The notes under the pieces are model-generated. The model did no database searches. It was not told the origin of the DNA and saw only the letters and a program-made list of their open reading frames with translations. A stretch of DNA of 64,000 bases from Ophelia neglecta (lineage: Eukaryota). Below, one piece after another: positions 1 to 64,000 of this stretch; the stretch's first letter is position 1; every line of letters starts with the position of its first letter. Made by a program: the position numbers and the translations under genes. The DNA lies in NCBI GenBank assembly GCA_965285935.1, contig OZ260662.1:17918001-17982000 (forward strand). Direction: 5' to 3'.

Positions 1-709
1 ATGAAACAGCTTGCCATTTAAACTTCAAGCATAAGTAAGCACATGACAATTTCATATTATATCTAATATGCGAGTATTAGTCTCGGTCCTGGTGACTCTT
101 AAATGCGTAATGTGTTATATCATTTCTAAGAAGAAAAACAGTCAACCTATTAAGCCGGAAGTGCCCTCCGAGATGCCCGTGTATGGTAATGACAGACTTC
201 AAGCCGTGCTATGCAAAGTGGCGGAACTATTGCGAAGAAGGCACAGCGTATCTTTTTAGACGTATTTTGAGATTATCACTATTAGTTTCTTGTATTACTG
301 TTCGATAATAGGTAATAACTAATGTCCGCGAGTACGACTCTCCCCCTTTCTAACCCTCCCATCCCCATGCTCGGGAATAATCTGCCTCATGTGTGGCTGA
401 AAAGTAACCGGGTTAATGTTGTACTCCCCAAGTTATTGAAAGCCTTTATTTTGGAATTCCAGCCAACAGTGACAAACAAACAATGTCCCCCACTGTATTC
501 CCTTAATAAATAAGAATCCAAGCTCATAAATTGTTGTCGCTTGGCGCTGTGAATGATTTGTCTATTTATAGTGTTTCTGGATTTCTAAGTAAATATAATT
601 CTTAAACTTAAATTTGCCGTATTTGTGAGTGACAAAACCGACAAAACAAGCTTGACATTCCCTGTTAATCTTTATAACAGCCAAACACAGTGTGTCCTGA
701 TAGGAATGC

Positions 710-1382
710 TTGTTACTTCCCGCGACAAAGCATGCATGTCCTCTCACTCTCAGCGATTATTTCGCGGAGAAAGATAGTGACAAAATGGTGTACTTGCAGG
801 TGATAATTTTTTGCCTACCAAGAATCCCAACATGCAGCGTTTCTCGTCAGATGGCGGAAACAACAATACTCGCTCATGCATATGCCCTATTATTTCAACT
901 AAATGACACTTATTAAATATGCATAGAACACACGGATACATGAACGCTGAACTTCAGTTATATATTCTATTTGTGCAATTAGTTTATTTGTATTTCTGAT
1001 TTTGTTTCCAGATTTAACTCATACAGAGACGAAGGTTTCAAAAGGCATTTTTTCCCTTAACTAAACATCAATGATTTGTCGCCGGATGATCATGCCATTT
1101 GCAATGTAAATGTCCATTATCGTAAGTAAGAGTGATGTTATAAATAATTGCGGCTATAACATGTTATTATCCTAAAAAGCAAGCTTCCAATATATTTAAA
1201 AAGGTTTTGTTTGCTTGTTTCATATGTCGTGATAGGAGAGCATTTTCAGCCGCAATTTAACCTGAGACTGATCATTTCGAGCGCGGCTATGAACCACCAG
1301 GTTAGCAATATGCATGGCTGTTGCTTCCCGCGACAAAGCATGCATGTCCTTTCACTTTCAGCGGTTATGTCGCGGAGAAAGT
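710..1382. repeat. ~65-bp direct repeat pair (~710-773 and ~1321-1382) with internal stem potential
   Basis: CTTCCCGCGACAAAGCATGCATGTCCTyTCACTyTCAGCGrTTATkTCGCGGAGAAAG occurs twice; copy 2 has CCGCGACA..TGTCGCGG arms. Confidence 0.8.
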
Positions 1383-2964
1383 TATTTTGCTACACAAAAG
1401 GGATAACGCAGCTTTTAGTCCGAGTAATTGTTATTTTATCTTTGCATTAATTAATTTTACTGTGTTTTGCCTTGTGTTTACTGATTATGCTGTCGTGCTT
1501 TTACTGTGTATAAACAATCCATATACAAACTCAACAGAATACAGACGGCCATTATAAATTTAACAAAATGTAAATTGAATTTGTCTTATAAGTCATATGA
1601 TGATTTATGTATAATGCAGAAGGTTGAAACTGTAATTTCTTTCATTGGGCATACATGTAGGAACAATCCCTCTTTGTGCTACTGCTCACCTTTTCTCCAC
1701 GCACGGTAGAGCAGTTTATTAATCCTTCACGTACACCACATCTACAAAGGCTGCGCTATTTAGCGACTGGACAAAGAGTGCACCTCGTGAAGGGAACTTT
1801 TCACTTCAATTATGAAGTGTGGGTTCATTTCAACCGATAGAACGCAGGAGTGAAAGTGGACAGCCCCATGAATCTTGGTTCTATAAGCAGATAGCATCGC
1901 AGTAGAATGGCAAATCACACTAACCCGGGATCTGCAAAGGCTCTACCTAGTTACTGTGAAATTACAAAGATCAAGTAAAGTAACTCGGCAGCAGTCAGAA
2001 TTTACGCAAACTAGTGTCATGTGAACAGAGTCACGGGCAAAGTTTACAATTACTCTTGTTAGATTTTACTTTCATCATATTCTCAAAATATAAAGACAAG
2101 AGATGGCCATTTAAAATGCGTTTTGCTCACATTTTGGAGTTAACGTGGTTTGCCCTTTGCACGGCACATGTGTCGACCTTTGAATTACTTCTGTTCTCCC
2201 TTCAAGCAATATATCATTGAAAATAGACACAAACCAATGAATATTATAGCACCAAATGTGTTCTCCCTAGCAGCAGCGCTGCTATATGCAATGCTCTGGC
2301 AGCTAATGCTGATCGCATGCATCAGAAGCACCTCAATAGGAGCTAAGGCTGCATTCATCGCGGAAGTATCTGACAAACAAGAATCTAACACAAGCGTATA
2401 GACGAGTGAGAAAACAAATAAAAACACAAGTAAGAATAATTCCGTGTAGAATGGGACCAGGTGCCACAGTTTTTAACGGAAAACCTGCTGGAATTGACTG
2501 TTTATAGTGATTAACCGAGGTGGTATTGCAGTTATTTGCAGGATCCCCTCCAATGACATTGGATAGGTCACATTTCGGGCAGTGACTGTTCCCCACAGTG
2601 ACCATATTATTTGTCGTCTGGCATTATATATCTACATGACATGTGCCTTGGAGGGACGAATGAGTTGTGAACATTACAGCGTGAATCAGGTGATTCCATT
2701 GACTGATTTATAATGATAGGACTAGACTTTACAATTAATAAGAGAACAGAATTCCTTTTTTTGGGATTTTATGTTTACGCTGCATGTACCTGTGCCTTTA
2801 AAGTTGACGAGTGAACGCGGTAATATACACTGTCGGTGTTTTGGTGTAATATATATTTATTTCGTTTGCCCCGTTGATCCTGTGTCTTCTTTGTAATAGG
2901 TGTGCAATCGATTTTACTAGCTTCGTACATTTCCTCGAACGAATGCCAGTACTTATACTTCAAA

Positions 2965-5900
2965 ATGTGCAGGACACTGGCAGCAGTATGTTTGTACATT
3001 TGGATTGATTTCTATATGGCTCGGGACACAGCTGCCCTCTCTAATCTTGTTCATTCGGTGAGCAAGGCACTGGATGGTAGGTGGATTACATACGTACCTA
3101 CCGGTATTGTATGCAATTACTGATATATTTTCTTCTCATCACGTAAAATACCCTTGTAATTGAAATGTTAAATCAAACATCTTTGGACTTTATAGCATCG
3201 ATTTCATATTTATTTAGTGAGAATGCTACCTATATTTCTATGCATTCCCGTGTTTTTGAATTAGCAATAAAAAGTATAGAAATTGCAATGGTAAAATTGC
3301 TTAGACCCCTTCAAATGGTGCGAATAATAGTTAATTGCTTACTTTTACAATGTAGGAAGTAGGGATGTCTCTTTCTTGGCTTATAGTCTAATAGCGTTTA
3401 GCACAATGCCAATTAGTATTATCCCCGATAAAACTATACAGATTTTCACTTTTAACCATCCGTATTATACATACATTCCCAAATCGTTTCCTTTTCATTT
3501 ATGTTTTTACGTTGAAGATTATAGAGGCGTAAAAATCGTCAAAAGTTACTGTTTTTAAATGTAATTCACTAAACCACTGAAGACACTGTCTTTGCAGCAC
3601 AGATCACATGCAGTAACGAATGGTCGAAAACAGACATTTTATTGAGCAATATTTCAAGTTGATGGTTATTTAATGTTTACAAATATAAACAAACAGCAAT
3701 AGTTCACTGTTTCTTCAGTTTCTTGGGAAATATATCGGGAAAGCCAGTACACGTTTATGTTTGACGTACCACGGACTGTGGATTCAACCCGTAACAACGC
3801 CAATCGGTTTTGCCTTAGCCTGGGGGCGGCTCTTGTCTCAATTCAAACGAACGAGGAACTAGATTGGCTCAAAGATAGAATCAAACAAAATGTGGCGTCT
3901 ATCGGAGAAGAATTGGTTCACCAACAATGGTGGACATCTGGCAAATTCGACTACGGTATCTGGGCTTGGGATGACCAAAAACTTACTCCAGGTATGTAAC
4001 AAAGTATGGTTTTTTATGGTACCTTACCTTACTCTTCATTGGTCAGCAGTCAAGGTATGTGGTATTTAAAAAAGCAATTAAACGGCCTGTATTTATCATT
4101 ACCAGTGACTGTAACTGCATTGATGAAGCGCACACCAGGAAAGGAAGACCATCAGAACTTCTTGGCATTAACCCACAGTCATGAAAAATGGCGTTTAAGA
4201 GGATTTTCTCAGAACTATAAATTCAGATTTATTTGTGAAAAAGGTAATTCAAATGTCATTCTTTCTATTAGCATGTTACAGATTTAAACGTCCAAAAGAA
4301 TGTCGCTTTATTTGCTCCGTGAATGTCTGATTCCGAGGAGCTTTGATTATATATGCTGTTGGCCTATCAGAGCTGCCGGATGATAAGTTTGACCCAACTC
4401 TTCCCATTGAGACAAGGCTTATGAAACATCTTTCGCGGGAGTACGATGTGAGGGTGCGAGACTTCAAGAGACGTGATAAATCATTGAACCTTAAAATGTC
4501 CCTTGCTCTAAAAGGCATTTTAAAACTGGTAACTAAATTATTTCTCTGAAATCAACTGAGGTTTACGCCAATTTTACACTATGAAAGAAGGACACTGTTT
4601 ACATAAGTGAACAAATTGGCGTTTTATTTGTGGGTATAATATGAAAAAATTGTGTTTCTCCTTCGTGGAAAACCAATTTGGAATCTACTTCCACGTTGCA
4701 CTAACGGCTAGTAATGTCGATTGCAGCTGTCAAGGCTAATTGTACTTTTTATTTTGTGTTGAAGGACGAACAACGCCAGGTTTTGAGCACCGCTGCAAAA
4801 ATAAATATGGTAAGGCTTATATTCAATATATTTTTTTTGCATGTAGGTGTCCTGTTTGTTGTAAGATAGGTGGTCTATTTGGCTGCTTTATGGTGAATCT
4901 CATTTTAAGCGCGATATAGAAAAATATCATAAGGACACACGTTTGTTTGCCATAATGGGTTTGATAGTAAAGAGCTGTTCCCTTTGAATCTAACTATAAG
5001 GAATGGTTTGACGCGCAACTGACCTGGAGTCCCGTTGACTTTCACAACTTGTCTGTGGTTCACTGCCACCGAGCTGAGATCTGGGTCCCTGAGGTCCTCC
5101 TACTTAACAGGTGACCAACTGCAGCAATGGTCTTATATCGCAATAGGAGCGGCATATATTATTTAAAGACTAATTCATTGTAGTTGGAAAACAAATTAAA
5201 TTATTTATCCATTTACAGCTTAGATGATGACCCTTTAGGTAATAGAATCAAGGATCACATGTGGGTGACGGCAATGGGAGTTGTCCGATGGCAGCCTGAG
5301 GGCGTATTTCATACATCATGTCATGTTAAAATTCGTAGATTTCCTTTCGACGACCAGCTGTGCACAATCGTATTCGGCACAAATCACCAAAACCTCGTCA
5401 ATATAGAATTTAGCGTTTTGGATATTGGGATAGATATCACCAACATGAGACCAAATAACGGCTGGTATATAACAAGGCGAGTATAAGTGCTTTATTTTAT
5501 ATCTATTATCAAGTAGAAATGCAAAAAGGGACATTATATAATGAAGTGTATGCCTATGTCTTCAAAAATGTTTCTGCGTTAATGTTTTTTTAATTTATGT
5601 TCATGAACAGTATACGAATTGCAACAACAAAAAAACAATGCTGCCAAGAAGATGCGCCACCCGAGATGCATTTCACAATACATCTTAAACGCCGTAAAGC
5701 ATACTACATAGTTTCCCTGGTGATACCTTGTTCACTGTTGTCAGTTCTTCTATGGTTCAGCCTCTGGATGCCCTACAGATCGGAGGAGAAATTAACCTGT
5801 ATTTTGTCTGTTCTTCTGGCATTTTGTATAATACTCAATATGGTAGTCTCAGCTATTGCGAAGCAATCCGATGATATACCTTTGATAGGTAAGTCGGACA

Positions 5901-6811
5901 AAAAGAGAGTATATTGAAACAAACGCTTTTAGCATTATTTTGTGAACAATTGCTTTTAGGAAGTTTCAAGAAGGTCTCCTACTGAGAAATATCACCTATC
6001 TTCGCCTCTCAAAAAAAGCCTTGTCCTCTTCTTTTGATCAATGTATATACCTGTACACTCCGGTGATATAACGATTCTTCTTATTCTTTCCGATACCATT
6101 CCTACAACAGCTCATTTGAGTTTGTCTGACTAATTATTTTCTGTCTTTCCTTCGTCAGCCATCTTTGTTGTGTCCATGTTGGCAGTTGGGACGGTCGGAG
6201 CGTGCATTGCCATCCTTGTCACAGCCCTCCGACATCAAGACACGGTCAAAAAGTCCAGCACGTCGCGTGCCAATTTACTTCCCTGTTTTAAAAAAAGGCC
6301 CTCGCAACCTAAGATAGGCAGTATTAACATTGATTCGGCATGTAATCTTTACTCAGAGTGGCACAATCCATGCCTGCCTCAAGTACCATGCCAAAGCAAG
6401 TATCATAAAATGAATTCCACACACTGTGAAAGACGGGGAGCTAGTCGAGTAAGTTCTTACTCGTTCGACACACTGAGTGTGGAAGGTGAGACCAACTTTG
6501 ATGTCGAAGTGGATTATGATGTGATAAGTAAAGAGACGGGGACAACACGATCACAAGAACGTGTCTGCTACCAATCCCGCCGCTTAGACAATGCTTTCTT
6601 GGACAAAGAAATACTCTCGGTCCTTCAACGAACGGACCTCTTCAATTACAAAAAGGGAATAAACTCGAAGAATGCCAAAGACATTGATCACATTAAAGAA
6701 AAATCTGTGGGGGATTATTCTTTAGCAAGAAAAGTGGATTTTGTGTCATCATCGGTGCTGACGGTTATTTCACTAGTTGTTTTAATCACTTTACTATGTA
6801 TACCAGTTTGA
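2965..6811 (+). CDS. CTLD-fused nicotinic acetylcholine receptor-like (Cys-loop) ligand-gated ion channel subunit, 9 exons, 674 aa
   Basis: Manual splice model: 2965-3076, 3719-3991, 4106-4243, 4371-4528, 4765-4809, 5001-5110, 5219-5476, 5611-5888, 6159-6811 = 2025 nt, open throughout with matching intron phases. The introns are GT-AG except one GC-AG. Domains: CTLD (ANRFC..LVSIQTNEE..WWTSG..FICEK); ligand-binding domain (DEQRQVLS, EWFDAQLTW, IWVPEV, Cys-loop CHVKIRRFPFDDQLC, vicinal CC); M1-M3 (KRRKAYYIVSLVIPC, EEKLT..VLLAF, SDDIPLI); M4 (ARKVDF..LLCIPV). Exon 1 (weak signal peptide) is the least certain exon. Confidence 0.88.
3719..4243 (+). other. C-type lectin-like domain (exons 2-3 of the gene above)
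   Basis: SWEIYRESQY..ANRFCLSLGAALVSIQTNEELDWL..WWTSG..WAWDD and ..FRFICEK follow the CTLD pattern. Outer Cys pair present; inner Cys pair, EPN/QPD and WND motifs absent. Confidence 0.85.
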
Positions 6812-9189
6812 GGGATATTTTTTCATTGTACGAACAGTGATTTGAGCCGATTGCGGTTGTGACAAGATCAGTGTGTGCTTACTGAAAACACAATTGCTTC
6901 TGGATAATATACAATGATAATATTTACTTTCTTAGCCATTGGCAGATATTAATTGTTTTCCTAAACTTCGTTTTAGTTCGCAAACAGATAAGTAAGAGCT
7001 AGCCATTAATTCATTTATTAAACCAGACATGGTCCTCCTGTCTGTAGATAGTAAAAGCATCGTTTTTGCGCCTAAATCAAGTAATGTTTCTAAGAAATAA
7101 TGATTAATGTGTGCAAAACTGTGTTTTGTCACGTACCACTTTCAGTTCCCACAACAGGGTCTTGAAACCCACATACATGTAGTTAAATTTTATGAGAAGC
7201 TAGTAAATTGAAATTAAAGTGGGGAACTTGTTCACTAAAAAATTATTGCGTTGTTCATCGGCGTCCAAATAATTTTAGAGACAATATAAACAAAGCCAAT
7301 AATCAACTGGCGTTAAGCTAAGGTTAACCACTCTTTAAGGCTATTTTGTCGTCGGTTCCACGTTAAACATGTTTCCCCCTGAGGCCATGTTGGACTAAAC
7401 ATCAAGCGTTATTGCTAGGACATCGCTCTCGTTAAGAAACACATAGACCTGATAAAAAGAATGTACTGAATAACAACGTTTAAAGGGGTAAGTGTCGATA
7501 GAGAACAACATCGGAATACTAGGTGGTGGGATTATTAGCAAGCTTTTGCAAGCTACTAGTAAACTGCAAAGTATATAAATTTCGTCAAAACCCAATCTTT
7601 TTTAACATATTATCATGTAGGCCGTAAAAGCTCATTAAGTTTAAGAACTCGTGATACTTGTTTGGGTGCGGTTACGTAAGTGGGAATTTTGATTCGTTTC
7701 CACCCAAAAGAAACTACCTGAATGAATCGTTTTGGAAGAAATATCCATCCTTGGAATGGATAAATTGGTCCCACGTTCGGTATACGCTGCTTGTGGATGG
7801 TTCTTTGGTTATTTCAAATGCTACCTAATGTTATGCATTTCACTGTTATGCCTGCTGATACATCGTTACTATTGATTATGCAGGTAATGTATCTGATATG
7901 ATAATTATAAACACCCTAAATAATATCCCTAACAACTTAAAGCTACGTTGGTGGTTAAAATCTCAAATGGATCGGTAGCCCTGGTGGCGTCAGCCATCAA
8001 TGTGTATGCCTTAGACTTGCGAACCGCCTAAAACCGGTGTTCAAATAAAGGCATATCGCACATGTTACGTTTTATCCTAGTATAATAGCCCAAGAAATAC
8101 CACTAGTAAACATTGCAGCTGTAGAGTTTTGATTAAATTAACAGTCTCCGCGGACTGCCACCTAACAGGTATCCTCCCCATCACAGTGCAGGAATAGCTG
8201 CTTTCAGTAAACGTGATTCCCTCCTATTAATCGCAAACATGAATGTGAGACGCGAAGAGTGTATAACCACACACGAAATTCGCGTTGATACGTCCCTGCC
8301 AGTATTCCCTGTCTTAACATGCTAATCTTTCCGAATCTCATAACAAAAAATAATGATAACTATGTTATAATTTTCGTATTTTGTTATCATATAAATCTTG
8401 AACGAAACCTGGAAGGGATTTACGCTTGTAATGTTAAACATTTGTACGTTAAATAAATACTTCTTGACAATGGCATAAAATTGAAGTTTGACAAACCTCT
8501 AATTGGTTCAATATCGTTTTAGTAAACGAGTCATCAACATTCCCAGAACTAAACCCGGAAGCAACAAGGCAATACATGAACCCATGAAATAAGTATTCTA
8601 TCCTTTTTCATTTGAAAGCGATGACTACGCTAAGTTGTAGTTAATCTACTAATATTTATTAAGGTTACCAATGGAGAAGCATGTTGTTTTAGAAACATAA
8701 TAAGAAATGGTAAATTGGTGCATTGCTATTATTTTTTTTTGCATGAACGTATAAGACCAATCATATATCTTTCACTTTTTGATGGTGTCCTTAAACAATT
8801 CGTTACTGAGAAGGAACTCAGCTTAGTTGGTATGTACACATCACATATTTGTCTACTTGAAAGACGTTATTAAACTGCCAATATGTTATAAGGGCATAAG
8901 TGGAAATTCTCCACGCGATGTGTTGATGCCTGCACCAAGCATGTGCCTTAAGGTGCAGCTATGTTATTCTCATGCATAATTCTCCACTGGTCATTACCGA
9001 CTCTGTACATCTTGGCAACTGGCCACCCCAGGACGTTTTCGGTCAGACTACAATATTTTTTCTCAGAGGTAAAAACTCGCTTTCCGCTCGATATGTATCG
9101 CTCCGAGTTACCGTCTCCGAGTTACCGGCTGGATTATAAACCGCAATGCCATAAAATTAGCAATTATTTACCTACTTTTAATTGCCAGG

Positions 9190-9850
9190 GCTTCGACTTG
9201 ATTGATGGCAGCCCCAAGTGCCTAATCTACTAGTGGGAACATGAGGTGATGCGTCCTGGGCAAGTTTAGTGCAAACATCTTCATGACCAGCATGAAGTAA
9301 ATGGATCGACAAGACAGCGTTTTCTTCTAGGCATATTGGGGTAGCTGTGAATATCAACCTTACATGGATATCCGAAGCCCTGCGTCGTCTTAAGAGGAAT
9401 GGGTTTACAAAATGTCTGATGCATTCTGAAAATTATGCAAAGTGACAAATTTTGCAGCTTGGGTAATGTGTTTGTGGTTGTAGTTCAGTCCCGGTTGACG
9501 TCCAGAACCTCCATCTGCGATTTCCCGCTGCCAGGTGTATAAGGGTACCACATGCATCATTTGTTCATGCTATGGCCTGGCTGGAAACGCTTCTGACATA
9601 AGACAAATGCCGCCGACACACGGTTATGTTTTGGCTGTACACTTAATAATGTGTCAACCATTATCGCAGTACGTGAGATGAACAATCCCTAGCCACGCTC
9701 ATGATTGGTAACCGAAGAATAATCAATCTAAAAATAAAATAAATATTTTCGGTAATCAAACAGGGTAGCAACTAGAGTGAAATGAATTTTTATGAAAGAC
9801 TGCGAACATGATTATCCAGCTGATGTTCTTATATTACAATAAAGGATTAT
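9190..9850. repeat. Diverged local duplication: ~9190-9380 similar to ~13900-14075; ~9395-9850 similar to ~21745-22125
   Basis: Shared blocks such as GATTGATGGCAG..ACTAGTGGG.ACA.GA..CGTCCTGGGCA.GTT.AGTGC, AAAGTGACAA..TTGCAGCTT.GGTAAT and CTGACATA.GACAAATGCC. Confidence 0.75.
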
Positions 9851-10113
9851 TAAAGTGTTGTCGAAGGCCTGTTATCATTATTATTATTATCATTAAAAAA
9901 AATTTCCATCCTCTAACGTCACTAGCCTGGCTCTTTGTATAATAAGACACTATTGTATTCGATGTTTGGTATAAAGCCGAAGGCTTTTTCATATATTGTA
10001 TATATCGAAATAAGCTTTACATACACTTGAAATGCTATTGTATTAGCAGAAATGGAGCATCCAGAGTAAAGAGTTGAATAAGTTATACATAAGATTGCCG
10101 AATAGAAAACATA

Positions 10114-10195
10114 TGGAATCGTTTGAATTTGAACTCACGTCTCCTAAGACACTGGTGCCTTAAACCATCGCTTTAGATCGCTCGGCTACGCTACC
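10114..10195 (-). pseudogene. tRNA-Leu(AAG) pseudogene
   Basis: 82-nt colinear match to the intact copy at 25164, with many substitutions in the T arm and acceptor stem; anticodon loop TTAAGGC. Confidence 0.85.
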
Positions 10196-10979
10196 CAGTT
10201 CACATACTTCGTGAAATCCTATTTCAAAACAACTTTGTGTGCATCTGGTTTATCTCATATTACTTTAAATTCATTCATTGTGATGAGAAAGAAAGGCAAT
10301 GAATGTGGGCTTCCCACTAGAAAACCTGGGTAATACAACTTCATTTATGATTTAACACAGTAGAGTAAAATTCGTTTTTAAAAACAAGAACAAATTGTAC
10401 ATAAACATTAGGTGAGTTACAGTAACACTGCATACAAATAACCATTATAGCGGTGCATTTAAAATTGGAACATAAACTTTTATCGTAAGGGTAAAATGAT
10501 AAGACTGTTTAGAAAGATATTGTGTGGGGAGTTCTTTAAATACAAGTATATCTATAACTTATTTCATTCATTAAGATTATTCCAAATTTAAACAGAGCGT
10601 GACGTTATGTGTGACGATAGCTTCCTAGAAAATGAGTCATGATGACATTGAAGGTGAACGGGATGGTAGGATTAATACCTGCCCGGTCGTTGTACCGACA
10701 AGAAATTAGCTTTGTATCAGCGAAAATATGTATATCATTTACGAGTACACTCGAAAATATAGCGATATATATACAGTATATACAAAAATAACTGACAAAT
10801 AAGTACAAAACAATTGGTTTAAAACCCCATTATAATGAAGGCTGAAGGCAATTACCTGCACCAAGAGGGAAATATATATTTCTTATTGTATATATCATTT
10901 GTTGGAATTGTGCAATTATATATTCATTATTTAAATCATATAGGGTTATATCCGTCCTTACCTACAAAATTGAGTGAAC

Positions 10980-11047
10980 AGCGGTCTAGGTCGATGGTTT
11001 AAGGCGCCTGTTTCTTTGGAGGCAAGGTTTGATTCCCACCGCTGTCA
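10980..11047 (+). pseudogene. tRNA-Leu(AAG) pseudogene, 5' end degenerate
   Basis: AGCGGTCTAGGTCGATGGTTTAAGGCGCC..GGTTTGATTCCCACCGCTGTCA. Confidence 0.75.
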
Positions 11048-11329
11048 TATATCTTTTACTCAATATTAAGGATATTTATCAGCTATCTTATTATAGGTTT
11101 CGGTCTGGATTTAACATACGTAAATCGTAACAGAAGAGTGTTTGCAATTAGGTGATTGATTGCATTATAGTCTGTCCCAGTATCCGTAAAAAAGCACATG
11201 TAATATTCAACATAGTTAGGTGATTGATATAAGTATATAGTATGATATTCAGTATTGGTGTCCAAAACCCTCGTAAAATTTGGCTTTATTTTCCTATGCC
11301 TTATCTTACGTTGAATGTAAGATAAGACA

Positions 11330-11488
11330 ATTTACTGCGTGGAATTAAACAATCCAAAAAACTGCGTGCCTTTACACTATTCGAGGAATAAGGCTTCTTA
11401 CCGCGTGGAATTAAAGGACGTGCGCAAGTAATTAGCCGACCTTCTGTGGGGAATTAAAATTTGCGCGAAATTATCAGCTTTTACCCTA
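11330..11488. mobile_element. MITE-like repeat, partial (family also at 53541, 54214 and ~63478)
   Basis: Ends GCGCGAAATTA..TTTACCCTA; internal GCGTGGAATTAA and TTAGCCGAC motifs shared with the other copies. Confidence 0.6.
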
Positions 11489-13351
11489 CCGATTTCTAGC
11501 CTGCTTTCAAGGATTGAAGGAAAAACTAGCATGAATCCTTGCTTTGAGGGGTTCCCACGCAATTTGTTAAGGAGGACAAGGCTATTGATCAGGCAGTTGT
11601 TCCCTTAGGAATTCACTAACAGAAGAAAATTTGCCATGGCTGTACTTCGACGCCAGTCTAGCAAAAACATTAACTGAATGATCACTCGTGCATCCTCAAG
11701 AGAATTCTAAACCGGATTGTGCAGAATGCATACCAGACTAAATGTGTATGCCGCCTTACTGAGCGCTCTAAGGCAAAAAAAAACTGGCTTCCTTAAATAA
11801 GTAAGTTCGAATCACTGTCGTTTTTGCTTTGCAAGCTTAGTTTTTCTTTTCTTAATAAGATAAATGTTTTTTTACTAGTATTTTCACATCATAGGAAAGA
11901 AAACCCCCGAATTGAAAAGCCAAAGTACTCGTATGATCAGCAGTCTAATACTTTTACCTGCCATTCGAACTGGATCACACTGATGTTGAGTGGCACTATT
12001 AAAGCATGACTTGTTAATTTAGCGTAATTCGATTTTATTCGATTGCACATTTCGTTGTTTATTATTGTGATTAATTAATTGGCTTTGTCTGCCGGGTATC
12101 CACTACCGTATTTGATAGATAAGAGTAATCGTGTTTAAACTTGTTGTGCATTAGTAACCAACAAGACCCTAAATGTTAAAGCTTTGTTAAACAATGGTCC
12201 TGCTGTTTTAAGCCATGGTATAATTTTATAAACATTTATTTTTTACACGGCGATGTTGCTTTAACCACAGTTAATCACATCAGCCGCATACATGTACCTT
12301 CAGAGGGACCTGAACTACATTTAAACCTCAACATTGTGAACAAAAAAACATAGAAGGTGAAAATAATTAATAAATCGACATACGGGGAATCCCACCAGTC
12401 TTAATTAGAGTAAACATACGATCGTTGACTCGCTGTTGGACTGTTCTTGGGTAGGTTCTAGTTGCCATTGTTTTAACACCTGCGCAGTGGTTCCGTGTGG
12501 TAAATTTTGCTCATCCAAGCGCTAGGCGCCATGTGCATCTGCTTCAGAGTGATATAAAATCGACTGTTGCCGATGATTAAAGATGTTTCCAGCTAAAATC
12601 CAATTACTTACAATGCCATTTTTGATATTATAATTAAAAATGACATTTCAGCTTTAACTTAACCAAATGACATTACATAGCATATATCCGTGGAAGTTTA
12701 GCCTGCTTGATAAATTTAATATAAGACATGCTTGTAAGACGATACTTGTCATCTTGCATATATAGAAACTGGTGTTCTGGTAAAAAATACTGCTAGCTCT
12801 AGTACATGTTATAGCGATGACATCGGTGATTCCAGGAGCGCGAACAAATAATTATCCCCTGGGAGCCGAATACTAGTGTCGTGTGATTATCAACACCTGC
12901 TATACTTCACGTTTATGGCCACTCTCTCGTCAAGCAAAACACTAATTTGCTATAGAGAGTCAAATTAGTAAATAATTCAGATACCTGACAAAATGTTTAG
13001 CATATAATATCCTGATCATTATTTCTTGAATGCAGCGTCGACAAGTTTTTGTGTGCGATTTGTTTTATTTTGATAATATATCATCGTCGAGTCGGTAGGT
13101 TTAAAAACATCACACTTCATGCGGCATTAATAATTCAACGGCTATAAGTCATTCAAACTTCGCCAGTAAAGCAACCATATAGTATGGAAAGGAGGTACAA
13201 ATGGATAGAGATTTATATTACTGTTTTATAAATTTAACGATAAGCGTGCTTATCAAAAAATGTTTATCAATTTTGTTTATTAAGGATTAATTATTAAAGT
13301 AATCACAGTATATCAAATAAGCATTAAGGGACCCCGGAGATCAGTTCCGTC

Positions 13352-13783
13352 GTGTTCGCTAGAGGGCGCGTCATGTATCATGCCGACCCACCTAATACTA
13401 CTGGTAGGGTTAAAATTAAAAATGGTGGAAAGCGGACAGCGAATGTAATAAGTAAACATACTTACATATCGAGGTGGACAGTGACCGATTGCCGGGAATA
13501 TTTGAAAGAACGGGATTATAACAATTCAGAATTGCGAAAAGCAGGACTTACGAAACCAACAGCCACGGTGAAGGCGCCAGATGCGCCGGTGTTCAAGGCA
13601 GATGATCACCTGCGTCTTGAAACTGAATTCCATACATGTGAAGATGATCGTAGAGATTTCAAAACGATCACCACGAACGCCACTACAAGTCTTAATATTC
13701 ATAGTTCTACTCCAGTAAAATTTACAAAAAATAGTATACGGCGATTGTCAGCTTACACTTCCATAACACATGTGTTGTTGTAA
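13352..13783 (+). pseudogene. Degenerate ORF with a SAP-like motif, probable transposon remnant
   Basis: WTVTDCREYLKERDYNNSELRKAGL resembles the SAP pattern (WTVxeLkxxLxxRG..SG.KaeL); the rest of the ORF is not recognisable. Confidence 0.35.
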
Positions 13784-14199
13784 ACAGCTGATTTTCTTAT
13801 CCCTACTTTTGGTTGGCGGTCAAATAGGCTATGTTGCCTAGTAGTTAAATTATCTCCGGGGAAACATATTTAGCTTGTTCCAATGACATTGGCCTCTACT
13901 GGATTGATGGCAGACCCACGTGACAACTAGTGGGGACACGACGTATTACGTCCTGGGCATGTTAAGTGCTAACTTCTCATGAAGAGCATTTAATAAGAGG
14001 GGTCGACACGACGACTTTGGTCAACGAGGCACATTTGCGTTGCTGTGAATATTATCGATACATGGAGTTCGGAAGCTAAATAGAAATCTACGCTGCTAAA
14101 GAAGAATGACTTTATAATATCCATTACGGAGCCACCTTAACAAAGGTCTGAACAAGGAAGACTGTAGATGACTTTCAAAGACGCCGAATATAAACGTTA

Positions 14200-17100
14200 T
14201 AGTGCGGTATGATGTGTCCAAATGGTGGGTCCCGTAGGAATTTTGTGCCAAAATTGATTTTTTTGTGGATTTGGTACTATTGTGAACCATATTAACTGAA
14301 AATTTTAGGGTCCAAATTTATCGAGCCGTGGAACCCTCTTTTTCAAAATGGCCGCCACCAATCAGGCTTTGAGTCATATCTCAGTAACTAATTGGAGGAT
14401 TTTAATGATTTTTGTGTCTAGATAGGGGTTTTTGAGGATGTTGAGTCTGATTATGAGGGTTCTGGACCTCTTAGAGGTAAAGTTCTTTAATTTGGATCAA
14501 AGGTTTGTGTAGGAGAGTGGGGCATAAGCATACAGCTAATATAACGCGGTGTTGTGGTGTACCAGTAACTCCACGAATTCATTGTAAAATGTTTAGGTAT
14601 CTATTATACATTATCAGCATCATGAACAATCAGTTTCTAAGACATTTCACACGCAAGGGCAAAATAAGTCTCAAACCTGAAAGTAACGTTTGCATCACTG
14701 AGGTAATAATGACGTCACTAGGTTTTGTCGTCATTTGGCATCCTTGTTTGGGTGAGCGTAACTACCTTGGCCTAAGTGACAGTGACGTCATTCTCGCCTC
14801 CGTACCACAAGAGTTACTTTACGGTTTGAGACTGTATTGCCCGTGCGAGTTATGCATATTCAAGGATGTTGGGGTTTAGAGAGGTGCCACTTAAGATGTT
14901 GTTGTGATGGTCCTGGCTTAATAAAGGTATGGAGTTCATTGATAGTCCCACCACAGAAACTTTTTGCTGGCCTTCACGGGTCTTCAATAAGGTTTTTTAG
15001 GCCCATATTATATTAAAATGGGGAGACATTGCAAAACATAGATTCACAACTAAGCCTAATTGGTTGAGTTATCACCATTGGAGCCAAATTTGGGGGAAAA
15101 CTCAGTAACTGCCTTACTGTTGTACAATTCCAAATGCATATAGTAACTATACAACCTCTTTGGATTAACCATTGTGTATGAACATTATAATCTAATCTAG
15201 TTTGTTACTATAGGTATTTGTAATTGTTCAACAGTAAAGACAATTATTGAGCTGAATTTATGTTAATACATTTCTAACGTTTCAGATCTTTGAGCAGTCT
15301 AACTCAACGCTGAGTGTGGTACAGTACAGTACCACACAATGTCTCAAGATATTTTGAATAGCTGTATTGTTTGCCTGGAAGGCGAATCATCGCTGAAACA
15401 TCTGGTTAGGAAACCCGATGTCAACAAAATTACTGATTTATTGGCATGTTGCAGAGAGCGTGTCTCACTAGGAGAGAATGAACTGAAGCCACTAGTGGGT
15501 CGTTTGTGTAGTTTAGATGAATTTCAGCTTCAGAATGTTCATTATCATAGTGAGTGTCGCAAGCCTATCGTGAATAAAGACCATTTAGAAAGAGCTAGAA
15601 AGAGGAAGCTTGATCATGCAGAATGTTTCTCTCCTCCGAATTTTGCTCCAAAAAAAGGGCCTGGCCGTCCTGGAAAATCCCAAGAAGGGACCCGTCCTAG
15701 GCGCTCGCAAGTTGTTCCAAAAGAGGTGAAATGTATATTTTCACCCTGTAAGTTTTGTGGTCCATCTGATTCACAGCAGCTCCATCGTGTCTTGAGTGAT
15801 TCTATGGGTCAAACTCTGCTTGATATTAAGAACAACACTGAAGACGATACCATTCGGGTATGTGTCTCTGGCTTGGAACAGGCAGGCGATGCTGCTGCCC
15901 AGGAAAAATATTATCACAGGGACTGCTTACGGCATGCTCAACGGACATTCTCAGACAGGATTGGTAAGGATGAGATGACTCGGGAGATTTGTGATGAATT
16001 GCTTCTCTTATCTGTCAAAACCTCATTCTCTGTTGGTAGTGTACTCAGTATGAACGAGATCAATGATGAGTATCTGTCAATTCTTGAAGAGTATCACATA
16101 GAACCGCTTTATTGTGGCAACCATAAAAAGTACCTAAAAGAGTTGATTCAAGAGTACTTTCCTCAGGTGGAGTTTGTCAAATCTGTTCGTAAAAAGGAAA
16201 TTGACAGAGTGATCTTATCAAAAACTGTCAACCGGGCAGTTGAACATGCTACAGCACAGAATACTTCAGTCAATGCTTTGGCTTGCTTGGCAAATGCACT
16301 GAGAGATGAGATTTTGAGTAATCGAGATTGGAAATTCAGTGGTGACTTGAATAATTTCCATAATCCCCCTATGTTGCAATTCTTTCTCAACCAACTCTTA
16401 TTTGGACCTCATGTTAAAAGGGTTACTGGTAGACGAGATATTGAAGTGCAAAAAACTGTTGATGTTGCATCTCAAGTCCTGATGCAAAACACACGCAGTG
16501 ACAGGCAGGTCAAATATTAACCCAAATATGATGGAGGATTCAGGCGTGATGGAGTTGAAACACCACTGTCAATTGGACTCCCCCTCTCTGTTCATTCCCG
16601 GGTGCGTGACAAAAGTCTTATGACAAATCTAACAACTCTGTACATTGGAAGTGACTACCAGCACATACTCAACATTGAAAAGCGGATTGAACATGCTGTG
16701 CTGACGAGGATGCAACATGCTGGAGGATTTAGTCTCCCTGACTTTGTGAAGAAGGGTGTAAATGTTTGGTTTGCTCTAGACAACATTGATCTTCTTGAAG
16801 ATACTCCTTATGGACAGAATACCTTCCATGGAACACTTGTTGTCCTTAATCAGAGGGAGGCTAAGAATGCTGAACCAATCAATACCCCTCTAGTAATCCC
16901 AGACTCAGTCCCATCTGAGCCTCTCCAAGTTAAGATCAATTATCTTGAAGAACCAGTGATACAGCTAAGACCAATCCATTTTGATGAGTACACATTTGGC
17001 CAAAGAGACCATCTGTTACCCAAATACAAGCACTATACGCACACATGGGCACTCACCAACTTCCTTGCTAATAAAACACTTCAACCACAGGTTTTTGTTT

Positions 17101-20100
17101 TACCAGATGCAATTGGAGAAGCATCAACCCTTCAGGAAACTCCTGAAGATCATATGGAGGACCTAGGCCCTGATGACGTGCAAAGCCAAGGTGAAGTGAC
17201 TCCATCCCCTGCTGACTCAGTTGAATCATCTGCTTCCTGCCAGGATACCACAACTACCTTACGTCCAATCCTTCAAGTGAGGAATAGAATTGGCAAAAAA
17301 GAAAAACTTGAGAAACAAGATGTAATGCCAACATGGGCAGCAACAAAGTCTCTTCTGTTATCTACACAAGGACATGTTGAGGTCTCTAGGGTAAACTCTG
17401 AGGTTATTGCACCTCTTTTCAAAACTTCTCCCACTGACTTTGCCACACTATACACAGTTTTGAGCCTCACACAAAACATATCTGCCATCATTGTGGGACC
17501 TGAGAAACGCACACTTATAACACTTGACCTTGATCTGTACAGTCGTGCAATCAAGATTCAAGAGTCTGTTCAAAACAAGAACTGGGTCCTGAGAGCTGGT
17601 ATCTTACATATTGCGTTTGCTTCACTGCATGCCCTGGGAAAGACCGTTGAAGGCAGCGGTGCTGATACATGTGCCATTGAAAGTGGTATCTACTCCTCTG
17701 CAGCACTCAGAGGAATTTAAAGTGGCAAAGCATTCAAGAGGGGCATGGAGTACCACATCATTAATGCCCTGGCCATCATGATGATGAAGTTTGATGCTAT
17801 TATTGGAGAAGAGCAATCTGGACCTCTGCAAGTGCAATGTGTAGAGTTTAAGCAGGCCCTACATGAGCGAGATCCTAAAATGGTTGCTATCTTCAATGAT
17901 ATTCAGTCACACTACAAAGCTCAAATCCATGAGAGACGGACTGAGTTAGATGTTGGTGAGCTGGGAAGATTTCTTGACCAATACCTTGAACAAATTGAGA
18001 GCTTGTTACTGCTGATAGGTGCATGTAGGCAAGGAGATTGGGAGGGGTACCTTGCAGCACTAGATAATCAAATAAAATACTTTTTCACACATGACCTTCT
18101 CAACTATGCAAGATTGATGCCATTCCATGTGGATCAAATGAATGCACTGGAGAAAGATGATCCACTGACATGGGAAGCCCTCAAGTCTGGAGAATTTGTT
18201 GTGAACAAATCTAATATTCCATTCACAAGCTTGTTCACTGACCAGACCTTAGAGCAAGAGATTAAGGGCTTGAAAAAACATGGAGGGATTGTTGGACTCT
18301 CTCAAGATGAAGGTTCTTTGGATCGGTTGCTTAACACCACACCTCACTTGGCTCGGATCATCAAGCAATTCTTGCTCAGCTTTCCTCTCCCCTCTGGGAG
18401 CTCTACCAAATCAGATGATCACTATCAGCTTTCTGGAAATATTGCCCTGCGATCTGCTCAGAATGCTCTTAAACTCAGAGACTCTTTACATCTCCATTGT
18501 AAGGGGAACCCCTATGTCACTGGAACACCTTTAAAGAGCATTGTCTCCTCGGCACTCATCCCAACCAAAGCTTAACAAGACATCCTCAGCTTTGCAAAGC
18601 AGGGACAAGAGCGGTATCAGGACTTTGTCATAGATCGTCTTCTCAAACACTCCAAATTGTCCATCTGGGACAATATGAAAAAACTGAAACTGAAGACCTT
18701 CTTCAATTGGATGGTGAAGTCCCGGGTGACAGTTGGTGACAAGGTTATCAAATTGAGGGAGGAGCGCCAGCTGCTTGCACGATTTCTGGTGATTCAGCAA
18801 TCCCGGCCGGAGTTAGTGCCCAAACTGGAAACTACGATTGGCATGTATGAGCTGGCTGTGGTGCCACGCTCTATGTTTGCAATCGATGGCTCTTTGCTCC
18901 TCTGCACAGACAAGGCACACCTCATGCATGTTATTGAAGAAGCTGTTCGCTCTTCCCCTACCACTGACCGGACCTCTGAATTACAAGTTCCAACTACCTG
19001 TGTACAGATAATTGATGCCATGGCTGTGTTGCAGTGCATGAAAAAATCACCTGGCATGACAAAGATATATCATCTCAAGGAAGCTTTCATCACACGTATA
19101 AGCAGAATGTCAAATGGCTATGCTGAGGTGAGGATAATTTTTGACCGCTATATCGAAGGGAGCCTGAAAGCAAAGACAAGGGCAAAAAGAGCAATTTCTG
19201 TTGCAGCTGCTAGTGCCAGCTATGAAATTCATGATGAAATGAGCATAAGCACCATTTCACTGAAGGAGCTTCTGTCATCCTCTAACACAAAGAAGGGACT
19301 TTGTGAACTCTTGGCTCAAGCTTTGTTGGAACACTTTGAAGGTTCCCTGAAGCAGGTCATGGTCATCTACAACACTCTAGTGCAGGTCAATTCCCCTCAT
19401 TCTGTTGAAGAAAACTTCAAAACCCATGGCCATGAGGAGGCTGACACTTTAATTCCTCTCCATGTTATTGACAGTGTCCGTGATAACACATTCAAGGAAA
19501 TCCATGTACGGTCCCCTGATACAGATGTGTTTATTCTTTTAATGGATCTCGCCTCCAATGGACACCTTGGCGCTCTTACTCAACTGAAGTTCTGCACTGG
19601 CACAGGTGCCAAATACAGAGAAATAGATGTGCAAAAATGTGTGCAGGTAATCAGTCAACACAAGTCGCAGGGTCTCGTAGGCTTGCACAACTTAACTGGA
19701 GCAGATTGGGGAGGGAAGTTTGTGGGAATTTCGAAGAAACGCTGGGCTGATGTGTTTCTCTCACTAGGAGATGATAATCCCATCATTGAGAGCTTCCGCA
19801 GCCTTGGAGAAGGATCCTTGTCATCTTTGGAGTTGGTGAATGGAGACCTCCCACAAGAAGAAAAAGCTTTAGAAACTTTTGTCTGTAATGTATACTCACC
19901 AAAGGGTCCTACAACTTTGCCCGCACTCCGTTGGGAGCTCTTCCGATCCAAAAACCTCGAGGCTGAGATGCTCCCTCCCACCCGCACCTCGCTTATGCCC
20001 CATATTGTCCGCACTAACTTTATATGCATGCGAGACTAATCATATATCTCACCAAATCCACGCCTTCCTGCATTGGAAGAGAATGGATGGTTGCTTGAAG

Positions 20101-20851
20101 AAGGAGTTTACATTCCATTGAAATGTCTAGCGGCCCCTGCTCCTTCTGCAGTTCTTCAGCTGGTTAAATGTGGATGCCGAACATTGTGCAAAGGAAATTG
20201 CTCCTGCACCAAAAACAAACTGTCCTGCACCCCCCTGTGCAAATGTTTCTCTGCAGGATGTGACAATTTCTCTGATTACCACATGCAGGACAGTGATGAT
20301 ACGGATGACCATTAGCTATAAGGCTGTATAGTTAGTGTTAGTTTGCGCTCTTTTAGTAAATCATAGAGTGATCTTCTATTTTTGTGTGTTTTCCCATTTC
20401 TGTTTACACTATATATATATTTAGTGCTTGCATTAGTATGAAGTATTGAAAATTGTAGTCCTTGTATAGTACTTTGGTTGGAGTAAATTTTTGACTTAAC
20501 TGAAAAGTGGTTATATATTGAGTTTCTTTTGCAGCTGTGACCTTGATTTTGGTAAAATTACCCTGTCCCCTTCCTCATAGCAATATGGAAACTTCACAAT
20601 CAGACTCAGCATCCTCAAAAACCCCTATCTAGACACAAAAATCATTAAAATCCTCAAATTAGTTACTGAGATATGACTCAAAGCCTGATTGGTGGCGGCC
20701 ATTTTGAAAAATGGCCGAAAAAGAGGGTTCCACGGCTCGATAAATTTGGACCCTAAACTTTTCATTTAATATGGTTCACAATAGTACCAAATCCACAAAA
20801 AAATCAATTTTGGCACAAAATTCCTACGGAATTACACATAAGCCTGCACTA
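14200..20851 (+). mobile_element. Academ-superfamily (XPG-type) DNA transposon, full length, 6652 bp
   Basis: Termini TAGTGC..GCACTA; 3-bp TSD TTA (14197-14199 and 20852-20854); long, near-identical inverted repeats ~14232-14452 vs ~20600-20829; internal transposase-XPG-Cys8 reading frame. Confidence 0.88.
15339..20315 (+). pseudogene. Academ transposase/XPG-like nuclease/Cys8 finger protein, 1659 codons, 4 premature stops
   Basis: Five track ORFs (15339, 16602, 17745, 18657, 20073) lie in one frame, separated only by single TAA codons. Motifs: DNIDLLEDT, TLDLDLY, GILH, DQTLEQ; FEN1/XPG-like IIDAMA, IFDRY, HEEADT, SPDTDV, TGADW; C-terminal CGCRTLCKGNCSCTKNKLSCTPLCKC. Confidence 0.85.
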
Positions 20852-20854
20852 TTA

Positions 20855-20885
20855 TGACAGCGGTGGGATTCGAACCCACGCCTCG
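20855..20885 (-). pseudogene. tRNA-Leu 3' fragment (T arm plus acceptor strand)
   Basis: Plus strand TGACAGCGGTGGGATTCGAACCCACGCCTC, followed by the conserved tRNA 5'-flank block at ~20916. Confidence 0.8.
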
Positions 20886-21591
20886 GAATGGATTGACAAT
20901 ACAAGCTATACTTGTGATAAGGCTGCTGTTATGGATATCCAATACATTGGACAACAACATTTACGTCACATCGAAAAATTAACTTCTCATAATACAGTAG
21001 GGGACATTTACTGCAATTCACTGAAGGTAGGCGCAATATGACTCTTTCAACTCAAAGTTTCAAATCAAAATTTCGATTTGTATGATAATTAATATAAAAT
21101 GCCCATCTGATATATTTCATATGCATTTTAGTATATCCTTTGAAATGTTGAAGAAAAAATTCAGGTTGAAATCCTTTAATTCCTAACAATGGATTACACT
21201 GGCAAAATAGAAGAATATAATCAAAATTTTGTGGTTACACTGTTGAGAAGTATCCTGTAATAAACATGAAGAAGAATACATACCTAATACTAATAAGGTT
21301 AAGCTTGGGTTAATAGTCCTGAAGTATTGACGTAATAACTAAATTAATTTCCAAACAAATGGATTAAGAAAGTTAGGAATAAAGACTTAATGCCATAAAC
21401 TATGCGAAAATGTGTACGAAATATAGGGTCGACATCAGCTTGGTATTATTAATAAACATAAATATAGTAAATGTGGATTGTTAGTTTAGTCAATACATTG
21501 TTAGTGAAATTATTGGTGATGTTTGTAGGAACTGTCAAATTGCAACTTCATTGTTGGAATCGTTTAAACTTTTATATATTTGTATCACTAA

Positions 21592-21650
21592 GGTAGCATG
21601 GCCTATCGATATTAGACGCTGGTTTTAGGCACAAGTCTCTTCGGAGACGT
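21592..21650 (+). pseudogene. tRNA-Leu(TAG) pseudogene, 3' truncated
   Basis: GGTAGCATGGCC..CGCTGGTTTTAGGCACAAGTCTCTTCGGAGACGT. Confidence 0.8.
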
Positions 21651-24629
21651 TTATGGTATCAGTCAGAGTCACCTAAATATTCAAATATGTATATTCTTCT
21701 CCCCTGTACAACACAGCATGCCCAATAAATCACTCTCCCATATAAGGAATGTGTTTGCAAAGTGACTGATATATTTAAAAAAAAGTGTAAAGTGACAATA
21801 TTGCAGCTTAGGTAATATATTCAAGGCTACAATTCAGTCCTTGTTGCATGCGCTGTCAGATGTACAACGATATTACATGTATCATTTGGCCATGCTATTT
21901 CCTGCCTGGAAATAATACTGACATAGGACAAATGCCTCTGCTCTCGCGCTAATGTTTTAGGTGCACACTGAAATTGTTCAACCATGGTTGCAGCAAGTGA
22001 TATGACAATCATGCCGTATTTGCTAACCAATCATCTGATGAATAACCAGTATTGCAATTAACCTTTTCGTATGCAATGAATGACCTTTTTGATTCAGCTG
22101 ATGTTTTGATACTACAATAAAAGACAATTGTCCTAGGAATATGTATACAAAGTGTCTGGTGTAAAGAGAATATTAATATCATTTAGGCATATTTCTATCG
22201 AAAAGCAGTGGATACCAGAAAGTCAAGCAATGTCATTTTTTCCAGTGTATTATTAAATCGATTCGAAATCATCCAGAATCGTCAGCTGCCATGCCTGGCA
22301 CGATGTACACTGTCCACTCGGGGGAAATTGGTAACTATTAGCATATGAAAAAGGCGACACGAATAATAGTAAAAGTATTATTAAATCAAGAATCGCCACC
22401 TGCAGGCCCACAAACAACCATCGGCACCCTAGCAGCAATTAGGATGAACATAAATTGAGCATACCAAAAGAATATTTTATATCACCGTGCAAGGAGAAGT
22501 ATTCAATAGTTTTGTAAGATGTTCAAGTTAATGATTTCTAGCAAAGTATGACAACACGAAAGTGGATAAGGCACCTGACATTGTCCATAAGATTCTTGCT
22601 TGTCCAATCCGTTTGATATGTTATATATATTTTATAAAATGCATACTCGCATCATTATAAATCTACTTACGTTGATGTCAAGTACTTCATATTTGTAACG
22701 AAAATCATCACCGATTACGATACGCAATGGATAATAGTTGCCAGCAAAGTTCACCATACAATTTTGGTGGTGCATCGGAGTAATATTGCGCCAGATTATA
22801 TGCGCTTTGAATGTATCGAACTTCATTTTCCGACTATCTTCAATTTACAGCTTTTACGGTACCATTTACCTTGTTATACTTCATATTGTAATGTCTCTCC
22901 GATACGTATCATTTTACATAATAGTACTAGTACACAATACTACCTATCAGTAAGTATTCACGATTCAGATTATGTTCACAAATATCAAAAGAGTTTATCA
23001 GAGCCGTAAATCATATTACTGCTATTATGTTTTATTCTGGAAGTGAATATTGTTTTTCACGTCGTTTCATTGCCATCGGTTGTTTTCGATAAACCAAATC
23101 TATATCTATCGCGCAACGCTCAGGGAATAATGGTTCTAATACATAGAAAAATGATGCTAACATTCAAATCCAGGCAATCATCTTTTGATCCAATGAGTTT
23201 ATCGTTTACATTAATGGAACTGGTTTATTTTATACTCATTTCTTAATATCGATGGTATGTACCCATATTCGATATACCTTATGGTAAAGAGTGATAATAT
23301 CTGCCGTTATGTTTTTAACGACTAGGCCTTAGGTCAGTCAGATCTCCGAATTTAGTATCCAATATTATCTTAATTCTAAAGGTAGGTTTAACTTTATTGA
23401 TCACTATTTCAATGGTACGAGTGATATCCAATATTAATTTTGATGCATATCACTCGCCATATACTGTCCGCACTGACCGGAAAAGCGGTACAAGCAATAT
23501 GGTCATATTGCTTTATTTGTTGACCGTCGAGTAAAGTTCCTGCTATGAAGATTTTCATTCCGGTTAAGCATTGAATCGCCCAACAAATTTTCGGACCACC
23601 AAATGAATGTTGCCAGGTTCTTGCAATTGTTTCCTTTTTGCAGATTATTAAATTGCGGCTCTGTTGTGGGATGGTATAGTCTGTATGATTTAATGGGCGC
23701 TTCGAAAATGTAGCTGGAGACAATAGGTCTACAACCTTCTGAGAAGGCTTAATTAAAGCACTTTTATAGATGCCATCAATATCCCTGTTGAAATATTAAA
23801 CCAATTACAAATAGCTCCGGCTGAGGCTCACGTAAATATAAAGATATAGCTGAATTTGCAAACGGTTTATTTAATGAGCATTATGTCAATTACATGGTAA
23901 TAGGCATAGCCATTCATGTAATAGAAACCTCTAACGATATTGATTTACATAGTAGTACCCGCCAGTACTAGCAGTTAAAAAATCACTTTAACTCCAGGGC
24001 AGGCAATACTTGCTTGATCAAACACTGGCAGGCTCGCAAGCATATATCCGTTTATATATCAAGAAACAACATAGATGCATCTTCTGAAATTGGGAGTGGA
24101 TTAACGGAAGACAAAGCCAAATCTTTAGTCGAGAATCATAGGTAGCATGGAATTACATCAAAACTGCTATTTTCCGACATGTCATCTGAAAAATGTTGCC
24201 CCTTGAACTGGTAAATATCCAGAACATTGGCCCTTCGAAGGCTTATACTAGCTGGTGCCTTTGAGCCTAAGTTGTTATGCAAAGAGTTTTGCTCTCTTTG
24301 GTCTGCCATAAAGCCATAAAGCCGTCAAGAAAACAAAATAATTGAATTTGCAAAAAGAAAGCGTAGCCTCGCAGCTGAAGGTTCACCTTGTCTACGGACA
24401 TTTCTTGGAATTTTCTTGATTAACGATTCAAACGAGTCTGCCGTTTATCAACTCTTGCTGCTGTACAAAGTTCTGAAAGCGGTTCTCAACACACGTGTTT
24501 TACGAAAACATTTGAATAGGGCATTGTGATACAATGATGTGTTGGAAGGCCAATTCAAATTTGCCATTCATGATCACCTTCTGTTTTGGCCTTTGCCTGG
24601 TTGAAAAAAAAAACCGTATAAAAGTTGAT

Positions 24630-24711
24630 AGGCAGCGGTGGTATTCGAACCCACGCCTCCCTAGTTACTGGTGCCTCAAACCAGCGGCTTACACCACTCG
24701 GCCTCGCTACC
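24630..24711 (-). pseudogene. tRNA-Leu pseudogene with mutated GAG anticodon
   Basis: 82-nt colinear copy; anticodon loop TTGAGGC; variable arm and D region substituted. Confidence 0.8.
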
Positions 24712-25163
24712 CTTAAACATCAGCATTTGATTCTATGTAAACTTTAAACAACTTATTTTTGAGATAAGCCTGCTGTTGTTGACACAACACATTGAACTTT
24801 ACTATTTACAGTACATCGTAAAGCTCGCATTTTACGTCATGGCAGTAAGGACCCGAGCTTACTAGCATTGGTGATATCATAAAACAAATTATGATCTAAA
24901 CGTAGACCACCGCATTGCAATAAAGTATTTGATAATTTTGGTTTGTTGTAAGTCAATGGCGCTATCAAAGTGAGTGATTAATTGCATACGTAAAAGTAAA
25001 GGCAACAAAACAATCGTACAATAATGGTTCTTTTTGTAAACATATTTTACTCTGTTTCCAGACGTTTCAAAGTGCAGGAAGATAGTAGGAAATAATGTCT
25101 GGTTATATGAACATATACAAATATCGTAGTTGTTTATAGTTATATCATTAATGCTACTCCAAG

Positions 25164-25245
25164 GGTAGCGTGGCCGAGCGGTCTAAGGCGCTGGTTTTAG
25201 GCACCAGTCTCTTCGGAGGCGTGGGTTCGAATCCCACCGCTGCCA
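25164..25245 (+). tRNA. trnL-TAG: tRNA-Leu, anticodon TAG, intact
   Basis: GGTAGCGTGGCCGAGCGGTCTAAGGCGCTGGTTTTAGGCACCAGTCTCTTCGGAGGCGTGGGTTCGAATCCCACCGCTGCCA: A and B boxes, long variable arm, full cloverleaf; TTTT terminator at 25250-25253. Confidence 0.97.
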
Positions 25246-38700: not shown

Positions 38701-39918
38701 GTTACAGAAAAAGTACTTTCCACTGCAGTGTGTGGCATAGAAATTTCTCCCGAGGGAGCCATTGCATTAGCTGGTCCTTGAACAGACGAAGGAGACGGAT
38801 GTGTAGCCACCGAAGGCTGCACAGACGAGAGATATGGGTTTGCTGTCAACCGAGGCTGCAAAAACGGATGTGCAAGCGCCGAGGGCTGCCCAGGCGCAGG
38901 AGAAACAACAGGCGAGTTTCACTCAACTAAAGTTTAGAGGGGGTCAAAACCTGCAAGTCCACCTGGGCGAATTTATTCGACAAAGGCATAGAGTCGGTCG
39001 ATGTCAAGGAGACAGGGACTGATGTCACCGCTGGATATACAACGGTTGTCGTTGCAGGCTGCTGAGCAACTAATGATGTTGCCGAAGTAATCAACTTCAT
39101 AGAGGGAGATGTCACATAGGGCGAAGTAGAAAGAGCAGGGCTGTTACCGCGAGAGAGAGAGAGAGAGAGACAGGGATCTGCAAGGCGCCAGAAACATTCT
39201 CTGCTCCAGGTGTTGGCAGAGTGTCGGACATATAAGCTTCCCTTGAACCTAACGTTGGTTCGTGAACGACGGGCGCAATAGCTGATTCAGAAACCTCTGG
39301 CTGCTGCAAAAATCTAGTGAGTGCGAAATTATCATCTACCTCACCCGGCAAATCTGACTCAAAGTCATGTCCGTTCTCCTCCTTCTCTAGCTGGGACACA
39401 ACATCTAGTTGAGCTTGTGCAGTATTTAACAATCTTACGGCTTCCAGTTGTTCTAATGCCAACTTTTGTTTTTCAATAGTTAACCTTTGTTCTGACTCAG
39501 CCTGGAAATATTTCAACTTCGATTTGTAAGAAGCAGCTTCAAGTGCGGCTTCTATTTTAGCTGAAGCAAGTGAATGTACACTTTTACCACCACCCGAGGA
39601 CGAATGGGATTTGGCAGACTTCTTCTGAGAAGCTGATCCCTTTGTATGGCGAGGTGAATGTTTCCGAGAGATGGTGATGGGATGAGATGATGTTTTGGAT
39701 GGGGTTTTACTAGCGGGCCGGCTCCCAGGGAAATAGAGAATACCCTGGGTTAGAGCTGCTCTGACAACAGCCTCTGGGACGCCTTCAATGAGGGGTATAT
39801 CAGTATTATCTAAAGGACGGCCTAGAGAATCTCTGTACTCCATGAACCTTGTAGAACGTATTTCGCCAAACCCGTGAATCTCAAGGAGTTCTTCCTTGCT
39901 AATTTTATTTACATCCAT
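32730..39918 (-). pseudogene. BEL gag-pol, fragmented
   Basis: BEL gag block PPEPGIFVGNPLQYPAW (38.1-38.5 kb); Cys/His knuckles (37.6-37.8 kb); protease YALLDSQSDST (~37.38 kb); RT DIEKMFYQ, HLFGARSSP, FYVDDGL (35.7-36.7 kb); RNase H ELHHFSDAS / TIPRLEL / FWTDS / NPADEASRG; integrase GVDYFGP, RSDQGTNF, HFGGVWERQIR. Confidence 0.93.
34787..35560 (-). mobile_element. 5'-truncated RNase H-bearing (I-group-like) LINE nested in the BEL RNase H
   Basis: GNETADKYAK (end of RNase H), RLRIGHSHYTH, CEGC..HILLEC finger; 3' UTR with (AAATCC)n tail; 7-bp TSD AGTCGGA at 34780-34786 and 35561-35567. Removing the insert restores BEL YLRL-VGPDSRVHCTLFMGKAR. Confidence 0.9.
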
Positions 39919-40928
39919 AATTATGTAGATGAAACTATGTGGGTTAGACAATGAAGAGATGACAAGACATAGTTTAATCGCCACATGTAGTTGTGAAACT
40001 AGCACTTACATGTAGGACAAACGATGCCATGAATAGTAATGAGCAAACAGTGATACAATCATAGCCTGTCACGAACAAAACTCGAGCCATTCCCACGGAG
40101 TACAGCAATTTGGTGCAGCCAACGTCTAAGACTGACTTACCTTTCGGATTATATGTGAGAAAATGTACGTAAAATTCGAAGTGACATGTGAAGACATGCG
40201 AACAATTACCTACACGCATTCCATAGACATGCAATTACAATAAAGTACAATCAATTCAGTCAATATCTATAGTATCAAGGTGTGTAGGCATTCAGTAATA
40301 TTCAATTCAGAAATCACAATTCATTGGTCACCTGATAAAATTGCAATAAATGTTCAATAATCCAATTTCAATGTTCAACAAATAATAACTCTCACTATAT
40401 TACAAATTCTTCAATAATTATGGCAGGCAATGATGTTTTCAAGATGGCGGATAACCCGGAGATATGGCGCTACACAAGTGTCACATCGGCAGACCACAGA
40501 ATGGTAACATTGGAACCAAGTACCCAATACTGTTAAGAATAAATGACAAGTCATTACCACAACATGTGTAGGCTTGTCGAAGTGAATGGCTTGGACGGTG
40601 TTCAAATATTCAATCTCGGAGTTCCATCAAAGTTCTATCTTGTTTAGGTCGTGACCTGACGAACAACCGGACGATTCTGGATGGGCGATATTCCCGAACG
40701 TTGAAGGAAGGGTGCCAGGATTTAGCACGTTTGTGTTGAAGGTTCACATGAGCAGGAGAAAGTGTCCGAATACGTTGACACAGAGTCCGAATACGTTGGC
40801 ACAGAGAAGGCTAACTGGCCACTGCAGACTGCATACATGGTTGGCTGCCCACGGTCTATGGTGTTGGGCATTACCAGAGTTAGGCATAGGGAAAGCCAAA
40901 CCAATGGATCCGAGACGTAGAGTTTTAC

Positions 40929-41290
40929 TATAGCTGCGCCGAGCTTACAGAAGACGCATGAACAGGCGTGAGGTTTTAACAGGAGTTTTATTGGTGTTCC
41001 GTAGCTCCGTAAAACTGAAAGAATACATAGAATTTACACGTCTGTCACATATTAACATAGATTAACATAGGACACAAATAACGAGTACAAATGAACAATA
41101 AGAACAGTTACCTCTTTGGCCTGTGGACTGGTCAGCGCAGCCATCCGCATGCCACGGTGACGGAGTGAGACTGCGAAAAATGGCAGATGTGACCACGTGA
41201 CCTGTGACTGGCGGAAACGGCCACCACACTCACCAGCTGGCATAAGTGTGGCACCTTATACAAACTAGCGGCGATATTACCGCAGTTACA
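40929..41290 (-). repeat. 5' LTR of the BEL element
   Basis: Minus strand TGTAACTGCG..CGCAGCTATA; contains a TCAGT initiator-like motif (41018-41014) and AATAAA (40992-40987). Confidence 0.95.
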
Positions 41291-42169
41291 TAAAGTGTTA
41301 TATGATCATATATTTCCGCAAGCAAAAGAGGTCCACAACTATGCCATTGAATTAATCGCAAATTTATTGTAGCTAGTTCTTTGCTAACAGAATCAATGAA
41401 TATGACACCGCTTATACGTTTTTAGTACAATGTACGTGTGCTCTCATTTGCTCTCCAAAGTTCCAGATGCATAGAAAAAGCCTCTGGGGATATCGTGTTC
41501 TCCACTCTGCTATCTCGCTACTCAGAGCTTATTCGTTTTAATTAGCTTTGTAAGGCAAACCCTGAGGCAAAACGAAATGCTGATTACGTCCTTTGGTAGT
41601 GTTTTCCCTTCCAGCCGGAAATTGATTAAGTGTTCCGCAAATTTCACATTGCCCGATAGAACTTCAGGTGCAGCAAAAGCCTCATGTGAGCGAGTTCATG
41701 ATTATGATATATTTCAGACATGTGTGGAGGAGTCTTCTGATTAAATGTCCCCACAGGTTAAATATTCCTAAGGAAAATAAACAGGATGGGAATGGTCGAA
41801 AATGTTGAAAATGATAGGCAAATCGATGGAAGGGACCAGCATTTTTTGGGTTATAAGGGGTTCAACTACTTTTCACCATACTTCTAAGGGGGGGGGGGCA
41901 TTAAGCTTAATGTTGTTTCCCTGAGAAAAAAATCTCCGCTTACTATCCCAATTATTAAACAGTTTGTGCCATTACTTCTCATTCATTTACTTTATGCCTA
42001 AATTCCAGGAATCTTGGGGGGGGGGGGGTTAATTGGTCGGAAGGAGAGGGAAGGTTCTAGCCCCTTTATGCTATTTTCATCAAACGTGGAAATTTCTTAC
42101 TAGTCAATCTATATGTGTAATCCCTGACAAGGCCTTGTGGAATGTCTGTGTCTTCTGCCGTCTACATCG

Positions 42170-45100
42170 AATTTAATTCACATTACTCAAGCAATAAATA
42201 CCATTTCGTCTACTACTGATGCCGCGAGATTTACGGCCAGTTGTCAAGTAATCCCTCCTCTATTTCTCTTAAACAGTCAGACGCGGGTATCGATTTCACC
42301 AGCGCCTGTGCTACAAGGATTAGCCTCAGGGGATAATGTCTGTACAAGGGACACAATAGGATCTGTAAAATAGAAAAGAACAATCGCTACAATGAGATTT
42401 CAAACACGAGGGCGTTGGTTTGGCAGACCTTTATGACGAATAATAAAATTTGCTTTGGTTTTTTTCTAGTATTAAGTTATTGAAAATAATAATACAACGT
42501 AAGGGGCAGCTACGATTAACCTTCAAGACGTGGGTGTTTTATTTCGAACCGAAGCGTATAGTTCAATTTTTGTGAATAACAAACTGTAGCAGGTAGGCAT
42601 TGTTGACAAAAAATGATCGGAATAGCTGGGTGTGACGTTTAATTTCCGATTAGCTTCAATGGAAACAATAGGTACAGACGTTAATAACCAACAAGACGAA
42701 AAAAAACTTAGTCGGTTACCTTGTATGGACACATGCGAGACAGTTTGCGCATATCCATTGCATAATCACTTAAGAATCATTATTTTCAAGGTTCTTTAAT
42801 TTGAATCACATAAATGTCAGTACATTAATTAATGTTAAAGGGACAGTGACACCAATAACACAGGTTATCCTAAGCCACATCTCGTCTTTGTCTTGCGTTG
42901 ACAACCGACTCTTTTAAATGGGGATCCAATGCGTCACAATACGCTGTTACCCTACTTGGCCTACTTACCACTGACCATCATCTTCAGGTCGAAATTTTCA
43001 AAAGCCACGCCTGTTTTCAGTTACTTTTTCTGTATTACCTATATTAACAAAGGAGGGTGGGGTCACGGGATCCGACGGGGTCCGACGGGGTCGGATGCAC
43101 TTGGAAATCAACACTGCACGAATTTATAGTACGAAACAATTACAGCATATAAACACAAAATAATGAACAAGCTAGAAATTTAATTCATTTTCAAACATAA
43201 ACTGACATTCATATTATCAATTATTTGCATAACGGTAGAGACCCTTGGGGCATTTCTTACTTTTGTATATTAAGCGTTTAATATGTCATCACGTCCATGA
43301 TTAGGTGTTTTTGAAATGACATAATTTACTTAAATGCTAATACTGCTGTACTAAATTATGAGTTGCCTGTATAACGGCGGAACCTAAGACAGTCGTCAAG
43401 TCTTAATACAGAATACTTAGTGAGAAATATATTTTTGCAGTTTAAAATATATTTCCATATACGCCTGTCTACATCGTAATCCATCCCACGTCAGATTACT
43501 TTTACAACCTGGTTTAGAACTTGTCAATACCACTATCTTTTCTTAAGTTATGTAACAGCAGATAGCATTACTAAAGCTTGCACTATACACATGTGCTTTG
43601 TAATACAGGTTATTTAACACGATACACTTTTGGCGGGTCGCACCATGATTATTGTATTCTGTCTCCACCTCCTTTTAATGTCCCTAACAACCGGATATTT
43701 CTGACTGCCACATTCTTTAGTGTTAGTCTGTATGTGTTAAAGTCCAAGGCACAAATGAAAAAAAATATATAAATGATTGCTACGAAGCAGAATGAGCTAC
43801 CTACTTGTGGCGCTCTAGGTGCTTCCGAGGGAGTGAAATATTCCGGTCTTATACAACCTTGATTACAATGGCGTCTAAGTACTTAATAATAGCGGCCACA
43901 TTCCGAACCGCGGGTGTGGTTTCGTCATTATCAAAGATGGAGGTCAACTTTGCAGACGTAATGGTGCCGTTGTCTTCAGACTCGCTAGGTGGCAGCATAG
44001 GCTGGATTTGTTCAGTGGATACGTAAGCACGTGTGCTGATATACTTTGTACTTTCGCCATTTGACGTTGATCGGGATTCAACGAGGTATGTCTGTGGCGA
44101 TGAGGAGGATTTAATGTGCTTTTCTAGCATTGTCTGTCGATGTCTTCTGTGCACTATACAAGCGCTGTCCGTGCTCAGGCGACTGTGGGACCCTAGGGTA
44201 TTGTCTGATGGTCCGAAGCTCAAACTGGTAGCTGCCTGTTTCGCCCTGGAGACTCCTGTAGCTGACGCAATGCTTTGAGCTTCGACTAGGAAACTGGCAG
44301 ACGTTGAGGCATGTGCCTTCCAAGTAGTATGTTTAATTTGCCCTTAGATATACCTATTTTAGTCCGGACAGTTGTGGTTCCAGGTTCTGTCTGCAGAGTG
44401 GTTTGGGTTTGGTTTTACGAATGAGTAGTGGTTATGCCCGATGAGACTGGCTGGGTCGGGCATTACAAACGAATAACGATGTAACCAACTATTATAAAAC
44501 TTCCTTGTTTGGGTATTCGTATTTAGAAGTGAAGGACGGCTTATCTTGTGACGGCATGGGAACATACAGGAACGGGAACGTTAAACTAAACATATTATAA
44601 ACCCTTTTTTTTACCAATCCATCGTGGGTTATAATTACAAAAATCTAAATGGTTTCATAGCTAAATGTGGAATTATTAATGCTGTTAACAATATTTGAGT
44701 GGCATTCTAAACAGGCATCCAGTTCTCAACTAACTAATAATGATATACGTTTAATAGTTTCATAACAGTTTCACTTAATTTGTACGTAATGTGATCAACA
44801 TAGAGGTGTTGCTCAAAAATTGGTCTTCAATGTTGAATTTCTTTTGATGGTTAGAACAGAATGTAAACCATACACAAACCAACGCAAAATCTGACTGACA
44901 TTTTAAGTGACTTATAACGACAGTTATTTGAAGCCTGTGAAATATAAAGCAGCCAACGAATATTCTCTCTTTTATGGTACAAAAATACATGCAAAAAATA
45001 AATCCACAGACTATTGAATTCTGGCAATAAATCGCTTAAATTTGGGAAAAGTCAATTTAGTACAAAATCAGTGAGTAAGTACACTGGGGCGGCTGTTAGC

Positions 45101-45650
45101 AGCATGAAAAGTAGTTCGACGACACGTCATATGAATTCTTCATTTTTAAGTAGGTCTTCATATATCATTACCAACGAAAATACTTTACATCTTAAGTACA
45201 CAGGGAACCTATTTTGTAAAAGATAAAACAGATATATATGATAGTTGGCTTTAGATGTGAAATTCGAAGAATAAAATAATCAATTTCTATTAGTCATTTG
45301 TGGATAAATTGGAACGAATGAAAAAATATTGGAAAAACAGCTCAACTAAAACATTCTCATTGAGCGATTAAACCGATGAAAATAATAATAATGATTGTCA
45401 TTAGTCTCCTATTTCAATAACATGTATTGTCACTACAAGCCTCCATTTGTCTAGATTTGAATTAGATTACACACGGTTAACCAAGATTGCCTAGCTCATC
45501 ATATTTGACCTAATATTTCGACATTAATTTTCGTTGCTTGGAGAGAACAGAGAAACTGATTTCCAATGGAGGAAGGCCCGGGTAGGAAAATCACATACAT
45601 GAAGATAAAATTCTTTTTCTTATTTACAGCAAATGATTGACATTCATTTT
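42170..45650 (-). pseudogene. Possible highly degraded nAChR-like pseudogene
   Basis: Weak remnants in the expected order: KKKNFIFMYVIFLPG (M1-like, ~45.6 kb); LLTAAPVYLL..LFPNLSDLLP (M2/linker-like, ~45.05 kb); Ser/Thr-rich loop plus AVRNVAAIIKYL (43.85-44.2 kb); T*QLAVNLAASVVDEMVFIA*VM (M4-like, ~42.2 kb, behind a good acceptor at 42363). Confidence 0.3.
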
Positions 45651-48600
45651 CGAATAACTGTGATAAGAAAAAAGGGCCGTAGACATCAATTAGAAACTCC
45701 AATGTTGACTTTCATGGTGGACAAAGTCCTATTCGTACAGTTAAAGCAATTGCTCAGCTAGTATAACGGTGGGCTGTTAGCATTTTTATTATATTGACAT
45801 TCAAGTCCTAATCTAAGCAGTTATCACATGAGCATTCGAGGAGAAAAATCTCATGAAAAATAAAAGATTCGTATTACTAATTGATGATTAATGTAATGAA
45901 TAAGCTTATAAAAAACTTCATGCATACCAAAGATATGAGCCGGTTACGTCATTAAGGCAAGAAATAATCCACTCAGTGCTATTTTCAGCGTCTTAGATGA
46001 TAATTTCAGCAATGAATTCGATATAATTATATAAAGATAGACTAGACTGGTTAATTACCCTGTCATGCAAATATTGTCACTATTCAGCTCCCAACTCTGA
46101 GCATCCAGCCGCTTTTATTGAAATATAATCAAGCTGCCAAGCCTTGGCGGAACAAGGACGAGGAGCTGGAGGATTTGCCCTTCAACTTATATTTCAAAGG
46201 TCAAACGCGGATAGTGTCTCGAGTGGGTGGGATTGACATCCCCTCCACAAGTCCCAAGCCCAACCCCCCCCCCCCCCTCCCCTCCCTCGTGAGGGTGCTC
46301 CTATTGCACACGGTCTAATTGCCCTGTTCTTCGCAAAATGTAGATCCGACAAAACCATTAACATGTGAAAGCAAAATCGTTGAGCGGTACGGAATGTCAA
46401 CTCCTATACTGAGATAATATGTATATATTGTGTATTAGTCGCTGAACACCGAATCAATTTCTCTTTACTCTAAATATTATCGTGTTAATTATAAGTTAAA
46501 AGTCGTAGTCACCTTTTTTGACTAGGCGTTAGGTTTCGAACTGTCTGCATTTGATTATTGGCACCTTTTAGGAACAAAATATTATTATTTATTCTAGACT
46601 TGCTGACATTTAGGCCTGTGTCCATTATAGCCCTACTTGAATGTTCCTATGGATATTAATCCGACTTGATATTCCGGTCCCTGCCTCCTAGACGGATCAA
46701 ATGGTGCGTCCTCGGAGAACCTCCTGATATTCACACCTTGTTCCATCAAGCGACGTTTGAAATTAGAAATAAAGTATCTTCCCAGGTTTTTTTAATGAGC
46801 AAGCCCTCTCGGGGGATGGGGGGTGGTAGTATACAAAGGCGACCCAATAAAGACCCAATACCCGCGCCCCAGTGAGTCCTCCAGCCGCCCTCCAAAACCG
46901 GCAAAAAGCTGTGTCAGTTACAAACATCCGCCTTTCAGAAAAGTGGGCACAGTAAACTAATGCTTAATTAACTCAGCACTAGGTGTGTACTTGATGTCCA
47001 GCGAATGGCCAAGGGCAAGGGGGACGCTGCTGAGTGGGCTGAACGTTTGGAAAAAAATCATATCGGAATTGAACACAATTTTTAAGCAACATATTAATCT
47101 TATTTTTTGTTCGAAAATGAGGCGCTCATTTTTTGACTCCTTGGTTTACGAACCCGTCCATATGCAGCATTTTGGCCCGATAAAAAGATAAATCAGTGTT
47201 TTTCTATTTTATATTATTTTCGCAGCCGGCACTAACTGTTGTTCTGTCTACAATTTTCCGGGGTCACACAATAGTCCAGTCCCTCCGAGGTTTTGAGTTG
47301 TAATTCATTGCCGTTAACATGTTTGTAACGTCAAATCTCATTGGCTTTTGGCAAACACGTTAGGGAAATAGGCCTAGCATGTATCTTTTGAACACACCCT
47401 GTCCTGGGGTAAATGACCTGACGATTAAGTTTAGTACTGAGAGGCATATAAACATGGCTCCTGGTCGATCCGGGGCAAGTTCCCTGAAATCCTGATTGGC
47501 GGATGTGGATAAACAAAGACACTGCCATAATGACTCCATTTCTACTTATTCCTTATAGGAACATCTGTGATAGTATCCCAAGCCTCGCTAATGAAACTTT
47601 TTTAATTTGTTTGCGATCTTGTGAATTAATTTGAATGCTGATAATTTACTAGGGTTATAAGCTGAACATTTTTTGGTGAAATAATTTTCAGTACGTTTTA
47701 TTATTCACCCGGCCGATCCTATAGGTATTGACCATATTTTTTTTATTCATACCACCCGACCGAACCATATAGGCCTATTTGGGTTTGAACATTACAGTAC
47801 ACTAAGGAATACTAGAATTGCCGCCTTTAATTAATATAATTTTTTCGAAGGGCGATGGTGGTATTAAATGGATCAACTCACCTTTCCCGGCGTCTATAAA
47901 ATGGCTTTTGATTAAAAGCGGAGGCGCGGAGCCTTACGGAGGTGAATCCAGAAATTAGAACAGAGCACTAGACCTATCAAACCTGTCCCTAACCCTTCCC
48001 CTTCCCCTAAAATTAACCCTCCGTCCTAACCCTTTCCTTGCTGACGATTATTTGCTTCATGCCACTCAGAAAAACTCATGACCTCCGCCTCCGCATAGCC
48101 TCCGCACCTCCACGTTTAATCAATTGCCCACTAAATGCGGCCAGCTTTCTACTTTTTGTTTCCTGTATTCAGTACATTTGTCTGTTGGTTTATCTTGCCT
48201 TGAGGAAGGACGTTTGTATACAAGCATACTTATCAACACACTAACGCAGTCACTTTTGTACCTGTTTATTATCAACAAACAGTTATATCGCCGCCCGGGT
48301 TTAAGGACACCGTAAACACGTATGCCTTTCTTAAGTTTGTAATAATTAGTTCCTTCTTTGTTAGCGACAGCATTTACAATTTGCATTGATAACGTCCAAC
48401 AGAGTATTAATTAATTTCTGGACAAGGACGCACACTTATACAAGAGATATATATGCTCTCAGACGTTCACGTGATCTATGAATTATGATATATACAAAAC
48501 TATGAAATTAAGCAAGAGATTAATAACGACCAAATAAAACATCCAAGTACCTGCTTTTAAGCCTAAACTAAATGTTATGGTTTGGAAATTCAACAATGTG

Positions 48601-51600
48601 TAAGTTGGCAAATAATGAGAAAGCTTTAACAGTGACATGCGGATTCCACATGAGAATATCTAGGTAAAATGGTGGATATAACTTGCCGGCACCAACAACA
48701 GATTGTGTCACGCATGCGTAGTAAGAAAAAATAGCTCTTGCATACCCCCTATAGGGGGAACACAATGCACATTTTGTTTGTTTATAAATAGGCCTATCAT
48801 TTATTTCCATTGAACAGTCCTTGGCTATCTTAACCCCTCTGTAACACAGGGTGACTGAAATGCAAGTCCCTCGAGCACAAATTGACATATTCAGTCACTA
48901 TTTACATTTTTTAATCGTAAACAATTTGGTATGATTGTGCTACTGGGTTTACCTCCATAACAGTCCGGGAGCTGCACCATGGCTTTTACGAGTAGTAAAC
49001 CGACACAAGTAGTAACGTCATGAGAATGTCATAGTCTAAAACAAAATAAAGTAGTATTTCAAGTGGAAAGGATTAATATGTACATATAGGTAGATATGCA
49101 GGTCACACACAGCCCTATTAGACAGTAGTTGATAATGAAAACACCAAAACTTACAATACACTCAAACCTCGGCAGGACCTTTATTCTAATCTAATTTCTT
49201 GTGAAAACAAAGTCTGCAGAAACTATCCGTCATTTTTCATGGAACGACTACATTAATAAAATGCTATTAACAAACAACAAACATAATATTTTCCATATAG
49301 CACTACCATCACAGTCGGGTTGTTCAGGAAAATAGATGAAATAAAGACCGTTGATTATATTATCGGCATATTATGGAATTTACTTTTCCGTTATATTCGT
49401 AGGCAGTGATTTGTTTGTTTTACTCGTTGAAATGTTTTTCCCGATATATTTTTTGACACCCAAATTCATGTGTTTGAAATTGGTGGTATATAGCTCCAAC
49501 CGCGGCACACTCATTGCTTTCTTGGCTTACTATAATAATCCGGCGATCACTTTATCTAACCCCCCCCCCCCCCACGTCCATTTCATATCCGCACAGATAG
49601 GCATATATACCCGATCCCACGCTGCCACCACCACTCCTGGGACATGCTGGGGATATAAGGGATGTCCAGGGCAATTCTGAAGAAGGGCCAACATGAGTTT
49701 ATACTAAAAATGGTCGTTTATTAGCACGCACAAAGATTGAAGGTCATGATAAAATTTCAGAAAAAAATATGTATGTGGTTAAGAATAAAGCTTGTTTGAA
49801 GAACAAAGATTTTCGAAAGTAATCTTCTACCCTCCCCCCCCCCCCCTCCCCTCCCGTCCCCAATCCCCATCCCTCCCTCATTCATTTAATGCATGTGTCG
49901 TACCTTCATTTTAAAAAATCCGGTAGAGGTCGCAGCAGGGCCGCGGGAAAATAATGTTTGTGCCGTGACTAGAATAGCCCGTGAGGCTAATTATTGCATT
50001 CTCTATGTTTCCAACTACTCGAGTTTGTATCTACATTAAATAAAACCATACCCTAGACACGTTGAAGGTCCTGCAAAGTATACAATATTTTCCACAATTT
50101 TCTTACAAATTGTACACTGTTGATTATAGGCACAGACGAGTACACCCATCTTATAAACATCAATTTCAATATACTACATAAAAAATGACATAAAACCCAT
50201 TGATCAGTTACTACTTACAAACGCTAATTGCCTAACGCATTCAGATAGTAAAGCGAACATGATATACCACAGGTGTTGCTTTAGTAGTAAGACAAATAGT
50301 TATGACTGGTCATTACGCATCGGTCGTAAGAGGGCGCACTTGCGATTTGAATTTCCGTTGTATTTTTTTCAACGCGGCTTTAATATCAAGCCAATGCAAG
50401 GGCAATTGAATGAGTTGTATGGCTATCTAGAATTTGTTCTTGTACATAAGTAATATCGTGTAACTTGTATTTTGGGGGTGACCCCCCCCCCCCCTCCCTG
50501 AATTAAACCCAACCTCTCAAACCCTCCCGCTTATCACGGAAACTGAGTTCTTCCGTAAAAGTCAGCGACAGGTTATACTTTATATGCAGTATTTACATTA
50601 ATTTACAGCTAGGCATGTCTCTGTACAAAGTGTGTTTGGGTCCTGCTGAATTCTTTGCTGGTGGATCAAGAGGGTACAAGGAGGCAGATCACTTATGTCC
50701 GGAAGTCTGTCATAGTCTCTCGAGGGGGTGGCAGTAGTGCCCCTTCCAATCAGGGAAGGGCAACCACCCTACTCCCCCAAAAATATCCCGTGTCGATAGC
50801 ATAGTATCACTAGTGACTGTTTTAGGAAATGTCGGGATTAGATTAGCCTATTATAACCGATCGATAAGCTAAGACCCGCATAAATCACTGTTTCTTGACC
50901 CTATCCATTTACCATTACTAAGTTTAGATAAAAAATACCCATTATAAACCAAATCCGGCTGCCAGAAACCCCGCTTGGCACGTCAGGACCCATTTGAGAT
51001 TTTAATCCTGGTTTAAATCCCGGAACAAGTTAGGACCGCTTCCGAAAACCAGGCCAGGGCGATAATCATTAGCAGGTATCATACTGGGACTCCTACCTGA
51101 ATATGTGTAACCTGTCCTGCGATTTAAATTTGGCACTAAGTGTGACCCCCCCCCCCCCCCCCACTGTCACTAGCCATCCACAAGTTCTATAAGTAAATAA
51201 AAAGAAACACCATAAGACAGCAACACTGAAAAAATATATACCGACTACCCACAACACTTCCGTTTTATAATACGTATTGTCCTGCGGGCCATAGAAAGGT
51301 GCACATCCGTGGCGTACATCGTGTCCTCTTGTACGCTTGTGATACGTGGTTCATTGATGTCTAGGGTAAGTTGTACGCGCCGTCTGGTGCGAGCGATATA
51401 ACGTTTGAAGGGTGGAAAAATAGTCAAGTAGTGTTGTTTCGCTGAAGCGCCTCTCATATTCCCGAACACTCGATGAAAAGAAGTATAGTGGAAAACAGGT
51501 CGTTTTCTGCTTGCAGCACTGGAATTAAAAGTAGCGACGGCAGCTCTATATACTCCAAGTAGTAGTGTGGCACATATGGCATAGTACTTCAGCGAAGCTT

Positions 51601-51832
51601 AGAGTAATTTGTATCCGGCAGGTGGCGGTGTTAAGAAAGGTAATCCAATCAACGTGAACTGTATTCCGAACGCAATATTTACTGTCATTAATATATTACA
51701 GTAAAGCATATTATAGTAAGAGCATTTTGTTCCACCTATCGGCGCCACAGGTTGACCGCCCGGGAGATGGCGACCACTGGCGACAGTATCAACCTGTGAC
51801 ACTCTCCGAAGAACTAGTTTAACTACGAAGCG

Positions 51833-52416
51833 CTAGTAGTCGTATATTTCTTGTTCTAGCCCAGTGTATTTAGGGTAGAGTAGTATAAATATGGACGAGG
51901 CTGTCATCATCCAGAAAAGAACCCAGAAGAAAAGCCGGTCGAGCACGTGTGCCATTTCGTGCCATTCCTTACTATAGTCCGCTAGCTCCTCGCTCCCTGA
52001 CAGACTGGTGGGTCTCTCTGGGACCTGGTGGAGTCTCACCCGGGGAGTAAGGTCCCCTCGCCGGGGAGACAGTGGCGACCCAGGCATTGTTCTCGGCCCG
52101 TTGATATGAACGCCGCTCGACATCTTTGAATTTGTGGAGTTGGCGACTGTGAGCGATAATAACTCCATTTCATCAATCATGTCATTGCCGTCGTGAACGC
52201 CTTTCAGTTTTTTGTGCTTTACACTTTTTGCGTACACTTTCTCCGAGCTTCTCAGGCTAGTTTTTATACACAGAATTCGGGCCATATAAGCCAGTATAAT
52301 TTTTTTCATATACATGGGAGGGGCTTCCCTGGCACCCCGATGGTGAACATTCAACACCAATACCGTCATACATATAGATATTGTTCCTAGGGTCATTGTT
52401 GCAGTCAAATAGATCA
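51833..52416 (-). CDS. Last exon (M3, cytoplasmic loop, M4) of a nicotinic acetylcholine receptor subunit; upstream exons not found in the window
   Basis: Acceptor TTTTTTATTTCAG at 52417; IYLTATMTLGTISICMTVLVLNVHHRG (M3), PPMYMKKIIL, EWHEMAHVLDRLFFWVLF (M4). Confidence 0.93.
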
Positions 52417-53540
52417 CTGAAATAAAAAAAAAATGCTATCGATTAATGTGGGCAAGCGTTTTCTCTATCTTAACAGTTATCAAAACATATCCATATTACA
52501 AAGCCTGGGCTTTGCATACATACTGCCGAATAAAAATAGAAACATAGAGCTATATAGACAGTTTGGAAGTAAATCCACACACCCTAATCGAGGAAGGCCT
52601 GATAAAAGGCGGCGTATAGACGTGACCGTTATCGCTTTTTGGAGCCTAAGTTGGTCTTTAATATTCTGATCACCTTAATGTAATGAGGTTTTCTGTTAGC
52701 CAGACCCATTCAGTATCACGCGTCTAATCCTCGACATTACCGTGGTGTATTCTGGGGACCGGAATAGGGGCCTTGAGCCCACTGATGTATCGAGGATACC
52801 ACCAGCTATGTGGCAAAAAACCACATAGAGATCGATAAATGCTATTTAGCCAGGCTCATTCGATCAACTGGGGGTGTCTCCTACAATCTCCATCTAAGAC
52901 ACAGTAAATGATTACTTAAATGTACAGTTTCAATCGATTTGGGCACCAGGCGGCAGTGAAATTCACCGCGCCGCGCGTTTCGTTCTGCTTCACTCTCTAG
53001 AAGAATAGCAACGATGTTGTAGTTTTTCATGTAAGATTTCCGGTAAATTCATTTTAAATTCGGTTCAGCATTCGCCGTTGTCCCATGCGAGAAATTACAT
53101 GATGAATCACATCAAAAACTCAGATGGAAGGGTTTAGAGCTACCATTTACTAGAACCAGGGCTCCTTAAACCACCAATCAAAACGATGTTTTTTGAACAT
53201 TTCTATAGAGGCATAGGAAAAAAAACTTGCCTAGGGCTTATTTCATCAGATGTCGTCTGGCACATTAATTCACCTCGTATCAAAAATTAGGCGACCTTTT
53301 GCAATAAATAGGCCAAGTTCGGTTATATCGCCCATCTGTTATAACGCGCAGAATTTTACCCTATTGAAATAGCGCTTTTTTACATGAAAATATAATTTAA
53401 TCTCTGCGCTGCTTTACAGGGTACTCGATATTACCTAACGATATCCTGTGAATTATGCAAAACTCAATTCTGTGCGGAACAAATGACCAGCTTAACTACC
53501 AGAGTAGTCTCTATACTAGCAGAATGAAGCTATATAAAGT

Positions 53541-53803
53541 TAGGGAAAGCTGGGTAACTTCGGGCACGCTTTTATTCCGGGCAGCAAGTAGCCTCAGTCC
53601 GCGTATTTTGTGCTACTTCCTGCGCGGAATTAAACTCATGCTTACCTATACACTGTGCGCGGAATAAACCTATACCTTCGTGAAATAAGCCAACTCCTCG
53701 AATTAGCCAACTTTCTGTGGGGGATTTAGGGATGCGTAATATTACCCGACATTCATCGAAGCTTTTGAAATAGAAAGTTGCACGAAATTATCCGATTCTA
53801 CCC
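53541..53803. mobile_element. MITE-like element
   Basis: Imperfect terminal inverted repeats TAGGGAAAGCTGGGTAACTTCG / CGAAATTATCCGATTCTACCC; internal TTATTCCG / GCGGAATAA inverted motifs. Confidence 0.65.
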
Positions 53804-54118
53804 ATATTAATACGTTATTGGTAGATAAATAAATAAATAAAATTGCGAGTCTATGAAGGCTTACTCGGATTTTATTGAGAACCAGACCAAAGGCAAAAGC
53901 GATTGCCACTAATGGCGGGCAAGTCCTTATTGCATGCCCAATTGTTTATATAAATAAGCCACCAAACAGGTCAAAAATAACAAATGAAGTGTCTTGGGTC
54001 GACTATGTTGTCCTAGAAGGTCGGAGACAATCCTAATATATAGCCGCAATGCATGCCATAAAAGTTAATGTATATTGATTCAGGGGGCATATGCCTACAC
54101 GCGCCAGTTACGGTCTAA

Positions 54119-54180
54119 GCAATATGAACCCTTAGTATAGTACGTCTCAGCAATATGTACCCTTAGTATAGTACGACTCA
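54119..54180. repeat. 31-bp tandem duplication
   Basis: GCAATATGwACCCTTAGTATAGTACGwCTCA x2. Confidence 0.85.
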
Positions 54181-54213
54181 ACTACATGTATAAAAGAAGT
54201 AAATATGAATAAG

Positions 54214-54442
54214 TAGGGTAACTACGGATATGAGAGGTAATTTCGAGCATTCATTAATTCCGCCCAGTGTTTTAATTCCGCGCTGTAAATAGCCTTATTT
54301 CGCGTACGTTGTGCTTGGCTACGTGCTGCACTTCTACTTGCAGACAATTCTTGCCGCTGCGCGGAATAAACCGATATACTCACGGAATTAGCCGACTTAG
54401 GCGCGGAATTAAATTATACGCGAAATTACCCAAATTTACCCT
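54214..54442. mobile_element. MITE-like element, same family as 53541
   Basis: TAGGGTAA..GGTAATTTCG..GCGCGGAATAA..CGAAATTACCCAAATTTACCCT. Confidence 0.65.
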
Positions 54443-57023
54443 CCGCGTGTTTCATTAAGTAGCGTAAAAACCCGCTTTTTGGCGCACTAGTTTTTTAAGG
54501 TGTGTGCTTGGGTACTGCGCCATAAGGTTGTGAAAAAAAGTAGTTTGCGATTAGAGTTGATATTTTAAAAAGAAATTAAACTTAATATAGTTTACAATGA
54601 AAGATACACTTGCATTCCTTGCGCTTTTCCCTAATCAATTTCTCTCACAAAGGGCGTGGAGTGTAGACATCATAATAAAGTGTAGTGTTAGACTGCAGAT
54701 AGCACCCATATGGTCTTTGCATTCTTGTGTTTATCTTCATGCGTATCAAGAAACATCAGTTTTCAGTAAAAAAGTCAAAACATTGAGAAAAAAAGACTTT
54801 AAAAAAATGAACTATGCCAAAGGGGAGGGATTATCTACACCTGGTACCATGTGTCTTTAACACTCAACTTGAGTGACAGCACAACGCCTAAGCGTAAAAA
54901 TGAGTGCTCATTATTAGCATGCGGGGAAGAGGGGCGGGGGTGGTACATTTTGAACCGTCACCGCCAAAATGTTTTTACCCCCCTATAAGCGCGGTCAAAC
55001 TTTAACCCCCCCCCCCCTCCCCTGGCGGTCTAAACTGTAACGACCCCCTCCCCCTTCCCTGCCGCCCCATATAAAGCGCAGACTTAATCAAGCGACTAAA
55101 AATATCGCGCAACATAATTTCAATGTTGCTAAATACAAACATAACACTTCAAAGAAGGCGAATTATAAGGCGTATAGTAAAGCGCATTATAGAAAATGTA
55201 CATGGCAGGCTGCTCAATGAAAGCAAAAGTGCCAACCACGAAATATAGAAAAAGTGTTCCACGACATTAAGAAAGCGCTCTACGCTATAAAAAGAGCGCT
55301 CCACTATACAAGAAGCGCGCAGTCTTTCACAAAGCTATAATATACCATTTTTAGTGATAGAAAAGTGAAATGAACAGTAAAGAATAAAGCAAGGGGCTGA
55401 GATTTGTTTATGAATAAGTCCACACGAGACACGTGAGAAATGACCCTCTACAATGATGTCTCCTTGGCCTCTGGAGACCCCCCACCCCCCCGTGGAGCAC
55501 CGAGCTACTGACGGATTTCTCCTAAGCCTCCATCCCCCCTCTAAGGAGCACCGATCCCCCAGAACGATTTCTTCTGATAATCTAGATTTCATCCCCTCCC
55601 TCTCGGGAACCATCTTCCTGGGATATTTCTTGTAAGCCCGCCATGTTCAACGGCCGCCTTTTTCGAAGATTCTGGACTCATTATTCAAAGAAACAATCAG
55701 ACGAGACGGAACAACAGACTTATCGCTTCTTTTAATCAAAAGTGATTGGAAAACACATTTTTCTCTGGTATGTCATGCCTAGGCCCAATAGCAAGCTATC
55801 TTTCGACTACTTGATTGTGTTTTTAGACTAAATCTTGATAAATCTCGCGTGTATCTGGGAGATCTCGCGTTATTTGACAGATCGAAGACAGCATTGACGC
55901 AGACCAATGATTAGTTGATTCAAGACCCAGTTCGCCTGCCACAGTGATGTTTAGTATCACACGTGCCATGAATAATGATCACTCCCTCTACCGGGAAATG
56001 TTCAAGTCCAACAATGTTTTAGAATGAGCTTGTATTTTGCATCGCGACAATGTGGTTTGGCGTGAAACAGGGGCACTTTTTCCTTCCTTTGGCAATATAT
56101 CCACCTGCTGCATGGTTTCCAACTGGTTTATATATTCGAACTCAGTAATTCGCGTCCTAATTGTCTCCTTTTTTCTGATGTCTAATGATTCACTTTAAAC
56201 AATTGTTTTTCCTTCAAGATTGTGAACGTTATGTCCCATCACGATCTGAGAGATGTCCCTTAACATGGAAATTAATTAAGTTCCGGGTAAAATGTCCTGC
56301 GGTACTTTGCAAAACGAAAACACTGAACCGCTCTATTGGCGACGGGCAGCGCCCAGAAAGCCCAGAGCAATCTTTGGGCCGCCAAAGTCTGTTTGATCCC
56401 AAGTTTCTTTAAATGAATTTCTGTTCTGCATGGTGGATATCGGTTTTGTCATTCTCCCCCGACGAATATTTAATGTCATTGACTACAGACAGACAGCTTA
56501 AAAATCAAAGGGCAAATTCAATCCGACTACACTGACTTTGAAGCTAGTGGGTCTGCATGGTCTAAAACTTATACGTTTGAAAACCATTAATGGGTGCCTC
56601 GCAAATCAAATTAAGCATTAAGAGTATATGAAAGGAGACGATTTTACGGTACTACCTGACAATGGACAATCTTTAGCCCTCTGCAGGCTACTGGTCGAAT
56701 TGCTAACTAACTGGCAGTGGTTCCAAACAAATCGTTTCGGGTTGGCGCTGGCACAGCCTAGCCCATAAATCTTGACAATGGTCTATTTTATGAGGTTTCG
56801 CACATTAGTGGATATTGCAAAAGTGACAGATTTACAATTGCCACATTTTGAGAGAGGGAGACAGCGACAGTTAGCAGTGGCTCATCTCCACATGAGACGG
56901 CCTTTAAGCGTTATTGTGTCCGATACAGATTTTTCAAGGGAGAGGGAAAGAGGGGGGGGGGGGGGGGGTTGGCGCGGGGTGGGGGGGGGGGGGTGGATCA
57001 GCGCTCACTAAGAGGATTAGGAT

Positions 57024-57305
57024 AACATGGGGAGTTTGACAGCGAGTTATTTCTTATAGATGGTAGGAAAAACATAGGGAGTAATGACAGCGAGTTATTT
57101 CTTATAGATGGTAGGAATACATAGGGAGTAATGACAGCGAGTTATTTCTTATAGATGGAAGAACTACACAGGGACTAATGACAGACAGTTTTATCTTATA
57201 GATTGTAGCACTATATAGGGAGAAAAGACAGATAGATATTTCCTAAAGATGGAATGTACAGGGGGTAATGATTTTTTCCATTAAACGGCAGGACTACATA
57301 GGGAT
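57024..57305. repeat. ~47-bp minisatellite, ~6 progressively degenerate units
   Basis: Unit ACATAGGGAGTAATGACAGCGAGTTATTTCTTATAGATGGTAGGAA. Confidence 0.85.
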
Positions 57306-57417
57306 ATCGCATTCAAGACCACACACCATCAGGACCTTTTTTTCGTATGTAGCCAATAAAAGCTCCAGTAATTGGCAGCTCTGAAATGCATTGTAACCTG
57401 TTTAGTCAGGCCAGTCA

Positions 57418-59608
57418 ATGTTATTTCGAAACCAGCATAAGCCTTTACCAGCATTCCATAGTACGCTAAATGTCATGGTGAATGGTAACCCTATTGAGCA
57501 AGTATCAAAATTTAAATTCCTGGGTATCTGGTTCGATGAACACCTTAACTGGAAACCAAACACTGACGCAAAATGCAAACAAATAGCCAAAATAAATGGG
57601 GTCATGAATAGCATTAAACGAAAATTACCTTGTAAAATTCTCAAGCTTATCTATTATGCCCTTGTCCAGTCACAACTTACTTATGGTTTACTTGTGTGGA
57701 ACAATGATTGTTATAAAATGAACCTGGACAGACTTTTCCTAGTACAAAAACGTTCTATGCGCATTATCACCAAATCTCACTATCTAGCTCATACGGACCC
57801 AATTTTTAAATCATTGGGTATCCTCAAGCTGCATGATTTGTATATTGTTCGAGGTTTTAAACTTTACACTCGAATAATGATTAAAAAATGTCCTGTGTAT
57901 TTAGTAAGCTGCCTATTGTCAAACCCTGTATCCCATACTCATAATACTCGATATCGAAATGTAATACAGTTGGATCATATGCGAACAAATGTTATTAAAC
58001 AAGGTATATCTAACAAATTGAATAGCATAATTATATACATTCGACAAACGCTACACATTGATATTAATAAGCCTGTGAATATTAAGACCGCAATGTTGAA
58101 TCTTTATAATGACGCTTGCCTGGTCAGAAATTGTTATGTCTGTAATTATAATGTATATAATATATAACTATTTAGCCGTCCCTTTTTGTAGAACTGAACA
58201 ATATAAGAATTCCTTTCATAGCAAAACTATTTCTGATTGGAACCAACTGCCGCTCGACACTCGTAGGTGCCACGACAAACAACCGTTCAATTTGTCTGTA
58301 CGACCGACTGCTGGCCGTCCTTCCAAATACTATAACACGGGGTCTCGCATTGCCCAAATATTTTTAGCTCAATGCAGGCTGTCTTGTAGCTGCCTCAATT
58401 ATAACTTATTCAACAATCACTGCATTGAGTCGCCCATTTGTGAATTCGGGATTGAAAATAAGACCTCCTATCACTACTTATTTGTTTGCAACCGTTTTTC
58501 TTCGATTCGTGGCCCATTAATAGATTTGTGTAATGCTCAAAATATTCCACTGGATGACCGCATAGAACAAGTTATTAACTGTGGGGATCGGCACATGTCC
58601 GCTGATTTCATCATTAAGTCGAAAAGGTTCTCATCCTAGATACACCTGCCGTTTATATTACCACTAGCTTACTAGCTTATTAACTTGTCCCTGATGTGCA
58701 CAAGGTATTTCTCGAAATCTGCATTATGTTGTTATGTTCCTACATATATCTTTTTCATTAATTGTACAGTTGAGGCTGGCGAGCATGACGTCCTTTTGTG
58801 TAGGTCGGTTTGTCGTGCTTCCTTTTCCTCAACTGTTTTATCACTTTATATATACATGCGTGCTTGATGTACATCCACTTCATGTCGCCCTTCATCCCAT
58901 CACCTCACCTCATCCATTGCATGCTGTTTAACCTAATGTTCTGTATGTGTATATGTTGGAAACTACCGATTCTAAGCCATAGGCTTTTGTAAGATCCAAC
59001 ATAGAAAAATAATAAATAGGTTTAAGCCAATTATAATGTATAACTCGGTTCCTCTGAAATGTAATCACTCTTAACGATGGCATTGTAAGCTTGAAGTTTT
59101 TTCTTTTGTTTTTTTCTTAAATCGTTTTTCTTTTTGTTCTTACTTAATCTTAGCACTGTATTTCTATTAACTTGTGCTTATTTAACTCATTAGGTCTACT
59201 ATTCCGTAGCATCTACTATTAATATATATGGAGAATATGGTTTGCTTTGTCACAATATTGAGATTTACACTATATGTTTACCATGTACATTGTGTCCGCC
59301 CTGTTGCGGTGGGGACGGTGTCCGCTGCGGCTACATGGTTGCGGCGGACGTGGCCTTCTGCCGTGGTGGGGCGGCTAGCCTACGTATTTATACTTTGATC
59401 GCTGGACCTTTGATTGACACTCTACCTTGCTCATTTAATTTAGTTTAATGCATACGTCTCCTGGGCGTCCAGTGCCTACAGCTATGCCATTACTGGCGTC
59501 CATGTTTTCCCCAGATCTGTTAATCGCATTATTGCCTATATATACTATATGTAACTTGTGACTGGTGTGAAACCAAATAAAATAACTTCAATCAATCAAT
59601 CAATCAAT
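57418..59608 (+). mobile_element. 5'-truncated L2/Crack-like LINE (post-RT region plus 3' UTR), interrupted by a second LINE
   Basis: KFKFLGIWFDEHLNW, YYALVQSQLTYGLLVW, QKRSMRII, HTDPIFKSLGILKL, terminal CLVRNCYVC; the 3' UTR resumes at 59043 and ends in (TCAA)n at ~59590-59608. Confidence 0.85.
58158..59028 (+). mobile_element. 5'-truncated CR1-group LINE nested at the stop codon of the previous LINE
   Basis: RTEQYKNSF..WNQLP, CRLSCSCLN, SPICEFG..HYLFVC; flanked by the 14-bp TSD AATTATAATGTATA (58144-58157 and 59029-59042). Confidence 0.8.
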
Positions 59609-62089
59609 GTTCTGGATAAAGTGGTCACATTGTGAAGGTGACCTTAATAGGGGATGAGGCTATTATTTAGCGACCTTAGGTAGTGGACAGGCAGGTGACC
59701 TGACAGTTCACGCGACCACAAACACAGGTTTGACAGTATAGGATCTTAGAACAAGCGTGAAACCCACGGAGATACTTCACCTACCCAAATATTGCGGATT
59801 TGGAATTCAAAGTCTGGCCTTTCAGTATTGAGTAAATCGATCCATTTTGAGTTTGTGGCCGTATCGAAAGTTGTAGCACGGGAAGCCATTAGATGGAAAA
59901 TCAATTGATCGATTGGCTCAGATTGTTTAACTGTATGGAAGTCGCATGTTTCAATGCGGTTAAGATCAACATTTACGCATCAATAGTTATTACCAGGTGG
60001 AGCGTTGTGACTGATTTCATTTTCACGCATGATTGGTCTCTTAAAATAGGACGACCTGAATTTGGGCAAGGTCATTTCTGACGCTGGGTGACCTTAGTTC
60101 ATCCCGCCTGAAGTGATTGGTCTGACGTTGTTGAAGCGTTCCGGTGGTCTTGGCAGGATGTAAGTTCAGTAGGTCAGCTGAAGTGGGTGTTCAAGCGATG
60201 TTAAATAGCCCCATTGGGACGTTGCTAGGGCCTTGATGCACTCTGCAAATTGTAACAAGGAAGTTTAAATGGCACAGCTAGCGGCTATAGTCCACTTGGG
60301 CTTCCGTGGTGCAGCCTCCCCCCTCCCCCCCCCCCAATCTACAAAAAAAAAGAAGAAAAAAAAACACCTACACTTTGGGAAGTGATCCCACCTCACCCTA
60401 ACCCCAGCTCCACCTGCCGGTCACGCTATTTGGCGCTATTTGAGAAGAAAAAGGGACGCATGGCACCCGTTTGTCGTCTGCATATATGTGTGAATGCATT
60501 GGTTCAGCAAATAAAATACCCAGTAAACTGCTGATTGTTTTTATTCAATGGCGATGCACCGTATCCTCAGGCTTCCAGAACAGTTATCGTGTGGAATTTA
60601 TTAATAATAAAGTGATGACGCTGATAGTGTTCCAGCTTTTTATTAGGCATATCTTTTTGACAGGGCGAGTTGACTTATTGCTGTAAGAGGTTATATTCTT
60701 AAAACACTTTGGATTTGCGAGACTTATTTCCTACAGATGAAAGTAATAACCTCTATTTCGAGCGTGTAGACCACGTGGACGGGAGACGATCACACTCGAT
60801 TGATTACATATCACAGATAGCTATAACAAGAGGCGGTCAGATCAGTCCTCAGCTGTTCAAAGAAGACTCCAACCTGGCCTCCAAATAAACTCAAGCAAGA
60901 CATTTTCACATGCAGGAAAATCAGGCGATTCAGTAATGTAAGAGGGTGAAGGCTGGGAAAGTAGTGCTACGCCGGAAATCGCATAAAGGAAATTTCCAGC
61001 CCACCAAAATGTCCTGTTGTACAGTAGTATGCACACATTGCTCACACTGAATCAGATAAAACCTCCGCCCAAGGAGCCGTGACGCTGATAATGGGTCAAG
61101 GTCACCCATATCTATGTGACGGCTGTCAGTTCTGAGATGTCAAAATTCATCAATCAATACGGTACAAGCACAGACAAACAGAGCCGATTCACCGAACCTA
61201 ACACCACCAACCCCCCAACCCCACACACACCCCTTTCTACTACCAACACATGTGCTTATATAGATAAATCAGATTAAACCCAAGATGGATTTATACTACC
61301 CTGGTCATAATGGCGGTAAGATCGACATAGCGAGTGCTCTATTTGCGGTCTGTGGGCATGGTAGATTGTGGTACATGATAAAGAGATAAACCTAGGCCTA
61401 GTAACCGACTACACGTGCATAAAAAACAAATGTAAGGACAAGGAAATATGTTAATTAATAAATCGTAAGAAACGATAAAAAAGAAGCGGTACGAGTTAAA
61501 ATACTTTACAGAAATATATGACTAAAAACAACGAGACATAAATTAGGTTTTAAATTCACCAAAACATGTAGTTTCGTAGTCAATAAAATTGCTCCTCACC
61601 ATGGGCACTTCATACAAAAGGTTATTGAGTTCACATTTTGTGATATTGCAGCTTCGCACTCGCTACTCATTGTTGTTCGAACATTGAATATATGTTATCG
61701 ATTAACAATCAAAAATGGTGGACTCAAGACAATATTATTTCCATACCTCTATTGCCGGCTGTTTTTTGCGGAGTTCGGCAAGACACGAAATATTTGCCCT
61801 ATTGTAGATATTTTTCGGAACTTAAGACTGTCTATTAATACTGAAATTACGCTTGGAGATTGCAACTAAGTATCATTTTTTCTGGTCATTGGTCGACGTA
61901 TCAGCACAAGCAGACAAGAGTGCGCAATATCCGTCAACCACATTGGCAGATATGTTACCCGTGTTTGTTAAGGTTAAGCCGACGTCAAAATGGACGCCTC
62001 GGAGATCAACTCCAGAGCACTGTTTTTAAGCTGAATATCATTGAAACCAAGCGATGAAGCATAAGGGGTCTGCCTTCTTATCTAGACAT

Positions 62090-62306
62090 ATTGATAATTC
62101 GCCGGGCTTGCTTTCATAGAGTTTGATTTGAACCAGTCAATTGCCACATTTGCTTTCTGCTCCCGAGTGTGGGCTACCATGTCCTGGCTATCCTCAACAA
62201 CTGTGATGGCATTGTCATCAGCATAATTTGAGAGTCTAGAAGCTTCCATGGGGAGAAGTAGGTCATTCCTGAAGGAATTGAAAAGGTCTGGCCTGACTGA
62301 GCTATT
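62090..62306 (-). mobile_element. LINE reverse transcriptase fragment (not in the ORF track)
   Basis: Manual translation PDLFNSFRNDLL..SNYADDNAIT..IDWFKSNSMKASP: YADD motif in CR1/L2-type context. Confidence 0.8.
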
Positions 62307-63477
62307 CTACAAACTGCCCCTATCCCCCATGCTGCAGGGCAAAATATAAACCTAAGTGTAACATAAATAGGCTCTGATTGGATGGTAATCAGTGTATGTT
62401 TAACATTTGTAGGTCCTGTAGAGCGAAATGGATCAGCTCAATTCTAATGAATAAAACATTTATTTAACTATGTGTCCAAGGGAATTGATTCATTAGCTTC
62501 TATTAATTAACTCTATGAGGGCTTGTCCGGGGTCTATGGGTGCAAGAGTACAATAAGGTCAGGAAGCGTAGAAACACTGATTCCCCCGAAATAAGCCGAC
62601 CAGTCGTTTTCTTGGGTGAAGGTCGCCACCTTGCGGAGAAAAGAGCAGGTCAGCGCATAACGAAATACAGAAATACATGCATACTCTATAGGTGGCACGA
62701 TTTGTGGACAAACTCTTAATTCTAAATGTAGGTTTAAGTCCAGAGTCTCAACCTGGTCACAGATGGGAAATGTACTTAAAGCTATTGGCTCAAGCACAGA
62801 TTGGTGACCTTTGAATTGATTTATGGCCTTCGAATATGTGAATTGAAAGTTAATTTACTGATTGGATTGAGAAAACCATTGTAACTCTTATGTGTAGACT
62901 GCGATAGGTATTTGAGGTGCCACCTCAGTTAGTAAAACGCTTATCTCCCATTCATCATTTCTCTCACAGCATCCTGTCTTTTTTCTGATTGATCAGTGGT
63001 TTGTACTCAGTGGCTTGTACGGAATGTTTACTTTACGATAAGACCGCGGAATGATACAAAGCATATACCGATTTGTCACGTGACAATTTAAGCAGCCAAT
63101 CACAACATATAGAACGCGTGGGGTCCACAATTTACTTAAAGCATTGCCGACAAGGGGTTTGGCCTGGGGCCTGTAGCCCGATAAAAAGGAAGCTATATGA
63201 CAGTTCCCATCTTGATAAGTCTCCCCCCCCCCCCTTTCCATTGATTCTGGTAAAAATTCAACACCTTTTTGTTCGGGAAAACGCTAATTTACCTTTCTTA
63301 GAAAACAGTTTTTTTCCAAAAAAAAAACATGGACGTTTTCAACAGTAGCTCTTTTAAGGTGAAGAAAGGAAATGCTTAGTAATTCCGTTTGACAGAGTTA
63401 TTCGACCAGAGAAAATACACATTAACTGCTCAGGAAGTGCAGGCCCTGGGGTTGTATGCTCCCATGAAAAAAAATGG

Positions 63478-63555
63478 TGGCTAACTTCGCGCATCGTTTA
63501 TTCCCGTGAAGCAGGCTTATTCCGCGCACGGTAAATAATGGGCGAATTTACCCTA
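63478..63555. mobile_element. Short, internally deleted copy of the MITE family
   Basis: CTAACTTCGCGCA..TTATTCCGCGCA..GAATTTACCCTA. Confidence 0.55.
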
Positions 63556-64000
63556 CTTTAATCAATAGGTAAAGGTGATACTCCGAAGAGATCGACCCCC
63601 CCCCCCCCCATGTGGGAGGGAAGATCAACCACACACACACTTCCGTTGTTTACTGAAGTTCTTTGTGGGCACAAAGATGAACGGTCCCCTATTCTGGCCC
63701 ACTGCTACCCTGCAATCCCAGAGGTGTCCTCTTTAAGTTCACTCTGAGTGCATGCTGTGACCTGGTTCGACCACCATATTATACTGAAACCCAATCAGAT
63801 CCACTGAAGGCTAAGATAACGACTATCTTGATTAATGACGGGTCCCGTAGAAGGAGCACACCCCGCTGGTTCCAGTACGTAGCCCAATTGACCGGCCACT
63901 GGAGCAAATAATGTGTCATGCATATATTCATTTGAGGAGACAATACATTTTGAAGCCCCTCGAACACGAGAGAAGTTAATCGAGGAACTGGAGGGGGAGG

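What the first reader, a model, noticed from the sequence alone, without database searches (positions are those of the whole stretch)
2965..6811. C-type lectin domain fused to a Cys-loop (nAChR-like) ion channel in one intact gene
Seen: three consecutive phase-1 GT-AG introns join a signal-like exon, two CTLD exons and the first ligand-binding-domain exon into a stop-free 674-aa frame. The CTLD-to-channel intron is only 127 bp (4244-4370), leaving no room for a separate promoter, and the channel part has no signal peptide of its own. Known: canonical nAChR subunits have only a signal peptide before the ligand-binding domain. Inference: a homopentamer would display five CTLDs above the vestibule, giving a candidate contact-chemosensory, immune-recognition or matrix-anchored channel. 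I cannot tell without a search how often this architecture has been reported.
Basis: partly seen in the sequence, partly recalled or inferred. Interest (0 to 1): 0.92.

Follow-up and report, generated by a model that had tools for sequence, protein, structure and literature searches.

The report
Lectin-like domain built into nicotinic-type channel
This is an intact gene for a nicotinic-receptor-type ion channel subunit with an extra lectin-fold domain ahead of its ligand-binding domain; the layout is kept in six genes of this genome and in at least two other species, and I found no paper describing it.

Summary
Exons at 3719-3991 and 4106-4243 encode a divergent C-type-lectin-like domain (CTLD). 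They join through phase-1 introns to seven exons of an alpha-type nicotinic (Cys-loop) subunit. The CTLD-to-channel intron is 127 bp, and the channel part has no start codon of its own.

It is not a chance adjacency. Five more loci on the same chromosome keep the same exon order, exon lengths and phases, and all are intact. Capitella teleta and an unnamed ENA contig have the same junction. The CTLD is the slowest-evolving part of the protein. It has lost one disulfide and all calcium/sugar-binding motifs. The acetylcholine aromatic box is also gone, so this is an orphan cation-channel subunit.

Weak points:
- No RNA data exist for this organism.
- Exon 1 is not settled; a second candidate lies at 68-185.
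- One intron of the window copy needs a GC donor.

No paper in the searchable library reports this architecture. The only named database protein is a truncated Capitella model. I read it as a new variant of a known receptor kind. The CTLD most likely docks on a conserved partner; this function is inferred, not shown. The scan had not noted this fusion elsewhere.

The parts
2965..3076 (+). Unverified.
   Evidence: ATG, a hydrophobic stretch and the donor G|GTAGGT. There is no Pfam hit and no homologue in the paralogues. Its aromatic-rich hydrophobic core resembles the first exons of pA and pB, which are supported by pA-pB homology. Two non-synonymous SNPs fall in it.
68..185 (+). Alternative candidate exon 1 (39 codons, cleaner signal-like start, phase-1 donor G|GTAATG). 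It would make intron 1 3533 bp long.
   Evidence: It ends in Tyr plus a split codon, as do the first-exon candidates of pA, pC and pE. pB ends in Asp and pD in Asn, so this is suggestive only.
3719..3991 (+). Exon 2: N-terminal two thirds of the CTLD (phase 1 in, phase 1 out).
   Evidence: Lectin_C 21.4 bits. It is 61-70% identical to six other copies in the genome. A profile of the copies hits only CTLDs in the PDB.
4106..4243 (+). Exon 3: C-terminal third of the CTLD, ending ...ICEK with a phase-1 donor.
   Evidence: It is 67-69% identical in the paralogues and 49% identical to Capitella. It has no EPN/QPD/WND motif and lacks the C2-C3 cysteines.
4244..4370 (+). The 127-bp phase-1 intron that joins the CTLD to the channel.
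   Evidence: The homologous introns are 114-250 bp in the paralogues and about 170 bp in the ENA contig L020.
4371..4528 (+). Exon 4: a linker of about 12 residues and the N-terminal helix of the ligand-binding domain.
   Evidence: Neur_chan_LBD profile positions 1-39. It is 158 nt in five of the six loci and 161 nt in pC. No ATG lies upstream in frame.
4765..4809 (+). Exon 5 (45 nt): beta1-beta2 region of the ligand-binding domain.
   Evidence: It is 45 nt in all loci.
5001..5110 (+). Exon 6 (110 nt): loop D and loop A region.
   Evidence: Neur_chan_LBD 30.7 bits. The loop A position reads LLN rather than the usual YN (read against the canonical motif).
5219..5476 (+). Exon 7: Cys-loop (C-x13-C with FPFD) and loop B. 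It ends at a GC donor.
   Evidence: Neur_chan_LBD 43.3 bits. The closest solved chains are all nAChR subunits. The GC donor is shown; the paralogues have GT at this site.
5611..5888 (+). Exon 8: loop C with the vicinal Cys-Cys, then M1 and M2.
   Evidence: Neur_chan_memb 28.4 bits. The best PDB match is human alpha-7 (E 6e-12), with the CC pair, the -1' Glu and the 9' Leu aligned.
6159..6811 (+). Exon 9: M3, the cytoplasmic loop, M4 and the stop codon.
   Evidence: It is homologous to exon 9 of all paralogues at 22-39% identity.

Best explanation
The stretch is one intact gene of a conserved, probably annelid, subfamily of nicotinic-type Cys-loop channel subunits.

Shown:
- A two-exon, phase 1-1 cassette encoding a C-type-lectin-fold domain sits between the leader exon and the first helix of the ligand-binding domain.
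- The channel half has everything a cation-selective pentameric channel subunit needs: the Cys-loop, a vicinal Cys pair in loop C, four membrane segments, Glu at -1' and Leu at 9' of M2.
- It lacks the aromatic residues that bind acetylcholine.
- The CTLD has lost the C2-C3 disulfide and every calcium/sugar-binding motif. It is nevertheless the most strongly conserved part of the protein.

Inferred:
- The mature subunit carries the CTLD on a linker of about 12 residues at the top of the extracellular domain.
- There the CTLD binds a conserved protein or matrix partner, for localisation, clustering or assembly, or it modulates gating.
- The divergent ligand pockets of the six paralogues respond to different, non-acetylcholine ligands.
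- The fusion arose once, before the split from the Capitella lineage. It then expanded to six copies in this genome.
For: The gene model is stop-free with canonical splice sites.

Within this genome:
- All seven copies of the CTLD exon lie directly upstream of nAChR exons, on the same strand.
- Exon lengths are 273/138/158/45/110/258/278 nt, with identical phases. pC, pD and pE depart by a few bases in exons 4, 7 or 8.
- Five loci translate without a stop from exon 2 to exon 9. In the sixth, pD, every exon has an open frame, but its full model was not checked.
- The intron between CTLD and channel is 114-250 bp at five loci. In four of these the channel frame has no upstream ATG.

Selection among paralogues:
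- Synonymous sites are saturated (pS 0.63-0.92).
- dN is 0.11-0.26 in the CTLD, 0.22-0.56 in the LBD and 0.51-0.95 in exon 9.

Other species:
- Capitella teleta ELT88907.1 carries Lectin_C (27.5 bits) plus the start of Neur_chan_LBD in one model. Its locus has exons 2-9 colinear.
- The ENA contig L020 has the same ...ICEK|G phase-1 junction and an intron of about 170 bp.

Domain identity:
- An AF2 model of the Capitella homologue matches only CTLDs, Z up to 8.2 over residues 59-200.
- The channel exons match only nAChR subunits in the PDB, with alpha-7 best.

Origin:
- In an exon-8 tree the six genome copies form a clade (support 100/99) with Capitella as sister (86/90). One origin of the fused state is compatible with the tree.

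Polymorphism:
- DNA contigs of other runs show indels only in introns, and no stop or frameshift in exons.
Against: - No RNA run exists for this organism, so the 4243/4371 junction has never been seen in a transcript.
- Exon 1 is undecided.
- The window copy needs a GC donor at 5477.
- It shows 8 non-synonymous against 5 synonymous polymorphisms and is the most divergent family member, so its constraint may be relaxed.
- The CTLD call on the window's own exons is just under Pfam's threshold. It rests partly on the Capitella homologue.
- The AF2 model is confident only for about half of the domain.
- The proposed role of the CTLD is inference from conservation alone.
- The joined protein was neither searched nor folded.
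Confidence: 0.8

Rival explanations
1. The CTLD cassette is optional. Exon 1, exons 2-3 and exon 4 all meet in phase 1, so skipping exons 2-3 would give an ordinary nAChR-type subunit. The gene may make both forms. This can hold together with the main explanation.
For: The cassette is symmetrical in phase, 1-1. At locus pD the cassette is tandemly duplicated at 99.5% identity and stays in frame, which shows that it behaves as a movable module.
Against: The CTLD is under stronger purifying selection than the rest of the protein. It must therefore be translated often enough to matter. No transcript data exist either way.
Confidence: 0.25
2. The family is real, but the window copy is a decaying or non-functional member.
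For: It has a GC in place of the GT donor found at the same site in the paralogues. Its polymorphisms run 8 non-synonymous to 5 synonymous. It has the lowest CTLD identity to the other copies, 63-69% against 73-84% among them.
Against: The frame is fully open over 674 codons. All other splice sites are intact. No indel falls in any exon in three DNA runs. The GC donor sits in a near-consensus context (AAG|GCGAGT). The key residues are kept: the Cys-loop, the CC pair, the -1' Glu and the 9' Leu.
Confidence: 0.08
3. These are two neighbouring genes, a small secreted CTLD protein and a separate nAChR gene, wrongly joined by reading splice sites into the sequence.
For: Read-through of the exon-3 donor reaches a stop after 14 codons, so a stand-alone CTLD product is formally possible. 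The Capitella annotation splits the locus into two models.
Against: - The first Capitella model itself already joins the CTLD to the start of the LBD.
- The channel half has no start codon or leader, and the gap is only 114-250 bp at the loci measured.
- The phase-1 donor after ICEK and the acceptor of exon 4 are kept in six loci and two other species.
- No copy of this CTLD type occurs away from a channel in the genome.
Confidence: 0.04

Closest known systems
Canonical alpha-type nicotinic acetylcholine receptor subunits (best solved match: human alpha-7)
   Same: Neur_chan_LBD and Neur_chan_memb domains, a Cys-loop with FPFD, a vicinal Cys pair in loop C, Glu at -1' and Leu at 9' of M2, and the 45-nt and 110-nt exons.
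   Different: There is an extra folded domain of about 135 residues before the ligand-binding domain. The aromatic box is lost: loop C Tyr positions read Lys and Ala by alignment to alpha-7, and loops A, B and D were read against the canonical motifs.
Expanded orphan nAChR-like subunits of lophotrochozoans (Jiao et al. 2019, PMC6896357)
   Same: It is a lineage-specific expansion of divergent nicotinic-type subunits with altered ligand sites in a spiralian genome.
   Different: [quoted passage not shown] A term search of its text found no mention of a lectin or of an added domain.
Capitella teleta hypothetical protein CAPTEDRAFT_208916 (ELT88907.1, UniProt R7TBP4)
   Same: It is the same CTLD subtype followed by the start of Neur_chan_LBD. 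The locus is colinear with exons 2-9 here. It is sister to the clade of this genome in the exon-8 tree.
   Different: The model is a truncated 377 aa, named only as a C-type lectin domain protein. The rest of the channel is annotated as a separate 178-aa gene. There is an extra linker exon and a longer intron before the LBD. It is not mentioned in any searchable paper.
Prokaryotic pentameric channels with an added N-terminal domain (DeCLIC; PMC9897478)
   Same: It is a pentameric ligand-gated channel subunit with an additional folded extracellular domain ahead of the ligand-binding domain. In DeCLIC that domain is described as modulatory.
   Different: DeCLIC is bacterial, its N-terminal domain is unrelated to CTLDs, and it has no Cys-loop. 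The resemblance is one of layout, not of descent. I read only that paper's abstract.
Extracellular scaffolds and N-terminal domains of other ionotropic receptors (C. elegans LEV-10/LEV-9/OIG-4 for acetylcholine receptors; the amino-terminal domain of ionotropic glutamate receptors). From my own knowledge, not tested here.
   Same: These are extracellular protein-binding modules that position or assemble ionotropic receptors. That is the role I infer for the built-in CTLD.
   Different: In nematodes the modules are separate proteins. In glutamate receptors both the fold and the channel family are different.
Non-sugar-binding CTLDs (NK-cell receptor type, Reg3/PAP type)
   Same: The fold matches and the calcium/sugar motifs are absent. 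Reg3-alpha is the best sequence match of the Capitella domain. NKp80, CLEC5A and NKp65 are among the best fold matches.
   Different: The C2-C3 disulfide is replaced by a Phe/Tyr pair. WIGL is replaced by WWTSG. There is a long conserved helix segment (…GEEFAHQQWWTSG). The domain is fused to an ion channel.

Membership tests
Cys-loop / nicotinic receptor subunit family | Neur_chan_LBD domain above Pfam's threshold | tested here: met
   Exon 6 scores 30.7 bits and exon 7 scores 43.3 bits; the cut-off is 26.
Cys-loop / nicotinic receptor subunit family | Cys-loop: two cysteines 13 residues apart, with the FPFD motif | tested here: met
   C-HVKIRRFPFDDQL-C in exon 7, kept in all paralogues.
Cys-loop / nicotinic receptor subunit family | Four transmembrane segments (Neur_chan_memb) | tested here: met
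   Exon 8 scores 28.4 bits; the cut-off is 28.1. M1 and M2 align with alpha-7. M3 and M4 are seen as hydrophobic stretches at the two ends of exon 9 (direct reading).
Cys-loop / nicotinic receptor subunit family | Closest relatives are nAChR subunits, not GABA, glycine or 5-HT3 subunits | tested here: met
   All listed PDB hits (the best 60 of 70 and of 73 matches) for exons 7 and 8 are nAChR subunits.
Alpha-type, acetylcholine-gated nAChR | Vicinal cysteines in loop C | tested here: met
   QCCQ aligns with the ECCK of alpha-7. The CC pair is kept in all paralogues.
Alpha-type, acetylcholine-gated nAChR | Aromatic box (loop A Tyr, loop B Trp, two loop C Tyr, loop D Trp) | tested here: not met
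   The loop C tyrosines align with Lys and Ala. Loop A reads LLN and loop B reads FGTNHQN where the canonical motifs are YN and GSWTYD (read against motifs known from the family).
Cation-selective pentameric channel | Glu at -1' and Leu at 9' of M2 | tested here: met
   SEEKLT...VLL aligns with SGEKIS...VLL of alpha-7. pC has Gln at -1'.
C-type lectin-like domain (Pfam Lectin_C, CTLD fold) | Pfam Lectin_C above the gathering score | tested here: inconclusive
   Window exon 2 alone scores 21.4 bits against 22.6, and it holds only profile positions 4-46. Exon 3 alone gives no hit. The joined domain was not searched. The Capitella homologue scores 27.5 bits over positions 4-107.
C-type lectin-like domain (Pfam Lectin_C, CTLD fold) | CTLD fold | tested here: met
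   Tested on the Capitella homologue only. All 50 best of 48,161 chains are CTLDs, Z 8.2 to 4.7, spanning residues 59-200. The model is confident only for residues 60-130 and 189-196.
C-type lectin-like domain (Pfam Lectin_C, CTLD fold) | Two core disulfides (C1-C4 and C2-C3) | tested here: not met
   The domain has only two cysteines in every copy. C2 and C3 are replaced by Phe and by an Asn/Tyr position in the alignment to Reg3-alpha.
Calcium-dependent sugar-binding C-type lectin | EPN or QPD motif plus WND motif | tested here: not met
   None of these motifs occurs in any of the five copies checked. The WND position reads WRL.
Prokaryotic NTD-bearing pentameric channels (DeCLIC type) | Homologous N-terminal domain | tested here: not met
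   The added domain here is a CTLD. The resemblance is in layout only.

The most novel reading that the evidence does not exclude
The ring of CTLDs is itself the sensor. Binding of a protein, glycan-free surface or matrix ligand to the built-in CTLD would open or tune the pore. That would make this an ionotropic receptor for macromolecular or contact cues, or a matrix-tethered mechanosensitive channel, and so a mode of gating not known for animal Cys-loop receptors.
Probability: 0.1. Interest if true: 0.9.

Novelty: new variant of a known kind. Interest (0 to 1): 0.75.

Why it matters
To my knowledge, animal Cys-loop receptors are described as having only a signal peptide ahead of the ligand-binding domain. 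The one family review I checked describes them that way.

A conserved subfamily with an extra folded extracellular domain, held under stronger constraint than the channel itself, is a natural experiment. It shows how a pentameric channel can be coupled to an extracellular partner. It parallels the N-terminal domains of bacterial channels such as DeCLIC and of glutamate receptors.

It offers a tractable system:
- express the subunit with and without the CTLD;
- look for the CTLD's partner;
- solve the pentamer.

It also shows that automated annotation misses or splits such genes, as happened for Capitella. The architecture may therefore be under-counted in spiralian genomes.

Tried and rejected
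- **RNA evidence.** Laying them gave colinear genomic contigs and no joints. Splicing could not be observed.
- **Joined model.** All searches were exon by exon, by reference. Joining was done only inside scripts, to check frame and stops. No pentamer or full-subunit model was therefore made, and complex prediction was not used.
- **The search for homologous proteins** with the Capitella CTLD region found only itself and one unnamed 236-aa fragment. Its length limits (207-660 aa) exclude full-length fusions.
- **Profile search of 1.84 billion representatives.** It gave 164 hits. Of the proteins whose Pfam domains I scanned, only the Capitella protein carries both domains. The other strong full-length matches are single-exon ORFs from unnamed eukaryotic contigs or multi-CTLD proteins. 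I did not scan all 150 listed.
- **Metagenome contig scan** with the exon-2 profile confirmed nothing.
- **Contigs L014-L019** carry exon-2-like ORFs, but no channel exon was detectable within reach. Their architecture is unknown.
- **Exon 1.** A heuristic scan and cross-paralogue tblastn support first exons for pA/pB and pC/pD, but they do not decide between 2965-3076 and 68-185 in the window. An apparent shared terminal Tyr is not general.
- **dN/dS ratios** could not be computed properly because synonymous sites are saturated. Only the ordering of dN is used.
- **Organism.** I did not identify it myself. 'Annelid' rests on earlier notes of this scan and on Capitella being the only named relative.
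- **Literature.** Seven full-text searches and term searches within two papers found no report of the fusion. The library does not hold most subscription journals.
Full report
**1. The observation**

I rebuilt the gene from the raw sequence. The nine exons are 2965-3076, 3719-3991, 4106-4243, 4371-4528, 4765-4809, 5001-5110, 5219-5476, 5611-5888 and 6159-6811. They give 2025 nt, 674 codons and a single terminal stop.

The first three introns are GT-AG and phase 1. The intron between the lectin-like part and the channel part is 127 bp.

The next GT would break the frame.

Every search was made exon by exon, by reference. The joined protein was not searched or folded.

**2. What the exons encode**

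Pfam, exon by exon:
- Exon 2: Lectin_C, 21.4 bits against a cut-off of 22.6. It covers profile positions 4-46 only, because the domain is split over two exons.
- Exons 4, 6 and 7: Neur_chan_LBD, at 15.1, 30.7 and 43.3 bits.
- Exon 8: Neur_chan_memb, 28.4 bits.

In the PDB, exons 7 and 8 match only nicotinic receptor subunits. Human alpha-7 is the best match for exon 8. That alignment places the vicinal Cys pair, the -1' Glu and the 9' Leu of M2 on their alpha-7 counterparts. The two loop C tyrosines fall on Lys and Ala. Loops A and B also lack their aromatic residues (read against the canonical motifs).

The channel half is therefore an alpha-type, probably cation-selective, orphan nicotinic-family subunit.

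**3. Is the fusion real or a chance adjacency?**

This is the central question, and RNA cannot answer it. The only runs holding the stretch are three DNA runs of one sample. Their contigs are colinear with the genome, introns included. I therefore used comparative evidence.

Within this genome:
- A search with exon 2 found seven copies, all on the same chromosome, at 61-70% identity and without stops.
- After fetching the surroundings, every copy proved to lie directly upstream of nicotinic-type exons, on the same strand and in the same order e2-e9.
- This gives five further loci: about 14.11, 14.46, 14.59, 17.86 and 18.30 Mb of contig C2.
- Exon lengths are 273/138/158/45/110/258/278 nt, with differences of a few bases at pC, pD and pE in exons 4, 7 or 8. 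Splice sites sit at homologous positions with identical phases.
- Five loci translate without any stop from exon 2 to the end. At the sixth, pD, every exon has an open frame, but I did not check its full model.
- The intron between ...ICEK and the first channel exon was measured at five loci and is 114-250 bp. At four of the five, the channel frame closes within 5-14 codons upstream and holds no ATG.
- No copy of this CTLD type occurs without a channel behind it.

In other species:
- A profile of exon 2 was run against 1.84 billion protein representatives. It found one named protein with the full domain: Capitella teleta ELT88907.1 / R7TBP4, 377 aa.
- That protein scores Lectin_C at 27.5 bits over the whole profile, and it also carries the start of Neur_chan_LBD.
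- Its locus has e2, e3, e4, e5, e6, e7, e8 and e9 colinear over about 9 kb. The annotation cuts the gene in two, with a separate 178-aa LBD/TM model downstream.
- The phase-1 boundaries on both sides of the CTLD cassette are kept in Capitella.
- A 347-kb contig of an unnamed eukaryote (ENA ERZ21781341, locus L020) has e2, e3, e4, e6, e7 and e8 in order. It shows the same ...ICEK|G phase-1 donor, an intron of about 170 bp and no upstream ATG.

**4. Selection**

Among the five complete loci, synonymous sites are saturated (pS 0.63-0.92). Non-synonymous divergence is far lower and is ordered as follows:

| Part | dN | aa identity |
|---|---|---|
| CTLD | 0.11-0.26 | 63-84% |
| Ligand-binding domain | 0.22-0.56 | 36-64% |
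| Exon 8 | 0.30-0.61 | not tabulated |
| Exon 9 | 0.51-0.95 | 22-39% |

The added domain is thus the most constrained part of the protein.

In the DNA contigs of the other runs, all three indels fall in introns. The 13 exonic differences in e2-e9 are 5 synonymous and 8 non-synonymous, with no stop. This is compatible with a live gene. It also hints that the window copy is less constrained than the family as a whole.

**5. History**

Own-genome searches with exons 7 and 8 rank the fused loci as each other's nearest relatives. The nearest non-fused gene by exon 7, on contig C5, has a different intron pattern. It has no CTLD exon within 13 kb upstream of its exon 6.

A maximum-likelihood tree was built from exon 8 (88 columns):
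- The six loci of this genome form a clade with support 100/99.
- Capitella is their sister, with support 86/90.
- All eight fused sequences lie on one side of a branch in the best tree and in 74% of bootstrap trees.

The fusion is therefore older than the split from the Capitella lineage. The six copies here are a later expansion. A single origin is compatible with the tree but is not proven; the short ENA sequence is poorly placed.

The cassette is symmetrical in phase (1-1), which is the classical signature of exon shuffling. This agrees with note s1-748443. At locus pD it has been duplicated again in tandem, at 99.5% identity, and stays in frame.

**6. The lectin-like domain**

Sequence evidence:
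- The exon-2 profile and the Capitella protein hit CTLDs almost exclusively in the PDB: DEC-205, PLA2R, mincle, NK receptors and Reg3-alpha.

Fold evidence:
- An AlphaFold2 model of the Capitella protein is confident for residues 60-130 and 189-196 and weak for the long-loop region.
- Searched without Foldseek against 48,161 chains, its 50 best matches are all CTLDs, with Z from 8.2 to 4.7.

Departures from the canonical domain:
- There are only two cysteines, C1 and C4.
- C2 and C3 are replaced by a conserved Phe and an Asn/Tyr position.
- WIGL is replaced by WWTSG.
- There is no EPN, QPD or WND motif in any copy.

The domain has the fold but almost certainly not the calcium-dependent sugar binding. 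'Lectin' is a misnomer for its likely function.

**7. How it most likely works**

Shown:
- One open frame.
- A conserved junction.
- A channel half with all structural hallmarks of a cation-selective pentameric subunit, but without the acetylcholine box.
- A CTLD under the strongest constraint in the protein.

Inferred:
- After removal of the leader, the CTLD sits on a linker of about 12 residues above the N-terminal helix of the ligand-binding domain.
- The CTLD hardly changes among paralogues whose ligand pockets differ strongly. I therefore think it binds one common partner, for anchoring, clustering, assembly or trafficking. It may also modulate gating, as the added domain of the bacterial channel DeCLIC is described to do (PMC9897478, abstract only).
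- Ligand diversity would reside in the classical pocket.
- A diversified immune or contact-chemosensory role for the CTLD itself fits the conservation pattern poorly.
- The cassette is phase-symmetric, so an isoform without it is possible and untested.

**8. Open points**

- **Exon 1.** It resembles the first exons I could support for pA and pB by mutual homology. A second candidate at 68-185 has a cleaner signal-like start and an equally good donor. Neither has a detectable homologue. First introns of 1.3-10 kb occur in the paralogues, so distance does not decide. Either way the architecture stands.
- **The GC donor** of the window copy.
- **The organism.** I did not identify it. Earlier notes of this scan call it an annelid (s1-740750, s1-733642). 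That fits Capitella being the only named relative.

**9. Novelty**

Seven full-text searches, plus term searches within the lophotrochozoan nAChR expansion paper and the pLGIC evolution paper, found no mention of a lectin or any added domain on an animal Cys-loop receptor. The Capitella accession appears in no searchable paper.

The library lacks most subscription journals, and I could not query InterPro architectures. 'Unreported' is therefore provisional.

I class this as a new variant of a known kind: a familiar channel family with a new, conserved extracellular module. The scan had not noted the fusion elsewhere in this genome.

Noticed in passing
G000:C2 about 14,463,700-14,465,700 (minus strand; loci L005/L006): At paralogue pD the two CTLD exons are tandemly duplicated: at least 811 bp at 99.5% identity, with identical proteins. 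The cassette is phase 1-1, so the product could carry two CTLDs in a row. It could also be an assembly or haplotype artefact.
   Followed up: partly
G000:C2 about 18,304,800-18,305,000 (paralogue pC, minus strand): The 114-bp intron between the CTLD and the channel is open in frame, so retaining it would add 38 residues and not break the protein. pC also has Gln in place of Glu at the -1' position of M2.
   Followed up: no
window 68-185: A signal-like open exon (39 codons) with a phase-1 donor lies 3.5 kb upstream of exon 2. It is a rival first exon for this gene.
   Followed up: partly
window 15339-20039 (+): Four consecutive long ORFs (393, 372, 276 and 460 aa) lie in a stretch with higher GC. 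None has a Pfam hit at E <= 0.001. Unexplained.
   Followed up: no
window 32730-41000 (-): Pieces of a BEL/Pao retrotransposon (Peptidase_A17, DUF5641).
   Followed up: no
G000:C2:17983230-17983487 (minus strand, about 1.2 kb beyond the window's end): Another nicotinic-type gene, 42% identical to exon 8. In the exon-8 tree it falls outside the clade of this genome's fused copies.
   Followed up: partly
L013 (Capitella teleta KB311628.1, locus positions 10001-25667): The public annotation splits what looks like one CTLD-channel gene into a 377-aa 'C-type lectin domain' protein and a separate 178-aa LBD/TM model.
   Followed up: partly
Proteins P0002-P0013, P0024 and others (unnamed ENA, JGI and Logan contigs): Roughly a dozen of the unnamed single-exon ORFs (the ten I aligned or read) share the family motif ...QWWT[SA]G. 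All run out at the same place as exon 2 here, so the intron position inside the CTLD is widely conserved. Their organisms, and whether a channel follows, are unknown.
   Followed up: partly

Follow-up and report, generated by a model that had tools for sequence, protein, structure and literature searches.

A predicted lectin-linked, nicotinic-type channel gene of Ophelia neglecta with none of the five aromatic residues of the acetylcholine box

Nicotinic-type receptor genes are hugely expanded in worms and molluscs, with a ligand known for a minority of them, and the loss of the binding pocket by itself has known parallels in oyster subunits and in the chemotactile receptors of cephalopods. 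All binding residues are kept in only 13 of the 33 alpha-type subunits of Crassostrea gigas (PMC6896357), so that lacking some of these residues is common among lophotrochozoans. The pocket residues of the chemotactile receptors diversify among paralogs (PMC11526382). Alpo4 of Alvinella pompejana (PDB 8BX5) is an annelid nicotinic-like orphan that is unresponsive to acetylcholine (PMC10338036). Chimeric Cys-loop receptors with lectin, pentraxin or LDLa domains have been described from Homarus americanus, as a class restricted to the lobster and its crustacean kin and undetected in many other lophotrochozoans (PMC8221624). In a survey of lophotrochozoans, none of the nicotinic genes of Capitella was counted as having an additional domain (PMC6896357), and a literature search found no paper on annelid lectin-bearing Cys-loop receptors.

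The window analysed here is a 64,000-nucleotide stretch of Ophelia neglecta DNA (assembly GCA_965285935.1, contig OZ260662.1, positions 17,918,001 to 17,982,000 of the forward strand). Three-frame reading and exon-wise Pfam scans placed 4765-5690 inside an intron-bearing gene on the plus strand, in which two exons encode a C-type lectin-like domain and six more encode a nicotinic-type ligand-binding domain (LBD), M1 to M3, a cytoplasmic loop and M4. Spliced together, these eight exons (A to H) give 636 codons, or 1.9 kb of coding sequence, with no stop or frameshift, and a candidate first exon lies upstream of them:

2965 to 3076, plus strand: candidate first exon, with ATG, a hydrophobic signal-like stretch and a phase-1 GT donor
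3719 to 3991, plus strand: exon A, lectin domain part 1 (Pfam Lectin_C, E=5e-4); six further copies on the same chromosome with 59-69% identity, phase-1 acceptor conserved
4106 to 4243, plus strand: exon B, lectin domain part 2, ending in a phase-1 donor; 64-67% identity in paralogs
4371 to 4528, plus strand: exon C, linker, N-terminal helix and first LBD strand (Pfam Neur_chan_LBD positions 1-39)
4765 to 4809, plus strand: exon D (45 bases), loop D, with Lys 4798-4800 in place of Trp; flanked by AG and GT, phase 0-0
5001 to 5110, plus strand: exon E (110 bases), W-x-P and loop A, with Leu 5103-5105 in place of Tyr (Pfam LBD 56-91)
5219 to 5476, plus strand: exon F, loop E, Cys-loop, loop B and loop F, with a GC donor (Pfam LBD E=4e-11; PDB alignments)
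5611 to 5888, plus strand: exon G, loop C, pre-M1 Arg pair, M1 and M2 (human alpha-7 E=6e-12; Pfam Neur_chan_memb)
6159 to 6811, plus strand: exon H, M3, cytoplasmic loop and M4, with the stop at 6809-6811; open frame, paralogs align

All seven splice junctions have equal positions and phases in five paralogs, and the 45-base exon sits at the matching place in all family members, including the Capitella teleta gene and L037, a locus of another assembly. Exon sizes of 45 and 110 bases are also those of the corresponding exons of vertebrate nicotinic genes. The acceptor of exon C, directly before a Glu codon, is conserved in the paralogs, which can be aligned with exon H through M3, a conserved loop motif and M4, while the donor of exon F is a GC within an otherwise ideal consensus where the paralogs have GT. 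Regarding the N-terminus, 2965-3076 is the only upstream ATG frame that has both a hydrophobic core and a phase-1 donor matching the phase-1 acceptor of exon A; when the 5' region was compared in translation against that of the paralogs, no conservation of this candidate exon was detected. The junction between lectin and channel parts is in frame and in phase 1, is conserved in five paralogs and is joined in the Capitella gene model, and the intron between exons B and C measures 127 bases and has no in-frame start codon, which argues against the channel part being a separate gene. Splicing, lectin-channel fusion and expression of the window gene are predicted here with comparative gene structure as their one basis; a search for the stretch in RNA runs found none that contains it, and the three runs that do are all genomic contigs of one sample, in which no exons are joined.

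By its profiles, its Cys-loop and its four helices, the predicted product is a member of the Cys-loop or pentameric ligand-gated ion channel superfamily. Of the Pfam profiles, Neur_chan_LBD picks up exons C, E and F and Neur_chan_memb picks up exon G, and nearly all PDB matches are nicotinic subunits. The best PDB match of exon G is human alpha-7, aligned from the Cys-Cys to the end of M2; M1 and M2 thus fall within an alignment to alpha-7, and M3 and M4 are each a hydrophobic segment that lines up among the paralogs. The two cysteines of the Cys-loop (5319-5321 and 5361-5363) enclose 13 residues containing FPFD, W-x-P and the vicinal Cys-Cys are intact, and inspection of the alignments showed that the pre-M1 Arg pair, the Pro-Cys of M1, the Pro-Leu-Ile after M2 and a hydrophobic M4 are all kept. 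An ungapped alignment to alpha-7 and to canonical genes of the genome sets Glu at -1' and Leu at 9' of M2, in the residue numbering customary for the family. These residue hallmarks point to a cation-selective nicotinic-type pore. With respect to what defines alpha-type nicotinic subunits, the vicinal Cys-Cys is present and the aromatic box is absent.

The positions of the box were determined by exon-by-exon alignment to solved receptors and by local alignment with 17 other nicotinic-type genes. The residues at D, A, B, C1 and C2 are Lys, Leu, Asn, Lys and Pro/Ala, and none of the five is aromatic. In loop B, ungapped HMMER alignments put the Trp of C. elegans DES-2 and of Alvinella Alpo4 opposite Asn 5382-5384, seven residues past the second Cys of the Cys-loop, and because the residue is Trp in 17 of the 17 other nicotinic-type reading frames examined in the genome, this Asn is not chance variation. 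Exon E aligns without gaps to beta-2, CRT1 and Alpo4, and its Leu 5103-5105 lies opposite the Tyr of human beta-2 that precedes the conserved Asn of loop A. In loop C, the Cys-Cys at 5639-5644 is paired with that of human alpha-7; the first Tyr site, two residues before it, is Lys 5633-5635, and the second is Ala 5654-5656 by the alpha-7 alignment or Pro 5657-5659 by clade relatives with a loop C of equal length, which is also non-aromatic. Searching the database for loop D with a 20-residue query around the 45-base exon returned chance matches only. The 15 residues of exon D fill positions 40-55 of the Pfam LBD profile, between those of exon C (1-39) and exon E (56-91), and an ungapped backward extension of the exon E alignment brings Lys 4798-4800 opposite W65, the loop D Trp of Alpo4; the Alpo4 numbering offset was checked against F103 and W159 of the Alpo4 paper (PMC10338036). 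Because none of the five positions is aromatic, a classical acetylcholine site is very unlikely on either face of the subunit. The pocket of the window gene is unusually basic, with Lys in loop D, Lys before the Cys-Cys and Arg in loop E, at a site that I take to be the equivalent of alpha-7 117.

These results agree with the core of the initial annotation, which had proposed from the letters of the window that all five box residues are lost while Cys-loop, W-x-P and vicinal Cys-Cys are intact. The losses are borne out at all five sites by structure and family alignments, the three motifs are all present, and the proposal that the fold is kept while the cation-pi cage is gone fits the retention of the pore and gating hallmarks alongside 0/5 aromatics. 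Its suggestion that acetylcholine does not gate the channel is likewise in line with the low probability given above to a classical site. A proper alignment could have restored aromatic residues at these sites and restored none, and the alignment and tree with lophotrochozoan relatives, which had been named as a check, gave non-aromatic sites throughout a six-gene clade with Capitella as its sister.

This clade is one of the nicotinic-type groups in a genome in which at least 83 loci match the Cys-loop exon. The nearest paralogs all lie on the chromosome of the window gene and have upstream lectin exons in equal order and on the equal strand, amounting to seven copies of the lectin domain and six genes on one chromosome. 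Five of the six genes are open from the lectin domain to M4; in the sixth, L044, which looks degenerate, the pair of lectin exons is duplicated. Only lectin exons are present at locus L036 and on two short contigs from metagenomes, L038 and L042, and all three were rejected as further members.

Not one of the six genes has an aromatic residue at any of the five box positions, and the Cys-Cys is kept in 8/8 family sequences, Capitella and L037 included. Loop A is Leu in all six. Listed with the window gene first, loop D is Lys, Val, Ile, Arg, Val and Val, and the residue before the Cys-Cys is Lys, Met, Gly, Asp, Asp and Asn. At the loop B position, five genes have His where the window gene has Asn, and a second His, two residues past the first, is common to five genes; the window gene has Asn and Gln in place of this pair. 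Five of the six genes furthermore share His and Trp in loop E, at the equivalents of alpha-7 107 and 109. This equivalence was set by using the cysteines of the Cys-loop as rulers, and both sites are pocket positions in alpha-7. The site has thus not simply decayed, but carries a new residue set that is partly conserved across the family.

A maximum-likelihood tree of the region from the Cys-loop to M2, from which cephalopod, lobster and vertebrate sequences were left out, unites the six genes in a single clade (100/100), whose long stem measures 1.04 changes per site. The sister of this clade is the lectin-linked channel of Capitella (94/92), and both sit in a well-supported group with L037 and two lectin-less genes of the genome, so that the nearest relatives of the window gene in this tree are annelid nicotinic-type genes. 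Within its subclade the window gene evolves fastest, with a branch of 0.56 vs 0.23 and 0.33. Capitella and L037, which has the same lectin-channel arrangement, have both kept the Trp of loop B and the second Tyr of loop C. Both have lost the Tyr of loop A, the first Tyr of loop C and the Trp of loop D, which is Leu in Capitella and Phe in L037. Because two aromatics remain in the Capitella sister, the loss was stepwise, and the most economical reading is that the lectin fusion is old, that three aromatics disappeared early and that the other two followed on the stem leading to the six genes. Searched exhaustively and without a profile, the lectin exon matched 47 proteins, of which most are single-exon fragments on annelid-like contigs and the best is 45% identical; only Capitella P0005 has a channel part, and no close ortholog with an equal pocket was found among the 47. 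A metagenome scan with a profile of the Cys-loop exon turned up no relatives other than those that have the Trp or are of GABA type.

The lectin domain is the best-conserved part of the family, at 63-85% identity vs 35-61% for the ligand domain, and the cytoplasmic loop is the least conserved. This conservation lends indirect support, and no more, to the suggestion of the initial annotation that the channel may be gated through the lectin domain. Because the domain is split over two exons, exon A alone scores 21.1 bits, just below the Lectin_C cut-off of 22.6; across both parts, the homologous Capitella domain P0005 reaches 27.5 bits over profile positions 4-107, and P0001 and P0058 also pass the cut-off. 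Inspection of the family alignment of the domain revealed no Glu-Pro-Asn, Gln-Pro-Asp or Trp-Asn-Asp. Trp-Arg-Leu is found where Trp-Asn-Asp would be expected, and of the Cys pairs only the outer one is present, the inner disulfide not being kept; the placement of these calcium and sugar motifs follows the general fold of the domain.

Between paralogs, pN was 0.10-0.22 for the lectin domain and 0.23-0.41 for the ligand domain, with a pS of 0.65-0.85; pN and pS are given rather than dN/dS because synonymous sites are saturated. Set against each paralog in the lectin, ligand-binding and M1-M3 parts, the window gene has a pN below half of pS, except for M1-M3 against L034 (0.45 vs 0.61), and because pN stays far below a saturated pS, all parts, those of the window gene included, have evolved under purifying selection for most of the time. 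Between the window and the genomic contigs of the one sample there are 13 coding differences, five synonymous and eight non-synonymous, and three indels, all intronic, such that the frame is intact and no variant creates a stop. With 8/13 coding variants non-synonymous, constraint on the window gene may be relaxed.

Together, the evidence is best read as an intact gene which probably encodes a subunit of a nicotinic-receptor-derived pentameric cation channel with an N-terminal C-type lectin domain and a non-cholinergic trigger. The cation-pi box for acetylcholine would have been taken apart step by step in a small annelid family, whose six genes on one chromosome are co-orthologous to the lectin-linked channel of Capitella teleta. 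The product would still work as a channel subunit. A non-cholinergic signal would open or tune it, and the sensor of that signal would be either the conserved lectin domain atop the pentamer or the rebuilt pocket, which is basic and lined with His and Trp.

If the rebuilt pocket is taken as the main sensor, the genes could be contact or environmental chemoreceptors with a retuned orthosteric site, by analogy with the cephalopod chemotactile receptors, a tentative reading which I consider possible rather than probable. Paralog-specific pocket residues would then tune each gene to a different non-cholinergic ligand, and the three basic residues of the window gene might favour an anionic ligand, while the His-rich paralogs might respond to a metal ion or to protons. 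The differences at the pocket positions among paralogs with a conserved scaffold would be expected from such tuning, as would the Lys, Lys and Arg that line the pocket of the window gene, and the chemotactile receptors demonstrate that a nicotinic scaffold can be retuned (PMC10338036, PMC11526382). Pocket variability fits relaxed constraint equally well, however, and the conserved module is the lectin domain rather than the pocket. The lysines noted in the initial annotation hold for this gene, and its set of basic residues is not shared by the five paralogs, so the anionic ligand it had suggested comes down to a guess for the window gene, and the likeness it had drawn to the chemotactile receptors stands as a functional analogy, not as kinship.

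It is unlikely, though not far behind in plausibility, that the gene encodes a silent accessory subunit that takes one or more non-binding positions in acetylcholine-binding heteropentamers, as muscle beta-1 or neuronal alpha-5 do, with the lectin domain serving assembly, anchoring or modulation. Such a purely structural subunit might well lose the residues of both its principal and its complementary face, as seen here, the more than 80 nicotinic-type loci of the genome could supply its partners, and the pocket loops vary freely among paralogs apart from the Cys-Cys. The persistence of that Cys-Cys throughout the family speaks against an idle site, and so do the conserved pocket His and Trp of loop E and the His of loop B in five of the six genes, which would be unexpected there.

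A more elaborate form of the preferred reading, doubtful as a whole, would make the family an annelid class of lectin-crowned channels, independent of the lobster, in which a lectin domain of non-sugar type is the sensor and the former pocket a second, His-rich or basic site. Were it true, the lectin ligand could be, for example, a surface, microbial or matrix component, the second site would sense a metal ion, protons or an anion, and the window gene would be a functional variant with His retuned to Lys, Arg or Asn.

That the gene is instead drifting towards a pseudogene after duplication, its odd pocket reflecting lost function, is very improbable, since the longest terminal branch of its subclade, the GC donor, the loss of the paralogs' loop B His pair, the eight non-synonymous among 13 coding variants and a degenerate-looking relative (L044) are set against eight open exons, a pN mostly below half of pS, sampled indels confined to introns, a full set of structural hallmarks and a donor that is otherwise ideal.

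If the preferred reading of a non-cholinergic, lectin-bearing channel subunit holds, the family is a natural experiment in which, over dated relatives, the acetylcholine box has been removed stepwise from a receptor whose Cys-Cys tip, gate and pore stayed intact. It would also extend to annelids a lectin-plus-Cys-loop architecture published so far only from the lobster. Provided that it can be expressed, such a channel could show how a neurotransmitter receptor becomes another kind of sensor, and what the vicinal disulfide does without acetylcholine.

Of the described systems, the oyster subunits resemble the window gene in having the Cys-Cys without conserved principal binding residues, and differ in degree: here 5/5 positions on both faces are lost across a whole family, and a lectin domain is added. 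Octopus CRT1 (PDB 8EIS) is a pentameric cation channel of nicotinic descent that has lost acetylcholine binding, as is predicted for the window gene, and the exon E alignment shows that it also has no loop A Tyr. CRT1 ranks high only for exon E, however, and is not among the top 60 PDB matches for exons F and G; for two of the three ligand-domain exons, alpha-7 or muscle subunits are by far the better matches. The pocket of the window gene is polar and basic while that of the chemotactile receptors is hydrophobic, and no lectin domain is named for the latter in PDB titles or in the accessible part of PMC11526382. As the window gene nests among annelid nicotinic-type genes, in a tree built without chemotactile sequences, it is treated here as an analogue of independent origin and not as a member of that group. 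Alpo4 is its mirror image, with the aromatics F103, W159, Y199, Y205 and W65 kept, the vicinal Cys-Cys lost and no lectin domain.

The lobster chimeras, to which the window gene is likened by their published description only, have the architecture that is predicted here for an annelid gene, the fusion of an immune-type extracellular domain, C-type lectin included, to a Cys-loop ligand-binding domain and channel. The closest system is Capitella teleta CAPTEDRAFT_208916 (ELT88907.1), which carries no annotation beyond that of a C-type lectin domain protein and is adjoined by an unannotated channel fragment. Its model joins the lectin domain to the first LBD helix and leaves the rest of the channel beside it on the scaffold, and the fusion went unannotated because the gene model is split in two. 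Apart from the two aromatics that it still has in loops B and C, the Capitella locus matches the window gene closely: its lectin domain is of the matching type (36-39% identical), its Cys-Cys is kept, and lectin exons, N-terminal helix, 45-base exon, Cys-loop and M1-M2 follow each other on one strand in equal order.

Beside the lectin-capped nicotinic-like channel gene of the window, the six-gene family comprises five loci on the same chromosome (L031, L032, L033, L034, and L044), and all five encoded a pair of histidines in loop B, separated by one residue and placed just past the second cysteine of the Cys-loop, where canonical receptors carry a tryptophan and a tyrosine. The window gene has lost this pair, and shares a histidine and a tryptophan in loop E with four of the five genes that have it. 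Such a histidine and tryptophan cluster on loops B and E could be suited to a metal ion or to protons.

In the window gene, the donor of the intron 3' of the Cys-loop exon (5477-5482) was GC, not the GT found at the matching position of its paralogs, and the remaining donor consensus around it was ideal. A second haplotype, seen in genomic contigs of one sample across 2900-6900, differed from the window by about 1-1.6% in introns and 0.7% in exons, and its indels were all intronic: it lacked 6 bases at 4064 and 10 bases at 4546, and had 2 extra bases at 4253. Two of the paralogs were located as follows.

Family members on the family chromosome (G000 C2) of Ophelia neglecta
G000 C2:14098000-14114499, L033 plus L045, six-gene family member
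G000 C2:14457000-14466999, minus strand, L044, six-gene family member

The intron separating the loop A exon from the Cys-loop exon was 8.5 kb long in L033, compared to about 110-1,500 bases in the other family members. L044 is probably a degenerate copy: its N-terminal helix exon was mostly missing, its FPFD motif carried a leucine, and M4 was not recognisable. Both of its lectin exons were duplicated in tandem at a spacing of about 1.47 kb, the copies being near-identical to each other.

Loci compared outside the six-gene family
Scaffold KB311628.1, 16292-25850, L035, lectin-plus-channel gene of Capitella teleta
G000 C2:24805000-24816306, L046 and L020, nicotinic-type gene of Ophelia neglecta

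In the public annotation the single Capitella gene stands as two entries, a 'C-type lectin domain protein' and a channel fragment of 178 residues, and the locus contains unfilled assembly gaps. Its channel exons were matched far more closely by those of L020/L046 (80% identity in the 45-base loop D exon, 61% in the loop A exon) than by the six-gene family, and I found no lectin exon in the 7 kb examined upstream of L020/L046. Despite this closer match, the sister of the Capitella channel in the tree was the six-gene clade and not L020.
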